Both the position numbers and the translations under genes were made by a program. Positions 1 through 64,000 of a DNA stretch of 64,000 bases are shown here, in pieces. The notes below the pieces were generated by a model, which saw only the letters and a list, made by a program, of their open reading frames with translations, was not told the DNA's origin and ran no database searches. The stretch lies in contig CAJQIG010000002.1 of assembly GCA_905478415.1 (NCBI GenBank), forward strand, positions 120,834 through 184,833. Direction: 5' to 3'. Every line of letters starts with the position of its first letter. The first letter of the stretch is position 1. The DNA is from an uncultured Patescibacteria group bacterium (GTDB lineage: Bacteria > Patescibacteriota > Microgenomatia > UBA1400 > PJMF01).

Positions 1-74
1 TAGTATTCATTTAATCAAGTTGGAGGCTGATTGTAAAGGGGAACAACTACCGTAGAACTAGAGCAAAGCACCCC

Positions 75-833
75 ATGACGACACTCAAATTTTCCTGTAC
101 TATAGTTAAAGAGGAACTTCGTATGAAAAAAACCACTCGTACATCACCGCTTTTCACCTTGTTTTCACGAAAAAAACAAACAAAGAAGAAGGGGTTTAGT
201 TTAATAGAGTTACTTGTTGTCGTTGGTATCATTGGACTGCTCCTCATCATTGGCTTTCAACAGTTTGGATTACAAATGGCAAAAGGGCGAGATGCTCGAC
301 GTAAGGCTGATTTAGATAAGATTAAAAAAATCTATGAAGACTATGCGGGTGACTATAATCAATATCCCCCTTTTGGAACGCTTGATAACTGTGGAGATTC
401 AACTGGTACAGCTCTCGAAAAGTACTTAAATGAAATTCCTTGTGACCCAGCTGATGGATCACCCTATGTCTATGCTCCGTACCCTGACTTTGGTGATACT
501 TCTGGTGGATACCGTGTGTATTCTAAGCTAGAGCTTGATGAAGACCCCGATATTGCAACCTTAGGATGTGACCAGGGAATTGGGTGTGGTATTCCCGTAA
601 CGCTTATTTCAACTGGGGCAGAAGAATATAACTATGGCGTATCTGAAGGTGTACCTGTGTACTACACGGGTGATGGGGGAGGAGAAGTTCCAACAGAAGG
701 AATCTGTTGTCCATTGGGTAATACCTCTTGTAATCAAACTACTCTAGTTGGAGGGGCATGCCCAGGAAGTCCTCCTTATGCTCCGTATCCAGATCTAGCT
801 GCTTGTATTGCTAACTCACCTTGTACAAACTAA
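75..833 (+). CDS. Type IV pilin-like / pseudopilin protein (prepilin-type N-terminal cleavage/methylation domain). True start is probably the internal Met at ~123 (MKKTTRTS...)
   Basis: Positively charged leader then G|FSLIELLVVVGIIGLL hydrophobic helix (class III signal peptide motif). The GRDARRKADLDKIKKIYEDY helix is typical of pilin/T2SS-G-like proteins. Two paralogs follow. Confidence 0.7.
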   Translation: MTTLKFSCTIVKEELRMKKTTRTSPLFTLFSRKKQTKKKGFSLIELLVVVGIIGLLLIIGFQQFGLQMAKGRDARRKADLDKIKKIYEDYAGDYNQYPPFGTLDNCGDSTGTALEKYLNEIPCDPADGSPYVYAPYPDFGDTSGGYRVYSKLELDEDPDIATLGCDQGIGCGIPVTLISTGAEEYNYGVSEGVPVYYTGDGGGEVPTEGICCPLGNTSCNQTTLVGGACPGSPPYAPYPDLAACIANSPCTN

Positions 834-1396
834 TGATGATACTAACTATGCTAAAAAACAATCACGTTCCCAAATCAAATAAAAAAGGATTTACCTTAGT
901 AGAATTGTTAATTGTAATTGTAATTTTAGGTCTTTTGACGACGATTGGTCTTGGAAGCTTTATGAGTTCGCAGCGAAAAGGTAGAGATGCTCGGCGGAAA
1001 GCAGATCTAGATAGTATCACCTCGGCTCTTGAAATGTACTACAACGATTACGACCAATATCCAGTTCACGATGCTTCAGCACAAATCGATGGTTGTGACA
1101 GTGGTGGGTGCGGATGGAACCAGCTTTGGCAAAAGAATGGCACTATCTATATGGTCCAGATTCCTGAAGATCCAGCTGGTGGCTCGTATGCCTACCAATC
1201 TGACGGAAGTTCTTATGTGATATATGCCAGGTTTGAGAACTCTCAAGACGGTGATATCCCTGCTGGTCCGTCTGGTCCAGGTGTCTATAATACCTCGGGT
1301 TTTGACTGTGTTTCTGGAGGTTGTAACTATGAAGTTCACAGTAGTAATATGAGTTCAAGTTCTTTGCCAACCGTACTTGATGACCCAGATCTATAA
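821..1396 (+). CDS. Type IV pilin-like protein, paralog 2
   Basis: KKG|FTLVELLIVIVILGLL prepilin motif and the same GRDARRKADLDSITSALEMYYNDYDQYP signature as its neighbours. Confidence 0.7.
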   Translation: MYKLMMILTMLKNNHVPKSNKKGFTLVELLIVIVILGLLTTIGLGSFMSSQRKGRDARRKADLDSITSALEMYYNDYDQYPVHDASAQIDGCDSGGCGWNQLWQKNGTIYMVQIPEDPAGGSYAYQSDGSSYVIYARFENSQDGDIPAGPSGPGVYNTSGFDCVSGGCNYEVHSSNMSSSSLPTVLDDPDL

Positions 1397-1405
1397 GGAG
1401 TTGCT

Positions 1406-1858
1406 ATGAAAAAAAAACATGTACAGTCAGGTTTCACCCTGATCGAGCTGCTGGTTGTGATCACTATTATTGGAGTCTTAACTTCACTGTTTATCTCTAA
1501 CATGGTGGGAGTTCGTGAGCGCGCCAAAGATGCACGAACCAAGGCAAACTTGGATTCTATCAAGACAGCGCTTCGACTCTACTACAATGACTACCAGGGT
1601 TATCCTCAGGTGGCAGATGGCCCAGTTGAAGGCAGTGACTTTACTAATTTGACAGGAACAGTTGTCTACATGGACGAAATCCCAACCTTTTCAGGCTATG
1701 GATACTCGCTTCCTGGGGCAGATGACGAAAATTTTTTACTTCAGGCTGAGCTTGAAAACGAAGCTGATCAAGAAATTTGTGATAGTTGGGCTCGTTGTAA
1801 TGTTGGTGGGACTTGTACAACTGGAACTGATACCACCTACTATTTGTGTGCCAACTAA
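1406..1858 (+). CDS. Type IV pilin-like protein, paralog 3
   Basis: Canonical MKKKHVQSG|FTLIELLVVITIIGVL prepilin N-terminus and a conserved ARTKANLDSIKTALRLYYNDYQGYP helix. Confidence 0.75.
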   Translation: MKKKHVQSGFTLIELLVVITIIGVLTSLFISNMVGVRERAKDARTKANLDSIKTALRLYYNDYQGYPQVADGPVEGSDFTNLTGTVVYMDEIPTFSGYGYSLPGADDENFLLQAELENEADQEICDSWARCNVGGTCTTGTDTTYYLCAN

Positions 1859-1886
1859 TGTAAAAAAAGAGATTAATAAGATCATA

Positions 1887-1916
1887 CCCAGGTTTCAAAG
1901 CCTGGGTGTTTTTTTG
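1887..1916. terminator. Rho-independent terminator between the pilin array and the convergent giant gene
   Basis: Hairpin CCCAGGtttcaaagCCTGGG followed by TGTTTTTTT. Confidence 0.6.
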
Positions 1917-1975
1917 CCTAAAGAAGAAGCGAGGCTTACTGAGTAATCGAAGCACTAATCTAGACAAAATTAAGC

Positions 1976-4900
1976 TTAGTTTACAATCCACCAGTTGAGT
2001 TGTACTTCTGTATCCAAGGCTTCATCAAAGCCAACTATGAACTCCCCCTGTTTGTCTTCGCTTGGGTTTTCTTCTTGCTGTGACTTGACGTAGAGGACTT
2101 TGTTTTGTGTGCTGCCCACTGGAGTTACGTAGATAAGTGAGTCTTTATTGACTTTACTCGACTTGATTTTAATTTCTTTGGTACCACTTGGAATGGCGGC
2201 TTTACCAGAGGTTTTTTGACTCTCGAGTATTGGTCGGTTGTCACTGTCTAGGGTATCCAAGTTGGCTGTGCCCAGGTTTTCACTACCGACACTGAGTCCG
2301 CCTGCGAACTCAGCTTTTCCTTGAGCAGAGATGGTGGCTACAGGGGCACCGAGTTCGTCGATAATTTCAAAGCGTGATTTTCTCACTTCGCCATCTTCGT
2401 CAGAGATACCAGCCACCTGGACTTGGAGTGGGTTGCCAAAGTTGGTTGGTTTGAGGAGGTCTGCAAAGAGGGTGCCTTTAACAGTGGCGTCGTTTTCGAT
2501 AGTGAAGCTGCCGTTGATGGTGGCAGTACCGTTTTCTTCAAGGATAAGGAGGCCAGCCATGAGGGAGAGAGACCCTTGACCAGATGGTTGAATTTCAAAG
2601 ACTGAAGTACTATCGGTAGCAGTGTAGGCGATGTAGTTTTCACCGATTTCGAGGGTGTTGGCAATGGTGACTGATTGGCCGGCATGAATGTCTTTTTCGA
2701 CGAAGAGACTTTGGCCGATACCCATATTATCAGCTACGTAGGCACCGCCGTTGACTTTGAAATAGTTATTGATGAAGAGAGCGTCACCTTCAAGCGTGAC
2801 ATCAGTGGCACTCAGTGATAGATCAGCCAGTGTGAGGTTGAGGTCTGCAGAACTAGAGGCAGTGAAGCCGGCTGTTTCTACCGTTTGAACCACGTCGGCG
2901 ACTGATTTAATACTATCGGTGGTGGTCAACATTGCCAGGAGAGATGCTTTTTCGGTAACGGTCAGCGTCTTTTCGTTGAGGCCATCAATATTATTTGCAT
3001 AGAGTGTTCCCGAGACAGTAGCTGTGACAAACTCTGCTGTTTTGGCTTTAGCATCCTCAAACTGGGCGATTCCAGCTTCAAGAGCAGCTATTCTGGCTGA
3101 GGTCGTATCGATAGCAGTGGCAGTTATTGTTCCCGAGACGGTTGCTTCTTCAACTAAGAGAGAACCGAGTGATGTTTTATTTGCTGTGAGAGTATCAGTC
3201 GATACAGATCCCGAAATTGTTGCCGAGTTGGCCACAATATTTTTTGCTGTAAGTGAACCTAGGAGCGTCGTGTCTCCGTTACTAGAAATTGTTGCGACTG
3301 TAGTGTTTGAACTATCTGTAACCAGGACCGAGCCACTTTGTGAGGCGATTTTGATGACCGTGTTATTGGCAATAGGAGAGACAAGCGGTGCTACATTAGG
3401 AGTGTTTTGGTTTGCAGTAATACTTTGAATATAACTAGCGAGTGTTTGCCCATTAATGGTTATGGATTCAACAGATAGAGTCTTGATAGAAGCAGTATTC
3501 TGAACAACAAGATCCTTAGTGGTGGTGAGTCCTGCCTGGATATTTGCTACAAATGCTTTGGCGAGACTGGTGACAGAAGTGACGGTTTGTCCTGAGTTTT
3601 TGACTCTGTATCCTGTTGATGAGTCCCCAGTGAGCACTACCTGGCCATTTTCTGCAAGAGTAATAGTGGGGTCGTACCAGGCTATATTTACAAACACGAT
3701 TGCTTTTCCTACGTAGGTGCCATTGGGGAGTCTAAAACAAGGAGAGGATAAGTTGCTTCCTGGATCATCTGGCCAGGTAATGGCTTCAAGTGAGGGTACG
3801 TTGGTACAGGTTAGTTTTGATGGATCAAATGATTCTAAGACTTTACCAACAATTTGACCTGGCTGAGTTGATTTCATACCAATACCAGGTAAGACAGAAG
3901 TTGTAATGGCATCACCTCGGTTTAAAACTCCGTTTAGTGTGCTTACTTTGATTGAGGTTCTTCCATTTAGAGCCAGTGGTCTGATTTGTCCAGGGAAGTC
4001 TTCTTCTTCTAGCCAAGCTCCAAGGAGTGAGCCTGGAGTGGTTGAAATGACACCGATGACGGTATTGTCATAGGGTTTTGATGTTTTCTTAACCCAAGCA
4101 GTTTTAATGGATTCACTGTCATCAGTTGGATACTCTAGGTTTGCATATTGTTCGAATCCGGTGGGGACCATGTCTGGATTATTTGCTTCACTGTGGCCAC
4201 TCTTTACAACCTCATTTTCTTTAGTTGGGTCAACCACAACGATATCTGCGGCCTGGGTAGTAATATCACTTGTTAATATGTTTTCAGCATAGTCGTGAGA
4301 ACCTCTGGTATACGTTGTACCGTTACCCTTAACAGTAAACTCATCATGAGCATGGCCTGCATAACCATTTAGTACTTTGAGTATATCAGTTCCCCCAGTG
4401 GCACCACCCATAAGTGTAACGTAGCCAGTGTCTGCCGTATTCCATGTTTGTGAAGCAATTAGTAACCTGTTTGTTGCATCTTGTTGTATGTAAAAGTCTG
4501 AAAGGTTGTTAAAATATAACCCATCTGTTTTAATAGTCACATCTGCGTTTGTAGTTGAGTCTCCACTCAGGTTAAGTAAACTACCTAATCCAGACCAGAT
4601 TCTCGAGTATTGACTACCTGTACTACTTTCAAACACAATATCTGGAGGGTCATCTACATCAGTTGTATTTGCTCGATATTTAATTTCACCATCATGTTGG
4701 AAGATGACATTGGTACCGTAGCCACCTTGGGTGTGGAGTACAGCTGCTGGATTGGTAGTTCCAATACCTACATTACTTGCAAAGTAGCCACCTCCCGTAG
4801 TCCCATTAAGGAAGATCCTTGAAACTCCTCCTGCAGAAACATACATTCCCCAACCAGCTCCACCAGGAGTTGCTGAAACAAATGATGCATTTGAGTGTGT

Positions 4901-7900
4901 GTATCCAATACCATACATATTTCCAAGGGTAGTCGATGCAGGAAGGTAATTACTTCCAATTGTAAAGATAGGGTTAGTGTTTGTTGAGTTTGCACCAATG
5001 TTGTTATAACCACCTACTAAGAAGCCATCTTCGTGTGAGTTTCTATATATATTTCCAGTCAGGAGTACATCTCCATTAACTTCTAGCTCTGCATCTGGAG
5101 TTGTGTCACCAATGCCAACATTACCAGTAGATAATATAGTCATGACTTCTGTAAGTGCTGCAGCAACACCGCCAGTTAAGTTTGTACCGACTTCGAATGA
5201 CATTGCTCCACCCGTAGTGTTATCAGTATTTACTTCAATTCTGCCTGCATTACCAGTTTGTTCGGGTACACCATCCATATGATTAAATGTTAAGTTAGCA
5301 TTTCCATATCCGTCATTTATTGTCATGGCAACACCACCACTTCCATATCCGGATTGGATATTATCACTGGCTCTAATAAGACCGGTAACATCGAGTTTTT
5401 CACCTGGGTTAGTCGAATTAATACCAACATTGCCACCACTTAAGTAACTATCTCCACTACTAGTAATGTGAACTTCAGTACTAATATCTAGTGATGCATC
5501 TTCAACATGACCAGCTTTAATGCTTCCACCGGTAAATAAATTATATGTTTGTCCTGCTAAAGGAAGGTACATGCCATAACTAGAAAATTGAGCAACGCCA
5601 GTAACATCTTCGGCTCTTACATGGAGTCTATCTCCACTTGAATAAATTCTTGTTGCATCCGTTCCCATTGTACTACCTGCAAAGTAAGCACCATAGCTGT
5701 TGCTGAACTGAATATTACCGGAAGTTATATCTACTTTTTGAGTTGGGTTAGTAGAGCCAATACCAACATTTCCATCACTATCGATACGCATTCTCTCAAT
5801 AGGAGCATCTGCCACGGATCCGCTATTGTCTTTCGTGCTGAAGAACAGCATTCCACCCAAACTACCAGATCCAGTTTCGACTGTTCCAATTTTAGCATGT
5901 GCAAAATCGCCACTGACATGACCGACTGTACCAAGTGTAATTTGTGGACCACTTGTGTTATCCCAAGGAATAGCAATATCTAGACTTGAACTTGGAGTAA
6001 CCGTTCCAATACCCAGGTTTCCACTATCTAAGATAACTACTTCATTGGTTGTATCTCCATCTGGGTCAAAACCAAGGTAGTTGCTTGTGGTGTTATAAGA
6101 CAGAACTGCCTCATTACCATCAGTTCCGATATGAAGTGATGCTGGGCCAAGGTAGAGGTCTTGCCACCGGTAAGTGCTTGAACCGAGGTCGTAGGTATCG
6201 TCGGTGGTTGGTCCAATGTTGCCAGTTAGTTGGAGTTTAAATCTGCTTGGATTAATAGTGCCAATCCCTACGTTTCCTTGGTTATCAATCCTCATTCTCT
6301 CTGATGAAGTTGAAGAGCCGTCTGGTGTAGTCCAGAAGGTGAGTCGACCAGGCATATCATTAGTGCCAGGAGTACCATCAACTTCTACTCTAAACTCGGC
6401 TAAGTTGAGGAAGTTAGAGCCATCATAGCCTCGACCGACAAATGAGAGGGCTCCGTCTCCGTTTGCCACGATAGATGGACTAGCCACAGTGTTTCTACTT
6501 TTGTAGCCAAGGATGCTAGAAAAGCTTGAGGTATTACTAGCTTCTTGGAGCAAGATGTCAGCATCGGAGTCATTACTAATATGGAGTTTTTCTAATGGAG
6601 CTGTTGTCCCAATTCCCACATTACCACCATCTAAAATTGTCATAACCTCGGTGCTGCCATCAAAGGCATTGAAAATATCTTCAGTACTAGAGTTGCGAAC
6701 TACTAGTCTTGCAGTTGCTGGATTACTGGTGCCAATGCCCACATTACCTGCAAAGGTTCCCGATGTCGCTATAGCGGCTGGATCGATATAGTAGGCGGTA
6801 TTACTAATATCGGCAAAACGATCTGCTTGGGCGTAGCCAGCATTAGTAACAGTAAACCTTGTAGTGCCGGAAGCACTAGCGGTCAGTAGGTCTTGATTAC
6901 CTGTTTCATTTAAAATTACTAGAGCTTTTCCGATAGCAGCTCCCTCAATAGTTAATTTTCCAAGTGGTGTGGTAGATCCAATGCCTACATTACCATCTGC
7001 TCCGATGATCATGCGTTCACTGCCAGCAGTATCAAAACGAATTTTGTCTTCGTCAGCAGATTCTTCGACTTGAATGCCGGTATCAGTGTCAGCATCGAAG
7101 AGTCCGGCGGCAGCAATATTTCCTGAAATAAAGAGGTTGCTCCATCGTTTTGAGGCCGAACCAAGCGCGTAGGTGGCATCTACTGTTGGTCCTATGTCTC
7201 CAGCAATTTCAAGTTTAAAGCTAGAAGGAGTAGCAGTGCCAATTCCTACATTCTCCGTTCCCGCATCAAGCGTAAAGAAGTCAGAATTAGTGTCGCCATA
7301 CCAATTAAAATCAACATCATGACCATTTAAGTTACCGGTTACATTACCAGTAAATGCGGCTGTCTGTGAGGATGTTAGCAAACGAATGCCTCCTGCCTGC
7401 ATCTCAATTTGGTTGGTGCCAAATACAAATTTGGTGTCTATATCATCACGGGCCACAATCTGAGTTCCAAAGTAAATAGTGCCATTTACATCAAGCTTAG
7501 CGTTGGCAGTCGTTGTTCCAATTCCTACATTTGCATCAGGCATGAGGTAGAGACTACCCCCATTATGGTTTGCAATTGTGTAATCAAAACCAGTATCGAA
7601 TCCATCTTCGTCAAGACAAAATGAATTATTGCAGTCACTGGTACCAATCTTAAAAGAACCAGTGGCTAAGTTGAGTTCAGCCCCGGGATTAGATGTGCCA
7701 ATTCCGACATTACCATCGTTAGCAATAACAAATTTTGTAGCACCACTTGCTGAAGCTGTAAAAATTGCCTGGTCACCGGTTTCGTTTAGAATTGCCAAAG
7801 CTTTACCCACAGCTGCACCCTCCAGATTTAATTTTCCTAATGGAGTAGTAGTACCAACGCCAATATTTCCACTAGCATCAATTCTCATAGCTTCGGTACC

Positions 7901-10900
7901 TGCTGTGGTGAACCCCAAAATATCTGTACCACCTCTGAAGAGTCCGAGATCTAAATCATTTGTCCAGGTGTATTTTGGATCTGCAGCTGTCCCATCTGCA
8001 GAAGTTCTAAATTCGTCAGTTGCTGTAATGTCATCATCGGCCAAGATATCTCCATTTCCACCCACTCTTAAAGCCTCGGTAGACGGGGCTATACCAATCC
8101 CCACATTATCAGCAAAGTAAGCTCGACCGTCTGCATAGAGGTGTATGTTTGCACTTGCGGTAGAGGTGCCACCAAGAGCAAGATCGACAACGCTTGCATA
8201 CTCATCTTTTGGATGGAGTACGTTATCTGTGTTATCCCACCAACTGACTGATCCTAAGGTTGCAGGGTCAGTCCAAGTGTTGGCTCCACCAGCAGAAGAG
8301 GTGAGTAAGTAGCCTGAGGTGCCAGCATCACCGGCAACTCTGATGGCATCGGTGAGATTAAGTTCTCCGACAACATCAAGCTCATATCCTGGACTAGTAG
8401 AGCCGATCCCCACATTTCCAGCGGCATCAATTCTGAGTCGTTCGTTACTAGTTGCAAGTCCACCAGTAAAGAAGCGAATATCTCCACTAGCATGGTTGGA
8501 GATAAAGTCTAAACCAAGAGGTTCGAAACCGTTGTAGCCAGCAAATCCCATTCTGCCTGCAAAGTGAGTGAGTGAACCACCACCGGTAAAGCTATCAGCA
8601 TAGAGGCCAAAACCTCCACCTCTAGTAGCAGTTTCAAAGAGATATGATGAGTAGGCACCGGTGTTGTCTGTTTCATTGCTGACGAGCATAGCTGTATTGG
8701 CGTTTTGATCTTTTCTTACTACAACCTCATGTGTTGGAGTTCCAGTTCCGATTCCTATATTGCCATCACTACCTTGGACAAAAAAAGCATTCGCTTGGCC
8801 ACTAGCTTCAACTCTAAAGTCACTATCACTTCCTTGTTGGTTAAAGACGGCTGATCCATCTGCTAGGAGATGAATAGTTGCAGAGGCAGTACTGGTTCCT
8901 CCAAGTGCTAAATCAACCACACTTGCATACTCATCTGTAGGATGAAGTACATTGAGAGTGTTATCCCACCAAGTTACGCCGCTAATACTGGCAGGGTCTG
9001 TCCATGTGTTGACTCCTCCAGCAGAAGAAGTGAGGAAGTAACCAGAAGTTCCAGCATCACCGCCAGCTCGAATAGCATCAGCAAAATTGGCCTCACCATT
9101 AACATCAAGTTTGTAACCAGGAGAGCTACTGCCGATACCAACGTTGCCACTGCCATCAACCTCAAAAAGGGAGCCACTCGTATTATTAAGGACTTGGAAG
9201 GAGGTAGCCGTGGTATTGGTACCAAGCTGAAAAATAGATGCCCCAGAAGTACTCATATTATCAAAAATAAGATTTCCAGTGGCTGAAGTGATGTAGGAGT
9301 GAGAGCCAGTGTGGTACAGATCCAAATCGCCTCCAGCACCAATCTGGATTCGATCATTATCATTTCTGAGTAACAGATCATCTCCGAGAGAAACATTTCC
9401 TAGGTTTGTGTAGAGTGCATAGTTATTTGTGGCTCCTACGTTTTGACTTCCAACTAAAATTCCGTAGTTGTTAGTAATAGTGCCACCACCAGAATTAATA
9501 TTTGCATCAATGTATGCTGCAACCGCAGTTGTAATAGTGCCAGTGCTTTCATTATCGACGCGGCCATGAAGCGCATAGGCAGAAGTTATTGTTGAAGCTC
9601 CCGTTAATCTTACTTGGTTAAGCATACCTCTGACGACAGCCTGTGTACCAGAACTTGCACTGACATTTGTATTAATTTGAAGCGCGTTATACGTAGCAGC
9701 TCCAGCCACAGATCGAGTTGCATAGATTGAGTTAGCATATTGGGTAGCAGTGGCTTCTGAACTGGTTGAGGTGAGTCTGAGGCCATTCGTAAAGGTATCG
9801 TTTGTATTCGCTGTGATTGAGAGTCGAAGCGGAGAGCTTTGTTCGATTCTTGCATTAGCGTCATTGAACAAAATACCTGCGTTGCGCATGTTGAGGTCGC
9901 CATCAGCTTCTATGTTGGAAAGAATAGTACTACTACTATTTTGCCATTCTTGCAGGTTGGCTGTTTGACTGCCTGAGTTGGCTTTAATAATTTGGCCAAT
10001 ACGGCTATCTGACCCAGTGTTGAGTTGTAGTTTTGCTCCGGGACTAGATGTTCCAATTCCAACATTACCAGCAAGATATGCTTCACCATTAGATTGGAAG
10101 TGAACATTTGCACTGGCAGTTGAGTTACCTCCGAGTGCTAGGTCTACAACATCTGTGTACGGAGGCTTTGGATGGAAAACCCCAGCTGTGAGGTCCCAGT
10201 AGCCAGCTTCAACGATACTATAAGGTTCTGTCCAGTTATTAAGGCCACCCCCAGAAGATGTTAAAATGTAGTCGACGACACCAGCATCACCATTCAGGCG
10301 AATGGCATCGGTGAAGTTGGCTTCGCCGTTGACATCAAGTTTATAGCTGGGGGTGTTAGTACCTATTCCAACATTGCCATTAAAGACACCAGAAGTAACA
10401 ATTGCGGCTGGGTCTATATAGTAGCTGCTGTTACTAATATCAGTGAATCTATCGGCATAGGCGTAGCCGTTGTTGGCAATTCTGAAGCGAGTAACTCCAC
10501 TAGCACTAGCGGCTAGTATGTCTTGATCTCCTGTTTCATTGAGAATGCTCAAGGCTTTACCAACAACAGCTCCCTCAACATTGAGGAGGCCAACTGGGGT
10601 ACTTGTTCCGATTCCAACATTACCATTTTGATCCCAAGTGGTAAGAACAGTGGTATAGTTTTTAACTTGTAGAATGGGGCGATTTGCAATAGTTGAGCTA
10701 GTATTTTGACCGGTAAGTGTCAGGAGCGGATCTGTACCACTGTCTGTGGTAGCAATAGCCTGGATTTGACCAGCCACTGTCGAACCAGAGCCTTGAAATC
10801 TAATCTGAGGACTAAACAAGCTATCTGCAGAAGTCGCATTTCTGAAACTTAAGTATGCACCAGCATCATCACTGACTGACAGTTTTAAGAGTTCTTCTGC

Positions 10901-13645
10901 AGCTAGGGCAGCGGAAGTTTTGTATAGTTTTAAATACGAATCTGGAGTTGAAGTTCCAATGCCTACATTTGTTCCATTGTCGAAAAGCAAGGAGTTGGTC
11001 AGAGTATCGGCATCTGACCATTTAGAAATATAGTTAGTGGTACCAGATCCATCTGTGAGCGTGGTACCCCAAACTCTGGCATCGATTTCATCGGTAGTGA
11101 GTTGGTTGCTTCCATTGAGGATAACAACAGTATTATCAGTGCCTGTTCCGAGTCCTGAGAACGTGACGGTGCTCGTTGCTGCTAGAGTACTAATACTACT
11201 CAGATTGCCACTATTGAAATTCCAGTCCCCAGTGAGGTTTCCATCGTAGATAGTATTTGTACCCAAATCAAGAGTGCCTGCAAAATAAGCATTTCCACTG
11301 CTTTGCAACAGGATGTTTGCACTAGCCGTTGAATTTCCACCAACAGCTAAGTCTACAACGCCAGCAAACTCATTTTTTGGATGATAGACATTGAGGGTGT
11401 TCTCCCAAAGACCAGTGATAGAGCTGAAATCTGTGACACAGTTTGTTTCTCCGTCACCAGTACAAAATTTAGTTGCTTCTATAGTACCGTCAGAAACGGC
11501 AGTTCCAAAAGTTGAAAGACCAGAAGAAAGGTAGATATCTCCAACTACATCGAGTGGAGCTTGAGGGGAGGTTGAGCCAATACCTAGGTTTCCAGAGACA
11601 TAGACCTGATCATCAAGGGTGAGATTCCCGCTAGAACTGTAGATAGAGTTGCCATTGATGTCAAGCAGACTGTTTAAGATATCAATATCTGGAGTGCCAT
11701 CACCACCGTTTATAAGTAGGCGGTTAATATCGGTGCTGCTATCTTGAGTACGAAGGACGAGAGAACCACTGGTTCCACCACTGTTGGAGATATAGGAGCC
11801 ACCATTTCGATAGAAGGTGAGCTGGTTGCCGTTGAGCTGACTATAGAGTCCAGCACTAGAAGAGTAGGTAGTAATGGTGTTACTACCACCACCGTCACTT
11901 CCGAGTATGACATTACCTCCATCAGCAACATGAAGTTTTGCGCTGGGGTTATTAAGACCAGCGCCAATGTTTCCATTTTCATCGATCACACTTAAGGCAG
12001 TGCCAGAATTATTTTGCCATTCCTGAATGTTGGCTGTCCCACTGGGGCCACCTTTTGTTATCAAGGCAGTGCCTCCGGCATAAGTAGCGCTCAGTGTTGC
12101 TCCAGGAGCAGAAATATAGCCAGTTACATCGAGGTCAGACTGAACTTGCACTTGTCCAGTTCCGTCTGGAGACAGTGTGATATCTCCATTAGTCCCACTA
12201 CTTGTTTGTAGGGTTAGGGTTTCGGCCTCTATGGCGAAATTACCCGAAACAGCTTTGAGAAGAGGCGAAACTTCCCCCAAGATAATGTCACCGGTATTGT
12301 TCATAGTCACCACCGTGTTTTTTGTGGCTGCGCCGGTGGCGTCAATAGGATAGCCTTGCAGTGTTTCAGAGTTTAAAGCGTAGGGAACTGTCTTGATACT
12401 TTGTCGAGGAGTGAGTGTTTCAGTTGCGATCTCCACCTCGAGCCACACGTTTGAGTTCTCGGTAAAAACATCTTGGCTGATTTCACTACCACAAGTACTT
12501 CCGAGATCAGTATTAAAGATACCATCTTGATCTGGAGTGACACTACAAGTGCCAGAGCTCCAGAGTTGGCTGCCTGCAGTGTTAGCATCATAGAGGCGAA
12601 AGGCCATATCTGTAGCGGTAGTAATAGGGTTTTGACTGGTATCAGTTAAACGCCCCTGGAATTGAAGCACTCTATTTGGTCGAGTAGGGCTTGTAGGGTA
12701 AGCCAGGGGTGCTTTAGCATTTTTAATGAACTGGGTGTACCCAAAAATGCCAAAGGCAGCCACAAACAGTAAGATTATCACCAGGTTCAGGTAGGGGAGA
12801 AAGGTTTTTTGTTGTTGATCAGGTAGTAATTTACCCTGCAGGGTCCTCATCCCAGCTTTAATTCGACTTCTCATGTTCTGATTTGATTGGGCATTATCTC
12901 GAGTATTTATGTGTTCGTTTTGAGAATGAGATGATGTCACGGGAACTGAGGGTGCGTTTGAGGTTGGCACAGCGGTAAAGTGTAAGCGAGGCTCTTGTAC
13001 TGGAACAGTCTTACTTGAGGAAGAAGCAATGATCTTCTCAAGATCATTCCCAACTTCTTCAAGTTCTTTGATTGATGGAATGACTCCCTCTGTCATTAAC
13101 CAGAGGCCAAACTGAGTAATGCTGATGACTTTTCTTCTGATGGAAGAGGTCTTTAACCCCTTTTTTGCCTGTAGGACAACGAAAAGTGATAGTTCGTGTT
13201 TGTTTATGGCTCTTTGGAGCTCACTTTTCTGGGAAAATTGAAAAAATTGACTGATATCACTGCGATAATTTTTTATGGTTGATGCTGAGCAGTTGTCTGC
13301 TTTGAGTGCTAATAGGTATTCGTGAAGAAAAACTGTTGTCTGGTGGGGTGGATATTTTTGGACAAACTCAATCAAAGCTGTGCGTATCATTTGATCTTTT
13401 GTCTGGTGGTCCTCTGAGGTGTCCAAAAAGCGGATGAGTTCAGAAACAGGCCACTCACTGAGTGATTTTTTTTGTGAAAGATATTCGGCAAACAAAGCCG
13501 TGGCTTCACTGCGGTTGTGTTCACTGAGCAAAGCACTTTCCAAAAATGTGGAGAGTGAAGTCAGAATGCTAGGAATGTAACGGTTTTGGGCAGTCATTAT
13601 TTTATTTTTGCAAGTGTTTTTGACATGTGGCTCTACCAGATTCAT
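1976..13645 (-). CDS. Giant (3889 aa) membrane-anchored, fibre-like surface protein. Architecture: N-terminal cytoplasmic integrase-SAM-like domain, one TM segment, then a long extracellular region of tail-fibre-like beta-helical repeats.
   Basis: Single uninterrupted ORF. The N-terminal ~290 aa are hydrophilic and contain a Phage_integrase_N/SAM-like pattern (FLHEYLLALKADNCSASTIKNYRSDISQFF ... SSIRRKVISITQFGLWLMTEG). TM helix FLPYLNLVIILLFVAAFGIFGY follows. Dozens of repeats of the form GNVGIGT(S/T)(S/T)P..KLDV.G occur, with reiterated KAL.ILNETG(D/N)Q.....ASASG modules. Confidence 0.8.
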   Translation of the reverse strand: MNLVEPHVKNTCKNKIMTAQNRYIPSILTSLSTFLESALLSEHNRSEATALFAEYLSQKKSLSEWPVSELIRFLDTSEDHQTKDQMIRTALIEFVQKYPPHQTTVFLHEYLLALKADNCSASTIKNYRSDISQFFQFSQKSELQRAINKHELSLFVVLQAKKGLKTSSIRRKVISITQFGLWLMTEGVIPSIKELEEVGNDLEKIIASSSSKTVPVQEPRLHFTAVPTSNAPSVPVTSSHSQNEHINTRDNAQSNQNMRSRIKAGMRTLQGKLLPDQQQKTFLPYLNLVIILLFVAAFGIFGYTQFIKNAKAPLAYPTSPTRPNRVLQFQGRLTDTSQNPITTATDMAFRLYDANTAGSQLWSSGTCSVTPDQDGIFNTDLGSTCGSEISQDVFTENSNVWLEVEIATETLTPRQSIKTVPYALNSETLQGYPIDATGAATKNTVVTMNNTGDIILGEVSPLLKAVSGNFAIEAETLTLQTSSGTNGDITLSPDGTGQVQVQSDLDVTGYISAPGATLSATYAGGTALITKGGPSGTANIQEWQNNSGTALSVIDENGNIGAGLNNPSAKLHVADGGNVILGSDGGGSNTITTYSSSAGLYSQLNGNQLTFYRNGGSYISNSGGTSGSLVLRTQDSSTDINRLLINGGDGTPDIDILNSLLDINGNSIYSSSGNLTLDDQVYVSGNLGIGSTSPQAPLDVVGDIYLSSGLSTFGTAVSDGTIEATKFCTGDGETNCVTDFSSITGLWENTLNVYHPKNEFAGVVDLAVGGNSTASANILLQSSGNAYFAGTLDLGTNTIYDGNLTGDWNFNSGNLSSISTLAATSTVTFSGLGTGTDNTVVILNGSNQLTTDEIDARVWGTTLTDGSGTTNYISKWSDADTLTNSLLFDNGTNVGIGTSTPDSYLKLYKTSAALAAEELLKLSVSDDAGAYLSFRNATSADSLFSPQIRFQGSGSTVAGQIQAIATTDSGTDPLLTLTGQNTSSTIANRPILQVKNYTTVLTTWDQNGNVGIGTSTPVGLLNVEGAVVGKALSILNETGDQDILAASASGVTRFRIANNGYAYADRFTDISNSSYYIDPAAIVTSGVFNGNVGIGTNTPSYKLDVNGEANFTDAIRLNGDAGVVDYILTSSGGGLNNWTEPYSIVEAGYWDLTAGVFHPKPPYTDVVDLALGGNSTASANVHFQSNGEAYLAGNVGIGTSSPGAKLQLNTGSDSRIGQIIKANSGSQTANLQEWQNSSSTILSNIEADGDLNMRNAGILFNDANARIEQSSPLRLSITANTNDTFTNGLRLTSTSSEATATQYANSIYATRSVAGAATYNALQINTNVSASSGTQAVVRGMLNQVRLTGASTITSAYALHGRVDNESTGTITTAVAAYIDANINSGGGTITNNYGILVGSQNVGATNNYALYTNLGNVSLGDDLLLRNDNDRIQIGAGGDLDLYHTGSHSYITSATGNLIFDNMSTSGASIFQLGTNTTATSFQVLNNTSGSLFEVDGSGNVGIGSSSPGYKLDVNGEANFADAIRAGGDAGTSGYFLTSSAGGVNTWTDPASISGVTWWDNTLNVLHPTDEYASVVDLALGGTSTASATIHLLADGSAVFNQQGSDSDFRVEASGQANAFFVQGSDGNIGIGTGTPTHEVVVRKDQNANTAMLVSNETDNTGAYSSYLFETATRGGGFGLYADSFTGGGSLTHFAGRMGFAGYNGFEPLGLDFISNHASGDIRFFTGGLATSNERLRIDAAGNVGIGSTSPGYELDVVGELNLTDAIRVAGDAGTSGYLLTSSAGGANTWTDPATLGSVSWWDNTDNVLHPKDEYASVVDLALGGTSTASANIHLYADGRAYFADNVGIGIAPSTEALRVGGNGDILADDDITATDEFRTSADGTAADPKYTWTNDLDLGLFRGGTDILGFTTAGTEAMRIDASGNIGVGTTTPLGKLNLEGAAVGKALAILNETGDQAIFTASASGATKFVIANDGNVGIGTSNPGAELNLATGSFKIGTSDCNNSFCLDEDGFDTGFDYTIANHNGGSLYLMPDANVGIGTTTANAKLDVNGTIYFGTQIVARDDIDTKFVFGTNQIEMQAGGIRLLTSSQTAAFTGNVTGNLNGHDVDFNWYGDTNSDFFTLDAGTENVGIGTATPSSFKLEIAGDIGPTVDATYALGSASKRWSNLFISGNIAAAGLFDADTDTGIQVEESADEDKIRFDTAGSERMIIGADGNVGIGSTTPLGKLTIEGAAIGKALVILNETGNQDLLTASASGTTRFTVTNAGYAQADRFADISNTAYYIDPAAIATSGTFAGNVGIGTSNPATARLVVRNSSTEDIFNAFDGSTEVMTILDGGNVGIGTTAPLEKLHISNDSDADILLQEASNTSSFSSILGYKSRNTVASPSIVANGDGALSFVGRGYDGSNFLNLAEFRVEVDGTPGTNDMPGRLTFWTTPDGSSTSSERMRIDNQGNVGIGTINPSRFKLQLTGNIGPTTDDTYDLGSSTYRWQDLYLGPASLHIGTDGNEAVLSYNTTSNYLGFDPDGDTTNEVVILDSGNLGIGTVTPSSSLDIAIPWDNTSGPQITLGTVGHVSGDFAHAKIGTVETGSGSLGGMLFFSTKDNSGSVADAPIERMRIDSDGNVGIGSTNPTQKVDITSGNIQFSNSYGAYFAGSTMGTDATRIYSSGDRLHVRAEDVTGVAQFSSYGMYLPLAGQTYNLFTGGSIKAGHVEDASLDISTEVHITSSGDSYLSGGNVGINSTNPGEKLDVTGLIRASDNIQSGYGSGGVAMTINDGYGNANLTFNHMDGVPEQTGNAGRIEVNTDNTTGGAMSFEVGTNLTGGVAAALTEVMTILSTGNVGIGDTTPDAELEVNGDVLLTGNIYRNSHEDGFLVGGYNNIGANSTNTNPIFTIGSNYLPASTTLGNMYGIGYTHSNASFVSATPGGAGWGMYVSAGGVSRIFLNGTTGGGYFASNVGIGTTNPAAVLHTQGGYGTNVIFQHDGEIKYRANTTDVDDPPDIVFESSTGSQYSRIWSGLGSLLNLSGDSTTNADVTIKTDGLYFNNLSDFYIQQDATNRLLIASQTWNTADTGYVTLMGGATGGTDILKVLNGYAGHAHDEFTVKGNGTTYTRGSHDYAENILTSDITTQAADIVVVDPTKENEVVKSGHSEANNPDMVPTGFEQYANLEYPTDDSESIKTAWVKKTSKPYDNTVIGVISTTPGSLLGAWLEEEDFPGQIRPLALNGRTSIKVSTLNGVLNRGDAITTSVLPGIGMKSTQPGQIVGKVLESFDPSKLTCTNVPSLEAITWPDDPGSNLSSPCFRLPNGTYVGKAIVFVNIAWYDPTITLAENGQVVLTGDSSTGYRVKNSGQTVTSVTSLAKAFVANIQAGLTTTKDLVVQNTASIKTLSVESITINGQTLASYIQSITANQNTPNVAPLVSPIANNTVIKIASQSGSVLVTDSSNTTVATISSNGDTTLLGSLTAKNIVANSATISGSVSTDTLTANKTSLGSLLVEEATVSGTITATAIDTTSARIAALEAGIAQFEDAKAKTAEFVTATVSGTLYANNIDGLNEKTLTVTEKASLLAMLTTTDSIKSVADVVQTVETAGFTASSSADLNLTLADLSLSATDVTLEGDALFINNYFKVNGGAYVADNMGIGQSLFVEKDIHAGQSVTIANTLEIGENYIAYTATDSTSVFEIQPSGQGSLSLMAGLLILEENGTATINGSFTIENDATVKGTLFADLLKPTNFGNPLQVQVAGISDEDGEVRKSRFEIIDELGAPVATISAQGKAEFAGGLSVGSENLGTANLDTLDSDNRPILESQKTSGKAAIPSGTKEIKIKSSKVNKDSLIYVTPVGSTQNKVLYVKSQQEENPSEDKQGEFIVGFDEALDTEVQLNWWIVN
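7215..7860. repeat. Cassette within giant gene 1 that is ~88-90% identical at the DNA level, in inverted orientation, to 35268-35725 in giant gene 2. Giant gene 1 has a ~180-nt insertion relative to giant gene 2.
   Basis: Direct comparison of the reverse complement of 35268-35420 with 7700-7860, and of 35420-35720 with 7215-7520. Examples: ...agcaataacaaattttgtagcaccacttgctgaagctgtaaaaa... and ...ccacaat(c/t)tgag(t/a)(t/a)ccaaagtaaatagt(g/a)ccatttacatcaagct... Confidence 0.7.
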
Positions 13646-14205
13646 TAGACCTGTTAGACGTGTCTGAAATCAGTGTATCTTACCCGAGAGTCCAGGGTCA
13701 ATGGTCTGGTAGTTGGAGACAAAGGGGGGTGGGCAGAAAAAAGATCTCCCAGGCATACGATGATATATATAAAAAAGTATTTCACACTGTTTCATGAGTA
13801 TCATAAGACATCAAATAGGGGGTATTTATTCGTATTTATACGAAATGAGTCGCATTTATGTGCTTTTGTTCACACTATTTAATTCTTGTGGAACTGTTTA
13901 AATGAGTGGTAGTATGTGAAGGTAAAACTAACAAAAAAGATGGGGGAATCTTAGTACCAGGCTAAACGAGTGTAAAAATTACAATTATTTTACTTATGTG
14001 TGGAAAAAGTGAGTTTCGGTGCCGCTCAAGTGTTGAAAACTTTTTAAAAACAATTGCTTTGAGATAGTAATACTATTGACAATAGTGAGAATAAAGATGC
14101 AACAATAGTAATTGTGTTATATTCGGGTTCTATATTTAGTCGAGTAGATATAAGAATATAATGCGAAAATAGCTCTCAAAGCTGTGATGGAATCTTATAA
14201 TATAT

Positions 14206-14955
14206 ATGAAAAAAAATAGTGTTACGCTCGCCTTGTTTTTATATCCAACCAAGGAGAGTCAAGATCGATTCTTAAAGCAGTCTAGCGTGTATGCGTTAGT
14301 TCCTTCGCTGACGAGGGGTGGCAAGCGTTCTTTGTTATACCATTTAGAGCAAGAAGCAGTTCTTTTTTCCGAGCGGGTGTCCGGTGACATCCAGTACTCG
14401 TTAACAGAGAAGGGGCAACGCCAGTTAATTGAGCTATTTCCGGCTTTAGATTCCAAGTGGGATACCTACGCTGGAACCTGGCAGTGCATCGTCTTTCAAC
14501 AAGCTCCTAAGAGTGATCCCCAATTCAGGTACCTACGTTCTCAGTTGGTGCGAGAGCATGCCATTGGACTTAGCAGAGGAGTATACTGTTCTCCTGATTC
14601 TTTCTCGACCAACTTGATTCAAATGTGTCAAAAGCTCTATCAAGACTGTGTGAGTATTTTCTCAGTGGCTTCTTGGGACTTTGGCTTTGAGAGAAGCTCT
14701 ATTACACGAAACTTTTCACTTGCAGATCTTGCAACTTCTTACTCAAGTGTTAGCACTGAAGTTGAGTCTTTGCTAGCTTCTGTTGATCAAAAGAGAAGAC
14801 CGAATGATCAGGAAAAAAAGCAGTTCTTTTCGGTATACAATCGATTTCGGGATATTTTGAGTGAAGATGTTGGGATTACTACTTACTACTATCCTCAGGT
14901 ACCATCTGGACTGCAATTACTTGCTCAGTTGCAAGAGCTCGCAGACACATTTTAG
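14206..14955 (+). CDS. PaaX-family-like transcriptional regulator
   Basis: N-terminal winged-helix-like region (RGGKRSLLYHLEQEAVLFSERVSGDIQYSLTEKGQRQL) and the PaaX-type core WDTYAGTWQCIVFQQAPKSDPQFRYLRSQLVREHAIGLSRGVYCSP (compare PaaX WDGxWxLVxFDIPE..R..R..LR..L...GFG.L..SVWVSP). Confidence 0.55.
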   Translation: MKKNSVTLALFLYPTKESQDRFLKQSSVYALVPSLTRGGKRSLLYHLEQEAVLFSERVSGDIQYSLTEKGQRQLIELFPALDSKWDTYAGTWQCIVFQQAPKSDPQFRYLRSQLVREHAIGLSRGVYCSPDSFSTNLIQMCQKLYQDCVSIFSVASWDFGFERSSITRNFSLADLATSYSSVSTEVESLLASVDQKRRPNDQEKKQFFSVYNRFRDILSEDVGITTYYYPQVPSGLQLLAQLQELADTF

Positions 14956-15718
14956 AGCAATTTCTAACAATACATTTTCCTTTATATCCTCTAGACTACT
15001 AAAACACCACCACTTTTCGGGTGCTTATTCATGAATTATTGCCAGAGGCACTAAGATGCTCTTTTATTAGTAAATAACAAATAATTATATTTGCATGTAT
15101 ATTCGCCACAGGCTTTGCAGTAATAAATCGTTTATTATGCGTGAATAATAGATTCGTGTTTTTATAGTAATAATTTTATAATCTTAGTGCGATAAATATT
15201 ATTACCTCCTATTTATGATGCACTCTATTTTTTTAGCATACTAAATTACAATATACAGTTAGTTTCTTGAGTAAAAATCATATAATAGTTAAAATTATAT
15301 GATGATGAGTAACCCTAAAAGCAAATAACTATTGGTTGCAGTTATATTGATATAAGTGGTTTCAACAATTTCTTATAAGAAAAAAAAGCTAAAACACAGC
15401 TTGTTTTACTACCTGTTACTTACTATTGGTTTGAAGATGGCTGCAAGCAGCTTTCAGACCCCCAACCTGGTGTTAGCAGTCTAGTGAAAGTGAGTGCTAA
15501 GGTATTTTTTGAGGAAGTAAGAGCCCCTATATCAACAACTTTGTTCTTTTTGTTTGGTATTTATTCGAGCTTGGGGTTTTCTATTTTTTATCTGTGATGT
15601 CATATCTAACCTCTGGGCCGATAATCATTATTTTTGTTTCTTTTGCAGATAAGTGATGATTTGTATGGTCGTAGTTGGATTTTACTATTTTGTGTCTGCT
15701 TGCCTATAGAACAGAAGC

Positions 15719-17767
15719 TTAAAATGACTGTTGTGTGAGTTCTTCGAATGAGGTTAGGGAAGTATCAAATACAAGCGGTTTTTCACCGATTGTAACCTCT
15801 TCAAAGCCCATGTTCCCTGATTCTCGATACCAAATATATTGGCTCTTAGTAATAGTTATGTAGTACAGACCAGGATCACAGTAGGCTCCATATTTGCCTT
15901 TTTTATTAGTTGTGACCAATGCTACCAACTCTGTCGTTTGGGGATCGCTTACTTTGATAACGACATTTTCGATAGGTACTCCATCACGAGTGGTAATGGT
16001 TCCACGGATGGTAGCTCGTTTGTTGCTAATGACATACTTTTTTGCAAAAACTATCAAGTAAAAGGCGATAACTGCATAGTTTAATCTAGTTGGGCTAATC
16101 AAGGTAAAAATCACTGAGAGAATAAACATGGGAATGAGCAAATTCTTCATTCTAAGGCGAGCTGCAGTCAACCTCAGCCAACTTTTGAGGTTCTTTTTTC
16201 TGACTTTTTCATCTTTGGGATCAATTGGAATCAAGAACAATTGATGCGTCTTATCGGTACTTACCCGAAACGTTTCTCCTTTGTAGAAATCATTTATACT
16301 CAAGTAATTCGGCTTTTCTTTGGTAGTTGGGAAGGTGTAATCCTGGTGGGTAACAGTAATCTTGTAGACGCCATGGGGGAGTTGAATACCCTGATAGATA
16401 CCATTCTCATCAGTCACCACTGTTTCGAAGATAGTTTCGCTTGAGTCAACGCTCTCAATTGTAAGGAGGGCGAAGGGAACTGGCTCGTTTGTGTCACTAT
16501 TAAACACAATTCCTTGTGGTTCCTTGGCTGGAAGGAGTCCAATTGCTTGTAGAAACCTGAAGAAAAGTTCAAGACTCAGCTGTCCGCCGTAGCTGAAAAG
16601 TAGTGAGAGCAAACTGAGAGTAGGCAACAGCGCGGTTACAATTAATGCTCCAATTGGTGAGATAGCTCTGATCGATTGTGTGATAGCTTCGATAATTTGT
16701 GGGGGAATACTGTTCGTAACCTCCTCTGGAGTAGCCTCGAGGGTTTCTTGGATGATCTCATGGATGATTTCTCGCGGTGGCGTAATTGAAATAATGATAA
16801 CAGGGCTGGGACTCGGTGAGGGAGTTGGTACTACTGAAGGACTTGGCTCTGGGGTAAATCCAGGAGTAGGGCTTGGAGATGGAGTGGGCGTTGGGCTAGG
16901 TGTCGGGGTAGGTGTCGGTGCTGGTGGAGGAATGATAATGATGATAGGGTCAATGACAATTTTTAGATCACTAATGACAGAAATATTTCCTGAAGAGTCA
17001 GAAATAACAAAGTCGAGGGTAATGACTACGTTCCGGGGAAGAATACCAACTTGAAAGTCCCACGAACCATCAGAACCTATGGTAAAAGTATGAGTCTGGG
17101 TTGGATCATCGGGAATAGTGATGGTGAGTTGTACCGATGCATTACTTTCGCCAGTACCCACCAGGAGTGGTTCATTGTTTGCTAGGTGAATTGGATCAGA
17201 TGGAACGGTGGCGGCATCACCAGTGTTGATGTCAACTGTTTCATCGCCAATAGTTGTGATCTCGAAGTAGGGAGCAGTAGTATCAATAGTAAAATCCCAG
17301 ACAACTGACTGAGAAAAGTTTCCAGCCTCATCATAGGCATATATCTGCCAAGTGTGGTCGCCGTCGGAGAAGCCAGATTTGGGGGTAAGGAAGAAGTGTG
17401 AAAGGCCACTATCATAGAGTAGTGTGTATTGACTGGTTGTAGTTGCCCCAGTAGGAATGGTATCGAAGAGAAGGACTCCATCACGCCAAAATTGATAGTG
17501 AGAGACATCGACATTATCTGTGGATGCCTGCCACTCAAATGTAGGAGTGGGGGTGGTGAGGGTTATTTCATCCTCAGGAGAAATAAGAATTGGTGTACTT
17601 GGAGGGATGATGTCTGGGACAGTTGCGGTGACCAATTGTGGTCTATTTTTAGGATTTGTGGTTAAGTCTTCACCAGGAAGCAGTCCGCTTTCTTGAGCTC
17701 CTGCACCCAGAGGTGAGAATACAAGTAAGAGGGAAACCAAAAATGCTAGAAGTCGTTTGTAGCGCAC
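15719..17767 (-). CDS. Secreted/membrane surface protein with an Ig/FN3-like module, a Pro/Thr-rich linker, TM helices and C-terminal carboxypeptidase-regulatory-like beta-sandwich domains
   Basis: Signal peptide MRYKRLLAFLVSLLLVFSPLGAGAQE. PT linker PPPAPTPTPTPSPTPTPSPSPTP. Hydrophobic helices in the middle. CarboxypepD_reg-like segments (GTITTRDGVPIENVVIKVSD...KKGKYG; NGIYQGIQLPHGVYKITVTHQDY). Confidence 0.55.
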   Translation of the reverse strand: MRYKRLLAFLVSLLLVFSPLGAGAQESGLLPGEDLTTNPKNRPQLVTATVPDIIPPSTPILISPEDEITLTTPTPTFEWQASTDNVDVSHYQFWRDGVLLFDTIPTGATTTSQYTLLYDSGLSHFFLTPKSGFSDGDHTWQIYAYDEAGNFSQSVVWDFTIDTTAPYFEITTIGDETVDINTGDAATVPSDPIHLANNEPLLVGTGESNASVQLTITIPDDPTQTHTFTIGSDGSWDFQVGILPRNVVITLDFVISDSSGNISVISDLKIVIDPIIIIIPPPAPTPTPTPSPTPTPSPSPTPGFTPEPSPSVVPTPSPSPSPVIIISITPPREIIHEIIQETLEATPEEVTNSIPPQIIEAITQSIRAISPIGALIVTALLPTLSLLSLLFSYGGQLSLELFFRFLQAIGLLPAKEPQGIVFNSDTNEPVPFALLTIESVDSSETIFETVVTDENGIYQGIQLPHGVYKITVTHQDYTFPTTKEKPNYLSINDFYKGETFRVSTDKTHQLFLIPIDPKDEKVRKKNLKSWLRLTAARLRMKNLLIPMFILSVIFTLISPTRLNYAVIAFYLIVFAKKYVISNKRATIRGTITTRDGVPIENVVIKVSDPQTTELVALVTTNKKGKYGAYCDPGLYYITITKSQYIWYRESGNMGFEEVTIGEKPLVFDTSLTSFEELTQQSF

Positions 17768-17810
17768 ATGTACTTATATTTCTGATTTTGTATTACACTT
17801 GGCAACAACA

Positions 17811-18878
17811 TTAGTCTTCGTGTTGTTCCAGTTTTTTACTTTGTAAACTCTGGATCTGTTCCTCTAAATTCTTGATCTGTTCCTCTTTGTTTCCATTTTT
17901 GTGTACTATGTGTCTTCGAATTGAAATTATCATTGCAACTAAGACTAACAATATGATAATTGCGGTCAGAACTAACTTGACTGGAAAGAGCCAAAATGAA
18001 GTGTTAGAAATTGCAATATTTCCTTGTTCACCATAGCTCATTATCAGCTTAGCTCTATAAAAGCCATGTCCCCAGACTCGATCCCATTTCCCAGAGAAAG
18101 CTCGGTTGTAGAGTGGGAAGATATTCTTACTTTCGATTTCAATAGTGTCAATTTTTTGGTTGAAGATGTTATAAATTTCAACAGACATTTGAGGGGTGAT
18201 ATGAATATCTGACTGGTTATCAACAAAGAATGAGAAATCTACTGGTCCAATTTCGGTTAGCTGAGGAAAGCTGAAGTCTCTGATAAAGGCTTCTTCGTTA
18301 ATAAGCCCATCAACAATTACATAGAAGAGAGAACCGACCTTTTGACTGATTGCAGAGGCAGATTGACCATCATCGAGAGCAATTCCTTGTGATGGTTCGT
18401 GTGTGACCATAGCATAGTGACCTCCTGGCAAAGCATTTTCTGGAACTTCGATCAGTACAGAAGTAGCAGCTGTTGTTTGTGGTTGGATAGTTTGCTGAGA
18501 GGGGGCAATCACAAGCCAGTTGGCTAAACTCCAGCGAGTGGGGGTTTCTTCCATCAAAGGAATTGGTGTTTCCCCATCAAGATCAAGCATAAAGTCTTGA
18601 GCGAGTGTTCTAATAGTGATGGGTTTTGTAGAGTTGTTTCTGATTCTTAGTTGCACTTGCTCTTTAGCTCCAGGAGCAAGCTTGATGATTTCCTGATCTC
18701 CAACTCTAGGGGGAATAGCTGTCAAGGTAATAGTGTCATCACTTTGAGAAAAATCTTGGGCATGGATGGTGTGAGTAAAGACGGTTGCTCCGAGAACAAG
18801 GGTAGCTACAGTGAAAGCTAAAGTCTTAAGTGAGAGCTGTGGGCGGGCAGTGTTCATGTAGTTCCTTATGGTCCTCAA
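17811..18878 (-). CDS. Surface protein with signal peptide and a C-terminal TM anchor plus coiled-coil tail (paralog of 20398-21381). DUF916-like architecture.
   Basis: N-terminal signal sequence, a ~280-aa extracellular domain, C-terminal TM LVLTAIIILLVLVAMIISI and tail NKEEQIKNLEEQIQSLQSK. Shares motifs with 20398-21381 (..VSVTP.. / IKPGSK..TITIEN..). Confidence 0.5.
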   Translation of the reverse strand: MRTIRNYMNTARPQLSLKTLAFTVATLVLGATVFTHTIHAQDFSQSDDTITLTAIPPRVGDQEIIKLAPGAKEQVQLRIRNNSTKPITIRTLAQDFMLDLDGETPIPLMEETPTRWSLANWLVIAPSQQTIQPQTTAATSVLIEVPENALPGGHYAMVTHEPSQGIALDDGQSASAISQKVGSLFYVIVDGLINEEAFIRDFSFPQLTEIGPVDFSFFVDNQSDIHITPQMSVEIYNIFNQKIDTIEIESKNIFPLYNRAFSGKWDRVWGHGFYRAKLIMSYGEQGNIAISNTSFWLFPVKLVLTAIIILLVLVAMIISIRRHIVHKNGNKEEQIKNLEEQIQSLQSKKLEQHED

Positions 18879-20323
18879 AATGTTGCGGTTGCTGTATAGG
18901 TAACGTAGTTTTCATAGTCACCTGCTGATTGTGTAGACGAGATGACGGCTCTGTAGCAGACATCAATGTTTTCATTATCAGCCACCGTGCTACTGCTAAA
19001 TATTTGTTGCGGTGATTGGCTATCTTCGGCGTCTGCGAACTGTCTAGCACAGTAGGTTCCGGTACAGCTACCAGTTGCAGTTGTGTACTCGAATGGCACA
19101 GTATTGGCGTCGGCATTCTCGATAGAGAATCCAAAGCCTTTTACAGAAGTTGTGTTCCATTCATCAATCAGTGCGTGGGTCATGGTGGAGTTATCACCAA
19201 CTGAATCAGGAATACATGATCCAGATGTGTTGTCGCCGGTACAAGTGGCTCCACTGAGTCCGAGCTGATCACTTTCGACAGCGGTAACGGCATAGCCATT
19301 AGTAGCGTTTGTTGAGACAGTAAGCGTCTGGGCAGCATCAGTAAATGATGAAATAGCAAGTTCGGCCAATGGTACGGCTGCAGCAGTGGTGGTGACATCG
19401 GTGGTGACGCCACATTTAGTTGCACCGCTGGAAACACCTGCAATCGAGAAGGTAATTTGAGGTGCGACGCTGGCAGTAATTCGAACTGCTTCAATAACTC
19501 CAATAGCAACAGTGGTACTGTCTACAGTACTAAAGTCACTGCCAATATGTTGGACAACAATCTTGTATGAATCAGCAGTTCCCGTGGTGTGGCCAGTATC
19601 AGGTGCGGGGTTGATAATAGAGTTGATGGTAATAGCATCGTTGGTAGTACCATCAAAAGCAGTTCCAATGGCTCCAGTACCTGAATAGAGACACTCGTAG
19701 GAGTGGTAGTCGGTGCTGCCAATAGTAACCGCGCTAGCAGTAGCTGTTCCAGTTACAAAGTCATAGCCAGTGAGATCTGTCGGACAAGTCACGGTTGGGG
19801 CACTGGTCCCAAAGTCAAAAGCACCCTGATCTGGTAAACCATCGTTAGCATCTGCATCTGCATCAAGAGTTGGAACCAGAATTCTAAAACCACCATTCGC
19901 AACGGCATTGGCAGTGTTAAACCGAACAGTGTGTGTGGCAGATTGGGTAGAAATAACATCATCACTAGTATCAGCATCACCAGTACCCAGAACAGGAGTG
20001 ATATTGACCAGGGAATTGCTGACTATATTGGTAATGGTATAGAGACTCATGGTTCCAGCAGTTCCGACTGAAAGAACATCATCAGTTTGGAGTTGATCTG
20101 TTGTTGTTGAGGGGTAACCAGATGTGTTGATAATAACCTGAGATGAAGATTCTGTGTTCCCAGCACCAAGTACACCTCTAAATGAGGGGCGAGAGTTAGA
20201 AACAGTGACTGAAACGTTGGTCAAACTGGCAGATTCACTTCGATGTGCAAATCCTCCAGCAGCAACAATAGCAGTTAAAAATACTGATAAAACAATGGAT
20301 TTTTTTAGTTTATTTCTCTTCAT
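18875..20323 (-). CDS. Secreted Thr/Ser/Gly-rich, beta-rich surface protein (paralog of 21389-22144)
   Basis: Signal peptide MKRNKLKKSIVLSVFLTAIVAAGGFA. Shares blocks with 21389-22144 (SVKGFGFSIENADANTVPF vs TVSGFGFNIQGDDVATDFV). C-terminal alternating strand SAGDYENYVTYTATATF vs AAGTYETAVVYVAVPGY. Confidence 0.5.
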   Translation of the reverse strand: MKRNKLKKSIVLSVFLTAIVAAGGFAHRSESASLTNVSVTVSNSRPSFRGVLGAGNTESSSQVIINTSGYPSTTTDQLQTDDVLSVGTAGTMSLYTITNIVSNSLVNITPVLGTGDADTSDDVISTQSATHTVRFNTANAVANGGFRILVPTLDADADANDGLPDQGAFDFGTSAPTVTCPTDLTGYDFVTGTATASAVTIGSTDYHSYECLYSGTGAIGTAFDGTTNDAITINSIINPAPDTGHTTGTADSYKIVVQHIGSDFSTVDSTTVAIGVIEAVRITASVAPQITFSIAGVSSGATKCGVTTDVTTTAAAVPLAELAISSFTDAAQTLTVSTNATNGYAVTAVESDQLGLSGATCTGDNTSGSCIPDSVGDNSTMTHALIDEWNTTSVKGFGFSIENADANTVPFEYTTATGSCTGTYCARQFADAEDSQSPQQIFSSSTVADNENIDVCYRAVISSTQSAGDYENYVTYTATATF

Positions 20324-20397
20324 TTTTGCGCAATACTAAACTCTCAAAAGAGTATTTTAGTGCTTAGATTTAAGTTTAGCTGGTATTTCCCCTGACT

Positions 20398-21381
20398 TCA
20401 AGAGTCAGAGTGTTGTTTTTTTCTTTTTACTATGAAAGTAATTCCTGCAGCACTCAATAAGAGAGTTATGAGTGTTGGAAGTATGGGGAACGCAAAAAAA
20501 GTAAATGTGTCGTAGGCAATGATGTCTTGGCTTTCGCTGGTATAGGGTTGTGTTACTGTCACTTCTACGGTGTAGAGTCCGAGTAAAAAGGAAGGGTCAA
20601 ACGCAAAGGGAACTGCCTCTGGCTCGATATCTTTTTGAAAGTCGGTTCTCATAGCTCTGAGTTCTCGAGCACTAAAGCCAAGGATAGTGTCAGGGAAAAT
20701 GTTGAATGCAGCAACCTGAGAGTCAAACATATTCTTGACGACTACAGTTCCAGCTGCATTTGTAGCAGCAAAGTTATTATTTTTAATAGAGGGTTTGATA
20801 GTAATTTTTTTAAAGCTATCTACGAACTTTGGAACAGCGATACTATTGATATTTATTAATTGAGAGATTTGTTCATCTTTCGAAATAAGCACAATCATAT
20901 TGCTTCCGATGGCCCCAACAAGCTGTGAAGTTGAGCCTGGATTAGTGCTTTGCGTGGGGATTGATTCAAACATAACTGTCAGCGGGTATTCCTTCTCTTC
21001 GGCATCTTCAGGAACGGTGAACAAAAGTGCCAGCTGAGCCCGTTTTCCACCAGGAATGGTGATTTCTTGTTGAGAAATAGTTTCTATGTCGAGGTAGGGG
21101 AATGACGACTCTCCTACTAGAATGGGTCGTCCTGTAGTGCCATCGGCTGTGAAATCAAAGATGAGTGGTCTGAGGGTACTATTTAAAGCTCCTTGGTTTT
21201 CGATAGTGATGGTGTGACGAACTTTCGATCCTGGTTTGATTCGTATATACGAAGTGTCTGGGGTGACCGAGACAGTAAAGGCCTGTGTTTGTGCTGCAAC
21301 GGGAGTAGGGGTAATCACTCGACACAACAAAGTAATGGTGAGGATACTGTAGGAAAGCAGCTGGGTTATTTTTGTGTTCAT
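20398..21381 (-). CDS. Surface protein with signal peptide and C-terminal TM anchor (paralog of 17811-18878)
   Basis: Signal peptide, extracellular domain, C-terminal TM LPTLITLLLSAAGITFIV then KRKKQHSDS. Confidence 0.5.
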   Translation of the reverse strand: MNTKITQLLSYSILTITLLCRVITPTPVAAQTQAFTVSVTPDTSYIRIKPGSKVRHTITIENQGALNSTLRPLIFDFTADGTTGRPILVGESSFPYLDIETISQQEITIPGGKRAQLALLFTVPEDAEEKEYPLTVMFESIPTQSTNPGSTSQLVGAIGSNMIVLISKDEQISQLININSIAVPKFVDSFKKITIKPSIKNNNFAATNAAGTVVVKNMFDSQVAAFNIFPDTILGFSARELRAMRTDFQKDIEPEAVPFAFDPSFLLGLYTVEVTVTQPYTSESQDIIAYDTFTFFAFPILPTLITLLLSAAGITFIVKRKKQHSDS

Positions 21382-21388
21382 AATGCTA

Positions 21389-22144
21389 TTAATACCCTGG
21401 TACGGCTACGTACACAACCGCTGTCTCATAAGTTCCAGCAGCAGTGTTACCGCTTTTAGCGGCCTGATAGGTGACGGTTGATTGCCGTTTATAGCCAACA
21501 TTATTTGACGACATGATTGCTTGCATAGGAGCTGCGGCTTCATCATCAGCAAAAGGGCGAAAGTAGGTATTGTTAACAAAATCTGTTGCGACATCATCGC
21601 CTTGGATATTAAAGCCGAAGCCACTGACTGTGGGGTCAGTCCAGATACCAGCCGAAGCAGTTGTGCAAGTTCCAGCATCGCAAGTAGTGTCTGTAATTTC
21701 GTCTGTATCTCCTTGAAGTCTGAGGGGGTGAAGTTCGTACGCATACACCGAGTAGCCGCCAGCTCCACGGGTAGTTATTTCGAGGGTATGTGTATCTGTA
21801 CCAAAGGCCCCACTGACTAACTCTCCCAAGTTCATGTTGACGTCACTGATAATAAAACTAAAGTCTTTGATCTGATAGATATACTGAAATCCAGCTCCAA
21901 CAAAGTAGCCAGAAGTACCGTATTCGCCAAAGGCTCCGGCTGCCGTTTGTCCAACAGTGTCCGTAACATTGTAGTTGGCCGAACTTTTTTCTCCAGAAGT
22001 CACATTGAAATTGCCGAATTGAATAACATACGAATCTGACTCTAATCGCTCAGCTTTGACGCGGTCAACTTGCCAAAAGAAGAGAGAAAAGACGAAGAAT
22101 CCCAGGAGGCTTAGAATGAAAAAAGATTTCGTAGTGTTGTGCAT
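21389..22144 (-). CDS. Secreted beta-rich surface protein (paralog of 18875-20323)
   Basis: Signal/anchor FFILSLLGFFVFSLFFW. Paralogous blocks as listed for 18875-20323. Confidence 0.5.
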   Translation of the reverse strand: MHNTTKSFFILSLLGFFVFSLFFWQVDRVKAERLESDSYVIQFGNFNVTSGEKSSANYNVTDTVGQTAAGAFGEYGTSGYFVGAGFQYIYQIKDFSFIISDVNMNLGELVSGAFGTDTHTLEITTRGAGGYSVYAYELHPLRLQGDTDEITDTTCDAGTCTTASAGIWTDPTVSGFGFNIQGDDVATDFVNNTYFRPFADDEAAAPMQAIMSSNNVGYKRQSTVTYQAAKSGNTAAGTYETAVVYVAVPGY

Positions 22145-22836
22145 TACTCATTTACTTTTTTTAACAGTTTTTCGCTTTCGGAAACGATCAAAGTTATTTG
22201 TGAGTGAAGGGTTTTCTCAAGCTCTGTTTGGGGAGTGCCTAGGGAGCTGAGTGTTGCAGTTTTGGGGAGTAAAAACTGTTGGATATAGTCTTCGAGAGTA
22301 GTGATTTCAGCCTGTGATGCTGCAACTAGCGCTTCTTCTTCCTCAATAATCTGTTTTTCTAGCAGCGCAGTGGTGTGTCGATCTTTTGCGTAGAGCATCA
22401 CGCCGGTGATCAGCGGAATATTCACTAGGATAATCATTTCTTGGACAGTGAAAGTGGTAATCAAAAGTAGCTGAAGAGCAAAGGTACAACCAGCAATAAG
22501 GAGTGCCGAAGTTTTTTCGAGACTAAACACGATTAAGAACAGGTACAGATAGGTGAGTGGGTAGGCCCATGAATGGGTGTTCCCGGTGGCAGAAATGAGG
22601 AGCATAAAGAGCAAGGTAATAGGAATGAGTTCAGAGTTAGTATGATTAGGAAAAGGACTTTGAAGGTTGTTCCGATTATGTTTAAACCTGAGAAATACAA
22701 ATAATAAAAAAGTCAGAGCCACCAGCTGCAGTGAGTAGATTTCTAGAAATGGAACCGACATCCAGATACCAATAATGGCAAAACTTAAGACCACGAATGG
22801 CAGGCGGGTATCAATGGACATACGTTCAGTATACAT
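22144..22836 (-). CDS. Integral membrane protein with a C-terminal cytoplasmic coiled-coil; function unknown
   Basis: Four to five hydrophobic helices, then an acidic/coiled-coil tail (EKQIIEEEEALVAASQAEITTLEDY). Confidence 0.45.
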   Translation of the reverse strand: MYTERMSIDTRLPFVVLSFAIIGIWMSVPFLEIYSLQLVALTFLLFVFLRFKHNRNNLQSPFPNHTNSELIPITLLFMLLISATGNTHSWAYPLTYLYLFLIVFSLEKTSALLIAGCTFALQLLLITTFTVQEMIILVNIPLITGVMLYAKDRHTTALLEKQIIEEEEALVAASQAEITTLEDYIQQFLLPKTATLSSLGTPQTELEKTLHSQITLIVSESEKLLKKVNE

Positions 22837-22976
22837 GGAAGTGGACTCGAGACTCTAGATGCAGTTCTGATCTAAAAAGACTGGTGTGTTATAATCCTGG
22901 AGTATGCAAAAAGAAGCCCTTTTTCTTCCACTCCTTCTTGAGTTACACTAAAGAAAGTGGGATTTAGAGTGCACAG

Positions 22977-23000
22977 ACAAATCCCCACCAGGGGATTTTT
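22977..23000 (+). promoter_or_regulatory. Terminator-like hairpin inside the leuS 5' leader; possible attenuator
   Basis: CAAATCCCCaccaGGGGATTTTTT lies ~20 nt upstream of the leuS ATG. It is preceded by an extended -10-like TGTTATAAT at ~22887. No upstream same-strand gene for it to terminate. Confidence 0.35.
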
Positions 23001-23020
23001 TACTATTACAAAGGAGCCAC

Positions 23021-25486
23021 ATGGCAAAAGAGTACTACGATCACAGCAACGTTGAAGAAAAATGGCTGGCAGCCTGGGAGAGTGCCCGTCTCTTTTTAGG
23101 TACTCAGAAAAAAGGTCAAGAACTTGTCGAAAAACAGTATCTTCTGTTTGCGTTTGCCTATCCGTCCGGATCGGGACTGCACGTTGGTCATGTCGAAAGT
23201 AAAACAGCTCTCGATATTGTAGCTCGATACACGAGAATGCATGGCAAAGATGTCTTTTTTCCAGTGGGCTGGGACGCTTTTGGATTACCTGCCGAGAACT
23301 ACGCTATTAAGACTGGGATTCCACCAGCCGAAACAACAAAAAGTGCTATAGCTACCTTCCGACGTCAAATTAAACGCTTGGCTATTTCGTACGATTGGGA
23401 TAATGAAATAGCAACTAATCATCCTGAGTACTATAAGTGGACTCAATGGATTTTCTTACAATTATTTAACAAGGGCTTGGCGTATCAAAAAGATGGTAAG
23501 GTGAACTGGTGTCCTTCGTGCCAAACAGTCTTAGCGAATGAACAGGTTGTTGAAGGTTTATGTGAGCGCTGCGACAGCGAGGTGATGCAGAAAGATATGA
23601 AACAGTGGTACTTCAAGATTACTGAGTACAAAGATGAGCTTATTACTGGACTTGATACGGTCGACTGGCCAGAACCAACCAAGCAACAACAGCTCAACTG
23701 GATAGGTAAAAAAACAGGAATAAATATTGCGTACAAGATTGATGGAAGTGACGAGACAATTACTTGTTTTACCACTCGCCCAGACACAAACTTTGGAGCT
23801 ACCTTTGTAGTGTTGGCCCCCGAACACCCGTTTGCTAGAAAGTGTGCTGCAAAAAACAAAGAGGTTGCCAAGTACTTAGAGCAAGCAGAAAAAAAGACTG
23901 AGTTAGAGCGTCAACAAGAGGGCAAAAAGAAAACTGGTGCTTTCACTGGATACTCTGCAGTTAATGAGTTAACGGGTAAAAAAATGCCACTTTGGATTTC
24001 AGACTTTGTCTTAGGCAGTTTCGGAACTGGCGCAGTTGTTGGTGTTCCTGGCCATGACATGCGAGATTTTCAATTTGCAAAATTTGTCAACAATTCTGAC
24101 GCAGAGCACACCATCGAAGTTATTCGTGTAGTCACTGGGGTTGATGGAGACACTTCACCAATTACAGATGCATCACAAGTGCAAGAAGAAGCTGGAACGA
24201 TGGTTAACTCTGATTTTCTTGATGGCATGGAAATTCATGCGGCTACCGAGAAGGTGATGGATTTTATGGAAGAAAAGGGATATGGAACGCGTGTGACTAG
24301 CTATCGTTTGCGCGATTGGTTGATTTCACGACAGCGATATTGGGGAACTCCAATTCCGGTGGTCTATGATCCAGACGGAAAGCCACATCCTGTCAAAGAA
24401 GAACATTTGCCTTGGACACTACCAACGGATGTTGACTTTAAACCAACCGGTGAGTCTCCACTTAGATCGTCACAAGAATTTATTGAAAGAACAGAAAAAC
24501 TGTATGGTAACGGCTGGAGACCAGAATTTGATACTATGGACACCTTTGTTGACTCAAGTTGGTACTACCTGCGGTATGTTGATTCTCGGAATTCAGAATC
24601 ATTGGCTGAACGTGACCAGCTTAACAAGTGGTTGCCAGTTGATCTGTACATGATTGGTCCAGAACACATTGTGCTGCACTTACTGTACTCTCGATTCTTT
24701 ACAAAATTTTTACGAGATGAAGGGTTGATTACTGCCGACGAACCATTTGGAAAAATGCGTCACCAAGGTATGATTTTAGGTCCAGATGGCAAGAAGATGA
24801 GTAAGAGTAAGGGAAATGTTATTAACCCCGATGATATTATTCAAAAATTTGGTGCTGATACCCTCCGGGTGTATGAGATGTTTATGGGTCCACTTGAGGC
24901 CGATAAACCATGGGACACAAGAGCTGTGATTGGTGTCTATAAATTTTTACAGCGGATTTATCGACTGTGTACCGCTGAAAAAGATGTGGCTGAGAGTCCA
25001 GAACTCGAACGTGTACTGCATCAAACACTTAAAAAAGTTTCAGAAGATATTCCAAAGTTGAAATTTAACACAGCTATTGCAGCTATTATGAAGTGTACTA
25101 ATGCCTGGGAAGCAGCCATCAAAAAGGGCCAGAGTTTATCGACCGCTCAAAAAGATATGTTTGCTCGGATGATTGCCCCATTTGCTCCATTTTTAGCTGA
25201 AGAAGTATTCCAAACGCTCAAAACTCGCGCCGATGGTGCCTTCGTTCATACTTCGGAGTGGCCAGAATATGATGATGCGCTAGCCAAAGATGAACAAATT
25301 ATTATTCCTGTTCAAATTAATGGAAAAGTTAGAGCTGAGTTATCGATTGCTGCCGAAGAGGTGAGTAATAAGGACATGATCCTAGAACAAGCTCGTAGCT
25401 TGGAAGCTATTCAGCGATACATTGATGGCAAGACCATTCAAAAAGAGATTTATGTTCCAGGTCGAATTTTGAACTTGGTTGTTTAG
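23021..25486 (+). CDS. leuS: Leucyl-tRNA synthetase
   Basis: HIGH motif (YPSGSGLHVGHVE), KMSKS motif (KMSKSKGN), the CP1 editing region and overall LeuRS architecture. 821 aa. Confidence 0.95.
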   Translation: MAKEYYDHSNVEEKWLAAWESARLFLGTQKKGQELVEKQYLLFAFAYPSGSGLHVGHVESKTALDIVARYTRMHGKDVFFPVGWDAFGLPAENYAIKTGIPPAETTKSAIATFRRQIKRLAISYDWDNEIATNHPEYYKWTQWIFLQLFNKGLAYQKDGKVNWCPSCQTVLANEQVVEGLCERCDSEVMQKDMKQWYFKITEYKDELITGLDTVDWPEPTKQQQLNWIGKKTGINIAYKIDGSDETITCFTTRPDTNFGATFVVLAPEHPFARKCAAKNKEVAKYLEQAEKKTELERQQEGKKKTGAFTGYSAVNELTGKKMPLWISDFVLGSFGTGAVVGVPGHDMRDFQFAKFVNNSDAEHTIEVIRVVTGVDGDTSPITDASQVQEEAGTMVNSDFLDGMEIHAATEKVMDFMEEKGYGTRVTSYRLRDWLISRQRYWGTPIPVVYDPDGKPHPVKEEHLPWTLPTDVDFKPTGESPLRSSQEFIERTEKLYGNGWRPEFDTMDTFVDSSWYYLRYVDSRNSESLAERDQLNKWLPVDLYMIGPEHIVLHLLYSRFFTKFLRDEGLITADEPFGKMRHQGMILGPDGKKMSKSKGNVINPDDIIQKFGADTLRVYEMFMGPLEADKPWDTRAVIGVYKFLQRIYRLCTAEKDVAESPELERVLHQTLKKVSEDIPKLKFNTAIAAIMKCTNAWEAAIKKGQSLSTAQKDMFARMIAPFAPFLAEEVFQTLKTRADGAFVHTSEWPEYDDALAKDEQIIIPVQINGKVRAELSIAAEEVSNKDMILEQARSLEAIQRYIDGKTIQKEIYVPGRILNLVV

Positions 25487-25498
25487 GGTTAGCTTAAA

Positions 25499-25792
25499 TT
25501 ATTCGACCCCGATATTGAGATCAAAGACAAGAAAGACTTCGGCCGCATTTTCAAAAATCTTGAGAACTCCTTTTTGGAAGATGAATTCCTGAGTGGTTTC
25601 ATTGGCTAAATGGACAACAAGTTTATTTTCATTCAATGCTCCAGTAATAACAGAAACAAAGTTAGTGTGGCCTGAGAGTACACTGAAAGGGCCAGCTTCA
25701 TTGACCGCTTCGAGAGCTTTAATTTCCTCGGCAAAAAGGAGTCCTGTTTCATCAAAAATTTTTAAATGAAATGTTTCTGGAATGTTTGGCAT
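25499..25792 (-). CDS. atpC: F-type ATP synthase epsilon subunit (divergent)
   Basis: Position immediately after atpD. N-terminal beta-sandwich pattern FHLKIFDETGLLFAEEIKALEAVNEAGPFSVLSGHTNFVSVITGALNENKL resembles the epsilon fold. Confidence 0.55.
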   Translation of the reverse strand: MPNIPETFHLKIFDETGLLFAEEIKALEAVNEAGPFSVLSGHTNFVSVITGALNENKLVVHLANETTQEFIFQKGVLKIFENAAEVFLVFDLNIGVE

Positions 25793-25806
25793 ACTGATTT
25801 AGAGGG

Positions 25807-27483
25807 CTATGTGTTTGTTTCTTCCATCTTGGTTGGAGTGTAGTTGACAACTCGTTTTTCGAGGTGCTCAGTCACCTTTGTTTGTGAGCTTTTGTTTGCT
25901 TCGGCCATAAGAGTGGCGGTGTATTTATCTTTTATAGAGGCGGTATCTTCTGTTGATTTTTTCTTAGCGGCAATTTTTTCTTGAATGAGTGTTTGAGCTT
26001 CGGTGTCAGAAAGTGTCATGGGAATTGGCTCAGATTGTGTTTGGGTTGTTTGGTTGGTTGGTAGTACGGGACCCGACGACTTAAGGGTGACAGTTGGAGT
26101 ATTTTTTTTCCAAGCATCATCTATTTTTTCGATGTAGAGGAAGAGATCTGGGTCTGCATCATCAAAGGCACCAGAAAGAATTTTTTCGATGTCGATGAGT
26201 GTTGTGTTGGGGGTGGCAAAAACCCCTGGTTTTCCGGTTTGTGGCTCGGCCACAGACAAGCTTTGGGTCATGTAGTTCTGCAAAAGAATAGAACGTTTGT
26301 ATTTTTTTTGATCTTCGGCAGAAAGTTCTGAAAGTCCTACAAGTGATACAATTCGTTCAATTTCTTTGGCAGATTCAAGGACTTTTTTGGCTTCTAAGTA
26401 GAGTCCAAAATGTTTTTCTCCTACAGTTTCTGGAGTTAGAGCTGATGAATTAGACTCGAGTAAATCAACGGCAGGGAGCCGTCCAGACTGATAGACATCT
26501 CGAGAAAGGACGATATAACCGTCGAGATAGTCAAAGGTTGATCTAACACTGTAATCCAGGAGGTCGTCAGAAGGGAGATAGATGGCTTCGATAGTTGTAA
26601 TGTGGGCTGACTTATTAGAGACGAGTCTTTCGTGAAGTGTGCCGATCTCGGAAGGGAGTGTGGGCTGATAGCCTTCTTCGGAAGGAATGGCTTTCATAAG
26701 TGTGGCTAGTTCGTATCCTGCTTGACTAAATCGGTACATGTTGTCAATGAAGAAGAGCACGTCTTTGCCTTCATCACGGAAGTGCTCGGCTATTGTAGCC
26801 GATGCAGAGGCGGTTCTAAAACGAACTGCTGGATTTTCTCCCATTTGCCCCAGGACCATGGTCGTTTTTTTGAGCACATCGGAAGCCTCGAGGGTTTCGA
26901 GGAGTTCATGGGCTTCTCTAGAACGTTCTCCAACAGCGCTAAAGACAGAGACAGTTTCAGAGTCGCTTTTGTTGTTGTTAGTAACAACATTATGGATAAG
27001 TTCGGTAAGCAAGATTGTTTTTCCGAGGCCAGCCCCACCAACCAATCCAGTCTTACTACCTTTAAGTATGGGAGTAAAGAAATCAATGGCTCGAATACCA
27101 GTCGTGATCACTTCAGAAGGGATGTAGGTATCTTCGATACTGGTTTTTTTGTGAGAGTGAATTGGTTTGCGTGTCGTTGCTAATGGTGCTTTGCCATCAT
27201 GCGGAGTCCCAAAAATATCAAAAGCTCTGCCCAAGACCGCGTCTCCGACTGGAATAGAGAGTGGTTCTCCAGTGCTAATCACCTCGGTACCTCTAGAGAG
27301 CCTGATTTCATCACTCAAGATGAAGCAGAAGTAGTGTTGCTCGCTGGCTGAGGCAATAATTTCAAGCTTTACTGCTGGGTTGTCAGCCAGAGTTAAAATA
27401 TCGAAGATACGTGGTTGTTCATCGAGAAATTCGACCTCAGCCACGGTGCTTCTGATAGATTTGATACTGCCTCTGAGTGCCAT
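25807..27483 (-). CDS. atpD: F-type ATP synthase beta subunit with an unusual ~90-aa Thr/Gln/Lys-rich C-terminal extension
   Basis: GGAGLGKTILLTELIHN P-loop, VSVFSAVGERSREAHEL, QPTLPSEIGTLHERL...IEAIYLPSDDLLDYSVRSTFDYLDGYIVLSR. 558 aa versus the usual ~470. Confidence 0.9.
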   Translation of the reverse strand: MALRGSIKSIRSTVAEVEFLDEQPRIFDILTLADNPAVKLEIIASASEQHYFCFILSDEIRLSRGTEVISTGEPLSIPVGDAVLGRAFDIFGTPHDGKAPLATTRKPIHSHKKTSIEDTYIPSEVITTGIRAIDFFTPILKGSKTGLVGGAGLGKTILLTELIHNVVTNNNKSDSETVSVFSAVGERSREAHELLETLEASDVLKKTTMVLGQMGENPAVRFRTASASATIAEHFRDEGKDVLFFIDNMYRFSQAGYELATLMKAIPSEEGYQPTLPSEIGTLHERLVSNKSAHITTIEAIYLPSDDLLDYSVRSTFDYLDGYIVLSRDVYQSGRLPAVDLLESNSSALTPETVGEKHFGLYLEAKKVLESAKEIERIVSLVGLSELSAEDQKKYKRSILLQNYMTQSLSVAEPQTGKPGVFATPNTTLIDIEKILSGAFDDADPDLFLYIEKIDDAWKKNTPTVTLKSSGPVLPTNQTTQTQSEPIPMTLSDTEAQTLIQEKIAAKKKSTEDTASIKDKYTATLMAEANKSSQTKVTEHLEKRVVNYTPTKMEETNT

Positions 27484-27541
27484 GTTATTGTTGCTTACTT
27501 TTTATTTTTTTATGTCTGTACTGGTTATTCAGTATAGAGTA

Positions 27542-28411
27542 CTACTGCCAAAAATGCATACCAGCCAAGCGATTTCTCTGTTTTCTACTATCTTTTTTAC
27601 GTAGGATTTTCACTGTTTGTTGGCTAACTTTTTTTCGTTCTTCCTCAATATTTTGTTGAGTGTATTGCAGCGTTGTAATTCGAGCTCCCAGAGTAGCTAG
27701 CTGGGCTTCACGCATTTTTTGTTGAAGGAGAGAAGCTAAAATTTGGATTTCAAAAAAGTGGAGGATTTTCTTTTTGTCTGGTTCAAAAAAAAAGTGGCGG
27801 TTCTGTCGCTCGGCTTCTAGTAGTTTATCACCAAGTGGGATGTCTCCAGAGATGGTACTCGATTGAGGTTCCTGGTGCATGATAGTGACAAAATAGGGGT
27901 AAAAGACTTCAACCTGTTCAAACTGTAGGATGTGTTCAAAGAAATCACTATTTTCGGATAAGTTAATGTTTTTCTCTTTTATGTCGAAGTAGGCGAATTG
28001 CATTCCTTCTGGAAAGTACTCATGAAAAAGACGCTTGGCAGTGGCACCAGTAATGACAATCTCAAATTCATTTTCAGAACTCTTCTTAGCAAACTCTCTA
28101 AACGATCTGCGAATTACGTCTGTCGAGAACTTGGTTTCAAATGCAATAAACACTGCCACACGCTTCCCATTTTTTTCAAGTGTCGAGAAAGATAGACTGG
28201 AAGAGTTGCTCTGTTTCTCAAAGAGTTTTTTGATTGATTGTTTAACATCAATAAAGGTCTCGATCAGGCCTTCAGAAAAAGCTCGACTATTAATGGTGGC
28301 ATCTCTATTTTTTTGCATCTGGTAGATGGTTAGTTTTTGATATGCAGAAAAGAAATCATTAATAGTAATGAGGGAATCTTGTTGCAGCTGAAGGTCTTTT
28401 AAATTTGACAT
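27542..28411 (-). CDS. atpG: F-type ATP synthase gamma subunit (divergent)
   Basis: Located between atpA and atpD. N-terminus MSNLKDLQLQ.. and C-terminal helix (EAQLATLGARITTLQ) are gamma-like. Confidence 0.6.
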   Translation of the reverse strand: MSNLKDLQLQQDSLITINDFFSAYQKLTIYQMQKNRDATINSRAFSEGLIETFIDVKQSIKKLFEKQSNSSSLSFSTLEKNGKRVAVFIAFETKFSTDVIRRSFREFAKKSSENEFEIVITGATAKRLFHEYFPEGMQFAYFDIKEKNINLSENSDFFEHILQFEQVEVFYPYFVTIMHQEPQSSTISGDIPLGDKLLEAERQNRHFFFEPDKKKILHFFEIQILASLLQQKMREAQLATLGARITTLQYTQQNIEEERKKVSQQTVKILRKKDSRKQRNRLAGMHFWQ

Positions 28412-29880
28412 AGTTGCCGTAACTGTGTTTGATTAGATTTTATTTTTGAAAGAAAAGCAGTAAACGAAGGTGCAGTGACATACTCATCGAGTTGTGTAGC
28501 AATAGTGGATGTTTGGTACTGTTTTGAGAGTTGGAATATTGAACTTTTTAGAGCATTTTCGTGAGTCTGGGCATACCATCCCTGCCAGATTAATCCTAAA
28601 ATGATGAGTCGGACAGTAGTGGCAATTCCTTGCTGCTGAGAGTCACTCAGGAAGTTAGTAATCAGGTCTCCTTTTTTAAGGACTTCTTGGCTTCGAGTGC
28701 TAATTTCACTTCCCAAGTGAGTCAGGTTCTTGGTTTTGCGGTAGGAAGTTAAGAAACTGGTTAGCTCTTGGTTGATGTCACGTTGCAAAGGACTTTGCGT
28801 TTGTTTTCCCACACGAGTGACTGAAAGTTTTGTATCAATTGCTGGTCGAAAGCCTTGCGCAAAGAGCTTTGTATCGAAAAGCAGGTGCCCATCAGTAATA
28901 CTGATTAGGTTTGAAGTGATAAAGTCAGTCAGGTCACTGTTGATGGTTCGAACCACGGGGAGGCAGGTGAGCGAAACTTCACCAGCAGTATTTTTATCGT
29001 GAGAGAACATACCGGCTCTCTCGAGTAATTGAGCGTGTCGGTAAAAAATGTCGCCGGGATACGAGTCTCTTCCCGGGAATCGTTTTGCAAGCAATGAAAG
29101 TTCTCGATAAAACTCTGCATGGGTTGTGAGGTCATCTAGAATGAGTAAGACATCTTTTCCTTGGGATACAAGGTGTTCTGCAACAGTCATGGCGGCAACA
29201 GGAGTAATGGTGATAGTACTGACGGGGTCTTGGGTAGTTGAGGCAACTAGAATGATATTCTCGAGCACACCCGATTTTTTAAAGAAGTCATACGTTTTTT
29301 TTATATCAGCAACTTTTTTACCTACGAGGCCGTACACAACAGTGGTACCACTCTGAGCTTGAGTGAGCGCAACTCCTCGAGCAAAGTCACTCTTCCCTGC
29401 TTTTCTGTCTCCCACGAGGAGTTCTCGTTGCCCATGCCCAATGGGCAGTAGGATGTCAGTCAGACTAAAACCAGTTTCTAGCTGTTTTGTAATACGTTTT
29501 CTTTGAGAGATTCTAGGGGGGACTTTAAAGATGCTGCTATATTCTTCTGACGAACTTGATGAAGCGGCTGTTCCAAGGACAACCTCCCCAAGAGGTGAAA
29601 AAATAGCGCCTGTTTTGAGTCGGGATACAGGAAATGAAAGGACATGCCCGGTGCGAGAGATCTTACTTTCGATAGCCACTGGCTTTGTTGAAAAAACCAT
29701 AATATCAATAGCTTCGTCAGTAAAAGACAACACCTGGCCGAGTGAGTTGTCTTCAAAGATGACTACTTCCCCAACGCTCACACTCTGAAAACCTCGAGCA
29801 CGTACCAGAGGATGATGCACCGCAATCACGACAGCATACTCACTAGTAACTACGGGGTATTGTGGTTGGGTTGTGCTCAT
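28399..29880 (-). CDS. atpA: F-type ATP synthase alpha subunit
   Basis: GDRKAGKS P-loop variant, ILDDLTTHAEFYRELSLLAKRFPGRDSYPGDIFYRHAQLLERAG, SLTCLPVVRT...ISITDGHLLFDTKLFAQGFRPAIDTKLSVTRVG. Confidence 0.9.
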   Translation of the reverse strand: MSTTQPQYPVVTSEYAVVIAVHHPLVRARGFQSVSVGEVVIFEDNSLGQVLSFTDEAIDIMVFSTKPVAIESKISRTGHVLSFPVSRLKTGAIFSPLGEVVLGTAASSSSSEEYSSIFKVPPRISQRKRITKQLETGFSLTDILLPIGHGQRELLVGDRKAGKSDFARGVALTQAQSGTTVVYGLVGKKVADIKKTYDFFKKSGVLENIILVASTTQDPVSTITITPVAAMTVAEHLVSQGKDVLLILDDLTTHAEFYRELSLLAKRFPGRDSYPGDIFYRHAQLLERAGMFSHDKNTAGEVSLTCLPVVRTINSDLTDFITSNLISITDGHLLFDTKLFAQGFRPAIDTKLSVTRVGKQTQSPLQRDINQELTSFLTSYRKTKNLTHLGSEISTRSQEVLKKGDLITNFLSDSQQQGIATTVRLIILGLIWQGWYAQTHENALKSSIFQLSKQYQTSTIATQLDEYVTAPSFTAFLSKIKSNQTQLRQLCQI

Positions 29881-30326
29881 GAGGCAGCTCCCTTACTTGT
29901 TTCAAAAGCGGAGCGGTGATGGCGTTCTCCGGATACTTCCCAGGTGACTTCACCTAGTGTTGTATTGTTGGTGGTGACTTTCAGAATAAATGGATTTTTG
30001 TACTGTTTTTTGAACAGGGTTTGAAAATCTTGCAACTGCTTTTGAGTGGGAGAGTAGGGAAGAGTGAGGTGTAGTATCTCTAGTGAAGCTAAGCTGGCAT
30101 CGAGTGTAGTGAGTTGTTTTTCCTGTTCGGTAACGCTTTTAGTGGCTGCTATACTTGAATAAAGGAGTGAAAACTTGAGGGGAATGACTGCTTGTAGTGA
30201 TCTGTCAAAATCAGTTCCTGACTTTGTGTAGAGATTTTTTTTGATTTCGGCAATCACGCTTCGGAGTTCAGCCAGATCGTGGGTAGAAAGAATGGTTTCA
30301 AGTAGTTGTGATTGCAGTGGTGACAT
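29877..30326 (-). CDS. atpH: Putative F-type ATP synthase delta (OSCP) subunit
   Basis: Position between atpF and atpA; size of 149 aa. No strong motif. Confidence 0.4.
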   Translation of the reverse strand: MSPLQSQLLETILSTHDLAELRSVIAEIKKNLYTKSGTDFDRSLQAVIPLKFSLLYSSIAATKSVTEQEKQLTTLDASLASLEILHLTLPYSPTQKQLQDFQTLFKKQYKNPFILKVTTNNTTLGEVTWEVSGERHHRSAFETSKGAAS

Positions 30327-30955
30327 TATGAGGGATCTTTACGCGCTTCAGTTTGTTCTTTTGGCAGTGTTGCCAGGTGTTCAGATATGAGTGTTAGGCA
30401 AAGTTCATGTACTTGGTCTGAAGATAATTCTTGGTGTAGGTAGCGCTTTGTCACTTGATGCACTTCCTGGGCAGCTTGCTGAGCAATGACTTGTTTTTGT
30501 TCTGCTGTGTACTGAGCAATTTCTTCTGTAGCCTTTTTTGTATGTGTTAAAAGCAGTTGATGCATTTCAGACTTTGTATGGGTGATTGCTGCTGTTAGTT
30601 CCTCAGTTAAGTTGGATACTTGTACCTTGGCGGAAGTTTGTAGTTCTTTGAGTGTTTCCTGTGTTTGGTTCAAAATAGTGTGTTCAATTTTTTCTTGGAC
30701 CTTTTGAGCCAGTGATGCCACTTCTTTAGAGGCCGTAACTGAGTTTTGAGATACTCTAGAGAGAGAAGTGCGAGCTTCTTCGGCAGCTGAAGTGACAATT
30801 TTTTCAAGTTTTTCTTGCGTTTTCTTGAGTTCTTTTTGGTATTCTTTTTCGAACCGCTTGGTTTTATTTCTTTCAGAAAACAGTAACCCAGCAATGATGA
30901 CTTCAAGAATAAAAATTGACCAGAGTGAAAGAAGCGTGATATCGGGTGATTGCAT
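30326..30955 (-). CDS. atpF: Putative F-type ATP synthase b subunit
   Basis: N-terminal TM helix (LLSLWSIFILEVIIAGLLF) followed by a long charged coiled-coil; operon position. Confidence 0.5.
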   Translation of the reverse strand: MQSPDITLLSLWSIFILEVIIAGLLFSERNKTKRFEKEYQKELKKTQEKLEKIVTSAAEEARTSLSRVSQNSVTASKEVASLAQKVQEKIEHTILNQTQETLKELQTSAKVQVSNLTEELTAAITHTKSEMHQLLLTHTKKATEEIAQYTAEQKQVIAQQAAQEVHQVTKRYLHQELSSDQVHELCLTLISEHLATLPKEQTEARKDPS

Positions 30956-30957
30956 AA

Positions 30958-31773
30958 TTAAAAAGTGACCATCAGGTACGCTCCTACTACTCCAGCAATA
31001 ATAATGATAATGCTGACTACTATATTAACAAAAATACTGGTGATAATGCTATTCTTTGCGAGTGGATTACGACCAATGGCTTCAATTCCTTTTTGAGAAG
31101 TGCGACCCAACAGGATAAAACTGGCGAAAATTGAAAGCAGTAAAACTGCGCCCGCCACCACATACTTGAAAACTTTTGTTGGCTCTTCAAAAGCAGCAAT
31201 GGCACTGAGACTGACGATGTTTCTGAGTCGGTCCGAGATGGTTTCCGAATCTGGTGTGTCGCCAGCAAAGGTAAACTCCTTGTTGAGGCGGATTGAAATT
31301 AAAGCAGTGTCATCTGAAGTAGTGCCTGCAAAACTTTCTTCAGCTACACCGAGAGTAAAGCCAGATTTGACCGCCTTCATACCAACTCCTGGGCTCGAAG
31401 AGCTAGTGATTTTATCACCAGGTTGTATAGCTCCATTTTCTCCCGAGACCAAGACATTAGCTGTTCCATCTGCAATTACTGGTGAAGTGTCGCTCGTATT
31501 ACCAAAGGTAAACTCAATGCTGGGATTGAGGTCAACTATGCCAAACATGGTTCGGTCATAGGGACCTTGGCTTTCAGTGTAGGTTGTGTCTCCCAAAGAA
31601 ACAATCATGCCATCAAAGATTTCAATTGATGGTTCTACTTTGAGTTGATAGGCAATTCCCAGAGGTTCTTCAACTTGTTTTTGCGCTTGTATCTGTGGAG
31701 TGACCAACTGCGTTGCCCCAAAACCAAGTGTTAGGAGGAGAAGAGTTTGTAGGGTATTTTTTTTACTCAACAT
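30958..31773 (-). CDS. Fusion protein: N-terminal signal peptide plus a ~190-aa extracytoplasmic domain, with a C-terminal ATP synthase c-subunit-like helical hairpin that lacks the ion-binding carboxylate
   Basis: C-terminus LLLSIFASFILLGRTSQKGIEAIGRNPLAKNSIITSIFVNIVVSIIIIIAGVVGAYLM aligns to c-subunit (..[57 protein letters not shown]), with the conserved Asp/Glu position occupied by Ser. The N-terminal part is hydrophilic with signal peptide MLSKKNTLQTLLLLTLGFGATQL. Confidence 0.5.
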   Translation of the reverse strand: MLSKKNTLQTLLLLTLGFGATQLVTPQIQAQKQVEEPLGIAYQLKVEPSIEIFDGMIVSLGDTTYTESQGPYDRTMFGIVDLNPSIEFTFGNTSDTSPVIADGTANVLVSGENGAIQPGDKITSSSSPGVGMKAVKSGFTLGVAEESFAGTTSDDTALISIRLNKEFTFAGDTPDSETISDRLRNIVSLSAIAAFEEPTKVFKYVVAGAVLLLSIFASFILLGRTSQKGIEAIGRNPLAKNSIITSIFVNIVVSIIIIIAGVVGAYLMVTF

Positions 31774-32086
31774 ATTTTGCGTTACATTTACTTTTTTTGG
31801 CCTGGTTTTAATGTTTTTTTACTAAGTATCTTTTTAGTCTTTATTTTTTTAATAAAAAAAGTACTCAACATGTATTTTTTAGTGTTTTTGGTGGCGTGAA
31901 TTCCACTAAAATAAACGCTCTTTTCTTGAGAGGCATACCTCCATTCTAAAGGAGAAGTACAAAGAATAAAAGATTGATTTATCAATCTTAGTGAGGTTTT
32001 TATATCAGATTTGATTGCATTTGCATGCTTTCCTTCGTGTTAACTTTGTCTGATGTTTTACCCAAAAAAAAAGTACCATATATAGT

Positions 32087-35000
32087 ATGAGTAAAAAAGT
32101 TGCCCGTCACATAGGACGAAGGGTGGCTCTGTTTTTGATGGCAGGGTCGTTCCTCTGCTTTTTTGCAGCTGGGTTCATCTTTTGGTATGGCCCTGGTAGT
32201 ACTGCTCAAAACCAAGAAGATGCTTTTTCCAATTCTGGAAAAGTTGCAGGAGTTTCCATTGATTCGTTTGGTAACACAGTTGATGCTCGAGGAAAAATCA
32301 AGGGCGTTGTTTCCCCCGAAGAAGCAGATAGTTTAGTTTTTCGAATAAAAACAGTTTTTAACGATACGGTTTCACTTGGTGAAGCTTTGGTTACAGGGAA
32401 TCTTGAAGTCGGCGGAGATTCTGTAGTTGATGGAGATGCAACGGTAGTAGGCAACTCCACCTTGGATGGTGATGTAACCGTTTCTGGAAACTCAAACTTT
32501 GCTGGGACGGTTTCTATTGATGGCAACTTAGTTGTTCAGGGAGGAGAGGTCGAGGCTTCAAATGTGATTTACTCAGTTCTGACTGGGAGCGGACTGACTC
32601 TCTCAGGAAATCAAAACATTACACTTACAAACTCAGATCTGGGTTCATCCCAAAACATTTTCAAAAATTTTAAGATAGAATCAACAACGCTCTCGGCGAA
32701 TTCAAACGATGACACACTGACTTTTACCGGAGGAGCAGGTGTTTCTCTTTCAAATGATGGTAAAACAATTACAATTGCTGCTGATAGTAATGAGCTCAAT
32801 GTCTCTGGGTGGGATGTGGGTACCGGTACCGTTTTCTTAACTACCTCAACTGACAACGTCGGAATTGGCACAACTAGCCCAACAAGTAAGCTCGATGTTG
32901 TCGGTGGATTAAAGGTTTCTTCTGGAGCAACTATCAACTCAGGAATTAATAATACTAGCGGAGGTATTACTAATGCTGGAGTTATCACCGGAGGAACGGG
33001 TTTTACTTCTTCTGGAACAATTACTCTTTCAGGTTTATCAACAGGTGTTCTACAAAGCAGTTTTGGAGGAGTACTTTCCTCTGGAGCTTTAAATATTGCA
33101 GGAGGAGGTAGTTATGTAACTGGTATCTTACCAGTTACTAATGGTGGTACCGGTTTGAATACGGTTACTGCTGGAGATTTACTCTATGCTAGTGGAGCTG
33201 ATACTTTAGCAAGTCTCGGTATTGGTGGAGATGGTCAAGTCTTGACTGTTTCTGGTGGTACTGTAGCTTGGGGAAGTGCTGGTGGTAGTGGTCCCTGTGC
33301 AACTTGTCTTATTACCGACCCCGGTACAACTCAAGTTATTACTCCAAGTGCGGCGACTGCAACAGGGCTTTCAATTAAGCAGGCAAGTAGTGGTTCGGTT
33401 GATGTCTTTAATGTGACTTCGTTTGATGGTTCTACTAAGTATTTTAGAGTAGACAGTTCTGGAAATGTATTGCTTGGAAGTGGAGTGACTTCGGCAATGG
33501 GAAACCTTTCGATTTCACCAACTGGCTCTGATCCGATTGTTATTGCACCGTTCGATGGTTTTAATGCTGCCCCCTTTAGTGGCACCGTGACTTCAGAAGA
33601 TTTAACAGCAGACAGAACTTGGACATTCCCTAACGAAAGTGGCGTTGTTTGTTTAGCCACTGGAAACTGTGCTGGCACGTCTGCTGGGATTGGCGGTAGT
33701 GGTACCACTGGTTACTTGACTAAATGGACTGATACTTACACCGTTGGAGCTTCAGTTTTATATGATAATGGTACGAATATTGGTATTGGTACTGCTACAC
33801 CGACAAGTAAGTTACATGTTGTTGGAACAGTTAACCTCAATGGAGTGACAACCATTGGGGCTGCCTTGACAGCAAGTTCAACGCTGAATGTCACAGGAAC
33901 CGCTACCTTAAGTAGTAGCTTACAAGTCGATGGCAGCACCGATCTCAACGATACCCTCGAGGTGACTGGTGTCACTACTTTGGGTTCGACACTCGGTGTG
34001 ACAGGGCAGGGAACATTCGGAGGTAATGTTGGCATTGGGAGCCTCTCTCCAAGTCAAGCACTCGACGTTTTAGGTGCGATGAGATTTGGTACTGCAGGTG
34101 CATATAACACGCTCAATACTTCTGCAGCTGTATCTGGTCCGACCGGTGATTTGTACTGGGGAGATAGAAGCGTTTGTGATAGTAGCGGCAACTGTGCAGG
34201 GACCTCAGCGGGCCTTGGTGGATCTGGTACAACGAACTATCTTGCCAAGTGGAGTAGTACTTATGGGCTTGGAAATTCTTTAGTTTTTGATAATGGAACT
34301 AATGTGGGTATTGGTTCTACTTCACCTACAGCAACACTTGATGTAGTAGGAAGTTTGAGATTAAACGATGGTAGCTACTCAGCTCCGTCACTCACCTTTA
34401 GAACTAACTCAGATGCTGGTTTTTACGAAGAGCCACTCGGTGGGGGATATGTTGCTTATGCTTCAGGAGGCCAAGCTCGGTACTTTTTCACTGCCAACTC
34501 ATTATCTGGAAGGGACACGGGTTCATTCTATTTACTTCGTGCCCCAGGTGATGCAACGACACCGACCTTTTCATTTGTTGGTGACACCAACACTGGTATG
34601 GCTCGAGCTACTGCAGATGAACTAACTCTTATTACTGGTGGAAGTGAGCGACTCCGCGTTAATGCATCTGGAAATGTTGGGATAGGTACCAGTGCTCCGC
34701 TTGGAAAGTTTGATGTTCAAGGCGCAGCTGTGGGTAAGGCATTAGTAATTCTGAACGAAACAGGTAACCAGGCGATTTTTGCAGCTTCAGCAAGTGGTGC
34801 TACAAAGTTTTTGATTGCGAATGATGGCAATGTCGGTATTGGTTCCACTTCTCCAGGCTATTCACTAGACACAGTCGGCACAACAAGATTGCAAGGCACC
34901 ACCACCGGTGGAGGAAACGGACTGTATGTGAATGATGATAGTCAGGTTGGTATTGGAGGGACACCAGTTGCGTTTCACACCCTTACGGTCGATACTTCTT

Positions 35001-36730
35001 CGAGTAGTTGGCCAATTCTATTTAATACAGATAGTAGTGATTTCAACAACCTGCTGAAGCTTCAAAATAGTTCTAGTTTAGGAGCTGATAGAGGTTCGAA
35101 AGTAGAGTTTCTTGGAACTTCTGGAGTAATTACTGGATATACCGGTATTGCTTTGGAGGGTGCCAGTTACGATAATTCATACATGGCTTTTGCTACTCGG
35201 GGAAGTGGAACAGTTGCTGAACAGATGCGGATTAACTCTTCTGGAAATATTGGCATAGGTACTACTGCTCCACTAGGAAAATTAAATCTTGAGGGTGCAG
35301 CTGTGGGTAAAGCTTTGGCAATTCTAAATGAGACAGGAGACCAGGCTCTTTTTACAGCTTCAGCAAGTGGTGCTACAAAATTTGTTATTGCTAATGACGG
35401 AAACGTGGGAATTGGGACAACGACTGCAAACGCTCAGCTTGATGTAAATGGTACTATTTACTTTGGTTCTCAAATTGTGGCTCGTGATGACACAAATACA
35501 AAGTTTGTCTTTGGTAATGACCAGATAGAGTTGCAAGCGGGCGGTCTTCGATTACTTACTCTGTCAGAGTCAGGCTCCTTTACAGGAGATGTTACGGGGA
35601 ACTTAAATAAACATAATGTTGACTTCAATTGGTTTGGTGACACTAATTCTGACTTTTTTACGCTTGATGCTGGGGCAGAGAATGTAGGAATTGGTACTGC
35701 TACTCCGGGCCAAAAACTCGATGTCGTCGGCAGCGCTCGCTTTAGTGCGGTTGGCAGTGGTTCCTACAGCGCAGATCTTAATCTCACTGCTGATGGCACA
35801 CTGACTACGAGTTCTTCTGATATTCGTTTGAAAGAGAACTTCAAAGAATTAAATGATGCTGAAATTTTGAGTAAAGTCTTAACTCTTAAAACCTACAAGT
35901 TTGATTGGATCAGTGGAGGCCAAAGTGATATTGGTATGATTGCTCAAGAGGTGCAGTCAATTTTTCCCGAGATCACATTTACTAATGCTACCGATGGATA
36001 TATGGGTATTAACTACTCCAGGTTACCATCATTGTTGGTAAATGCGATCCAAGAGCAACAGTCACAAATAAATAACATCTCTTTGAAGATAGATGCTGAG
36101 GGCCAGGTACTTGGTCAAGCAACGAATGTAGCCGTGATTCAAGAACCAAGTGTTGAGGAATCCTTGCTTCCTTACGCAGAGATTTCACCATCGCTCTGGA
36201 AGTTTTTACAAGAAGTTGTCTTTACAGCTCGAACCAGCTTCCAGTCAAGCGTCGAGTTTATGAAGGATGTCGCCTTTAAAGGCGCAGTCACTCTTAATGC
36301 TGATACCGTTGGACGCTTTGTCGTTCCAGCAGGAGCAACTCGAGTACGTGTTTCGTTCACTACTCGTTTCAAGCAGATTCCAACTGTTTACTTGAGTGTT
36401 CGATCGGACGTTTCTGGAGGCTATACTCTAGAATTAGTTGATGCAACAGGTTTTGTAGTTGTTCTTGAACAGGGACAACCAGATGCTGTTGTTATTGATT
36501 GGTTAGCGCTGCTCAGCGCTGGTGACGGTGCTGCAACGGTGCAGGTGCTTGAGTCAAAACCTATTTCCACAAGTCCAGAACCTACGCCGGTCGATGTTAT
36601 AGAATCAACTCCATCTCCAACTCCAATACCTAGTCCAAGTTCGACTCCGACATCCACACCAACGCCGAGTGCATCTCCAAGCCCAACAGATGTACCAGCT
36701 TCTTCCACTTCGGCAATAGTGACACCATAA
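32087..36730 (+). CDS. Giant (1547 aa) membrane-anchored, fibre-like surface protein with tail-fibre-like repeats, an internal Peptidase_S74 intramolecular chaperone domain, a ~210-aa extension and a Pro/Thr/Ser-rich tail
   Basis: N-terminal signal anchor (RVALFLMAGSFLCFFAAGFIFWY). Many GNVGIGT(S/T)TP..KLDV.G repeats. S74 domain SDIRLKENFKELNDAEILSKVLTLKTYKFDWISGGQSDIGMIAQEVQSIFPEI...YSRLPSLLVNAIQEQQSQINNISLKI. C-terminal PSPTPIPSPSSTPTSTPTPSASPSPT. Confidence 0.8.
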   Translation: MSKKVARHIGRRVALFLMAGSFLCFFAAGFIFWYGPGSTAQNQEDAFSNSGKVAGVSIDSFGNTVDARGKIKGVVSPEEADSLVFRIKTVFNDTVSLGEALVTGNLEVGGDSVVDGDATVVGNSTLDGDVTVSGNSNFAGTVSIDGNLVVQGGEVEASNVIYSVLTGSGLTLSGNQNITLTNSDLGSSQNIFKNFKIESTTLSANSNDDTLTFTGGAGVSLSNDGKTITIAADSNELNVSGWDVGTGTVFLTTSTDNVGIGTTSPTSKLDVVGGLKVSSGATINSGINNTSGGITNAGVITGGTGFTSSGTITLSGLSTGVLQSSFGGVLSSGALNIAGGGSYVTGILPVTNGGTGLNTVTAGDLLYASGADTLASLGIGGDGQVLTVSGGTVAWGSAGGSGPCATCLITDPGTTQVITPSAATATGLSIKQASSGSVDVFNVTSFDGSTKYFRVDSSGNVLLGSGVTSAMGNLSISPTGSDPIVIAPFDGFNAAPFSGTVTSEDLTADRTWTFPNESGVVCLATGNCAGTSAGIGGSGTTGYLTKWTDTYTVGASVLYDNGTNIGIGTATPTSKLHVVGTVNLNGVTTIGAALTASSTLNVTGTATLSSSLQVDGSTDLNDTLEVTGVTTLGSTLGVTGQGTFGGNVGIGSLSPSQALDVLGAMRFGTAGAYNTLNTSAAVSGPTGDLYWGDRSVCDSSGNCAGTSAGLGGSGTTNYLAKWSSTYGLGNSLVFDNGTNVGIGSTSPTATLDVVGSLRLNDGSYSAPSLTFRTNSDAGFYEEPLGGGYVAYASGGQARYFFTANSLSGRDTGSFYLLRAPGDATTPTFSFVGDTNTGMARATADELTLITGGSERLRVNASGNVGIGTSAPLGKFDVQGAAVGKALVILNETGNQAIFAASASGATKFLIANDGNVGIGSTSPGYSLDTVGTTRLQGTTTGGGNGLYVNDDSQVGIGGTPVAFHTLTVDTSSSSWPILFNTDSSDFNNLLKLQNSSSLGADRGSKVEFLGTSGVITGYTGIALEGASYDNSYMAFATRGSGTVAEQMRINSSGNIGIGTTAPLGKLNLEGAAVGKALAILNETGDQALFTASASGATKFVIANDGNVGIGTTTANAQLDVNGTIYFGSQIVARDDTNTKFVFGNDQIELQAGGLRLLTLSESGSFTGDVTGNLNKHNVDFNWFGDTNSDFFTLDAGAENVGIGTATPGQKLDVVGSARFSAVGSGSYSADLNLTADGTLTTSSSDIRLKENFKELNDAEILSKVLTLKTYKFDWISGGQSDIGMIAQEVQSIFPEITFTNATDGYMGINYSRLPSLLVNAIQEQQSQINNISLKIDAEGQVLGQATNVAVIQEPSVEESLLPYAEISPSLWKFLQEVVFTARTSFQSSVEFMKDVAFKGAVTLNADTVGRFVVPAGATRVRVSFTTRFKQIPTVYLSVRSDVSGGYTLELVDATGFVVVLEQGQPDAVVIDWLALLSAGDGAATVQVLESKPISTSPEPTPVDVIESTPSPTPIPSPSSTPTSTPTPSASPSPTDVPASSTSAIVTP
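35268..35725. repeat. Cassette ~88-90% DNA-identical, in inverted orientation, to 7215-7860 of giant gene 1
   Basis: See feature 7215-7860. Protein level: GKLNLEGAAVGKALAILNETGDQALFTASASGATKFVIANDGNVGIGTTTANAQLDVNGTIYFGSQIVARDD...DFNWFGDTNSDFFTLDAGAENVGIGTATP versus the same string with conservative changes in giant gene 1. Confidence 0.7.
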
Positions 36731-36772
36731 GGTGTAACAATTCTTGTCACTTTTCTTCGTTATGCTCTGAGT

Positions 36773-37453
36773 ATGTTCCAAGAGCTTTCTTTTAGTTCAG
36801 TTACCAAAACCCAACTTTTCACCATGGGGGCTGTACTCCTTTTCTTAAGTGGTATAGCTACCGTTGGTTACGGACTTTGGGTTCTCTTCATCTCTCCTAG
36901 TACTGTATATAGTGCTGAAAGCCCGATTTCATGCGACACAGACGCTAATCCAGAGGAAAAACAAGACAACGTGGTAACAGAGATCACCGTAGCAGCGAGT
37001 GGAGCCGTTACTAACCCGGGTGTTTATACGCTTCAAGAAGATGCTCGGGTGGGTGATCTGGTAGCTGAAGCTGGTGGGTTTTCTAAAGTGGCGGATCCGG
37101 TGGTTCTCAGTCAATCGCTCAACTTGGCAAGGTCGCTTGCTGATGGTGAGGGAGTCTACATTCCTCAATTAGTCGATGAGGAGGTCTCTGCTGTGTGTGC
37201 TCAACTAGCTCAACTCTCAGAGAGCACTGGACTTCAACCACTTAAAAATGAAAAACAGGAGAGCTTCTTTGGATCAGTGGTTTCTGTAAATACAGCTTCA
37301 AACGAAGAACTCGAATCATTGTCAGGCATTGGCGAAAAGCGAGCAGAAGCAATTATTGGAGGAAGGCCATACACACAGTTGGATCAGTTAGTGGAACAAA
37401 AAATTTTATCAGAATCTCTCTTTTCAGAGTTGAAAGATTTGATATCTTTATGA
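36773..37453 (+). CDS. comEA: Competence protein ComEA (membrane anchor + SLBB domain + helix-hairpin-helix DNA-binding domain)
   Basis: TM anchor. SLBB-like segment VTEITVAASGAVTNPGVYTLQEDARVGDLVAEAGG. C-terminal HhH: SVNTASNEELESLSGIGEKRAEAIIGGRPYTQLDQL. Confidence 0.8.
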   Translation: MFQELSFSSVTKTQLFTMGAVLLFLSGIATVGYGLWVLFISPSTVYSAESPISCDTDANPEEKQDNVVTEITVAASGAVTNPGVYTLQEDARVGDLVAEAGGFSKVADPVVLSQSLNLARSLADGEGVYIPQLVDEEVSAVCAQLAQLSESTGLQPLKNEKQESFFGSVVSVNTASNEELESLSGIGEKRAEAIIGGRPYTQLDQLVEQKILSESLFSELKDLISL

Positions 37454-37974
37454 TGTTATCGGATGTTGCTATCGGACTCAATAAATCAGACTGCGTGTTT
37501 GAGAAAAAAAGAAAAACAGTCAGTTCATAAAATATTCGCCTCACTTACTGTTTGGGTTTTTAAATATATTTAAAAATATCAAAATAAGTATGTGTTTATA
37601 ATATAAAATATGATTAAATTGTTATTTTTAATTATATTTTGATACATAAATAGTAGTCGGTGTAATTGCAATAATTATAACTTAGGATGACCTTTGGTGA
37701 TCATTTATAGTCTGATAAGAGCTACCGATTGGTACAATCTGCAAAATAGGGGTGCTGCATGAGCTTTAAGAGTTGCATTTTTATGGTTTTGCCACCAGGC
37801 GAAAATCAAAGAAATGCTAGCAATAGTTCATCACCTGTTAGTAGTTTTGAATGCTTTTTAGCAAGCGAGATAGCAGACTGATAAGCCTATTTTTTAGCTA
37901 TAAAAGATTGATAGATAGGGTATTTGATTGTTTTATACTAGTGTAGTGGAGTCTTTACTTCGGTTAGTAGCTGT

Positions 37975-38934
37975 ATGACTTTTTTCCCGCTTCTTCAAAA
38001 AGCTCTCATAGAGTGTTCTCAAGAGTCACTCGAGGTGAAGGCGAGTGCTTTATTTGGCAGTTTGCTCTTGGGGTTGAACCTGGATAGAGCTGCTGAGCTA
38101 CAGTCTCAAATTAAAGTTACAGGGACGTTATATTTTTTCGTGATTTCTGGATTACATATCTCAATTTTGGCTCAAGCAGTAGTACAGTTGTTTATTGCCA
38201 TGAGGATTCCTAAGAGCCTTCATAAGGGGCTTTCATTTTTAGTTTTGGGCATGTATGGCGGGTTAATCGGTTTTTCAATTCCTGTTTTGAGAACAGTGAG
38301 TATGCGGTTCCATTCTGTGATTTCTGCCTTTCTTAAAAGATCAACTTCTGCGCAGTATGTGTTTTTTTTGAGTGTCATACTTGTTGGACTACTTGCTTTT
38401 TTTCAAACAGAGAAAACAGTGTCTTCAATTTCATTTCAACTATCTTATGGAGCTGTAGCGGGAATTCTTTTTTTGCTACCGAAAGAGAACTTTACTAAAA
38501 AATCAACTGGTTTTTCTCGAGTAGTCACTAGTTTTATTCGGAAAAATATATCGACTTCGGTGGCAATAAATATGTTATTAGTACCGTTGCTTTTACATTA
38601 TTTTGGCTCTTGGAGCCCCTTGAGTATTGTTTTTTCGGTTGTACTTTCTCCCTTGATTACACTTGTAGTAGTGCTTGGTTTTGGCTTTTTAGCCTGGGAA
38701 TTGGTGTCTCTAGGGCTTTCCTTAAGGAGTGAATACCTCTTGAAAGTGTTTGCTGGGGTTTTTCAAGTGTGTGTTGATATGCTTGTTTTTTTGTTAGATT
38801 GGTTTGCGGGCATTTCTTGGCAGTTTTCTGCAGATTTTTCGGTTACATTTCTAGTTTTGTATTATTTCTGCCTGGTAGGAGTTGTTGTTCTCTTTAAATA
38901 TGTCAAAAAAGTCTCTTTTTCTCCCTTTCTATAG
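37975..38934 (+). CDS. comEC: ComEC/Rec2 competence-domain (membrane channel) portion; continues into 38882-39859 in another frame
   Basis: Polytopic membrane protein carrying the competence-domain signature ALFGSLLLGLNLDRAAELQSQIKVTGTLYFFVISGLHISILAQ. Confidence 0.7.
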   Translation: MTFFPLLQKALIECSQESLEVKASALFGSLLLGLNLDRAAELQSQIKVTGTLYFFVISGLHISILAQAVVQLFIAMRIPKSLHKGLSFLVLGMYGGLIGFSIPVLRTVSMRFHSVISAFLKRSTSAQYVFFLSVILVGLLAFFQTEKTVSSISFQLSYGAVAGILFLLPKENFTKKSTGFSRVVTSFIRKNISTSVAINMLLVPLLLHYFGSWSPLSIVFSVVLSPLITLVVVLGFGFLAWELVSLGLSLRSEYLLKVFAGVFQVCVDMLVFLLDWFAGISWQFSADFSVTFLVLYYFCLVGVVVLFKYVKKVSFSPFL

Positions 38935-39859
38935 ATACCTACTCACTTTGAGTGTGGTTCTGTGTGTAGCTGTTGGTATGCAGTACCCATCAGAGGGAGT
39001 CACCGTAGCTTTCTGTGATGTTGGACAAGGAGATGCGATACTCCTTTCATATCAATCGACACAACTTCTTATTGATGCTGGTCCAGGCGAAGAAGTGCTT
39101 GTTTGTCTAGAGGAAGCACTCCCATATTGGGATAAAACGATCGAATTTGCTATTGCTACGCATCCAGATTTAGATCATATTGGTGGTTTTCCTCTGGTAG
39201 CAGAACATTATTTTCTTCAGAAGATGCTCTATCTTCCGCTCGAGCCAGAGTCAAAAGTAAGTTACCGTTTCTACGAAATGCTTGCAAATATACAGTCTGA
39301 AGGTGCGGTTCTTTTGATTCCTACTCGAGGAGAAAGGTATCGGGTTGGTAGTTTGATATCTTTTGAGGTGATCAGCCCATTTTTGCCGCTACGCCTGGAA
39401 AAGGGGTGTGAAAAGAGCATCGCCGAAACCTACTTATGGGATAAAAATGGATGTTTTTTTAACCGAAAAAAGGGTAGTCTAATAGATAAAAACAACCTAT
39501 CGATAGGTATAAAATTAGAAATAGGACCAGTGGTGTTTTTAATGATGGCAGACCTTGAGGAAGAGGCAGAAATGGCAATGCTGAGGAGTCAAATGCTACA
39601 TCGAGTAAATGTGTTAAAAGTGGGGCACCATGGGTCTAAATCAAGCACAACACAACCATTTATCGAGGTAACGAGACCCGAAGTTTCAGTGGTTTCTGTT
39701 GGCAAAAATAACGCTTATAATCACCCCGCACCTCAAGTAGTGCAACGATTAGAAGATATCGGCAGTACTGTATTGAGGACAGATACTCTGGGGACAGTCG
39801 AGTTTCTGGTTCAAGGCGATGTGTTTTGGAGTAAAAATCATAGCTATTACTGGAAATAA
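38882..39859 (+). CDS. comEC: ComEC/Rec2 metallo-beta-lactamase domain portion (+1 frame relative to 37975-38934, 53-nt overlap)
   Basis: VAFCDVGQGDAILLSYQSTQLLIDAGPGEE...IATHPDLDHIGGFPLV...LKVGHHGSKSSTT (ComEC MBL-domain motifs). Confidence 0.75.
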   Translation: MLFSLNMSKKSLFLPFYRYLLTLSVVLCVAVGMQYPSEGVTVAFCDVGQGDAILLSYQSTQLLIDAGPGEEVLVCLEEALPYWDKTIEFAIATHPDLDHIGGFPLVAEHYFLQKMLYLPLEPESKVSYRFYEMLANIQSEGAVLLIPTRGERYRVGSLISFEVISPFLPLRLEKGCEKSIAETYLWDKNGCFFNRKKGSLIDKNNLSIGIKLEIGPVVFLMMADLEEEAEMAMLRSQMLHRVNVLKVGHHGSKSSTTQPFIEVTRPEVSVVSVGKNNAYNHPAPQVVQRLEDIGSTVLRTDTLGTVEFLVQGDVFWSKNHSYYWK

Positions 39860-40399
39860 TAGTGGTTTTTAACAAAACATGTTAATTTGCAATCTATAGT
39901 TACCCACTCTTTCATGTTTTGCATATGTTAGCAAGTAGTAATTTATAAAATAGGCGAAAAAAATACGAATAATAGTTGAGAAAAATAGGAAAAAAGAAGC
40001 GAGCTCATTTGTAGGTCCAAAATCGGCTTATCTCACCTTTTCCTATACGAAGAGACATGATTCAAAAAGAGAGTTGTCAGTACTCTTACTCGATAAACAC
40101 ATGCTTTTTTGTATTTCTCTGTACCAGGGAGACCTGGAAAAAATCTACATACATCTTATCTCTCGGCAGTGCTTTGTTTTTTTTGATACTAAAAGAAAAA
40201 GTGTTTTACTGTTTCTGCCTAACGAGAATCAAAGAGCGGAAAATGAAAAAAGTGTCAGCAGTTTTTGAGACTATTTTAAGTAAAAATTTAAAACACGTAG
40301 ATAACCCGTAAATAATTGTTTTATGCTCTTTTAGTAAAAAGAGAGGTTCTGTTTTGTAAAAAATCACTAATAGAGTACTTTTTGTTTGTCTGGTAGATT

Positions 40400-40755
40400 G
40401 ATAATTTAGTTTAATGGGGTGTCCAGTGGTTGCAACAAAATGTACTCAAAATAATTCGGGTAACATTTGGATGTTAGACCTTACTCAGTTTGTCTGATAT
40501 ACTGTGGTTACATTCGTTTTGAAGGAAAGTCGCGCTTCCGGATAGCACTTTTTTCTTGAGAAAAAGTACTAGCGAAGACCACAAAATATGGTCCGTCTGA
40601 GCACGTTACGCAGAGACTTACGAGCAAAAACATGCAAGATAAGTCAACAAGTTTGTACTAGTGATGGTACAGAAAAGAGAGGGTGGTACCGTTTAAAACA
40701 GATGTATACTGTTGTAAGCCCCTTTTTGTATGAAGTATCGAATCAATGCATCACT
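40400..40755 (+). promoter_or_regulatory. Candidate T-box riboswitch-type leader upstream of argS (T-box core AGGGTGGTACCG at 40680-40691)
   Basis: Exact match to the conserved T-box core GGGUGGUACCG, whose UGGU bulge fits a tRNA with A73 (the tRNA-Arg in this window has an A discriminator). Preceded by hairpin GTACtagtgatgGTAC (40655-40670). Candidate Arg specifier AGA triplets lie upstream. No canonical downstream terminator seen. Confidence 0.4.
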
Positions 40756-42702
40756 ATGCCATCCACTTATTCAACTGTAGCCACACTTAAAGACTTTGTT
40801 TTTGATGCGCTCACACGACTCCAGTTATCCCAAAACACTTCGATTGATGATTTTATTGTTGAACGGGTTAGTGACCCAGCTCATGGTCATTTTTCTACGA
40901 CTGTAGCACTCAAACTTTATGGGGCCTTACAAAAGGATGCCCCAGAACTACTTGCATCACTGCAAGTCTCAAACCCCAGAGAGCTTGCTCAAAAAATTGC
41001 AGATGAGCTCGTCCAGGGAACTACTGAAGTCTTTGCAGATGTTTCTGTGGCCGGCGCTGGATTTGTAAATATGCGACTGACTACGTCATTTATTTTGGCT
41101 CAGCTTTCAGACCACTGTACCGAAGCAGCTATTCAGATAGATCAAGAGTTACAAGACCAAAAAATTATGGTTGAGTTTACCGACCCAAATCCGTTCAAAG
41201 AACTACACATCGGGCATTTGTACAGTAATACCGTTGGTGAAGCGATTTCACGCATCTTAGAAGCCCAAGGAGCGATAGTTCATCGTGCTTGTTACCAAGG
41301 TGATGTGGGTATGCATGTAGCGAAGAGTATTTGGGGGATGCGACAGCTGTTCACAGAAGAGTTTGCTGAGCTGTCATATTCAGAAGCTTTGCAAAAACTC
41401 GAAATGCAAAATCTCTCAAGTCGAGTTAAATTCCTCGGACGTTCCTATGCAGTTGGAGCCACAGCTTACAAAGAAGATCCAGCAGCTGCTGAGGAAATGA
41501 AAGATATTAACTACTTAACGTTTCTCTCAGGTCAAGAAAATCTTGTGGCTGAAGGTGGTTGGGAGCCACAGGTCGATTATCGTCAATATGTAGCCCAGAC
41601 AAACCTTGATTTTGAAGAAATTAAAACGCTTTACACGCAGGGGAGAGCTTGGTCTCTCGACTATTTCAACCAGATGTATGAGCGAATTGGTATGCAGTTT
41701 GACAACTTCTTTTACGAAAGTGTTGTGGGTGAGTATGGTGCCAAAATTGTGAAAGAATTTCTCAAAAAAGGAGTCTTTGAAGAGAGCCAAGGGGCAGTCA
41801 TTTTTCCTGGTAAAAAACATGGCTTACATGACAGAGTTTTCATTAACTCGCTGGGACTTCCTACCTACGAGGCTAAGGAACTCGGTCTGGCTCCAGAAAA
41901 GTATAGACGTTTCGCATACGATACTTCACTCATCATTACAGGAAATGAAATTGACGAGTATTTTAAAGTGTTGTTAAAAGCTTTAGAGTTCACTAATCCC
42001 GATCTTCGAGCCAAAACAAAACACCTGTCTCACGGCATGGTTCGATTGCCCGAAGGCAAAATGTCGAGCCGAACGGGAAAGATTTTGAGTGCCCAATGGT
42101 TGATTGATGAAGCTCATACACGTATCACTACCGTGCTTGCAGATACCCGCGAACACATGAGTCAAGCAGATCGTGACCAAATCTCAGAGGTAGTGGGGCT
42201 CAGCGCCATTAAATTCGCCTTTTTAAAGCAGTCAGTAGGCAAAGATATTGCTTTTAACTTTGAAGAATCGTTGGCATTTAGCGGAAATTCTGGACCGTAC
42301 CTCTTGTATTCATATGTTAGAACCAAGAGCGTTTTACAAAAGGCCGAGGACGCAGCCAAAGAAAGCCAAAAAAGATCTATTGCTAAACAATTTGATATGG
42401 TTAATGATATTATGAAGTCACAAAAGTATGCTTTTTCACAAACCGAAGAAGATATCTTACTTAATATATTGATATATTCTGATAGCTTTAAAAAAGCAGC
42501 CCAAGAATATGCTCCACACCACATTGCAGTGCATCTTTTTGAATTAGCACAGCTTTTTAATGTTTTCTACAGTGAGGGGCAAATTGTTGCTACAAAGCAG
42601 CCCGAAGTGAGTGCTGTTAGAATAGTGATAACGAGACTTGTTTCACAGGTGCTCGAACATGGATTAGTTAGTCTTGGTATTAAAACAGTAGAAAAAATGT
42701 AA
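40756..42702 (+). CDS. argS: Arginyl-tRNA synthetase. Start chosen at MPSTYSTVATLKD; alternative ATG at 40702. The long ORF start at 40588 is rejected because the T-box core lies inside it.
   Basis: N-terminal Arg_tRNA_synt_N-like region, HIGH motif (ELHIGHLYSNTVGE), MSSRTGK (KMSK-like), and a C-terminal DALR anticodon-binding region. Confidence 0.9.
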   Translation: MPSTYSTVATLKDFVFDALTRLQLSQNTSIDDFIVERVSDPAHGHFSTTVALKLYGALQKDAPELLASLQVSNPRELAQKIADELVQGTTEVFADVSVAGAGFVNMRLTTSFILAQLSDHCTEAAIQIDQELQDQKIMVEFTDPNPFKELHIGHLYSNTVGEAISRILEAQGAIVHRACYQGDVGMHVAKSIWGMRQLFTEEFAELSYSEALQKLEMQNLSSRVKFLGRSYAVGATAYKEDPAAAEEMKDINYLTFLSGQENLVAEGGWEPQVDYRQYVAQTNLDFEEIKTLYTQGRAWSLDYFNQMYERIGMQFDNFFYESVVGEYGAKIVKEFLKKGVFEESQGAVIFPGKKHGLHDRVFINSLGLPTYEAKELGLAPEKYRRFAYDTSLIITGNEIDEYFKVLLKALEFTNPDLRAKTKHLSHGMVRLPEGKMSSRTGKILSAQWLIDEAHTRITTVLADTREHMSQADRDQISEVVGLSAIKFAFLKQSVGKDIAFNFEESLAFSGNSGPYLLYSYVRTKSVLQKAEDAAKESQKRSIAKQFDMVNDIMKSQKYAFSQTEEDILLNILIYSDSFKKAAQEYAPHHIAVHLFELAQLFNVFYSEGQIVATKQPEVSAVRIVITRLVSQVLEHGLVSLGIKTVEKM

Positions 42703-42745
42703 CAAAGCTCACAAAAGCTTTGAGATTGATGGAAAGAAAGGTTGG

Positions 42746-44056
42746 TTGCACACTATGACAAAGCACACTCTTAAGAAGTTGAAAAATGGTCCGTCGGTGA
42801 TTATGGTTCCGATGCCAGGAGTTGAGTCAGTTACCGTTTTGGCACTGTGTAATACAGGATCTCGTTTTGAGAAGCCTCGAGAAGAGGGAATTGCTCACTT
42901 TTTTGAACACATGGTGTTTAAGGGGACGACTAAGTACCCTACTGCTCAAGTTTTAGCCAAGGCTATTGACTCTATTGGAGCTGATTTTAATGCGTTTACC
43001 AGCAAAGAATACACTGGCTACTATGTGAAATCGGGTAGTAAGCATACGCAAGTTGCGCTCGATGTTGTTTCTGACATGTTGCTGCAACCATTGCTTCGAC
43101 AAGATGATATTGATCGAGAAAAAGGGGTGATTGTCGAGGAAATTAACATGTATGAAGATATGCCAATGCGGCAAGTCGAGAATGTGTTTGAGCGTATGGT
43201 CTTTAAAGGCTCAGCACTCAGCCATGACATTTTAGGTTCGAAAGAGACAGTAAATGCTCTCAAGACCAGCAATTTTAAGCGCTTCCTCAAACAGTGGTAT
43301 GGACTCGAAAATATGTTGATTGTGCTGGCAGGTGATCCTTCAGTTGTTTCAGATAAAGAAACACTCAAACTTGTTTCAGAGTCATTTAGTAAAGAAACAG
43401 ATGTGAGAGCTTTGGGCAAGTACGATGTTCTCTCAAATTTAAGTAAAAAAGGGCCATGGTCTCCGCATAAACTCGAAGTTGCATACAAAAAAACCGAACA
43501 GGCTCACTTAGTACTCGGTTGGCCAAGTATAGCTCGATCTGATGAGCAACGTCACTTGCTTTCTTTAGCAAGTGTTATGCTTGGAGGTAACATGAGCTCC
43601 CGACTTTTTACTGAAGTAAGAGAACAGCGAGGACTGTGTTACTACGTTCGAACTTCAACTGATTACTATCATGATACTGGTGTATTTGGTGCATCTGCTG
43701 GAGTGGCTCCAAAACGAATTTTTGAAGCTATTAAGGTTATCAAGGAAGAATTTACTCAATTAGGTTCTGGAGAACGTCCATTTACCGAAGAAGAGTTAGC
43801 TAGTGCCAAGGAGTATCTCATTGGAACTATGACACTTTCATTCGAAGACAGTCGCTCCGTGGCTCAATACTATGGTTTAAAGCAACTCCTGAGCAATGAA
43901 GTCAAGGACCCTGATACCTTTATTGCAAAGATTAAAGCAGCTACTCTTGAAGAGATAAACAAGGTAGTGCAGAAAATTATCACCGTTGATGGTATGCGGC
44001 TCGCGGTTATTGGTCCCTACAAATCTACTCAAAAATTTCAGGAGTTCGTAGGGTAA
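42746..44056 (+). CDS. M16-family (pitrilysin/insulinase-like) zinc peptidase
   Basis: Inverted zinc-binding motif HFFEHMVFKGT (HxxEH) with a downstream Glu, plus a two-domain M16 architecture. Confidence 0.85.
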   Translation: MHTMTKHTLKKLKNGPSVIMVPMPGVESVTVLALCNTGSRFEKPREEGIAHFFEHMVFKGTTKYPTAQVLAKAIDSIGADFNAFTSKEYTGYYVKSGSKHTQVALDVVSDMLLQPLLRQDDIDREKGVIVEEINMYEDMPMRQVENVFERMVFKGSALSHDILGSKETVNALKTSNFKRFLKQWYGLENMLIVLAGDPSVVSDKETLKLVSESFSKETDVRALGKYDVLSNLSKKGPWSPHKLEVAYKKTEQAHLVLGWPSIARSDEQRHLLSLASVMLGGNMSSRLFTEVREQRGLCYYVRTSTDYYHDTGVFGASAGVAPKRIFEAIKVIKEEFTQLGSGERPFTEEELASAKEYLIGTMTLSFEDSRSVAQYYGLKQLLSNEVKDPDTFIAKIKAATLEEINKVVQKIITVDGMRLAVIGPYKSTQKFQEFVG

Positions 44057-44119
44057 AATAGAAACTCGGTAAAAAGTATACATAAAGTTGTAAATACTTA
44101 ATAAAAGAAAGGATTTTTT

Positions 44120-44602
44120 ATGTCAGATACATCAAGAACAGCTGTGCTGGTTAAGCCAGACGGCCTCCAAAGAGGACTCATTGGCGAAATTATTAGCCGT
44201 TTTGAGCGCAAAGGCCTCAAGTTGATTGGTTTGAAGATGGTTAACTTAAGTGATGATCAACTCTCAGCCTGGTATGTAGAGCACAAAGACAAGAGTTTCT
44301 TCGGAGACTTGAAGTCATTTATGGGTTCAATGCCAATTGTTTCGATGGTTTGGGAGGGGATTGATGCCGTTCCAGTCGTCAGAAAGTTAGTAGGAACTAC
44401 TTTGGGTCGTGAAGCTGAAGCTGGCTCGATTCGTGGCGATTTTGGCATGAGTCAACAGTTTAACTTAATCCATGCTTCCTCGAGTGGTAGTGATGCCAAA
44501 CGCGAAATTGCGATTGTGTTCGATACAGATGAACTTTTTGAGTATGCAGGCGTTCGTGAAGCAGTTATCTATGCTGATTACGAGATGGCTGACCTCAAGT
44601 AA
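44120..44602 (+). CDS. ndk: Nucleoside diphosphate kinase
   Basis: RTAVLVKPDGLQRGLIGEIISRFERKGLKLIGLKM...; active-site region NLIHASSSGSDAKREI (NxxHGSD-like). Confidence 0.85.
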   Translation: MSDTSRTAVLVKPDGLQRGLIGEIISRFERKGLKLIGLKMVNLSDDQLSAWYVEHKDKSFFGDLKSFMGSMPIVSMVWEGIDAVPVVRKLVGTTLGREAEAGSIRGDFGMSQQFNLIHASSSGSDAKREIAIVFDTDELFEYAGVREAVIYADYEMADLK

Positions 44603-44638
44603 AAGAGCAATTTTGATCTTTGAAATTGAATGAATGGG

Positions 44639-44668
44639 CACCAGGCTTTTAGCCTGGTGTTTTTTTAT
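44639..44668 (+). terminator. Rho-independent terminator after ndk
   Basis: CACCAGGCttttaGCCTGGTG followed by TTTTTTT. Confidence 0.7.
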
Positions 44669-44757
44669 TTACCTCTGGTAGGTTGCTTGTAAAAAGACCT
44701 ATAATGTGTTATACTAGTAAGTGATAGTAGTACCGAAATCTTTTTTTTAAACTAAGG

Positions 44758-44784
44758 TTTTAAGGTGCTGCTAGCACCTTAAAA
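44758..44784. promoter_or_regulatory. Perfect 12-bp inverted repeat with 3-bp spacer between the putative promoter and the RBS of the lipoprotein gene (candidate operator or leader hairpin)
   Basis: TTTTAAGGTGCT-gct-AGCACCTTAAAA, ~30 nt upstream of the start codon and followed by GAGGAGG. Not followed by a T-run. Confidence 0.35.
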
Positions 44785-44811
44785 TCATGAGAAAAAATCC
44801 CGAGGAGGATT

Positions 44812-45768
44812 GTGATGCATCGTTTATATACGATTGGCTTGCTTATTGTGTCTTTGATTTCTTTTGTTGCCTGTGGTGGAAGTGAAATTGCCCAAGAATT
44901 GGGCTTTCAGCCAGCATTTACTGTCGGCACTTTGACCGATGTGGATGGTTACGAAACCACTGATGGAGAAATTTACGTGTCTGGACTGTCTGGATGTGTG
45001 GTTGCTCCGAGTATCGGTGGAAGTATTAACCAGGCACAACTTACCATGGAAGAAGGCGAAAGCACGATTAAGCTCGTGCAAAAAGAAGGTGTCTGGAATG
45101 GTTATGCGACCAATCCTGATCTGATTACTTATAAGGCTTTACAGGGTGAGTTAAATTGCTCTGAAGCATTTGCCTTCGAATTAGCACCCATTGACCAACT
45201 TTCATCATCTGATGGAAATTTTGCTATTGATGCGGAAATTGCAGAATTAGTGAGTTTTTCCATTACTAGCGGAAAGTACCAGACCAGTGATCCGATCACT
45301 GGTTGTCATTTGACCGATGATGGTCAAGATGTGGCAGGGTTTGAGCAAGGTGTTCAGATTATCCCAAAGACAGATGAGATCATTGGGTTTAACCCCAATA
45401 ATGGCGGTTTGTCTGGTGAATTTACTGTTACGCCTTTTGAAGGCAATGAATGTCCGCTGGTTGCGACTGTTTCTCCAAGTTTGGTTTCTGTTGGTGAAGG
45501 TACTGTAGTAATATATGTAACCGATGCTACAAATGATACTGAAATTGCGAGGGCAGAAGTTCGCTTAGTTGTTGTCGGTCATATGTATGCACCGGCATAC
45601 ACGGATAACAATGGGTATGCTTACTTCGAGAATGTTACCTCTGAAAATGATGGAGCAGAAGTGCATGTTTCGGCCAATGGGTATGAAAACTCTTGGCAGA
45701 ATGTATCTTTGTCTCAGTTGGTTGGCAAGCTGCCAATGGCATACAGCCTACAGCCAGTTCAACAATAA
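44812..45768 (+). CDS. Lipoprotein with a carboxypeptidase-regulatory-like C-terminal domain; function unknown
   Basis: Lipobox LISFVAC|GG after a hydrophobic signal. C-terminal VVIYVTDATNDTEIARAEVRLVVVGHMYAPAYTDNNGYAYFENV. Confidence 0.55.
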   Translation: MMHRLYTIGLLIVSLISFVACGGSEIAQELGFQPAFTVGTLTDVDGYETTDGEIYVSGLSGCVVAPSIGGSINQAQLTMEEGESTIKLVQKEGVWNGYATNPDLITYKALQGELNCSEAFAFELAPIDQLSSSDGNFAIDAEIAELVSFSITSGKYQTSDPITGCHLTDDGQDVAGFEQGVQIIPKTDEIIGFNPNNGGLSGEFTVTPFEGNECPLVATVSPSLVSVGEGTVVIYVTDATNDTEIARAEVRLVVVGHMYAPAYTDNNGYAYFENVTSENDGAEVHVSANGYENSWQNVSLSQLVGKLPMAYSLQPVQQ

Positions 45769-45784
45769 TTTCTCATGTATTTAA

Positions 45785-45812
45785 AAGAGCGTCCTTAGTG
45801 GCGCTCTTTTTG
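45785..45812 (+). terminator. Rho-independent terminator after the lipoprotein gene
   Basis: AGAGCGtccttagtgGCGCTCT followed by TTTT. Confidence 0.6.
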
Positions 45813-45824
45813 CGTTCAAGTTGT

Positions 45825-45842
45825 GTGTCCCCACTGGGAATC
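45825..45842. repeat. Direct repeat of the 3' end of tRNA-Arg (18/20 nt including flanking bases); att-site-like scar
   Basis: gtgtgtccccaCtgggaatc (45823-45842) versus atgtgtccccaCCgggaatc (45995-46014). Confidence 0.55.
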
Positions 45843-45997
45843 TCCCCTCCGGGGGTTAACCAGGCGCTTCGTAGTGTTTAGTTGAAAAAAGTTTTTGGTC
45901 GCTTGGTGGTAGAACTACTTTCGCATGGCTCAAGTGGCTCAGTTCAGTTGCAAGGAACTATATAAAAAAACAGACACCTGTCTGTCATTTTTATATG

Positions 45998-46069
45998 TGT
46001 CCCCACCGGGAATCGAACCTGGAGCCGTCGCTTAGGAGGCGACTGTTTTATCCGTTAAACTATGAGGAC
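45998..46069 (-). tRNA. tRNA-Arg (anticodon CCU)
   Basis: Manual fold of the reverse complement. Acceptor GTCCTCA/TGGGGAC; D-stem GTTT/AAAC with GG in the loop; anticodon stem GTCGC/GCGAC with loop CTCCTAA (U33, anticodon CCT, A37); T-arm CCAGG-TTCGATT-CCCGG (one A.C mismatch); discriminator A; CCA not encoded. Confidence 0.8.
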
Positions 46070-46172
46070 TTTTTTTGTAGTTTTGATTATACCATTCGAG
46101 AGGGAAGAGTGCTGTGGATGCAAAAAGGTGCCACACGTATGTGACACCTTAGTGAGTATTCAATGTATTCAA

Positions 46173-46442
46173 CTATTGACTAAAGGCAACTACGAGAGCC
46201 CCTAAAAAGAGAAAGACCACAATCATAACAATGACGTTGACTAGAACAAACCATAGTACAAACAGCGCTACAAATGCGCTGACTGCGAAGGCAATGCCAA
46301 TTCCGAGTCCAGACACTACTCGAATAAGTATCGTATCGTCAGTAGTGAAAAAGACAACTATTGCTGCAATGATACCAACAACTACCGCAATACCAATACC
46401 GATGGGCAAAAGACCCTGTCCACTAAAAAACATCTCAATCAC
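46173..46442 (-). CDS. Small hydrophobic membrane protein (2-3 TM helices); hypothetical
   Basis: 89-aa ORF composed almost entirely of Gly/Ile/Val/Ala-rich helices; no homolog recognised. Confidence 0.3.
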   Translation of the reverse strand: MIEMFFSGQGLLPIGIGIAVVVGIIAAIVVFFTTDDTILIRVVSGLGIGIAFAVSAFVALFVLWFVLVNVIVMIVVFLFLGALVVAFSQ

Positions 46443-46625
46443 TTGTCACCTCTTAATGTGCGAATAGGTACCGCGTTGGTACCAGGTTAAATAAATTTGG
46501 AAAAAAATTATACCACACACTATTCTACCTGAGCTGCACACTAGCTACTCATCGCTGGTTTTAGTCAAGCGTGCTATAGTATTGAGGTCTGCCCTCGAGT
46601 GTTCTGATCGATACTCACTGACACC

Positions 46626-47738
46626 ATGATTGAACCAACCAAACTACCAACTGTCGAGTCAATCGATAGACACACCATTCTTTCTAGTCCGCTTACCGAT
46701 GATAAGTTTCTGCGTCCCGATGGCATGCCTTTTTGGCAGTTTTTAGAGATACACGACATTCCTTTTCAGAAGAAAGATTTTCCGTTTTTAACGAACTACT
46801 CAACACCTCGAATAAAGCCGAGTTTTGATTTTAAGCACTACATGGAGCTGAGTTCCCGTGGTGAGGCCCTTTCGTACCTGTACAGCGGCTTAGGCAGAGC
46901 ATTAAATTATGTCGGTCCCGTCTTAGATATGGAGATGAAGCATGGTTTCAATGATCATACCGATCGGCATACATTGTGGGTGAGTCAGACCGGTGTGGAG
47001 TTACTGCAACGATCGGGTCATTCCTATGATGGTAATGGCTACTTTGACGAAAAAACTGAAGTCTTAATGACATTGGTGGGCATGACTCATGATCTTGGAA
47101 ATCTGCAAACAAGGAAAGAACACAGTACCTATAGCGCCTGGTTGTTGACCAAACTTTTTGAAAACACGGTACTGAACGAACAAGAATTCAGAACGGCACT
47201 CTTTAGTATTCTCTTTCACGAGGAGCCCGTGTTGATTTCGCATGGTATCGATTTATCTGAAGGCAATCCACTACAGTGGGCATTGATTGCGGCTGACAAA
47301 ATGCATGTGGGCAGAGATCGAATTGGCGGTCGGTCTTTTGTGAGTGGAATTAAAAATGGGGCATTCGATGATATTCACATCTTGTTGAACGCATTGATTG
47401 TCAGGTCCTCATGGCACCTAGGAGTAGGTGAGTTTGTCTGGAACCTAGACTTCAGTGTTGATCAGCTTGAGAAAAAATTCGAGTCGTTTACGAAAGGTAA
47501 TACTCGGCTTTGGATGCCAAGTATTTTTCAGAAGATGTTCATAAGTAAGGGCACCATGTATCGAGAATCATTTGTTACTCAGTTTAGTGAAATCTATAAG
47601 GATCGAATCAAATTGGCAGCGCGCTCGGTGTTTCTACTGTTCCCGTATTTAAACTCGTTTAAGGTTGTTTTGACTGATAACGATACCCGTGCAAAAGTTG
47701 GCAGTGGGCAAGTAACTGTGTGTACCGAGCGTCGGTAA
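46626..47738 (+). CDS. HD-domain metal-dependent phosphohydrolase-like protein
   Basis: H..H pair (HGFNDHTDRHTLWV) and HD motif (LVGMTHDLGN), followed by conserved His/Asp residues. Confidence 0.5.
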   Translation: MIEPTKLPTVESIDRHTILSSPLTDDKFLRPDGMPFWQFLEIHDIPFQKKDFPFLTNYSTPRIKPSFDFKHYMELSSRGEALSYLYSGLGRALNYVGPVLDMEMKHGFNDHTDRHTLWVSQTGVELLQRSGHSYDGNGYFDEKTEVLMTLVGMTHDLGNLQTRKEHSTYSAWLLTKLFENTVLNEQEFRTALFSILFHEEPVLISHGIDLSEGNPLQWALIAADKMHVGRDRIGGRSFVSGIKNGAFDDIHILLNALIVRSSWHLGVGEFVWNLDFSVDQLEKKFESFTKGNTRLWMPSIFQKMFISKGTMYRESFVTQFSEIYKDRIKLAARSVFLLFPYLNSFKVVLTDNDTRAKVGSGQVTVCTERR

Positions 47739-47740
47739 GA

Positions 47741-49093
47741 TTATTTAAGTTCCACAGCGTACAGGTTGAGTGGTGTTTCAGGACTAAAGCTAGTCATGAT
47801 GATGAGACGTTCGGCGTTTGGTGATGGATAGACAAATTCGTCAGCGAATGGTCCAGAATAGAGCGTTGTTTGGTTACCAGCGTCATGCTCCATAACTTTG
47901 ATGTTGCCATTTTCTACATACAGCAAATGTTTTGAGTCAGGGTACCATTGGAAGGTGTGTGAGTAGACAGGACTGTGGTAGCTATTGAAGTTGTTAGCAG
48001 TCTGAGCCGATTGGGTGGCTTGCAGAGTGGTGAACGAACTCGCAGAAGCAGTTAGTAGTGGAGAAGTTGTATCGAAAGCATCAATTGCTAACAGTCGCTT
48101 GGTTGTTTTGTCATTGTTTATAGTGGCTTCCGCAACTTTATAGTTTCGATCTTCTTCTCGGTCATAGACATAGATTGCATTTGGTTCTAGCTGGCGATTT
48201 TCTTCGACAGAGTTAGTCGAAGGTAGTGGGTTATTGACGATGTCTGCAGGCAGTGTTTGTTGCTCTTTGGCGGTATAGAGGAGACGCTTTTTATCTGGAG
48301 AGATGTAGACATTTTCTGCACTGGCAGTGGCGATGGCAACAACTTCTTTTGGAAACTCGCTTAAGAATTGACGTTCTCTCAGGTACATTTCTTGCTCCCA
48401 CTCACTCAGGATGAGACTTTCTTTATACCCAACATCGGGTAATAGGTTGAGGGTGTTTTGTTTATTTGCATCGACCAGCACGGTCCGATTGGGGGTGATG
48501 AGCATGATCTCGCTTGAATCTGGTGACCAGATATAACGAGCTTCAGAGAGATCAAAATTTGTAGAGTCTTCTGCAATTTGCTTTGGTCCTTTTGAAAAAC
48601 TGAGGTTGTTGCTGTATGAAGTCAAATCAAGCACATAGAGTCCATTTTTTTTCTGGGCGCTGGCTGAAGCAGAATAGTAGACAATTTTTTCGCCATCTGG
48701 AGAGGGTTGGAGGTTGGTAACTCCAGAAAAAGTTAGGGTTGAAAGACTTGGCGCCAGTGGAAACAGTTGTGCATTCGTTTGTGTGACAAGTTCTTTCTCA
48801 ATCATCACTCGTTTTTTCCAAGGAGCATAGCCATCCTTGATGATTTCTATGTCATAGTGCCCGGGTTCAAGATAAATGGTATCATCGGAAGCAGTAACCA
48901 GCTTGTCATCAATATGAACTTCCGCGCCAGTTGGAAATGAGTTAGCTGCCAGCAACCCAGTGCCTTGCACAAATCCTTCGTCGGTAACGCGCAGATTGCC
49001 TTTGGCATACTGAATGGCTACCGCACTGCAGACCAAGATGATAGCGGCTGAAACAAAAGTATAGATAGTTTTTCTATTGAAAATAGATGTCAC
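47741..49093 (-). CDS. Membrane-anchored protein with a PEGA domain and a TolB-like beta-propeller
   Basis: N-terminal TM anchor. PEGA-like segment PTGAEVHIDDKLVTASDDTIYLEPGHYDIEIIKDGYAPWKKRVMI. Repeated SPDG/SPDS..I.Y blades (LQPSPDGEKIVYY, IWSPDSSEIMLI, YISPDKKRLLYTA, WYPDSKHLLYVENG). Confidence 0.5.
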   Translation of the reverse strand: MTSIFNRKTIYTFVSAAIILVCSAVAIQYAKGNLRVTDEGFVQGTGLLAANSFPTGAEVHIDDKLVTASDDTIYLEPGHYDIEIIKDGYAPWKKRVMIEKELVTQTNAQLFPLAPSLSTLTFSGVTNLQPSPDGEKIVYYSASASAQKKNGLYVLDLTSYSNNLSFSKGPKQIAEDSTNFDLSEARYIWSPDSSEIMLITPNRTVLVDANKQNTLNLLPDVGYKESLILSEWEQEMYLRERQFLSEFPKEVVAIATASAENVYISPDKKRLLYTAKEQQTLPADIVNNPLPSTNSVEENRQLEPNAIYVYDREEDRNYKVAEATINNDKTTKRLLAIDAFDTTSPLLTASASSFTTLQATQSAQTANNFNSYHSPVYSHTFQWYPDSKHLLYVENGNIKVMEHDAGNQTTLYSGPFADEFVYPSPNAERLIIMTSFSPETPLNLYAVELK

Positions 49094-49162
49094 AACGTTA
49101 TTATAACCTTATAGAGTACAATTAGCCAAGGAATTATTTTAGGAGAGGGAGAAACAGCAAGT

Positions 49163-50185
49163 ATGGCCACTATTTTATCAAGTTTTACTCAAGTTATAGG
49201 AATCGATCTCGGTTCTTCTATGGTACGTATTTGGACACCGCAAGCTGGAGTAGTAGTGGCAGAACCTGCCTATTTGGCAATCGATAGTAGTACTAAAAAA
49301 GTATTGGCAGTAGGAACTGAGGCTAGAGCCATGCAGGGTCGAGTGCTGAAAGGGGTCGAAATTCTACAACCGATTCGAGATGGCAAAGTGTACGATTTTC
49401 ATTCAGCCCAGGCTTTGCTGAAAATTTTTGTTCAAAAAATTCAGCAGCGGATCCCGTTTGCCAGTAAAACGATTATGGTGAGTGTGCCTGCAAATAAAAC
49501 TGAGACGAGCCAAAATATTGTTTCTGACTTGATGTATAGTTTGGGAGCTGGATCGGTGTATACCATTTCTCAGCCACTCGCCGCCTCGATTGGTGCGGGT
49601 ATTCCAATTGCTGATGCCTCTGGAACTATTGTGGTTCAGTTCGGAGCAGATTTGGTCGAAGCAGCGGTGATTTCGCTTGGAAGTGTGATTACTTCGAGCA
49701 CTTCATATAAGGCTGGGACCTACTTTAATCAAAGAATTCAGTACCTCCTTCGTAAGAAAAAAAACTTTGAAGTAGCTTTCGAGGTAGCTGAGAAGTTAAA
49801 GCGTGAAATTGTTTCATTGGATAAGAATGTGCAGAAGAAAATGTTGGTAGCGGGCAAGGATAGTTTGAAGGGAAATCCCCGAGAAATTACACTCGAAACG
49901 AAAGATCTTGCCCCAGAAGCACTGAAACTGTTTGATCACTATGAGCAACTTATTAAAACTATGTTAACTCGGATTCCTCCGGAGCTGACGGTAGATATTG
50001 TCGATAAGGGTATTATTCTTTCTGGTGGCGGAGCAGGAGTTGATGGCAGCACCCAGTACTTTGTTGATCGACTTGGTGTGCCAGTCTCAGTTGTTGATGA
50101 TGCTCCAGATGTTGTAATCAAGGGCATCGCCACAGCACTCGAAAATTTGGATGAATTTATTCAAAGTATAGGATACAGAAACTAG
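49163..50185 (+). CDS. mreB: Rod-shape-determining actin homolog MreB
   Basis: IGIDLGSSMVRIW (phosphate-1), VSVPANKTETSQNIVSDLMYSLGAG, IVVQFGADLVEAAVISLG, ILSGGGAGVDGSTQYFVDRLGVPVSVVDDAPDVVIKG. 340 aa. Confidence 0.8.
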   Translation: MATILSSFTQVIGIDLGSSMVRIWTPQAGVVVAEPAYLAIDSSTKKVLAVGTEARAMQGRVLKGVEILQPIRDGKVYDFHSAQALLKIFVQKIQQRIPFASKTIMVSVPANKTETSQNIVSDLMYSLGAGSVYTISQPLAASIGAGIPIADASGTIVVQFGADLVEAAVISLGSVITSSTSYKAGTYFNQRIQYLLRKKKNFEVAFEVAEKLKREIVSLDKNVQKKMLVAGKDSLKGNPREITLETKDLAPEALKLFDHYEQLIKTMLTRIPPELTVDIVDKGIILSGGGAGVDGSTQYFVDRLGVPVSVVDDAPDVVIKGIATALENLDEFIQSIGYRN

Positions 50186-50205
50186 TTTCAAAAGATAGGG
50201 ATTTT

Positions 50206-50937
50206 ATGGCAATTTCAGTTGTAACACTTAATATCGAAGGAGATAGACACTTTGATCGATTTTTACCAGTTATTCAAAAAATGCAGCCTGACGTTGTCTG
50301 TTTACAGGAAGTATTTAAGGTTGATCTGCCTCGAATTGCGGAGGCTCTCGGTTTTGTCGAATCTCAGTTTGCGTTTATGCCCATGACGAGTATTGATGAA
50401 GAAAACCAATACGATATTTCTCCCCGAGGAGAGTGGGGGATTGCGTTGCTTACTCGACTCGAACACAGTAGTTTCACTACGTTGGTGTATAAGGGGACAG
50501 GGACGGTGCCAAAGTTTACAACTCCCAACTCAGTGAACCGAGGACTGCTCCTGACCACGGTTTCAAAAGAAGGTACTTCTGTGCCAATTGCGACCACACA
50601 CTTTACTTGGACAGGAGACGGTGAAACTTCTGCAGAACAACAACGAGATTTTGAAAGTTTGGCCCGTTTTACCAGTTTTCTACCTCCTCACATTCTCTGT
50701 GGGGATTTCAACTCACCTAGAGGAAAGAAAACTTTTTCACTGTTTGAAACTCTCTACACCGACGGATTACCACCAGAGGTAACCACTACTATTGATGGTG
50801 CATTGCATTATTCGGGAGGATTGGAGTTGGCAGTAGATACTGTTTTTTATCAGCAACCATTTGTAGTCACTGACGTTTCAGTCTTTGAAGGTGTTTCAGA
50901 TCACAAAGGGCTTCACTTCAAAGTGACAACAAGTTAG
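50206..50937 (+). CDS. Endonuclease/exonuclease/phosphatase (EEP) family protein
   Basis: VVTLNIEGDRHFDRFLPVIQKMQPDVVCLQEV... plus C-terminal GDFNS and SDH motifs typical of the EEP fold. Confidence 0.7.
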   Translation: MAISVVTLNIEGDRHFDRFLPVIQKMQPDVVCLQEVFKVDLPRIAEALGFVESQFAFMPMTSIDEENQYDISPRGEWGIALLTRLEHSSFTTLVYKGTGTVPKFTTPNSVNRGLLLTTVSKEGTSVPIATTHFTWTGDGETSAEQQRDFESLARFTSFLPPHILCGDFNSPRGKKTFSLFETLYTDGLPPEVTTTIDGALHYSGGLELAVDTVFYQQPFVVTDVSVFEGVSDHKGLHFKVTTS

Positions 50938-52325
50938 TCTTCTTGGACAAACTGTTTAAATTGATTTCCGCGATCTTCGTAGTTTTTGAATCTACCAAAA
51001 CTTGCTGCTGCTGGACTCATCAACACCACATCACCAGATTTAGCCATTTTTTTTGCAATGTGCACAGCCTCAGACATGGTCTCTACCTTAAAGTAGTTAT
51101 CGGGTATGAGTGGATGTGTTGGCTCAATTTTGTACATATGCCCAATTATTTTTTCTCCGGTTGGGGGAAAGAGAATGAGGGCTTTGATGGGAGCGGCAAG
51201 AATTTTTTTAGCTAACGCATGGAAATCCAGAGACCGATCATAGCCTCCAGCAATGAGAATTATGTGTTTTTCCGAAAATGCCTCGAGGGCTGCAATAGTT
51301 GCTTCTGGGGTTGTGGCCAGAGAATCGTTGACAAAGAGGACATCAGAATTTGGAGCTTTTACTGGTTCAAGTCGATGCGGTAGTGGGGTGAAAGTTGTGA
51401 GTGCTTTTTCCAAGATGGCTAGTGGAATCTCTAGGAGTTGTGCAACAACATAACTTGGTGCCATGTTGTAGTGATTATGTTTTCCTAGCAAACTTGTTGT
51501 TGTTTGATTTAGCAGCACGGATATCTCTTTTGATAGTTGGTTTATATCTGGATTTTCGAGGCTGAACACATGTTTTTGAGCGGGACTTTGTTCGGCAAGT
51601 TTGACCACTGAATCAAAATCACTCGAGTAGATAAGGTGATCACTTTTAGTTTGGAATTTTGCAATAGTGGCTTTAGCCTCGAGATATGTCTCGAATGAAT
51701 CGTAGTAATCAAGGTGCTCTGGAACAATCTCTTGGATAACGGCTATGTGTGGACTGGTCGAAACTCGTGAAAGCTGGTGAGAGGATAGTTCGAGCACGAC
51801 ATGTAAATTTTGGTTTTTATTGCTTTGAGCAGCGGCTCGAATAGCTGGGATGACTTCGAGTGGTGGGATGCCCATGTTGCCAGCATAGAACGAGGTGTGG
51901 TTTGCAGTTTCGAGCAGATGCTGTATCAGTGCTGAAGTGGTGCTTTTTCCCTTGGTCCCAGTGACACCAATAGTTTTAATAGCTGGGTTAATACTTTTCA
52001 ATTCAGAGAAGAAGAGCTCTAAATTAGAGGAAATAGTGGCTCTCCTTTGAGTGAGCTCTATAAAGAGTGGCGCATGAGGAGGAATTCCTGGAGAACAGTA
52101 CGCCACGGGATAATCCAAATTTTCAGGTAGTGTTTGTGTGACGTGCGTGTGAGGGTGTGTGGCAATTTCTTGCCAAGAGGGAGAGAGTTCTGACAGCGGT
52201 TTCTCATCGAGAAGTACAATGTCTAGGTTGGGACTTTTAGTCCGGAGATACTGATAGGTAGAGAGACCTTCTCGGCCAAGGCCAAAAATGAGGACCGATC
52301 CAACTGTTTGAGTATCGTTATGCAT
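50934..52325 (-). CDS. murD: UDP-N-acetylmuramoylalanine--D-glutamate ligase
   Basis: N-terminal Rossmann (LIFGLGREGLS), Mur ligase P-loop GVTGTKGKSTTSALIQHLL, C-terminal IAGGYDRSLDFHALAKKI and NDSLATTPEATIAALEAF. Confidence 0.75.
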   Translation of the reverse strand: MHNDTQTVGSVLIFGLGREGLSTYQYLRTKSPNLDIVLLDEKPLSELSPSWQEIATHPHTHVTQTLPENLDYPVAYCSPGIPPHAPLFIELTQRRATISSNLELFFSELKSINPAIKTIGVTGTKGKSTTSALIQHLLETANHTSFYAGNMGIPPLEVIPAIRAAAQSNKNQNLHVVLELSSHQLSRVSTSPHIAVIQEIVPEHLDYYDSFETYLEAKATIAKFQTKSDHLIYSSDFDSVVKLAEQSPAQKHVFSLENPDINQLSKEISVLLNQTTTSLLGKHNHYNMAPSYVVAQLLEIPLAILEKALTTFTPLPHRLEPVKAPNSDVLFVNDSLATTPEATIAALEAFSEKHIILIAGGYDRSLDFHALAKKILAAPIKALILFPPTGEKIIGHMYKIEPTHPLIPDNYFKVETMSEAVHIAKKMAKSGDVVLMSPAAASFGRFKNYEDRGNQFKQFVQED

Positions 52326-53694
52326 CGAGCGCCTTTCTGACTATGGTTTCAAGGGAGGTTGGAATCAGGTGTGCAGCATTCCAACTTTTTAAAACTGTCT
52401 GCGTTCGTTCCTCAAGATTCTCCTGACTGAAAAGGATTTCATCAGCAACTTTTTTGAGGAGTGCTGGATAGTTTGCTTGTGGGAATTGCTTTGTGGCTAG
52501 ATAAAAAGCGCAGACTGTTTCTTCGTGCGTACCTACGCACTCGAGTGGTTTTTTGTCGCCAACCCCAAGTAATTCTTGCGCAACGGGATAGAGTGAGAGA
52601 TCAGCAAGAAGGTCTTTTCCGAAGAAAGTAGCGACTTTTTCAGGTCCAAGGAATGGCACCATCATGATGTAGGCAAAGAGGCATTTTGAGCATTCGCCGC
52701 ACCAGCTATTTGTTTTTTGACCTCTGTTACAACTTCGAAACACGGGGTGATACTGTTCGAATTTCGAAAAAATTTGAGCAATTTGCAGTTCGTAGAGGGG
52801 GCGTAGAAAGGAGAAGTAGTCAGGTGTCCCCACGGGCAGATACTTTTGGGAGTAATCGGCTAAGTCAGTCTCGAACTCAAAGGTTTTTGAGTATTGATGG
52901 TTGATTTCTTGGTTGCAGAACATGACATTACCTTCATTCGAGCTGCGTTCATTTGAGATAGCAATATGAGAATATCCTTGAAGGCGAGCTGCCAAGATGC
53001 TAACGAAGGCAATCACGGATGAGACTGGCACGTGACCGTTGAGGTAGCCCTGCTGGTTAAGCTCGAGGAGCTTGGGGTCCAGTTTTCTTTGCACGGTGAC
53101 AGTGTCGGTGATGGTACTGGTTGCTAGTGTTTCGACTGCAGAGGGCAGCGGGTTGATCATGAAGCCGGCAACTTGGTTTGGTAGTGCTTGTGATAAGAGC
53201 TCAAGGGTGACAGCAGAATCTTTACCACCACCTAGAGGGATGAGTATTTTGTGAATTTTTTCTTCTGAAAGTTGTGTAGTGATTGGGTTTTGATCTCTAG
53301 GTTTTGCTTCGAGCGTTACAAAGTCTGGTTCGTTAAAGTGAATATCATTGACGAAAAAGTACTCACCCATGCCTTTGATGAGGAGTTTGTGCCACCACTG
53401 GGTTTGTGATTGGCTCAATGCTCCGGCTGAGATCTTGATGGTTGGACTTGCCGTTAGTTTCCAGTAGTTAAGCATCTCGGCTAAACCAATGGTGAACACA
53501 TAGGTTTCGAGGTCAGCTGTGGACAGTTGTGATAGGTGTTTTTCTGAAATGTCATTGAGAATGATGGTATGTTCGAATTGATGTTCGCTTAAAGTGTAGA
53601 TAAATCGAAGTTCGAGACCAGCCGAGGTAGTGTGGTGCTGGTAGGAGACAAACTCGAAAGTGGGATAGGTTTTTCGTAGTTCTTGAACGGTCAT
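52318..53694 (-). CDS. PP-loop (adenine nucleotide alpha-hydrolase superfamily) ATP pyrophosphatase with a C-terminal Cys cluster and an N-terminal ~190-aa extension; function unknown
   Basis: PP-loop LIPLGGGKDSAVTLELL (SGGxDS-type). QueC/TtcA-like Cys cluster CNRGQKTNSWCGECSKC. 4-nt overlap with murD start. Confidence 0.45.
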   Translation of the reverse strand: MTVQELRKTYPTFEFVSYQHHTTSAGLELRFIYTLSEHQFEHTIILNDISEKHLSQLSTADLETYVFTIGLAEMLNYWKLTASPTIKISAGALSQSQTQWWHKLLIKGMGEYFFVNDIHFNEPDFVTLEAKPRDQNPITTQLSEEKIHKILIPLGGGKDSAVTLELLSQALPNQVAGFMINPLPSAVETLATSTITDTVTVQRKLDPKLLELNQQGYLNGHVPVSSVIAFVSILAARLQGYSHIAISNERSSNEGNVMFCNQEINHQYSKTFEFETDLADYSQKYLPVGTPDYFSFLRPLYELQIAQIFSKFEQYHPVFRSCNRGQKTNSWCGECSKCLFAYIMMVPFLGPEKVATFFGKDLLADLSLYPVAQELLGVGDKKPLECVGTHEETVCAFYLATKQFPQANYPALLKKVADEILFSQENLEERTQTVLKSWNAAHLIPTSLETIVRKALDA

Positions 53695-54188
53695 AGTGTG
53701 CTTTTCTAAGACCCATTATAGTAGAGAATGGTAGAAATAAGAAGACTTGTTGCAGGTTGCAGTTTCGGGAGGTTTTGGTCTTTTTTTGCAGGAAAAGATG
53801 GGAAGAGAGTGAGTACAGTACTTGTGAGAGTTCATGAATCTATTTTTCCAAAAATTACAAGGTGTTTGTTTTTTTTGTTTTTATCACAAACATCAAGTAA
53901 AAAAGTGTTCATAAAATACAAAAAAGATCAATTCAATGAGTAGCTTATCTACTTGAAACTGAAAGGTCGGGTGGTTATATATTATTTTTTAATGCAGAGC
54001 TGATTTTTAGGCGAATATAATACGAACATGGGAATGGTGTACAATGATGTGTAGACATGTTTTTTGAGGTATCGTCAGCGAGTAAATGGAGCAGTCTGCA
54101 AATGGACAAATTGACACCAAAACGTTGTTTTTTGTTCGGTTTGAGTATGGGTATCACGAATATTGGTAAGTATATAAAAGAGGTATAA

Positions 54189-55013
54189 ATGACTGATAGT
54201 TCAAATTTTTTATCAAAATTCAACTTGCATAGCAGTGGCACCATCACTCTGCTAGAAAAATTGCAGTTTTCATCACATTCCGAAAAGAAGTTGCAGGTGC
54301 TTTTTACGCCAAATCCTGAACAAATTGTTCTGGCAAGTAAAGACAAGAGTTTCGCTGAAGCTTTGTGCCAGGCAGACATAGTGATTCCGGATGGTATTGG
54401 TCTTGTTTTTGCTTCCAGGCTATTTAGCCTGGCAGGAAGAGGTGCCAAAATTGTCGAACGGATTCCAGGCGTAGATATTGTTCAAAAACTATTGCACCAG
54501 GCAAAGGAGAAAAAACTCAAAGTTTTGGTTATTGGCGGCATGGCCTATAGTGGGTTGTCATATAAAAGTTGGCAGATTCGGGAGCTAGACCACTTGGCTG
54601 CTCAAAAAAACCAAGCAACTATCCAGAACAATGTGGCGGCAGGACTCTGGTGGACGCCAGCTTTCGAAGATGCTCGGTATCCAACATCAAAAGAGCAGAG
54701 CCTTTTAGAAAAACACATTACAGCACTGAGTCCCGATATTATCTTTGTAGCTTTTGGAGCTCCAACTCAGGAAAAATGGGTGATTGAAAATCGAAAGCTG
54801 TTAGAAAAGCAAGGTGTCCAGTTGGCGATGGTAGTCGGCGGTGCCTTTGATATGCTTTTAGGCAAGGTTGATCGAGCACCTAAACTCATACGCACCTTGG
54901 GCTTGGAATGGCTTTTTAGGCTGGTTCAGGAGCCATGGAGATGGCGGCGACAGCTGCGGTTGGTGGAGTTTGTAAAACTAGTCATAGGGGACTTGTTGCA
55001 GCTGAGAACATAA
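54189..55013 (+). CDS. WecB/TagA/CpsF-family glycosyltransferase (N-acetylmannosaminyltransferase-like, wall teichoic acid / polysaccharide linkage unit)
   Basis: IPDGIGLVFASRLF, VFVAFGAPTQEKWV, LAMVVGGAFDMLLGKVDRAPKLIRTLGLEWLFRLVQEPWRWRR (family signature C-terminus). Confidence 0.8.
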   Translation: MTDSSNFLSKFNLHSSGTITLLEKLQFSSHSEKKLQVLFTPNPEQIVLASKDKSFAEALCQADIVIPDGIGLVFASRLFSLAGRGAKIVERIPGVDIVQKLLHQAKEKKLKVLVIGGMAYSGLSYKSWQIRELDHLAAQKNQATIQNNVAAGLWWTPAFEDARYPTSKEQSLLEKHITALSPDIIFVAFGAPTQEKWVIENRKLLEKQGVQLAMVVGGAFDMLLGKVDRAPKLIRTLGLEWLFRLVQEPWRWRRQLRLVEFVKLVIGDLLQLRT

Positions 55014-55015
55014 AT

Positions 55016-56710
55016 ATGCACGAAAAAAATGTTGACCAGGCGCAATTAGTAAGCTCTGAGATTTTTGCTCAGGAGTTTAGCCTTCTGGGTATCGAGTACA
55101 ATGCTGATCCATCAGCAGTACTCGATCTATTGAAACTTGAGCCAAGTGGTCCGATTGGTGGCTTGGGTCGATTGCGTGTCTCAGAGGCTCCGGTTGGGTT
55201 TCCTGTTTTATATGATCAAGGTGGAGATCCTGGAATGTTGGCGTTTTACGAACAACTACAGGAGAAAACAAAACGACGTATGAGTGAGTTGCGAGGATAT
55301 TTCCAAGGACTACTGCGAAACTCTGATTTTTTGGAATACTTAGCTGATGAAAAAGAAGTAGACTTTGATGTGTTGCAAAAAGCGACTGGTATGAGCTCGG
55401 GATATGAAAATATTGTATCGAGAATGGAGTCAGTTCTCACCAATACAGTTGATCCTGAAGTTATTCCGATGGCTGTGGCAACGGCGACAGAAGATTTTAC
55501 TCTGGGGTGTGAGCTTGCTGCTATTTTTGACGGGCACTCTCAGCTTCGAAAAATGCTAACAAGAATAATTTCCAACCCTGAGTTTGTCAAAGAGTTTATG
55601 GCAAGCAAGGGGTTTGATGGATATACATCCAAGTGGCTAGAGATTTTGAACACATTTATTGCCACTGTATGTGAAAAGTACACAGCGCAGTTTCCCGAGA
55701 AAGAAAGTGATGAAATCAAAGAGCATCTACAACATTTTTTTAATATGGATGGTGCATTTTGGACGAATGATCCTCAAACTTGTGGCAAAATGATGGTTTT
55801 TGCGAAACAAACAACAACGGGTAACTATTTTCAACAGAGAGCTGAAGATGGTTCTGAAAATCAAGTTTGGTCTCGGTTTTCACAGCTGCCCGAATCATTA
55901 CCTGATTACATGAGTGAGTATGCCCAAGGATATCAAAAAGCTCGGTATTTTGTGGGAGTGTATTCACGAGCTAACACACTATTTAAAGAGCTTTTTTCCC
56001 AAGTGTATGTTGATCCTGTGATTAAGTCATTGTCAGTTTCTTACGCTCGACCTGTTCCTGGAAGAAAAGATGAGTTTAGCAGTTCAAGTTGTGCATCTAA
56101 TGGATTTTGGTCTGACAAAGATCGAACGATTGGTATACGAACACCAACTAGCCCAGAGGGGTTGCGGCCAGAAGCTATACAAAATGAAAAAGTTCAGGCT
56201 TTTGTGGGAGGTGAGGGGCGACGAGCTATTGTTGATGTACTTATGTTGATCCACGAAATTGCACATGCCGTTTATAATACTAGAGTTCAAGGCAGCCAAA
56301 TTATTGATCGGGAAAGCTATGCTGATTCAGCAGACCATGCAATCAATGAGGGACATTCTGTATTACTTGAACTAGTGTGTATCGATCATTTTATCCAGAA
56401 TGCAGCTGACTTGTCTTTAACGGATGAAGACGTTGTTTTTCTTGAAGACCAGAAGGTTGCACGACTGTACTTTTTTAAAAATACAAAAAGCGCTTATACT
56501 GAAGGGACATTTCGCATTTTACATAAAGTATTTGTGGCTGGAGCAGGAAAGGGTACAGAGCGAAATGTTGCGGCTGGACTAGAAGCAGTTGCGCAGTTTC
56601 TTGATGAAATCGACTCTATGAAAACCCTTGCTCTTCGAAGAGATTCACCCGAATATTTAGAGGCATTGCAATCTGGTGATCCAGAACAATGGTTTCAACT
56701 TTTTTCTTGA
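55016..56710 (+). CDS. Hypothetical protein with HExxH motif (possible zinc metalloprotease fold). Start placed at the internal Met; the longer ORF starting at 54935 overlaps tagA.
   Basis: LMLIHEIAHAVYN (HExxH) with a downstream Glu (INEGHSVLLE); otherwise no family recognised. Confidence 0.4.
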   Translation: MHEKNVDQAQLVSSEIFAQEFSLLGIEYNADPSAVLDLLKLEPSGPIGGLGRLRVSEAPVGFPVLYDQGGDPGMLAFYEQLQEKTKRRMSELRGYFQGLLRNSDFLEYLADEKEVDFDVLQKATGMSSGYENIVSRMESVLTNTVDPEVIPMAVATATEDFTLGCELAAIFDGHSQLRKMLTRIISNPEFVKEFMASKGFDGYTSKWLEILNTFIATVCEKYTAQFPEKESDEIKEHLQHFFNMDGAFWTNDPQTCGKMMVFAKQTTTGNYFQQRAEDGSENQVWSRFSQLPESLPDYMSEYAQGYQKARYFVGVYSRANTLFKELFSQVYVDPVIKSLSVSYARPVPGRKDEFSSSSCASNGFWSDKDRTIGIRTPTSPEGLRPEAIQNEKVQAFVGGEGRRAIVDVLMLIHEIAHAVYNTRVQGSQIIDRESYADSADHAINEGHSVLLELVCIDHFIQNAADLSLTDEDVVFLEDQKVARLYFFKNTKSAYTEGTFRILHKVFVAGAGKGTERNVAAGLEAVAQFLDEIDSMKTLALRRDSPEYLEALQSGDPEQWFQLFS

Positions 56711-56732
56711 AGATATAGAACATCTTGGAACG

Positions 56733-56775
56733 AAAAAGCCCCCAAGTATGTTACGAGGGGGCTGATCTTTATTTA
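56733..56775. terminator. Bidirectional terminator between convergent genes
   Basis: AAAAAGCCCCCaagtatgttacgaGGGGGCTgatcTTTATTT. Confidence 0.6.
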
Positions 56776-56787
56776 CTAAGGAGCAGT

Positions 56788-57783
56788 TTACCCACCACCG
56801 AAGCCAAAATACGTGCTTTCGCAATTATTTACTGTAATCTGGCCTAAATAGTGAGGGGAGAGATCTTTTGTGATCTTTTCGCCCCACCACCGAGTGGTGA
56901 AATCGAACTGTTCAAATAGAACAATGGTATGCTCGGAGGCATACTCAGGGATCTCTGAAATAAGGTCTGGCAAAAAAACAATTTCTTGTGTTGGCAGTAG
57001 TGCATATGAAGCGTCTTTACAGACTTCAATGTTCCAGCCGCCTGTCCAAGTTGTTGTTTCTTCTGTGGTTCCAATGAAGAGCCATTGGTTTTGAGTCAGA
57101 ATACTGCCACGTGCATAGAACCCATTTACAAAGAATTCGTACCCAATTGTGCCTGGGTGCGGAGTTTGTTCGTAACAGAGCTCGATCGCGTCCAAGACAT
57201 ACTCAGTTGGCAGATCCGGATCACGTTTTGTCATTTCGAAACACAAATTTGTTGTCTTTGTGATCACGCTTTCTTCGAGTTCTGTATCGAACATTTCTTC
57301 ATAGAATGCGCGAATTGGTTCAACTTTTGCCAGAGCGGTTTCGTAGCCTTCTATTTCTAGCAAATGACCAGATTCATAGTCTGGCTGTAGACGATCAATG
57401 TATCCATCAGAGACAATCGCTTCATAGGGTATGTCAAACACCATTTTTGGTTCACCATCATCCAGGTACCTGTCATCGATATAGATGAGATTTCCTACGG
57501 TAACTTCTACTGTGTCAATGCGTAGCCAGGCTTGGTAGCCCTGGTATTGACGAATTTCGTAAGCCATTCCATTGAGTTTGACATGAGCTGGGCAGCCGTT
57601 GTTTTCGCTTTCAACTTCGGCTGAGGTGATATCAAGCGACCCAACTTCACTGGTGTTTCCCCAGATGAGCCCGGTCGGGCAAGCAGGATTGAACTCCTCA
57701 TTTATTGCTTTGGCCTGGGTCGATTTTGGCGAAAGTGAAAAGAGTATAGAAATAATAACTGCTACAAAAAGTTTGCTTTTCAT
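56788..57783 (-). CDS. Secreted hypothetical protein
   Basis: Signal peptide MKSKLFVAVIISILFSLSPKSTQAKA; acidic, Tyr/Glu-rich mature region; no family recognised. Confidence 0.45.
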   Translation of the reverse strand: MKSKLFVAVIISILFSLSPKSTQAKAINEEFNPACPTGLIWGNTSEVGSLDITSAEVESENNGCPAHVKLNGMAYEIRQYQGYQAWLRIDTVEVTVGNLIYIDDRYLDDGEPKMVFDIPYEAIVSDGYIDRLQPDYESGHLLEIEGYETALAKVEPIRAFYEEMFDTELEESVITKTTNLCFEMTKRDPDLPTEYVLDAIELCYEQTPHPGTIGYEFFVNGFYARGSILTQNQWLFIGTTEETTTWTGGWNIEVCKDASYALLPTQEIVFLPDLISEIPEYASEHTIVLFEQFDFTTRWWGEKITKDLSPHYLGQITVNNCESTYFGFGGG

Positions 57784-57959
57784 GAGTTTCTCCTAGTAAA
57801 AAATTTAAAGAACGTGTGCTCGAGAGCACAAACATTACGCTGCTTTCGGCTACAGTTGTTCGCGATGGAACAATAAAGCCTCGTCAGTTCCACTAGTAGT
57901 GGAAGAGCAGTGGCCCGGGTGCTGCTTTCGCTGCACCCAGGGCCAAAACGCTTAGTTAT

Positions 57960-58397
57960 CTATTCAGAAGGAATGGTAACCCAATCTTGAGGATCAAGGT
58001 TTTCACCAAATGATCCTGCGGGAACATGGGTATATCCGCCAGCGTGGTAGACATCTACGACCCAGGCTCCATCGTCAACAGAGTCTTCTGTTCGCTTGAA
58101 TGCCTGGAAGGTTACGGGCACAGATCCCACTTTACAGACAACCATAATGTGTTTCTCGTTGAGGTCGGGATTTGGAGGCCCAAATGTTCTTTGTGCAATG
58201 AGGTATCCATCGTGCTTGATGCACACGTTGTGCAGAGGTGATTGGTTCACCGCTATAGCATTTACGGTTGAAACGAGTCCATATATAAAGCCGACAATCA
58301 CACAGATTGTCAAGAAAAACTGTGCAGTAATTATGAATAATTCAGTGAACAGTTTTCTTTTCTTTTTACTTGGTGTTTTTGCTGTTCCGGTTGTCAT
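57960..58397 (-). CDS. Small membrane-anchored hypothetical protein
   Basis: Lys-rich N-terminus, one TM helix (LFIITAQFFLTICVIVGFIYGLV), and a ~90-aa extracytoplasmic domain. Confidence 0.4.
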   Translation of the reverse strand: MTTGTAKTPSKKKRKLFTELFIITAQFFLTICVIVGFIYGLVSTVNAIAVNQSPLHNVCIKHDGYLIAQRTFGPPNPDLNEKHIMVVCKVGSVPVTFQAFKRTEDSVDDGAWVVDVYHAGGYTHVPAGSFGENLDPQDWVTIPSE

Positions 58398-58548
58398 GGG
58401 AAATACTCTCCTTTTTTTGAGATTTGACTAAACGTTATTAAAGATCAGATGCTGTTAGTGGTTGTTACAACAACATCGATATATCCCATAGTATATCAAA
58501 ATAGTATTATTTGTCAATAAAAAATAAAATAAAAAAACTCAATAAAAG

Positions 58549-59460
58549 TTGCTTTTTTCAAAAAAAAATGACAAAATAAAAATGTTGCCAAGTTATAACT
58601 CAGAAAAACATACAATAGTTTCAAAAAAAAGTAACAGCAAAGGGAAAAGTCGAATGGCAAGAACACACTCAGAGCAAGTACATCCAGTGGGCGAGCAGAA
58701 TCTGGAGTTTTTATTCTCTCAGCTAGGACTATCACAGAAAGCACTGGTGATATATACAACTCTGCTCCAGAGCAAAGGGTTAAAAGTGGCTTCTATTTCT
58801 CAGAAGTCGGCTATTAAACGAGGTACTGCCTATGTGCTTTTAGCAGAACTTGAAGAGTTAGAGCTTATTGAAGGATATGAAAAAAGTGGCGTGCAGTATT
58901 ATCGTGCAACGTCTCCAGAAAATTTACTGACGCTGGTTGAACGTAGAAGAAAAGAACTGTTGGCAACAAAAGTATTGGCAGAGGACGTGGTAAAAGATCT
59001 CAAGAAGCAGTGGAAAGTTGCTGTTGGTCGACCCGTTGTTCAGTATTACGAAGGTAGAGAAGGGATACAAAAAGTTTTTGCGGATATTTATGCTCCTAAA
59101 GATGAGCCGGTGTATGGTTGTGTAGACCTAGAGGTCGCTGACACTGTGTTTCCTGAGGAAATTACTGAAAAACTAATCCCAATTCGTATACAGAACAAGC
59201 TGTTTGCATACACCATTTTGGGAGATTCTCCGTTGGCTCAGGAAGTGGCATCAAGAGATAGCGAGCAATGTCGAAGTACTCGTCTAGTTGCTAAAGAAGA
59301 ATATCCATTTCCAGCTGAAATTGATGTGTACGAAGATAAAATTGCCATGTTGAGTTTTGATAAAGGGGATTTTGTTGCAACAATTATCGAAAATAGAGAC
59401 TTTGCTCAGACGCTCAGAAGTATTTTTAAACTTGCGTTTGATGCCAAGCAGTCAAGCTAG
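58549..59460 (+). CDS. TrmB-family-like transcriptional regulator (N-terminal winged helix). True start probably the internal Met at ~58654 (MARTHSEQ).
   Basis: LGLSQKALVIYTTLLQSKGLKVASISQKSAIKRGTAYVLLAELEELELIE wHTH pattern followed by a ~200-aa C-terminal domain. Confidence 0.5.
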   Translation: MLFSKKNDKIKMLPSYNSEKHTIVSKKSNSKGKSRMARTHSEQVHPVGEQNLEFLFSQLGLSQKALVIYTTLLQSKGLKVASISQKSAIKRGTAYVLLAELEELELIEGYEKSGVQYYRATSPENLLTLVERRRKELLATKVLAEDVVKDLKKQWKVAVGRPVVQYYEGREGIQKVFADIYAPKDEPVYGCVDLEVADTVFPEEITEKLIPIRIQNKLFAYTILGDSPLAQEVASRDSEQCRSTRLVAKEEYPFPAEIDVYEDKIAMLSFDKGDFVATIIENRDFAQTLRSIFKLAFDAKQSS

Positions 59461-61261
59461 GTTCGGGCTCACTTACTTTTTGTAGCACAAATGTGTGGCG
59501 AATATGATCACTTTTAGTTTTCCATTTACTTGGTGTATTTGGGATGGTTGGTGTGTTTGAGTTAAGTGGCTCTGAAACAAGTTGAAAGCCTGCTTTCTTA
59601 AATAGAGTGAGCGAAATATAATCAGGATCAATTGCAAATTTTTTGGTAAGCTTTGTGCCGTCAGAGAGTTCAAAGTGACGTTCCATAGTGCCATATGGTT
59701 CTTCTGGATGAGCGGCGTGATATTCATCTGCCTCAGCTCTATAATTTTCAAAAGAAGCGATATCAATCACCAGTATGCCACCAGGCTGCAGTGAGTTTGA
59801 GATATTAGCGAGCATGATTTCTTGCTCATGATAGGGAAGATCTTGCAGGACCGACCAGGTACTGAGTGCCATATTGTATGGTTCACCCCCACCGAGAACG
59901 GTGTTGTGTTGTTGTCCAAGATCTGCTTGAGCTTTTTCCCAGGGAGTGTTTGTTGTTTGTGGATTTATATCAAGTCCAACTACTCGTTTAAGCTGTGGGC
60001 GATATGCATCCATAATTGGTTCTAGAATGCGTCCATGCCCAACTCCAGCATCGAGGAGTGAAAAAGATTCAGGAATTAGGTGTTGGTCTTTGAGCCACTC
60101 GATAATTGTTGCATAACGAGTGAGTTCTTGCTGAGTATCTCCCGTTGCCGAAGCAATGCTTTTTTCTAGTTCATCACCGGAGCTTGGATAAAAGAACTCA
60201 CAAGCATTCTGAAATTCATTGGGAATTGCTCGGGAAAGTGATCTAAAAAATTGTGTTTCAATCATAGATTGACCTATAGCAAGAAGATCAGAACTATGTT
60301 CAGTATCTGAGAAGAGGTTGGTGAGGATGATATGTTGTTCTGACAGCGTTCGCTTTGATGGTATATCGACGGTAACCTGAAAAATATCATCAAATACCTG
60401 CTGTAATGATCCAAAGGCAGCTTCAATAAGTTCCCAAGAGAAGTTGGGGTTGCTGTGCTGAGTAAGTGCTGTTTTGGTTATTTGTGTGGCAATATCAAAA
60501 ATTTGTTTTTTGAAGAGATCGATAGTCTGAGAATGTTGCTCCTTCTGTTTTTGAGAGTATTCCTGAGGATTTAATTTTTGGAGTACGAGCTCGAATGATT
60601 CAAGTATCTCAAATATGGCAAAGTAAGCAGGGATAAGTTCTGCCGCTTGGTCTGGATAGCGTAGTGCCATGTCCGTTGCGCGTTTGCTAGCATGTTCATC
60701 CGAAATGCAAAACCCAAGAGCACTAGCTTTGGTACCAAATGTTTCTATCAGAAGATTAAGGTGTGCAATGGCTCGTGGATATGGTGGCCGCATCTGTGTC
60801 ATTTCCAGGTCACGTCTGTACAGCCGGTGGTAGTGGAACATAATGCTGAAGGGAAACTGGGTAATACTCTGAATACCTGTCAGCTCTACAAACTCACTTT
60901 CAGATGAGAAAAGTGTAGGAAGATCTGTAATTAAATTTGCGAGTTCTGATTCGGTCGGTGATACAAAAAGTGGATATGTGTCTTGCAAGGCTTGCAGTAG
61001 TGGCGTTGGTGTTAGCTCAACTGAAGGAGTAGCAGAGCGAGAAAGAGTGCAGCCGCCAATAAGATTTTGATCCGCATCAAGAAGCGCGTATACTCGAGGT
61101 TGAATTTCGAGAACTTGCGTAACTTGTGGAGCATCGATGAGGTGTACTTGTGTTCCCTCATGCATAAAGACGCCATTGATGACAGGAAGATTCTCCATTT
61201 TGAATTGAAGGGTATCTTGACCAATGTGGTCTGGTTGTATTCGCAGTGAGTCCATTGTCAT
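59426..61261 (-). CDS. Large (611 aa) protein with a C-terminal class I SAM-dependent methyltransferase domain; N-terminal ~380 aa of unknown function
   Basis: Motif I LLDAGVGHGRILEPI, motif II RVVGLDINPQ, motif IV-like LQPGGILVIDIAS. Confidence 0.55.
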   Translation of the reverse strand: MTMDSLRIQPDHIGQDTLQFKMENLPVINGVFMHEGTQVHLIDAPQVTQVLEIQPRVYALLDADQNLIGGCTLSRSATPSVELTPTPLLQALQDTYPLFVSPTESELANLITDLPTLFSSESEFVELTGIQSITQFPFSIMFHYHRLYRRDLEMTQMRPPYPRAIAHLNLLIETFGTKASALGFCISDEHASKRATDMALRYPDQAAELIPAYFAIFEILESFELVLQKLNPQEYSQKQKEQHSQTIDLFKKQIFDIATQITKTALTQHSNPNFSWELIEAAFGSLQQVFDDIFQVTVDIPSKRTLSEQHIILTNLFSDTEHSSDLLAIGQSMIETQFFRSLSRAIPNEFQNACEFFYPSSGDELEKSIASATGDTQQELTRYATIIEWLKDQHLIPESFSLLDAGVGHGRILEPIMDAYRPQLKRVVGLDINPQTTNTPWEKAQADLGQQHNTVLGGGEPYNMALSTWSVLQDLPYHEQEIMLANISNSLQPGGILVIDIASFENYRAEADEYHAAHPEEPYGTMERHFELSDGTKLTKKFAIDPDYISLTLFKKAGFQLVSEPLNSNTPTIPNTPSKWKTKSDHIRHTFVLQKVSEPEPSLTAWHQTQV

Positions 61262-61296
61262 CTACCTCTATAGTACTGCAATTTACTTCAAAAATA

Positions 61297-61335
61297 AAAA
61301 CAGCTCCTGTTTAAGAGAGCTGTTTCAAGTTTCGT
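61297..61335 (-). terminator. Rho-independent terminator (minus strand) after the excisionase-like gene
   Basis: Minus strand reads AACAGCTCtcttaaacagGAGCTGTT followed by TTTATTTTT. Confidence 0.6.
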
Positions 61336-61349
61336 TACTGTGTTAAAAG

Positions 61350-61619
61350 CTACTCATCCTCAGGAGTTACGCCCAAAAGCCAAAGCACAGCTTCTTTTTT
61401 GTAGCGTCTATCTCCTCGAGAGTTAATGCGAATAGCGGGAAGTTTCCCGCGTTTGCCCCATCGTTTGATAGTTAGGGGAGAGACTCTGAGTAAGTCAGCG
61501 ACTTCACGGACTGTTAGAAGGTCTGGAAGATTGTTGATATCTAACTTAGTTGCATCGTTGGCTCGACCGGTTTTTTTGTCATCTTCTGATACTTGAGGCA
61601 TCGTTGCTGATGAGTTCAT
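61350..61619 (-). CDS. Excisionase-family / MerR-like helix-turn-helix DNA-binding protein
   Basis: LLTVREVADLLRVSPLTIKRWGKRGKLPAIRINSRGDRRYKKEAVLWL matches the excisionase-family HTH pattern (T.E.A.lL.vs..T..rW...G.lp....g...r.y....v). Confidence 0.65.
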   Translation of the reverse strand: MNSSATMPQVSEDDKKTGRANDATKLDINNLPDLLTVREVADLLRVSPLTIKRWGKRGKLPAIRINSRGDRRYKKEAVLWLLGVTPEDE

Positions 61620-61785
61620 GATTTCCTTTATTTACTCTACTTTTTACAGATTATTCTGCTTGCTGTGATCTTGATTTCCGGTGAGAAGTGATACAAACAA
61701 TAGCTTATCTAACCATAAAGGTAGCAGAGTGGAATGAAGTGGGTCAATAGGGAATTTGTACTTTTTTGATGTTGTTTGAACTTGT

Positions 61786-61841
61786 TCACATTTACATCCG
61801 ATAATATATTTTTGCACATCCGATAGTATATTAGATGTGAA
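61786..61841. promoter_or_regulatory. Candidate operator upstream of the excisionase-like gene: two 16-nt direct repeats bracketed by a 7-bp inverted repeat
   Basis: TTCACAT-tt-ACATCCGATAaTATAT-ttttgc-ACATCCGATAgTATAT-tag-ATGTGAA. Confidence 0.35.
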
Positions 61842-61939
61842 AAACTCGAGTAAAATACTCAACTAAAGTAAAAATGACACTTTGTTCGTGTTTTGTTCGT
61901 TTATGAAATTATTGAGTAGTTTGCAGGAGGCGACTTGGA

Positions 61940-62239
61940 TTATGAAGTTGTTGATTGTGATAGGATTTCGAGGAGGATGGTAATAAGTTTGGTAATGTCT
62001 TTTTTTTCACGTTTCGTGAGGTAGCCTTCTGTGTGTAGAGAGTTGGCTTGATGTCTCAGGTTTTCTAGAGAATCTGTATCGCCGGCTTTATATGAGTCCC
62101 TTGAATGTTGAAAAAGTTCCGAGTATTTGTTGGGATCATGAGGATAGCGATTGTTTGTTTCCATAGATTTTGAGTCTTTTTGATGTAGATAGTATACACC
62201 AAAGGTCAAAAAAAGTGCCAGGCATACTGCCTGGCACAA
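61940..62239 (-). CDS. Small hypothetical protein
   Basis: ORF only; hydrophobic N-terminus; no recognised motif. Confidence 0.25.
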   Translation of the reverse strand: MCQAVCLALFLTFGVYYLHQKDSKSMETNNRYPHDPNKYSELFQHSRDSYKAGDTDSLENLRHQANSLHTEGYLTKREKKDITKLITILLEILSQSTTS

Positions 62240-62264
62240 ATAACAACTAATTCAAAAAAACATA

Positions 62265-62912
62265 TTACTGAGGACGATTGAACAGTGACCCCCACCAGTC
62301 ATAGGTGGTGGCGATGGGGAGATCAAAGGTAATCTCTGCAGTGATTTCTTCGGCTTCTCGGCGTGTTTGATATCGAGCATCAAAGCCAGCTTGGCCGCTT
62401 CGCCAGTGAAAGTATTCGTGCGTGTCGCAGCTATCAGATATAGAAGTAACTTTGCCATTTCGGTCAAAAAACACACAAACACCATCAAGTTCCATAGAGT
62501 GAACTCGGGCAACATACTCAATCCGTTTGCCAACTGGCAAGGTTTGAGAAACAGTTGCCACCAAGGTTCTATACACCTGGGCCTCTTCAGTTTCTAAAGA
62601 GAGAATAATGATTTGGTCTAGGTTTGGCCTCGTTATGTAGTAATCAACTGATTTAAAAACCGAAAAGAGGGGGGCAGGAAACTGCGTGCCACTCTCAATC
62701 AGGCACTGTTTTCTCCAAAAACGTGCATTCTCTTGGGGTACCCCTTCAACACAAAAGTCATAGTTGGTGACCTGGTACTCATGGGCACTTGTATTTCCAT
62801 TGTTTGCATAGCAGGCAGCTAAGCTGACCAAGTTCACACCAAGCCAAGCCACTACACAAAAAAAGACAACTTGTTTCCAACTGTACGAAGTTTCCACGGA
62901 TTGTTCCTCCAA
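62265..62912 (-). CDS. Membrane-anchored hypothetical protein
   Basis: N-terminal TM (VVFFCVVAWLGVNLVSLAAC), then a Cys/Tyr-containing extracytoplasmic domain. Overlapping out-of-frame ORF 62252-62533 rejected. Confidence 0.4.
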   Translation of the reverse strand: MEEQSVETSYSWKQVVFFCVVAWLGVNLVSLAACYANNGNTSAHEYQVTNYDFCVEGVPQENARFWRKQCLIESGTQFPAPLFSVFKSVDYYITRPNLDQIIILSLETEEAQVYRTLVATVSQTLPVGKRIEYVARVHSMELDGVCVFFDRNGKVTSISDSCDTHEYFHWRSGQAGFDARYQTRREAEEITAEITFDLPIATTYDWWGSLFNRPQ

Positions 62913-63011
62913 TTTTTTTGAAATGTTTGATAAAGAGCAATTGAAAATTGCCTGCTACACAGCAGATTTTCAATGACTGTGAGGGGATTATACCCTATAT
63001 TTCTAAATATA

Positions 63012-63042
63012 CAAAAAAGCACCAGACGCTTTGCCTGGTGCT
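63012..63042 (-). terminator. Rho-independent terminator after rplL (minus strand)
   Basis: Minus strand: AAAGCACCAGgcaaagcgtCTGGTGCTTTTTTG. Confidence 0.65.
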
Positions 63043-63084
63043 TTCTAGTTTACATTTTAAAATGTAGAAACTGTTGGAGTGAAC

Positions 63085-63462
63085 TTACTTAAGCTCAACC
63101 ACACAGCCAGCTTCTTCAAGAGCTTTCTTAGCTGCTTCTGCAGTTTCTTTGTTTGCTGCTTCGAGAACAGTCTTAGGAGCTGATTCAACGAAGGTCTTTG
63201 CATCACCAAGGCCGAGTTCAGGCTTGAGGGCACGAACAGCTTTGATAGCAGCGATCTTGTTAGATCCAGCTTCTTTTAAGACGACATCGAATTCGTCTTT
63301 TTCTTCAACAGCTTCTGCAGCTGCTGCTGGTGCGGCACCCATCATCATAGGGGCGGCAGCACTTACTCCGAACTCTTCTTCAAGAGCCTTTACGAGCTCA
63401 GAAACTTCAACGAGTGAAAGTTCTTTGACTGAGTCAACGATTTTTTGAACTTTATCTGACAT
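63085..63462 (-). CDS. rplL: 50S ribosomal protein L7/L12
   Basis: N-terminal dimerisation helix ([29 protein letters not shown]), Ala/Met-rich hinge, C-terminal domain [59 protein letters not shown]. Confidence 0.95.
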
Positions 63463-63527
63463 GTTTTTCCTTTCTTAAGAATTATTTTGGTCAGTTATTT
63501 CTTTTTTATACTTGTTACTACAGGTGA

Positions 63528-64000
63528 CTAGGCACCTTTTTCGGCAATTGCTTTTAATGCGTATACCAGATCTCTTTGGCCTGCTTTCAAGACGTTAACA
63601 AGTCCAGTTGCTGGAGCTTGGAGACGGTTGAGTAACATACCAATGAGTTCTTCTTTTCCTGGAAGCTTGCTTAAAGCTTCGACTTCTGCAGAGGAGAGGA
63701 CTTTTTCATCCATGTATCCTTGCTTGATAGTGAGTTTTTTCTCTTCTTTATGAAAATCGAAGAGTTTCTTGAGGGCAGAAACAGCATCGTTATAAGAAAA
63801 AACGATGGCGTTCATACCTTCGAGAGATTCACTAACTTTTCCCTTACCGATAGCGATATCGATTAAGGTGTTTTTAGCTACCAGCATTTCGCCGCCAGCT
63901 TCTGTAATTGCGGATCTGAGTTTAACTTGATCATTCACAGTTGTTCCAGAGTAATCAACAATGGCGACTGACTGTGCTTTTTCGAGTTTCTGCTTCAAGA
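63528..64000 (-). CDS. rplJ: 50S ribosomal protein L10 (5' part runs off the window end)
   Basis: Order L10 then L7/L12. Sequence ...[34 protein letters not shown]...[18 protein letters not shown]... is typical L10. Confidence 0.85.

Follow-up and report, generated by a model that had tools for sequence, protein, structure and literature searches.

The window analyzed here, a 64,000-nt stretch of DNA from an uncultured member of the Patescibacteria (CPR), contains two genes for giant surface proteins, designated A and B (Table 1). The product of A begins with a cytoplasmic part carrying an integrase SAM-like domain (Pfam), followed by a single transmembrane (TM) helix at about aa 285–306 and then by 22 GNVGIGT-type modules (motif catalogue). 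B has a TM/signal anchor at its N-terminus, 10 modules of the same type, and a Peptidase_S74 domain at its C-terminus (PF13884, E = 1e-12, aa 1244–1295), with the catalytic motif S1244-D-I-R-L-K1249 (SDIRLK, type SDxxxK). Pfam detected no S74 domain in A, which is thus of the non-S74 type. In both genes, each beta-helix module opens with the motif GNVGIGT..P..KL.V, and both proteins are matched by PHROG tail-fibre families. From these features, A and B are both predicted to encode trimeric, phage-tail-fibre-like surface fibres. AF2 gave a pLDDT above 90 for the S74 domain of B, and ~52 for module 2 of B in a monomer model of module 2 plus S74.

The A locus adjoins type IV pilin genes, and the B locus is flanked by the ATP synthase operon on one side and by comEA/comEC on the other. 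The 'ATPase operon' of the A–B interval is the F-type ATP synthase operon, accompanied by LeuRS and other housekeeping genes.

Table 1. Positions in the window of genes A and B, the cassette they share, and related features
Feature	Position	Strand	Description	Basis
Gene A	1976–13645	-	3889 aa, giant membrane-anchored fibre protein without S74	ORF list, translation
Gene B	32087–36730	+	1547-aa fibre protein	ORF list, Pfam, motif catalogue
Cassette copy in A	7227–7871	-	aa 1925–2140	blastn, codon alignment
Module 1 of A cassette	7712–7867	-		
A-only 60-codon module of A cassette	7532–7711	-	60-aa Cys module; SDCNNSFCLDEDG...	junction alignment, blastp
Module 2 of A cassette	7253–7531	-		
Module 2 central patch in A	7331–7465	-	partner 35468–35602 in B	saturated synonymous divergence
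Cassette copy in B	35242–35706	+	aa 1052–1207	blastn, codon alignment
Module 1 of B cassette	35246–35401	+		
Module 2 of B cassette	35402–35680	+	immediately follows module 1	
B1, older module 1 copy in B	34673–34828	+		blastn, blastp
Peptidase_S74 domain of B	35816–35971	+	intramolecular chaperone/autoprotease	Pfam

Both blastn and a repeat search recovered an inverted repeat common to the two genes, close to where a sequence-only reading of this DNA had placed it. It consists of two segments. The first (A 7694–7871, B 35242–35419) covers 178 nt at 90.4% identity (E = 1e-66), and the second (A 7227–7538, B 35395–35706) covers 312 nt at 79.8% identity (E = 6e-77). The longest stretches without a mismatch measure 46 and 38 nt in the first segment and 17 nt in the second. 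In the codon alignment, the A and B cassettes are 83.7% identical across 465 aligned nt. Hence, the repeat of ~465 coding bases is genuine, yet shorter and more diverged than first claimed: near-identity of ~88–90% had been reported for >600 bp, but only 465 nt can be aligned and 90% is limited to the first 178 nt. The observation that identity here far exceeds that in the remainder of the genes holds. Other A/B DNA matches reach no more than 70% over no more than 113 nt, the exception being the older module 1 copy in B, which gives an 80% match at 34669–34842.

The cassette borders are abrupt. At either end, identity drops from ~90% to ~20–30% within ~30 nt (junction alignment), and the borders coincide with recurring GNVGIGT motifs. 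The copies are inverted with respect to each other, share codon phase, and are in frame in both genes; the B copy ends 36 aa upstream of the S74 cleavage serine. An indel of ~180 nt, also reported earlier, corresponds to exactly one 60-codon module found only in A, with GNVGIGT-encoding DNA on either side (junction alignment). A homologue of this module comes after a module 1 in the S74 fibre of another organism (P0143).

Differences between the A and B cassettes are mainly synonymous. Third codon positions account for 13/17 and 42/63 mismatches in the two segments, and dN/dS is ~0.1, indicative of purifying, not diversifying, selection on the cassette. Synonymous divergence is heterogeneous along its length (Fisher p = 1e-5), with dS values for three consecutive tracts of 0.37, saturated (the central 135 nt) and 0.58. 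Codon identity stands at 76% and 73% in the two flanking tracts and at 31% in the central one, where chance alone would give 37–41%. Put as counts, codons of the flanking tracts are identical in 77 of 102 cases (~39 expected, so that synonymous-site identity is twice the chance level), versus 10 of 32 in the central patch (12.3 expected; pS 0.79).

Comparisons with relatives gave a concordant picture. In the central patch, A resembles an A-type orthologue (L013) at least as much as it resembles B. Three-taxon site counts in the flanks were 50 for A=B versus 6 for A=orthologue, whereas in the centre they were 10 versus 16 (flank/centre contrast, p = 3.6e-6). Four-taxon splits favoured A+B over orthology by 25 to 5, with all 5 orthology sites lying in the centre. 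Among copies of module 1, A2 and B2 pair with each other and then with B1, ((A2,B2),B1), to the exclusion of the other copies from A (A1 and A3), which places A2 within the B clade; B1 shows 78.5% nt identity to A2 and to B2 alike, with dS of 0.8–1.0. For module 2, A and B share 82% aa identity, versus at most 53–56% for A-type (P0153) and B-type (L001, P0141) orthologues, although module 2 of P0153 sits elsewhere in its gene and orthology in this comparison is not strictly positional. The patchy dS, together with the closeness of the centre to the A-type orthologue, is a signature of gene conversion. Because synonymous sites of the orthologues are saturated, the conversions postdate the orthologue splits. 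Uneven dS could in principle reflect local codon or mRNA constraint rather than tracts of different age, but the concordant phylogenetic signal disfavours this account.

Could the DNA similarity instead have been kept by strong purifying selection on the protein alone, with the modules vertically inherited and never exchanged? Certain data are in line with this. Module 1 shows 75–81% aa identity to the copies in two relatives (L001 and L002), as compared with only ~40% for the whole proteins, and similarity in the central patch of module 2 is fully accounted for by protein conservation. But the flanks retain synonymous codon identity (73–80%) that is twice chance and twice that of other module pairs under comparable constraint (32–49%), the borders are sharp, A2 falls inside the B clade, and in the flanks A and B group against both orthologues. 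Nor did the orthologues show extreme local codon bias, with the same codons used in unrelated lineages. We therefore consider inheritance without exchange unlikely.

Other assemblies were used to assess whether exchange continues. Here the evidence consists of assembled consensus contigs found by exact-protein look-up, which are blind to minority variants or chimeric alleles. Loci L003–L009, drawn from 6 ENA samples, show the same arrangement as the window, with 99.96–100% identity across both cassette copies. The population is represented by at least six independent assemblies, which differ by no more than 0.04%. The A protein is identical on 7 contigs, as is the B protein on 10. A single full-length variant (P0010) was encountered, and its 2 substitutions both fall outside the cassette. 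No chimeric A/B alleles were seen among the 90% clusters or the assembled consensus contigs.

Two further candidates were put down to other origins. P0014 (858 aa), considered as a truncated or rearranged B allele, has a divergent tail that is a fold-back assembly artefact at a low-coverage contig end. P0011 and P0012, two ORFs on one 2.7-kb contig, were considered as a deletion between module 1 copies, but the protein sequences indicate a frameshift instead, because the start of P0012 is upstream of copy 2.

The sequence-only reading had proposed that gene conversion or cassette exchange is ongoing and keeps reshuffling the fibre, giving antigenic or host-range variation. Conversion is evident at least once at this locus, and probably involved more than one tract. 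In model bacteria, the minimal processing segments for RecA-type recombination are ~25–30 bp, so exact matches of 46 and 38 nt would suffice. Moreover, very recent intragenic homogenization is seen in a relative: repeats as long as 1064 nt, with 98.9% identity, lie inside the A-type gene of GCA_020632265.1, showing that module recombination is active elsewhere in the fibre family. Yet even the youngest A/B tract (dS ~0.37) is ~10% diverged, as against diversity of at most 0.04% among assemblies, and the sole variant allele leaves the cassette untouched. The low dN/dS points to a cassette that is conserved rather than diversified. In addition, the window holds only two high-identity copies, each in a full-length, expressed-type ORF, with no archive of silent cassettes and, among the ORFs scanned, no recombinase catalytic domain. 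Hence, the last A/B exchange is old. Conversion between the fibre genes stands as a past event, on the strength of the sharp borders, doubled synonymous identity, dS heterogeneity and incongruent phylogeny; its description as ongoing, and as a variation system, does not. Continuing cassette exchange seems quite unlikely.

A separate proposal was that the inverted repeat flips the intervening segment, exchanging the distal halves of both fibres in frame. Since the inverted copies lie in one codon phase, a crossover would yield two in-frame chimeras, one with the N-terminus of A and the S74 end of B, and the other with the N-terminus of B and the end of A. However, a single orientation was found in all assemblies (at the consensus level), with A, B and their usual flanks intact. 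The sole apparent rearrangement (L008) is again an artefact, produced by fold-back where a contig ends. Over 12–64 kb the GC skew keeps a uniformly positive sign; it is continuous across 13.6–32.1 kb and shows no step at gene B. Among relatives (L015, L013, L001, L002 and L016), gene order is kept both around A (pilins, A, a 249-aa protein, Big_13, 5 ORFs, LeuRS) and around B (LeuRS, ATP synthase, B, ComEA), despite saturated synonymous sites; three of these (L001, L002 and L016) carry syntenic orthologues of B. The segment itself holds LeuRS and the ATP synthase operon. Finally, a Pfam scan of 40 proteins in the window (39 of the 43 ORFs that encode ≥150 aa, plus the N-terminal 285 aa of A rescanned alone) found no catalytic domain of a serine recombinase (invertase) or tyrosine recombinase. 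The only recombinase-related match was the N-terminal SAM-like core-binding domain of A. We regard an inversion switch as highly improbable.

A weaker version, in which the repeat serves as a rare RecA-dependent in-frame crossover site that inverts the housekeeping segment and swaps the distal fibre halves, is very unlikely. If it were true, an occasional crossover would join the long shaft of A to the S74-processed tip of B, and the reverse, and an episymbiotic CPR cell would gain a low-frequency alternative set of attachment fibres.

Diversity-generating retroelements (DGRs) are common in CPR genomes. Two near-identical stretches of ~180 nt, one lying in the C-terminal region of a surface protein, are reminiscent of a DGR template/variable repeat pair. 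But the substitutions involve all bases, in both directions, and are mostly synonymous, with no adenine specificity. Each copy is part of the coding sequence of a large ORF, and Pfam found no reverse transcriptase domain in any scanned ORF of the window. On the basis of the mismatch spectrum and the missing reverse transcriptase, we rejected this possibility, to which we assign a negligible probability.

We also looked for the cassette elsewhere. The family is very large, with 19,258 matches at E ≤ 0.001 and 162 at E ≤ 1e-30 in an exhaustive representative search. A search for cassette homologues gave 8 matches, from which rarity cannot be inferred because only proteins of up to 420 aa were listed and the known giant orthologues were missed. 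A scan of genome contigs identified two loci, both distant. No match was found in JGI metagenomes. In IMG/VR, only distant S74 matches were obtained and no close viral relative of the cassette, giving no sign of recent phage origin. In L013 (A-type) and L016 (B-type), which come from the same run series, the region of module 2 plus module 1 shows 67.6% DNA identity; GC contents of 0.415 and 0.448 indicate that these are possibly different genomes. This pair thus does not provide an independent second case of recent A/B exchange.

Taken together, these data suggest that the repeat is probably the diverged trace of ectopic gene conversion between two paralogous surface-fibre genes, a passive relic and not a dedicated device for variation. 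The locus reflects an ordinary mosaic history of paralogous, tail-fibre-like adhesin genes resembling the mosaic adhesive trimer (MAT) genes of Bdellovibrio. Ancestrally, module 2 would have been present in both gene types. GNVGIGT-encoding DNA may have been the source of short homology at the module borders. In the lineage of this genome, two stretches of A and B would then have been homogenized by conversion tracts, presumably through a RecA-type mechanism. One tract would comprise module 1 and the first third of module 2, and the other the final third of that module. The 135 nt at the centre either escaped conversion or were overwritten afterwards, we suppose. As for the A-only module, it may have been looped out during conversion, or deleted later from B between two GNVGIGT repeats. 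After the exchange, the copies would have diverged independently under strong purifying selection. Since the available genomes are either of the same population or from relatives with saturated synonymous divergence, and no closer genome lies beyond the population itself, we infer the timing and direction of exchange, like the number of events, from two paralogues plus distant orthologues.

How do A and B compare with known fibres? Bdellovibrio bacteriovorus has MAT fibre proteins of S74 and non-S74 subfamilies, defined by a conserved ~130-aa beta-rich domain directly after the signal peptide (Caulton et al. 2024, PMC10769870). Among sequences of the crystal structures, the cassette matched Bd2133 (8OND) with E = 1e-7; matches to 8OL4 and 8ONF were weaker (E = 0.0098), and that to 8ON4 (E = 0.081) was too weak to count. 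Like MATs, A and B appear to be trimeric beta-helix surface fibres belonging to cells rather than to phages, with the loop motif G-N-V/L-G-I/L-G-T-x-x-P-x-x-x-L. Also shared are the pairing of an S74-ended paralogue with an SDxxxK motif (B) with a paralogue lacking S74 (A), and the existence of several paralogues in which some modules are common and others differ. Unlike MATs, they are found in Patescibacteria and are much larger (1547 and 3889 aa, with relatives of up to 7831 aa). Where MATs have a simple signal peptide, A combines a TM anchor with a cytoplasmic integrase SAM-like domain. Judged by sequence, then, A and B may be called MAT-like in S74 (for B), in their shaft motifs and in the Bd2133 match. 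A literature search turned up no publication dealing with S74 or giant fibres in CPR.

Tail-fibre genes of phages such as P2, Mu, P1 and the T-even group evolve as mosaics, via recombination at conserved module borders. As in those genes, the blocks exchanged here end at conserved motifs, and patches of high identity stand within diverged genes. Unlike in phages, the partners in the exchange were two paralogues on the chromosome of a single cell, in a setting of conserved housekeeping synteny.

In gene-conversion systems of antigenic variation, such as Neisseria pilE/pilS, Borrelia vlsE and Mycoplasma genitalium MgPa, coding segments are transferred non-reciprocally between homologous surface-structure loci, a feature shared with A and B. 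In contrast to those systems, the window has two high-identity copies only, and neither an archive of silent donors nor a single expression site; these copies are 10–20% diverged and under purifying selection, and no population heterogeneity was seen at the level of consensus assemblies.

The invertible tail-fibre segments and shufflons (Mu Gin/G, P1 Cin/C, R64 Rci) rely on a dedicated recombinase encoded next to them and on short specific crossover sites, and their two orientations coexist. Inverted repeats within fibre or pilus-tip genes, where recombination would swap C-terminal parts in frame, are common to those systems and to A and B. The present locus differs in having no recombinase, ~27 kb of mostly housekeeping genes between the repeats, and one orientation seen.

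The claim that CPR have a new variation system, tempting as it was, finds no support in our analysis and can be set aside. What the analysis reveals is that these giant fibre genes evolve by homologous-recombination exchange, duplication and deletion of modules at a conserved motif, between paralogues in this case and within one gene in a relative. It also places CPR fibres beside the MAT prey-recognition fibres of Bdellovibrio. Given the conserved positions of their loci, A and B may reasonably be considered candidate host-attachment structures of episymbiotic Patescibacteria. By analogy with Bd3182, the gene-specific central patch of module 2 would sit in the mature tip of fibre B, which makes it a sensible candidate place in which to seek binding specificity.

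Genes A and B, which encode giant surface fibres and lie in opposite orientations, have an inverted repeat (the cassette) in common. Blastn of gene against gene and a repeat search both recovered two matches, adjacent and in frame, between which gene A carries 180 extra nt. Joined, the matches align over 465 nt with 83.7% identity; uninterrupted identity extends to 46 and 38 nt at best, and to no more than 17 nt in the second segment. Elsewhere, no DNA match between A and B exceeds 70% or 113 nt, and an alignment of the entire proteins gives just 23–27%. The sequence-only reading had placed the repeat correctly, and was also right about an indel of ∼180 nt and about how distinct the repeat is from the remainder of both genes. 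Its figure of 88–90% identity over >600 bp was an overestimate, so the observation is real but overstated.

Features of genes A and B and of the cassette (window coordinates unless marked aa)
Feature	Gene A	Gene B	Properties
ORF	1976–13645 (-), 3889 aa	32087–36730 (+), 1547 aa	
Match 1	7694–7871	35242–35419	178 nt, 90.4%, E 1e-66 (blastn, repeat search)
Match 2	7227–7538	35395–35706	312 nt, 79.8%, E 6e-77 (blastn, repeat search)
Tract I	7466–7873	35240–35467	dS 0.37
Centre	7331–7465	35468–35602	pS 0.79, saturated
Tract III	7226–7330	35603–35707	dS 0.58
Module 1 copies (n = 5)	A1 aa 1009, A2 aa 1927, A3 aa 2219	B1 aa 863, B2 aa 1054	
Cassette order	module 1, 60-aa module, module 2	module 1, module 2	module 1, 52 aa; 60-aa module with two cysteines, A only; module 2, 93 aa

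Both proteins are chains of modules, each opening with G-N-V/I-G-I/V-G-T-x-x-P-x-x-K-L-x-V, a motif counted 22 times in A and 10 times in B. GNVGIGT-type motifs form the start and end of the cassette, and at both borders identity drops from ∼90% to ∼20–30% within ∼30 nt. Two GNVGIGT-coding repeats flank the A-only module, and the single B motif aligns with either. P0143, an S74 fibre from a different organism, also has a module 1 followed by a homologue of the A-only module, which is thus a genuine module of the family. Copies of module 1 group as ((A2,B2),B1), with A1 and A3 apart; A2 and B2 are those of the cassette. Within A and B, module 2 has no second close copy; its best remaining match shares only ∼30% amino acid identity.

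Differences between the cassette copies fall mainly at third codon positions (13/17 and 42/63) and represent all base changes, a pattern that excludes a DGR. The dN/dS ratio is ∼0.1 in tracts I and III and overall. To separate shared DNA ancestry from protein conservation, we counted identical codons among positions with the same amino acid, with the genes' codon usage as expectation. Identical codons numbered 55 of 72 in tract I (26.4 expected), 22 of 30 in tract III (12.2 expected) and 10 of 32 in the centre (12.3 expected), and other module 1 pairs gave 32–49%. This heterogeneity along the cassette is significant (Fisher p = 1e-5). Because codon identity exceeds expectation in tracts I and III and not in the centre, the flanks have a common DNA ancestry beyond protein conservation; the centre does not.

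An exhaustive representative search yielded two carriers of module 2 among orthologues, the A-type P0153 and the B-type P0141, whose DNA was taken from loci L013 and L016, respectively. With three taxa (A2, B2 and the A-type orthologue), 50 flank sites unite A2 with B2 versus 6 uniting A2 with the orthologue; in the centre the counts are 10 versus 16 (flank/centre contrast, p = 3.6e-6). With four taxa, 25 nucleotide sites favor A2+B2 and 5 the orthology split, and all 5 of the latter lie in alignment columns 38–53, in the centre (chance ∼0.003, hand calculation). In orthologous parts of A versus L013 and L015, synonymous sites are saturated, with codon identity of 0.33–0.46. We propose that module 2 was present ancestrally in both gene types and that, after the split from these relatives, gene conversion between A and B homogenised the flanks, with the centre keeping, or regaining later, gene-specific sequence.

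The sequence-only reading had also pointed to ongoing gene conversion or cassette exchange, with inversion as a further possibility. Exact copies of protein A are found on 7 contigs and of protein B on 10, drawn from NCBI and several ENA samples. Seven loci, taken from six samples, run collinear with the window at 99.96–100% identity, both cassette copies included; minority recombinants would escape exact-protein look-ups as well as consensus assemblies. At 90% clustering A forms a cluster of one, whereas B is joined by fragments and by a single full-length variant, whose two substitutions both lie outside the cassette. An apparent truncated B allele (P0014) proved to be a fold-back assembly artefact and no rearrangement: the last 108 nt of its contig (L008 12505–12612, ERZ1764456 NODE_1344) are the reverse complement of window 34587–34694. 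Even the youngest tract is ∼10% diverged, hundreds of times the population diversity. Gene conversion therefore holds as history, given the mosaic codon identity and site patterns, and not as an operating variation system, given the uniform assemblies and this divergence. Inversion via the repeat finds no support. GC skew is positive throughout 12–64 kb and shows no step at gene B; 39 of the window's 43 ORFs of ≥150 aa were searched for a recombinase catalytic domain or a reverse transcriptase, and neither turned up; and the arrangement around A and around B is that conserved in distant relatives. Since both copies have the same codon phase, a rare crossover would give in-frame chimeras, yet we consider it very improbable that the repeat serves as such a site.

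In B, the intramolecular chaperone domain Peptidase_S74 (E 1e-12) has its SDIRLK motif at aa 1244, 36 residues downstream of the cassette end. Both proteins match PHROG tail-fibre families, and the cassette sequence matches structures of Bdellovibrio MAT proteins (Bd2133 8OND, E 1e-7; more weakly 8OL4/8ONF, E 0.0098). MAT stands for 'mosaic adhesive trimer'; these surface proteins, some with S74 and some without, are described as recognising prey (PMC10769870). In Bdellovibrio Bd3182, the mature tip is a trimeric beta-helix just upstream of the cleavage serine; by likeness, module 2 of B would belong to the mature fibre tip. An AlphaFold monomer model is confident for the S74 domain only. The 36 residues from cassette to S74 serine (aa 1208–1243, window 35708–35815, +; KLDVVGSARFSAVGSGSYSADLNLTADGTLTTS) are nearly identical in the L001 orthologue, which is only ∼43% identical to B overall, so that this pre-cleavage strand is far better conserved than adjoining modules. 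The N-terminus of A (aa 1–285, window 12790–13645, -) is a predicted cytoplasmic region, after which comes one TM helix. This region contains a SAM-like (core-binding) domain of the phage-integrase N-terminal type (PF02899, E 6.6e-11) without the catalytic domain, and has no match among PDB sequences. The A-type orthologues P0153 and P0136 have two SAM-like domains each (L013 6259–15159; L015 10001–26401). It is unusual for a DNA-binding-type domain to be fused to a surface fibre.

Genes A and B are chromosomal, not prophage: LeuRS, the F-type ATP synthase operon and other housekeeping genes sit between them. A adjoins three type IV pilin-like genes (N_methyl/T2SSG; window 75–1858, +), and B lies between the ATP synthase operon and comEA/comEC (window 36773–39859, +). 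B-type gene order is kept in three Patescibacteria contigs (L001, L002 and L016), and A-type order in L013/L014 and L015. That both loci hold position across distant Patescibacteria (L001, L002, L013, L015, L016) suggests a functional tie to pili or DNA uptake, or merely a stable locus. Between A and LeuRS (window 15719–22836, -) are a 682-aa protein (domains Big_13, CarboxypepD_reg) and, after it, five successive ORFs (355, 482, 327, 251 and 230 aa) without a Pfam match. This block is conserved in L015 and L013 and could be an operon for surface or assembly functions associated with fibre A. ComEC (window 37975–39859, +) is apparently split into overlapping ORFs with a Competence domain (319 aa) and a metallo-beta-lactamase domain (325 aa), called likewise in all population contigs. 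The B locus of L002 (9737–21375, BOKR01000001.1) contains three fibre ORFs in tandem, of 1383, 512 and 1982 aa. DNA at the 5' ends of the first and third is 66.5% identical over 1444 nt, pointing to tandem duplication of the fibre gene. The 5466-aa A-type orthologue of L015 (12446–23066; GCA_020632265.1, JACKFW010000001.1) has an internal S74 domain, then the A-type C-terminal region. Its many intragenic repeats (88–99% DNA identity) indicate very recent segmental duplication or homogenisation.

In the exhaustive representative search the fibre family proved very large: 19,258 representatives reach E ≤0.001, and many span several thousand residues. A literature search gave nothing specific on giant MAT-like fibres of Patescibacteria, so this setting is apparently little described; the type of event is already known, as mosaic evolution of tail-fibre-like adhesin genes with recombination at conserved module borders. 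Module content is very uneven among A-type orthologues (2966, 3889 and 5466 aa), and internal repeats in the L015 gene reach 1064 nt at 98.9% identity. This size range and these repeats argue that module recombination is general, and in places recent, in the fibre family.

Follow-up and report, generated by a model that had tools for sequence, protein, structure and literature searches.

A giant tail-fibre-like surface protein of Patescibacteria carries a tyrosine-recombinase core-binding domain in its predicted cytoplasmic head

Organization of the locus

The window, that is, the whole 64-kb stretch of DNA that was analysed, contains a giant open reading frame on the minus strand, with a divergent gene and a conserved gene cluster upstream. 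Residue numbers below are those of the protein as called.

1976..13645, minus strand: giant open reading frame, 3889 aa as called
13346..13597, minus strand: pre-domain, residues 17-100, acidic, four-helix, net charge about -3
13076..13339, minus strand: core-binding (SAM-like) domain of Xer-type tyrosine recombinases, residues 103-190
12902..13075, minus strand: linker, residues 191-248, low-complexity, Ser/Pro/Thr/Gln/Asn-rich
12803..12901, minus strand: basic juxtamembrane helix (AF2), residues 249-281
12725..12802, minus strand: transmembrane helix, residues 282-307, N-in signal anchor
12347..12673, minus strand: first ectodomain, residues 325-433, Ig-like beta-sandwich
2459..12346, minus strand: shaft, residues 434-3729, tail-fibre-like, Gly/Ser/Thr/Asn-rich
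1979..2458, minus strand: C-terminal domain, residues 3730-3889, conserved
14206..14955, plus strand: divergent 249-aa gene, weakly PaaX-like, without signal peptide
15719..22836, minus strand: conserved upstream gene cluster, with the following genes
22144-22836, minus strand: polytopic membrane protein
21389-22144 and 18875-20323, minus strand: two Pam-pilin-like proteins
20398-21381 and 17811-18878, minus strand: two secreted proteins with a C-terminal TM helix, PamC/PamD chaperone-like
15719-17767, minus strand: Ig-repeat membrane protein

The true start of the giant open reading frame is probably M17 at 13597, which gives a protein of 3873 aa, and the encoded protein is identical on seven independently assembled contigs. 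It is a type-II (N-in) membrane-anchored, tail-fibre-like surface protein, whose cytoplasmic head consists of two helical sub-domains, the acidic residues 17-100 followed by the core-binding domain at 103-190, and is joined through a flexible linker, a basic helix and one TM helix to the ectodomain, the shaft and the C-terminal domain.

AF2 predicts the pre-domain helices at residues 19-37, 42-57, 67-76 and 85-97 (pLDDT 85-95); the net charge comes from a direct count in the translated reading frame. No Pfam family matched residues 17-100, and the similarity of the pre-domain to the SAM profile in hhalign was not significant. With an occupancy of 0.62 among 84 homologues, this acidic domain is confined to the giant-fibre family and poorly conserved. 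In the linker disorder is predicted from about residue 211, with a pLDDT below 50 at 228-245, and its length varies from 18 to 255 aa (median 81) across the family. The juxtamembrane helix is modelled at 249-273, followed by a helix at 276-308, and the 30 residues preceding the TM helix include six K+R. The first ectodomain is the most conserved segment (0.71); its strands are predicted by AF2, Foldseek returns Ig-like matches, and it carries an FQGRLTD motif and the invariant Cys367 and Cys385. The shaft holds 15 GNVGIGT-type module starts and matches PHROG 9942 'tail fiber protein' across eight stretches (E 2.3e-55). The C-terminal domain is matched by 56 homologues in phmmer, in many of them at the exact C-terminus, among these short shaftless 'mini' proteins (P0177, P0197, P0217).

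Compared with the genes of bioRxiv 10.64898/2026.03.03.709456, the upstream cluster is probably a pam operon. Both Pam-pilin-like genes match NF058581 CPR_Pam_pilin_C over the full profile length, below the cut-off (E 8e-6 and 5e-4), and tblastn recovered the cluster genes, with their order kept, at 57-66 of 80 loci for all but the distal gene o230, which was found at only 35. The divergent gene is present, in the same divergent orientation, in 58 of these loci; its matches to PaaX_M (E 1.4e-3) and TIGR02277 (E 6e-4) are both below cut-off, and its product is a candidate local regulator. ATP synthase genes lie at 25807-29880.

Identity and topology of the core-binding domain

The initial annotation had proposed that residues ~100-190 form a recombinase core-binding (SAM-like) domain, and this is borne out by a significant HMM match and a four-helix SAM-like fold. 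Residues 103-190 match the Pfam core-binding superfamily (the clan of Phage_int_SAM_1, 4 and 5) above the curated threshold, the precomputed Pfam annotation of the called gene shows the same domain, and the predicted structure is a four-helix bundle that can be superposed on solved core-binding domains. Only the first ~85 positions of the NCBIfam XerD, XerC and XerA models align (34-39 bits versus cut-offs of 220-335). The domain is a genuine core-binding domain and belongs with the Xer branch of the tyrosine recombinases. As had also been proposed, no catalytic recombinase domain follows: a search of the full 3889 aa for PF00589, with its R-K-H-R-H/W-Y active site, gave no match at E<=1, and therefore the giant protein cannot recombine DNA.

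The mean frequency of the commonest residue is 0.48 in the core-binding domain, 0.21 in the pre-domain and 0.14 in the linker. T123, N126, Y127, D130, R171, K172, F179 and W182 are kept in at least 85% of the sequences or are invariant among close homologues, and the conserved positions are the columns that define the recombinase core-binding profile (e.g. TLnaYrrDL and SSaRlLSA in XerD). Across the family (n = 151) the core-binding domains have a median net charge of +5 and a median pI of 9.6, and 91% are positively charged, resembling the core-binding domains of two of the three recombinases of ~305 aa that stood out most clearly as bona fide in the same search.

The domain lies ahead of the only TM helix, as initially annotated: residues 282-307 are the single segment with KD >1.6 in the 3889 aa. 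Its placement in the cytoplasm is supported by three observations. In about 30 non-CPR homologues a cleavable signal peptide immediately precedes the first ectodomain, the ectodomain contains two invariant cysteines, and the N-terminal flank of the TM helix is richer in K+R (4.2 versus 1.8 on the C-terminal side; N-side higher in 97 of 120 homologues), in line with the positive-inside rule.

Conservation among relatives

Phmmer returned 132 matches. At E<1e-10 these include 87 cluster representatives; the majority are 1000-7697 aa long and carry the domain N-terminally, so that homologous giant proteins do keep it. The order SAM, TM helix, ectodomain is found in 120 cluster representatives with one or two SAM copies (three in P0058), and 393 genomic stretches were confirmed in species-representative genomes. 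Among Microgenomatia-type Patescibacteria the layout is old and evidently under selection. Absent from the initial annotation were the acidic pre-domain, the one to three core-binding copies, the Pam/PaaX-like neighbours and the 5' DNA motif described below.

In other CPR fibre homologues (P0027, P0040, P0054 and others) the cytoplasmic N-terminal region is unrelated or lacking, and a second fibre encoded in the window has no more than a signal anchor. Hence fibre biogenesis does not depend on a core-binding domain, and such a domain may be one cytoplasmic 'foot' among several that can be exchanged. The two fibres of the window share a module of ~180 aa at high identity (142 identities, 58% over 244 columns including a 65-column gap).

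A conserved element at the 5' end of the giant gene

Three features lie around the 5' end of the giant gene.

13636..13650, minus strand: conserved motif GTCTAATGAATCTGG, candidate operator or leader element
13654-13659: direct GTCTAA repeat, preceding the motif
13672..13701, minus strand: promoter-like site TTGACC-N18-TACACT, conserved as TTGAC(C)...TA[CAG]ACT

The combined element upstream of M17 reads GTCTAA-N3-GTCTAATGAATCTGG and is situated just downstream of the promoter-like site, the conservation of which was judged by eye from the alignment. The motif would span about +15 to +30 of the predicted transcript, 35-50 nt ahead of the M17 start. It occurs once within the window; as an exact 14-mer it is found in single copy at the equivalent place in 23 of 80 loci, and with at most two mismatches in about 40 of 80. 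This conservation is strong though the proteins of those loci are only ~40-46% identical. At about 16 loci an inverted TTAGAC follows the motif, so that a hairpin whose loop is conserved could form. The 3' arm is absent from most loci, the one in the window included, and so the structure is not what is conserved; Rfam gave no match. The element is specific to the giant gene and would suit a DNA-binding head, but it could just as well be the operator at which the PaaX-like protein acts, or work as RNA.

Possible functions of the cytoplasmic head

The initial annotation had offered three options for the head, namely a tether to DNA, a tether to a cytoplasmic partner and a repurposed module. Core-binding domains contact duplex DNA through helices B and D, and the basic charge and retained hallmark residues of the fibre domain lean towards nucleic-acid binding. 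We put at even chances that the fibre is a membrane-tethered DNA-binding protein, most likely with a regulatory role or else as a nucleoid-to-envelope tether. The case for DNA binding consists of the core-binding homology, the charge and the conservation; part of the conserved positions probably have a structural role and therefore do not prove a DNA interface. One or more core-binding domains would clamp duplex DNA, as in recombinases and in the repressors MrpR and SroF. In a regulatory, ToxR/CadC-like use, a cytoplasmic DNA-binding head and one TM helix would be combined with an outside part that acts as reporter. Fibre and pilus gene expression would then depend on the condition of the fibre, be it its assembly, its load, contact with a host or the freeing of the head by proteolysis. 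In the alternative form, the protein would be a purely physical link between nucleoid and envelope.

A repurposed protein-protein or anchoring module that does not bind nucleic acid is a possible but rather unlikely explanation of the same head. As an anchor, the folded 'foot' would stop a long, loaded fibre from pulling out its single TM helix; as a docking site, it would receive a secretion or insertion factor, an oligomerization partner or the PaaX-like protein.

Returning to membrane-tethered DNA binding, a more specific version, which we consider quite improbable, is that the core-binding heads recognize GTCTAA-N3-GTCTAATGAATCTGG of their own gene and form a contact- or assembly-coupled, Notch/ToxR-like switch over the fibre and Pam pilus genes. 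The head would be synthesized minutes ahead of completion of the 11.7-kb message and then retained at the membrane, and would for that reason act in cis on the promoter-proximal DNA just transcribed; alternatively, it would be released from DNA upon fibre loading, or by cleavage at host contact. Such a switch would be built from a recombinase domain in episymbiotic CPR bacteria.

It is very improbable that the basic domain instead has an RNA-directed role, attaching to the 5' leader of the fibre mRNA or to the ribosome that translates it, and thereby couples translation of this long message to membrane insertion or autoregulates it. The position of the motif within the transcribed leader and the possible hairpin at some loci fit this proposal, but the missing 3' arm and the negative Rfam search argue against it, we know of no core-binding domain that binds RNA, and the only ribosome entry found (9i5v) models a RaiA portion, not the Xer-like N-terminus.

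That the protein is a site-specific integrase or recombinase, or a prophage-integrase remnant fused to a tail-fibre gene by accident or mis-assembly, as the NCBI name 'site-specific integrase, partial' of many homologues and the phage PHROG match of the shaft might suggest, is refuted by the missing catalytic domain, the recurrence of the reading frame on separately assembled contigs, the conserved architecture, and a chromosomal, syntenic neighbourhood (LeuRS, ATP synthase, pilus genes) with no prophage.

Attachment to host cells is thought to be the way of life of CPR/Patescibacteria, which have few classical signalling systems; to our knowledge, almost nothing is known of how surface events are relayed to their genomes. 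The fusion of a recombinase core-binding domain to a giant fibre, widespread and evidently selected in more than 100 related lineages, is a hint that a surface fibre and the DNA inside the cell are linked, physically or through regulation. It offers a testable candidate for a surface-to-genome relay or a nucleoid-envelope tether, and a defined DNA motif and protein fragment are now at hand for culture-independent binding tests. Naming these fibres 'site-specific integrase' is a systematic mis-annotation, and counts of mobile elements in CPR genomes could wrongly include them as markers.

Comparison with known systems

The core-binding domain is shared with Xer-type recombinases (XerD 1a0p, XerA 5hxy/4a8e, IntI4 2a3v, lambda Int 2oxo; PF02899). 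In the fibre, however, it lacks a catalytic domain, is membrane-tethered and fused to an extracellular fibre, and comes after an acidic helical domain not present in recombinases, which extends the known uses of this domain to a membrane-anchored, non-catalytic setting. Recombinase-derived repressors have been described as soluble phage proteins, namely MrpR of SPbeta (8a0a; PMC10516654) and SroF of phi3T (9rd5; bioRxiv 10.1101/2025.11.27.690993). These retain the whole, inactivated two-domain recombinase fold, whereas the fibre has the core-binding half only, anchored in the membrane.

The order of parts is that of the membrane-tethered one-component transcription factors ToxR, TcpP and CadC, in which a DNA-binding domain at the cytoplasmic N-terminus is followed by a linker, one TM helix and a domain beyond the membrane. 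Their DNA-binding fold is an OmpR-type winged helix in contrast to the recombinase core-binding domain of the fibre, and the likeness is therefore one of analogy, not homology; outside the cell, they expose a small sensor domain and the giant protein a fibre of 3,500 residues.

Like phage tail fibres and the Bdellovibrio MAT chimeric fibres, the shaft has repeated, exchangeable modules, but these fibres have no cytoplasmic DNA-binding head or such a TM anchor. Membership of the MAT fibres was rejected, as NF053851 Bdello_MAT_N matches only a 23-residue stretch (residues 407-429) with 23 bits versus a cut-off of 60.

A further counterpart is found with the Pam pilus genes, first described in 2026 (bioRxiv 10.64898/2026.03.03.709456). 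The pam neighbourhood of CPR encodes a 'tail fibre-like protein', and in many CPR genomes the pam genes are near ATP synthase genes (Troman et al., bioRxiv 10.64898/2026.03.03.709456). The giant fibre resembles that protein in its PHROG 9942 match, its Pam-pilin-like and chaperone-like neighbours and the nearby ATP synthase genes. Troman et al. (bioRxiv 10.64898/2026.03.03.709456) refer to their protein a single time and do not mention a cytoplasmic or integrase-like domain at its N-terminus.

The core-binding domain of the giant fibre protein

The minus-strand reading frame of the giant fibre protein contains a segment (13085-13335, corresponding to residues about 104-187) that the initial annotation had likened to the core-binding (CB, SAM-like) domain of Xer-type tyrosine recombinases.

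1976-13645, minus strand, giant ORF of 3889 codons

A Pfam-A search bears out this resemblance. Phage_int_SAM_1 (PF02899) aligned with residues 108-187 over profile positions 2-83 of 83 (E 2.7e-10; 40.8 bits against a curated cut-off of 22.3), and Phage_int_SAM_4 gave a second, weaker match. The match is real and far above chance. As the initial annotation had stated, no catalytic domain follows: the 3889 residues contained no further Pfam-A match at E<=1, including none to Phage_integrase. Alignments with the NCBIfam XerD, XerC and XerA equivalogs were limited to the first ~85 positions, with scores far under the whole-protein cut-offs. Searched against the PDB, a profile built from homologues matched the N-domains of XerD, XerA, XerH and other integrases; the head (the part before the transmembrane [TM] helix) gave no match as a single sequence, so that the Xer proteins were found by profile search only. 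A model of residues 1-440 contains the expected four-helix bundle. The domain passes the sequence threshold and has the matching fold, and so belongs to the core-binding domain superfamily.

Anatomy and membrane topology

Structural parts of the N-terminal region, read from the model of residues 1-440
Residues 19-97: four-helix pre-domain
Residues 103-185: CB four-helix bundle
Residues 193-210: two short helices
Residues about 211-248: disordered linker
Residues 249-273: basic helix
Residues 276-308: TM helix
Residues 327-418: beta-sandwich, with Ig-like domains as Foldseek matches

The pre-domain is acidic (net charge about -3, counted from the translation), has no Pfam match and shows no detectable profile similarity to the CB domain. 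Residues 282-307 are the sole stretch in the whole protein hydrophobic enough for a membrane helix, so the CB domain does lie ahead of a single TM helix, as had been proposed.

The translated sequence has no N-terminal signal peptide. In about 30 non-CPR homologues, among them proteins of Omnitrophica, Anaerolineae and Deltaproteobacteria, a classical cleavable signal peptide immediately precedes the FQGRLTD Ig-like domain, which is therefore extracytoplasmic. Cysteines C367 and C385 of the ectodomain are invariant. In 120 family members, the 20 residues flanking the TM helix contain on average 4.2 lysines and arginines on the N-side vs 1.8 on the C-side, with 97 proteins richer on the N-side, 14 richer on the C-side and 9 balanced. 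These three independent lines, signal-peptide homologues, invariant cysteines and charge asymmetry, place the CB domain in the cytoplasm and agree with the location predicted earlier.

The remainder has a high content of Gly, Ser, Thr and Asn. Its shaft matches phage tail-fibre PHROGs (phrog_9942, E 2.3e-55, 8 stretches) and includes 15 starts of GNVGIGT-type modules, while the C-terminal domain comprises the last 160 residues and stands at the exact C-terminus in many of the 56 matching homologues. The giant protein is an N-in, single-pass, tail-fibre-like surface protein, and its cytoplasmic head includes a real Xer-type CB domain without the catalytic domain.

The called start is probably 16 codons too early, leaving 13598-13645 untranslated. 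At least 85% of 84 homologues have a methionine aligned with M17, with beginnings of the type MTAQ/MPAR, and occupancy of residues 1-16 is 0.14; the upstream ATG falls within a conserved DNA motif described below.

Three shaftless proteins of 303-392 aa (P0177, P0197, P0217) run from one or two CB domains through a TM or hydrophobic segment to a short linker and then the C-terminal domain known from the giant protein. These could be natural short forms, or products of deletion or assembly collapse between repeats.

Conservation of the head

Residues 17-215 were compared exhaustively by phmmer with 1.84 billion cluster representatives; 132 proteins matched, 87 of them with E<1e-10, and the query is present as P0096. 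Most matches are proteins of 1000-7697 aa aligned at their extreme N-terminus, which settles in the affirmative whether homologous giant proteins retain the domain; ordinary recombinases of ~305 aa (P0183, P0189, P0205) score at E about 1e-6 or weaker. From a second protein search, word-indexed and confined to the head, just 2 short proteins came back, a result that a length bias in the collection of candidates may explain. By scripted analysis, 120 proteins have the architecture (pre-domain)-CB-TM-Ig-like, the pre-domain being optional, with one CB copy in 89 and two in 31; a third copy was seen by eye in P0058. The 3889-aa ORF was recovered in identical form from 7 contigs that had been assembled independently.

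Scanning species-representative genomes yielded 393 confirmed stretches, the best 63% identical, from which 80 loci with mixed labels were kept; the informative labels are Patescibacteria (Pacebacteria, Woesebacteria, Microgenomates). Many titles of metagenome-assembled genomes read uncultured Pseudomonadales bacterium, Limisphaerales, Methylococcaceae, Vitreimonas or Spirochaetia. These genomes have the fibre gene in common with Patescibacteria-labelled ones, and the neighbourhood too where it is syntenic (57-66 loci); their taxonomic labels look unreliable.

Conservation, expressed as the mean frequency of the commonest residue per segment in 84 single-copy members, is 0.48 for the CB domain, 0.53 for the TM helix, 0.71 for the ectodomain, 0.21 for the pre-domain and 0.14 for the linker. 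The columns kept by the fibre CB consensus (cS..tirNYrSDi.qf ... kgl..ssi.RKl.Si.qF..Wl) are exactly those that define recombinase CB domains. The fibre CB domains are basic, with a median net charge of +5, a median pI of 9.6 and a positive charge in 91% of 151 copies. A large clade has retained the head, in some cases in duplicated form.

Genomic neighbourhood

15719-22836, minus strand, six-gene cluster upstream of the fibre gene and on its strand
25807-29880, ATP synthase genes

The six-gene cluster encodes two Pam-pilin-like proteins, two secreted chaperone-like proteins, an Ig-repeat membrane protein and a polytopic membrane protein. NCBIfam NF058581, 'CPR Pam pilus system pilin subunit', aligns along its whole profile with two of the genes (21389-22144 and 18875-20323), at scores below the cut-off (E 8e-6 and 5e-4). 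The two secreted proteins end in a C-terminal TM helix, one of them with a weak WxLIP_PGBD match. By tblastn, five of the genes are collinear in 57-66 of the 80 loci; the distal gene, o230, turns up in 35. The cluster agrees with the operon that Troman et al. describe as pam (bioRxiv 10.64898/2026.03.03.709456) and probably is that pilus operon; the giant protein very probably corresponds to the 'tail fibre-like protein' in the Pam neighbourhood, for which the same preprint mentions no integrase-like or cytoplasmic domain.

Because genes for LeuRS, ATP synthase, type IV pilins and ComEA/ComEC lie near the fibre gene, the neighbourhood is chromosomal, not prophage. Three successive type IV pilin-like genes (75-1858, plus strand), with the N_methyl motif and in one case also T2SSG, are convergent with the 3' end of the giant gene, an arrangement found in only 5-6 related loci. 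A second tail-fibre-like protein of 1547 aa with Peptidase_S74 (32087-36730, plus strand) has a signal anchor only, without a CB head, and its gene immediately precedes those of ComEA and ComEC (36773-37453 and 37975-39859), which share its strand. Both fibres contain a module of ~180 aa that is highly similar between them (142 identities), suggesting that their genes have exchanged modules.

The spacer and a conserved DNA element

14206-14955, plus strand, PaaX-like gene (249 aa), flanked by the operon and the divergently oriented fibre gene
13701-13672, minus strand, promoter-like TTGAC(C)-N17/18-TA[CAG]ACT, conserved across loci
13654-13659, minus strand, direct GTCTAA repeat, 9 nt upstream of the motif
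13636-13650, minus strand, motif (G)TCTAATGAATCTGG of 14-15 nt, just downstream of the promoter-like site at the 5' end of the fibre gene
Within 13620-13710, the sequence elements GTCTAA and TGAATCTGG

The PaaX-like gene adjoins the fibre gene in 58 of 80 loci; its product is cytoplasmic, with weak PaaX-like matches. For a CPR genome the intergenic spacer is unusually long, 346-810 bp across loci. The sequence ACTATTGACAATAGT at 14072-14086, a perfect palindrome of 15 bp about 120 bp upstream of the PaaX-like gene, was rejected as an operator, being unconserved in 58 homologous intergenic regions.

In 23 of the 80 loci the exact 14-mer of the TCTAATGAATCTGG motif stands once and in a constant position; about 40 have it there with <=2 mismatches, the encoded proteins being only about 40-46% identical. 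A second GTCTAA half-site accompanies it: many loci, including the present one, have the direct GTCTAA 9 nt upstream, and about 16 an inverted TTAGAC just downstream. Short ORFs starting at the motif's ATG vary in length and frame between loci, and the motif is therefore conserved at the nucleotide level. The 64-kb window holds no other copy, and Rfam has no match in 13400-14400. A metagenome scan for the 15-mer returned mostly chance matches, with 9 of 120 in family loci and no second conserved context, and no regulon could be defined from it. A sigma-54-like reading fitted one locus only (L002, by eye) and was discarded. The motif is a candidate operator or leader element and may serve the CB domain, the PaaX-like protein or a function in RNA.

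Possible roles of the head

The fibre protein orders its parts as a presumed DNA-binding head, a single TM helix and an extensive extracellular portion, which is the logic of membrane-bound regulators of the ToxR/CadC type. The fibre CB domain has its signature residues kept, a strongly basic charge and tandem copies on a long flexible tether; it also has structural kinship with DNA-bound CB domains, among them those of the non-catalytic repressors SroF and MrpR (PMC10516654; bioRxiv 10.1101/2025.11.27.690993). From these properties we infer that the head may clamp duplex DNA as CB domains do. Such a head would couple the fibre to gene expression, the form that we favour since the order of parts follows ToxR/CadC-type logic, or, in a second form, would serve as a passive nucleoid-envelope tether. 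We hold this DNA-binding reading, in either form, with about even confidence.

The main rival, that the head is a protein-docking module or mechanical 'foot', draws on the unrelated cytoplasmic N-termini of other CPR fibres and on the second fibre of the window, which does without a cytoplasmic N-terminal domain; we consider it rather unlikely. RNA binding by the head appears improbable. Among PDB sequences, the family profile matches chain 14 of 9i5v ('RaiA', 401 aa, Porphyromonas gingivalis) best. According to the 9i5v paper, 34 residues of the 400-aa protein were modelled, an Hpf-resembling domain in the tRNA-binding site; ribosome binding of the head by way of this match was dropped, as the modelled part is that 34-residue Hpf-like domain. 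The N-terminus of the chain resembles an Xer-type CB domain, and the protein is apparently an Xer-RaiA fusion or a merged gene call. With the catalytic domain missing, the ORF assembled independently on several contigs and the neighbourhood syntenic, it is scarcely credible that the giant protein is a true integrase or an artefact.

Comparison with known systems

A tyrosine recombinase requires the catalytic domain, which was looked for and is absent; the giant protein is therefore not one, and for the same reason the NCBI name of many homologues, 'site-specific integrase, partial', is misleading. The protein is not a member of the Bdellovibrio MAT fibre family either (23 bits vs a cut-off of 60), and its likeness to ToxR-type regulators is one of layout only. 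Full-text literature searches yielded no account of a membrane-anchored fibre with a CB domain. Known parts are thus joined here in an undescribed and widely conserved combination, the mechanistic implication of which is testable.

Follow-up and report, generated by a model that had tools for sequence, protein, structure and literature searches.

The window analysed here, 64,000 nt of DNA from an uncultured Patescibacteria group bacterium, contains a cluster of minus-strand genes that is most likely a divergent pilus operon of Pam type, belonging to an ultrasmall bacterium of the candidate phyla radiation (CPR) within the Microgenomatia (Pacebacteria/Woesebacteria-like). The pilus would be assembled without an usher, by means of chaperones and donor-strand exchange. 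The Pam pilus system (PamA, B, C, D, E, T and R) was first described in 2026 (Troman et al., bioRxiv 10.64898/2026.03.03.709456), and is represented in NCBIfam by NF058581 ('Pam pilus system pilin subunit') and NF058579 ('CPR-type pilus protein PamT'). Assignment to this type rests on matches to both models, on the two-region model and the cysteines of the larger subunit (A2), on the predicted fold of its anchored partner (B2), and on conserved gene order and neighbourhood. The analysis shows that the cluster contains paralogues with export signals, that its secreted proteins are remotely homologous to the Pam pilin models, that its anchored proteins have a predicted chaperone fold with a TM anchor and are homologous to the WxL-interacting protein WxLIP, and that synteny and neighbourhood are conserved. 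The comparison with Pam uses the NCBIfam models and published descriptions. A preliminary description had proposed a lineage-specific surface appendage derived from a duplicated module of secreted beta-rich and signal-peptide/C-terminal-TM proteins, which is supported by these results; its statement that no known family is recognised is now out of date, given the two NCBIfam models and the 2026 preprint.

The same description had listed five consecutive minus-strand genes for exported proteins. The open reading frames and their coordinates agree with this, as do independent metagenome gene calls, which return the same genes (251, 327, 482, 348 and 682 aa for A1, B1, A2, B2 and C682, respectively), and hydropathy reveals a hydrophobic, signal-peptide-like N-terminal segment in each of the five proteins. 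The one correction concerns the start of B2, which public gene calls place at an ATG at 18857 (348 aa) and not at a TTG at 18878, so that the gene does not overlap A2. A sixth gene, the first in order of the cluster, encodes a polytopic membrane protein of 230 aa (TM230; 22144..22836, minus strand), and its stop overlaps the start of A1. Five, and probably six, of these tightly packed genes encode exported proteins. Elsewhere in the window, no other pilin-like or chaperone-like genes were found.

Both the A and the B genes form paralogous pairs, as originally suggested, at a level far above chance. The C-terminal domains of A1 and A2 share 34 % identity over 160 aa (E 1e-14), and a profile–profile comparison of their families gives a probability of 99.8 % (E 6.6e-29). 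For B1 and B2, the corresponding values are 23 % identity over the full length (E 2e-9) and a profile probability of 100 % (E 4.7e-43). Trimming of signal peptides and TM helices leaves profile–profile E-values of 2.7e-30 for the A pair and 3.8e-38 for the B pair. The motifs quoted for the A pair are also present, comprising the blocks KGFGFSIE and SGFGFNIQ and the C-terminal strands YENYVTYTATATF and YETAVVYVAVPGY.

A1 (21389..22144, minus strand) is a protein of 251 aa, with a signal peptide at residues 1–31, an N-terminal region (32–94) that a conservation profile shows to be highly conserved, and a Pam pilin C-terminal domain at ~95–251 that carries two cysteines (155 and 160). It matches NF058581 (CPR_Pam_pilin_C) at E 8e-6 and 26 bits, over positions 5–148 of the 148 in the profile, and the same model matches all ten A1 orthologues scanned, the best at 37 bits. 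NF058579 (CPR_pilus_PamT) aligns nearly end to end with six of these ten (best E 2.7e-9, 36.8 bits), each of which has the same length as the model (241 positions); for the A1 of the window itself, NF058579 is not listed at E<=1. On the strength of these remote matches, A1 would be a small, PamT-like subunit of Pam type, and is a candidate tip pilin.

A2 (18875..20323, minus strand) is larger, at 482 aa, and its family comprises 1191 representative clusters in an exhaustive search. The AF2 model of the protein (pLDDT 89.8) is almost entirely beta-strand, with strands falling into two groups, 35–276 and 290–480, and residues 277–289 unassigned as strand by DSSP. A2 is predicted to be a two-domain, all-beta protein, with a signal peptide followed by an N-terminal beta-sandwich region (~33–276), a linker (~277–289) and a C-terminal domain (~290–482). 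NF058581 is matched across its whole 148 positions (E 5e-4, 20 bits), and in 27 of 40 A2-family members (best E 4.4e-11). All of these similarities are significant as homology only, as A1, A2 and their relatives score 20–37 bits against the curated NF058581 cut-off of 55 bits, which none of them reaches, and A1 orthologues attain at most 37 bits against the NF058579 equivalog cut-off of 240 bits. A Foldseek search with the A2 model returns generic beta-sandwich proteins and, weakly, CfaE/CfaB, SafD and Csu pilins; solved Pam structures were recovered neither by sequence searches of the PDB nor among the top fold-search matches.

Further parallels with Pam pilins reside in the details of A2. 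PamA and PamB have paired cysteines, are most conserved in the linker and C-terminal domain, and donate as a strand the linker between their two domains (bioRxiv 10.64898/2026.03.03.709456). In A2, eight cysteines are invariant within the family, and the linker and C-terminal domain are likewise its most conserved portions. The linker itself, IEAVRITASVAPQ (residues 277–289; 19457..19495, minus strand), is among the most conserved stretches in the family, and lies, in the model of the monomer, after the strand that closes the N-terminal group (266–276) and before the one that opens the C-terminal group (290–296), which is the place of the donated linker in PamA and PamB. By analogy, IEAVRITASVAPQ would be the donated strand of A2. 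The preliminary description had compared the C-termini of the A pair to fimbrial donor strands; the link to donor-strand assembly holds, by way of Pam, but the Pam donor is the interdomain linker and not the C-terminal strand, which in the A pair is more probably part of the acceptor domain.

With regard to the B proteins, each was described as having a signal peptide, a single C-terminal TM segment and a short tail, all of which can be seen in hydropathy, and the tails are basic. B1 (20398..21381, minus strand; 327 aa) has an ectodomain of two domains, judged from homology, a TM segment at ~300–318 and the tail KRKKQHSDS. B2 (17811..18857, minus strand; 348 aa) has two beta-sandwich domains, a TM segment at ~292–313 and, on the cytoplasmic side, ~35 aa of helical tail; its AF2 model (pLDDT 83) consists of two beta domains plus a helix at 293–347. 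The closest solved structure to this model is the enterococcal WxLIP 9i25_C (Foldseek E 1.2e-12), followed by the chaperone-usher chaperones CfaA, CupB2, DraB, CsuC, Caf1M and FimC (E 1e-10 to 1e-7), with RbmA and other non-chaperone proteins also amongst the matches. The likeness to WxLIP extends to sequence profiles, where the B2 family retrieves EfmWxLIP1 from the PDB (E 0.0015), and trimmed cores of B1 (probability 92.4 %, E 5.3e-7) and B2 (E 7.7e-8) align to WxLIP across both domains by hhalign, with negative controls at E 0.36. Pfam PF06030, the DUF916 domain (WxLIP_PGBD), matches 36 of 46 B-family members below threshold (best 2e-6); the B proteins of the window score less than its 27.3 bits, and no Pfam gathering threshold is reached. 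A DUF3324-domain model is not listed among the B-protein matches. The initial comparison of the anchored proteins with the DUF916 type is supported, and remote homology of B1 and B2 to WxLIP is supported by these profile comparisons. None of the NCBIfam Pam models matches B1 or B2. PamC and PamD are PapD/FimC-like chaperones with a C-terminal transmembrane helix (bioRxiv 10.64898/2026.03.03.709456), and B1 and B2 are predicted to be membrane-anchored chaperones of this kind, B2 from its modelled fold and B1 through its paralogy with B2. The preprint leaves a link between such chaperones and WxLIP unmentioned (bioRxiv 10.64898/2026.03.03.709456).

Conservation of the cluster as a unit is extensive. 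The order LeuRS, TM230-A1-B1-A2-B2-C682, PaaX-like and giant protein is repeated in ~60 Microgenomatia genomes, and gene order is kept over 74 genome loci. In line with a Pam system restricted to CPR, the CPR lineages named among these loci are Pacebacteria, Paceibacterota, Woesebacteria, Microgenomates, Roizmanbacteria, Cerribacteria and unclassified Patescibacteria; many of the loci are labelled otherwise than CPR, and hold the same syntenic, CPR-type cluster. B1 is found in 62 of 77 related loci, immediately downstream of A1. [quoted passage not shown] In the window, F-type ATP synthase alpha, gamma, beta and epsilon genes (Pfam assignments) lie at 25499..29880 on the minus strand, and ATP synthase genes are also adjacent in seven related loci (10-kb flank). 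A 1547-aa Peptidase_S74 (tail-fibre/endosialidase chaperone) protein at 32087..36730 on the plus strand (Pfam PF13884, E 1e-12) may correspond to the tail fibre-like protein described from the surroundings of pam operons.

Features common to the cluster and the published system are the CPR host, pilins exported by Sec whose C-terminal truncated-Ig domain is picked up by the same HMMs (one of them large and of two domains, alongside a PamT-like candidate of ~250 aa), cysteine-rich subunits, two paralogous PapD/FimC-like chaperones with C-terminal TM helices, the lack of an usher, and the nearby ATP synthase and tail-fibre-like genes. The cluster differs in belonging to a Microgenomatia branch that scores under the NCBIfam cut-offs, and in being a compact operon of two subunits in strict subunit–chaperone alternation, with the core flanked by the conserved C682 and TM230. 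In addition, neither an RbmA-like PamR nor a PamB- or PamE-like third pilin was found in the cluster or elsewhere in the window. The Pam filament has so far been seen only in a single Saccharimonadia species, Candidatus Mycosynbacter amalyticus (bioRxiv 10.64898/2026.03.03.709456).

On the Pam-type reading, all products of the cluster would be exported via Sec. The C-terminal Ig-like domains of A1 (PamT-like) and A2 (PamA-like) would be incomplete alone, and each subunit would be bound, on the outer side of the cytoplasmic membrane, by the product of the next gene downstream, A1 by the chaperone B1 and A2 by the chaperone B2. With their PapD/FimC/WxLIP-like two-domain fold, and the C-terminal TM helix as a tether, B1 and B2 would temporarily lend the missing strand, until the conserved linker of the following A2 subunit takes its place in donor-strand exchange. 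An usher would be unnecessary because an outer membrane is absent. By analogy with Pam, the A subunits may in this way form a linear, disulfide-stabilised filament with A1 at the tip and A2 as the shaft.

The WxL clusters of lactic acid bacteria, enterococci and Listeria are the nearest alternative model. There, a WxLIP composed of DUF916, DUF3324 and a TM helix (PDB 9i25, 9i1y) is encoded beside small and large WxL proteins. In AlphaFold2 predictions, the WxL beta-sandwich receives its completing strand from WxLIP, and the resulting assemblies are described as adhesin complexes bound to peptidoglycan rather than as filaments (PMC10599100). As has been proposed for the clusters of lactic acid bacteria, each B protein might hold its A partner one-to-one by strand insertion, yielding a surface complex with no polymer. 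B1 and B2 do resemble WxLIP over both Ig-like domains, and in their signal peptide and C-terminal TM helix, and the gene pattern is the same, with a small secreted protein, an anchored two-Ig protein and a large secreted protein that has the shared domain at its C-terminus. The secreted partners, however, are not detectably WxL domains, contrary to what was originally suggested: WxL clusters carry at least two WxL-domain proteins, but PF13731, with its dual Trp-x-Leu motif, has no match in A1, A2 or 40 relatives, and A1 and the A2 C-terminal domain compared with 12 WxL domains by hhalign yield E-values of 0.23 and 0.12, respectively, which is the level of the controls (0.36). The small LPXTG protein is also missing, the host phylum in WxL systems is Bacillota rather than CPR, A1 and A2 match Pam pilin models, and Pam proteins of the same kind form filaments in M. 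amalyticus (bioRxiv 10.64898/2026.03.03.709456). A non-filamentous complex of this type therefore seems unlikely.

Two-domain Ig-like folds are common, and with RbmA and non-chaperone proteins amongst the B2 matches, and many generic beta-sandwich matches to A2, the cluster might instead encode unrelated duplicated adhesins or S-layer-like proteins, in which B1 and B2 are Ig-fold adhesins or RbmA-like matrix scaffolds, not chaperones. This is very unlikely, as it leaves the Pam model matches and the published pam neighbourhood unexplained, subunits and anchored partners keep their strictly alternating order in ~60 loci, and the top fold matches of B2 are strand-donating WxLIP and pilus chaperones. 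That the genes encode one of the classical pili, whether chaperone-usher, sortase-dependent, type V or type IV, is more improbable still. The chaperone-usher systems (Pap/Fim, CFA/I, Caf1, Csu) share with the cluster the two-domain Ig-like chaperone fold, exemplified by CfaA, CupB2, DraB, CsuC, Caf1M and FimC, and, presumably, donor-strand complementation and exchange of incomplete Ig-like subunits; the weak matches of A2 to CfaE/CfaB, SafD and Csu pilins point the same way. However, usher and outer membrane are absent here, the chaperones are TM-anchored rather than soluble and periplasmic, the A subunits have an extra N-terminal domain, the candidate donor strand is an internal linker and not an N-terminal extension, and sequence similarity is not significant. 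No cluster gene product matches usher or sortase families (Pfam, NCBIfam), the [LIV]Px[TSA]G motif occurs in none of the five proteins and so LPXTG is absent, and A1 and A2 have neither a type IV pilin-like N-terminus nor, lacking a cysteine within or directly behind the signal peptide, a lipobox.

Within a Pam-type operon, the two outer genes of the cluster are candidates for base or anchor components. TM230, which has no match in Pfam or NCBIfam scans, shows ~5 hydrophobic segments by hydropathy and a soluble, coiled-coil-like C-terminal tail, and is syntenic in 48 of the 77 related loci. C682 (15719..17767, minus strand; 682 aa) may form the base of the pilus or its anchor in the membrane, and may be a functional analogue of PamR, the RbmA-like terminator/anchor with two FnIII domains, a C-terminal TM helix and an N-terminal strand (bioRxiv 10.64898/2026.03.03.709456). 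Its architecture is unlike that of PamR, with a signal peptide, Big_13-type Ig domains (Pfam 1.7e-13), a PT-rich linker and several TM segments that alternate with two CarboxypepD_reg domains (Pfam 7.6e-15), and the NCBIfam Pam models match neither C682 nor six of its orthologues. The linker, which gave the protein its initial designation, was located at residues ~279–322 (nt 16802–16933, minus strand). C682 is syntenic in 45 of the 77 loci, immediately downstream of B2, and it is conserved mainly in the N-terminal half, which includes the conserved segment LVTATVPD..PP.TPILISP.

The cluster most probably belongs, as a divergent Microgenomatia representative, to the Pam pilus system recently described from Ca. 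Mycosynbacter amalyticus, and is not a new kind of system. Five consecutive minus-strand ORFs, separated by intergenic gaps of 7 to 74 nt, encode, in order, the secreted Pam-pilin-like A1 (21389–22144, 251 aa), the chaperone-like B1 (20398–21381, 327 aa), a second pilin-like protein, A2 (18875–20323, 482 aa), a second chaperone-like protein, B2 (17811–18878 as an ORF, with public gene calls placing the ATG at 18857 to give 348 aa), and C682, an exported Ig/PT-linker/multi-TM protein (15719–17767, 682 aa). A sixth minus-strand gene, encoding the polytopic membrane protein TM230 (22144–22836, 230 aa), ends on the start codon of A1, and synteny across related loci reveals that it travels with the A1-to-C682 cluster. 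Independent calls on metagenome contigs with an identical A2 recover the same five genes, the sole difference being the start of B2. Hydropathy indicates a signal-peptide-type hydrophobic N-terminal segment in all five of these proteins and, in both B1 and B2, a single TM segment near the C-terminus with a basic tail after it. Eight cysteines are present in A2 and two in A1. Within the window there are no additional A or B copies, and a promoter and terminator scan returned signals at chance level.

The two paralogous pairs proposed in the preliminary description are borne out by alignment, A1 and A2 being 34 % identical across a 160-residue stretch of their C-terminal domains (E = 1e-14), and B1 and B2 aligning over their full length with 23 % identity (E = 2e-9). 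When orthologue profiles are compared, the E-values are 6.6e-29 for A1 against A2 and 4.7e-43 for B1 against B2, with values of 2.7e-30 and 3.8e-38, respectively, once signal peptides and TM helices are trimmed.

With regard to the identity of A1 and A2, Pfam searches recognise no domain in either protein, and SCPU or other Pfam pilin families were rejected. Using NCBIfam release 20, the model NF058581 (‘Pam pilus system pilin subunit’) spans all 148 of its positions in A1 (E = 8e-6) and in A2 (E = 5e-4), both below its 55-bit cut-off. The same model matches 27 of 40 A2 relatives (best E-value 4.4e-11) and each of the 10 A1 orthologues scanned; by this sequence measure, the match is a property of the family, beyond the individual A1 and A2 proteins. 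A second model, NF058579 (‘CPR-type pilus protein PamT’), is 241 positions long, the same length as A1, and aligns near end to end in 6/10 A1 orthologues, its best E-value of 2.7e-9 being far below the 240-bit cut-off. In a copy of the PDB apparently without the Pam structures 25PZ and 25QA, neither A1, A2 nor an A2-family profile retrieved any sequence match at E ≤ 10, and a PHROGs search returned no relevant match. Both NCBIfam models derive from a 2026 preprint (10.64898/2026.03.03.709456) in which two filaments of the Saccharimonadia parasite Ca. Mycosynbacter amalyticus were solved by cryo-EM, revealing donor-strand exchange whereby the C-terminal domain of a neighbour is completed by the linker of the adjacent subunit. 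The pam operon described there also includes the FimC/PapD-like chaperones PamC and PamD, unusual for their C-terminal TM helix, a small tip subunit (PamT), PamE, which resembles pilins, and PamR, an anchor of RbmA type. The preprint located homologues in CPR alone, mainly Saccharimonadia and Microgenomatia, including one from Roizmanbacteria with ~21 % sequence identity to PamA (10.64898/2026.03.03.709456). The proposed link to the Saccharimonadia Pam system is based upon the NCBIfam models together with the preprint's own statement on Microgenomatia.

The predicted structure of A2, made with a 40-sequence alignment, has a mean pLDDT of 89.8 and is nearly all beta-strand, with strand blocks at residues 35–276 and 290–480, between which residues 277–289 (IEAVRITASVAPQ) are not assigned as strand by DSSP. 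Conservation in the A2 family is highest in this 277–289 segment, in the strands of the C-terminal domain and in the C-terminal strand, and all eight cysteines are invariant. This parallels the Pam pilins, where conservation is likewise highest in the donated linker and in the site that binds it (10.64898/2026.03.03.709456). In A1 the best conserved part is the mature N-terminus, residues 32–94 (21863–22051, minus strand), in which two S-x-(S/N)-Y-x-(I/V) repeats, SDSYVIQFGNFNVTSGEKSSANYNVTDTVGQ, precede a nearly invariant GAGFQYIYQI; this region is a candidate donor strand, tip cap or chaperone-binding site.

The B2 model (pLDDT 83) has two beta-sandwich domains and, after them, a long helix (293–347), in agreement with the chaperone-like fold plus TM helix described for PamC and PamD. 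Fold matches to the chaperones CfaA, CupB2, DraB, YadV, CsuC, Caf1M and FimC have E-values of 1e-10 to 1e-7, and RbmA is also among the best solved matches. When the B family and C682 orthologues were scanned against NCBIfam, neither a Pam chaperone model nor a PamR model was matched. The top structural match of B2 is 9i25_C, ‘WxLIP from Enterococcus faecium locus A bound to long WxL’ (E = 1.2e-12), and the next matches include a second WxLIP entry, 9i1y. The likeness to DUF916 noted previously for the anchored proteins therefore holds, and is seen also in PF06030 (WxLIP_PGBD, formerly DUF916), which occurs below threshold in 36/46 B-family members (best E-value 2e-6), and in a match of the B-family profile to the solved EfmWxLIP1 (E = 0.0015).

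Such a likeness also speaks for the main rival explanation, a non-polymerising surface complex akin to those of WxL proteins. The B and A proteins were compared with eight plasmid-borne DUF916/DUF3324 loci from Enterococcus, Lactococcus, Latilactobacillus, Listeria, Lactiplantibacillus and Levilactobacillus, seven of which supplied seven WxLIP proteins and twelve WxL domains. In profile–profile alignments with signal peptides and TM helices removed, B1 and B2 match WxLIP with probabilities of 92.4 % (E = 5.3e-7) and 94.5 % (E = 7.7e-8), respectively, over ~220 columns across both domains, compared with E = 0.36 for cross-type negative controls. Against the twelve WxL domains, A1 (E = 0.23) and the A2 C-terminal domain (E = 0.12) score no better than these controls, and PF13731 (WxL) is present in neither A1, A2 nor 40 relatives. 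Thus, whilst the B proteins are remote WxLIP homologues, the A proteins are not detectably WxL; the earlier suggestion of WxL-type secreted proteins is not upheld, a WxL-domain identity of A1 and A2 was rejected, and the non-polymerising complex appears improbable. The defining parts of sortase, chaperone–usher, type IV and type V pili are missing, which excludes these classes.

An AlphaFold2 prediction has a gap in the WxL beta-sandwich filled by a hairpin strand of WxLIP, in a paper that never uses the word chaperone and does not mention pili assembled in that way (PMC10599100); the Pam preprint, in turn, mentions neither WxL nor DUF916 (10.64898/2026.03.03.709456). The connection between Pam-type chaperones and WxLIP may be new, although other literature could cover it. 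A tentative, somewhat doubtful reading is that CPR Pam chaperones and Bacillota WxLIP form one family, with Pam pili and WxL complexes as branches of one ancient usher-less system of single-membrane bacteria, ‘tethered chaperone plus strand complementation’. In a stronger form, Pam pilin C-terminal and WxL domains might be homologous, having diverged past sequence detection, and WxL proteins might oligomerise by strand exchange. The WxL proteins of the plasmid clusters end in a strand AG(E/D)Y.A.I.W.L, e.g. AGEYTAKINWDLLDTPA, which by eye is like the Pam-like C-terminal strand (AGDYENYVTYTATATF / AGTYETAVVYVAVPGY), a likeness that is not significant in profile comparison and may be coincidence. 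The chaperone/WxLIP link relates a CPR pilus to an adhesion system, as yet poorly understood, that occurs in enterococci, Listeria and lactobacilli, and suggests a testable common mechanism.

By analogy with Pam and chaperone–usher precedents, from which the assembly steps, as distinct from the observed parts, are drawn, every component would be exported via Sec, and the membrane-tethered B1 and B2 would cap A1 and A2 at their incomplete C-terminal domains. The PamT-like A1 would begin the filament, at its tip, and the linker of each incoming PamA-like A2 would push out the chaperone strand, such that a linear filament grows; for B2, a candidate for this strand is QKVGSLFYVIV (residues ~172–182). 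The base may be anchored or organised by C682 and TM230, the latter having no recognisable family in Pfam or NCBIfam. The N-terminal half of C682 has a signal peptide, a conserved segment (LVTATVPD..PP.TPILISP), Big_13 Ig-like domains and a PT-rich linker; its poorly conserved C-terminal half contains several TM segments and two CarboxypepD_reg domains. No NCBIfam Pam model matches C682 or six orthologues, and the protein is not RbmA-like. Because C682 is anchored in the membrane, has a fixed place behind B2 and carries a conserved, strand-like segment near its N-terminus, it is, by inference only, a candidate base or terminator in the manner of PamR.

A word-indexed search returned 543 matches to the A2 family, and an exhaustive search 1191 representative clusters at E ≤ 1e-3 (220 at E ≤ 1e-30), the distant members of which likewise fall under the NF058581 cut-off. 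The few members with a source name, from Woesebacteria, Pacebacteria or Patescibacteria MAGs, are all called ‘hypothetical’ because their scores lie under the NCBIfam cut-offs. Lower cut-offs or added Microgenomatia seeds would allow hundreds of genomes to be annotated. A scan of one genome per species located 74 loci, in Pacebacteria (80 % identity), Woesebacteria, Microgenomates, Cerribacteria and Roizmanbacteria (34–37 %). Many of the operon-bearing MAGs representing species are titled ‘uncultured Pseudomonadales bacterium’, ‘Gammaproteobacteria’, ‘Vitreimonas sp.’, ‘Limisphaerales’ or ‘Methylococcaceae’, which looks like mislabelling or bin contamination, as their gene content and synteny are of Patescibacteria type. 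When the window proteins were compared by tblastn with all 77 fetched loci, A2 was present in 77, B2 in 74, B1 in 62, A1 in 60, TM230 in 48 and C682 in 45, with many absences falling in loci on short or truncated contigs. The conserved order is LeuRS (opposite strand), TM230-A1-B1-A2-B2-C682, a PaaX-like gene (opposite strand) and a giant protein. Pam pili are the only CPR-specific pilus class known so far and are thought to make the first contact with host cells; the locus displays a compact version, with two subunits and two chaperones, that is widespread and strongly syntenic in Microgenomatia.

Directly past LeuRS in the window lie the genes for ATP synthase alpha, gamma, beta and epsilon, followed by a 1547-aa protein (32087–36730, plus strand) with a Peptidase_S74 tail-fibre chaperone domain at residues 1244–1295, probably the counterpart of the ‘tail fibre-like protein’ near pam loci. 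These neighbours fit the published pam neighbourhood, where genes for ATP synthase and for a tail-fibre-like protein are conserved (10.64898/2026.03.03.709456). The ATP synthase beta subunit (25807–27483, minus strand, 558 aa) bears a Ser/Thr/Lys-rich C-terminal extension of ~100 residues past its last Pfam domain. Competence genes at 36773–39859 (plus strand) encode a ComEA-like protein (SLBB + HHH) and then ComEC, apparently as two overlapping ORFs (Competence domain, 37975–38934; metallo-beta-lactamase domain, 38882–39859), which could reflect a frameshift or a genuine split.

The only Pfam match in the giant protein (1976–13645, minus strand, 3889 aa) is a phage-integrase SAM-like domain at the N-terminus (PF02899, E = 3.6e-8). 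Beyond it lie a TM segment and then ~3500 residues of repeats rich in Gly/Thr/Ser, in which the motif ‘GNVGIGT..P’ recurs. In 44/77 loci the N-terminal part of the giant protein keeps synteny with the pilus cluster, and the protein may be a component of the same surface apparatus. Between C682 and this giant gene, on the opposite strand, is a gene for a weakly PaaX-like protein of 249 aa (14206–14955, plus strand; PaaX_M, E = 0.0014; TIGR02277, E = 6e-4), a candidate local regulator that is kept in this position in 43 of the 77 loci.
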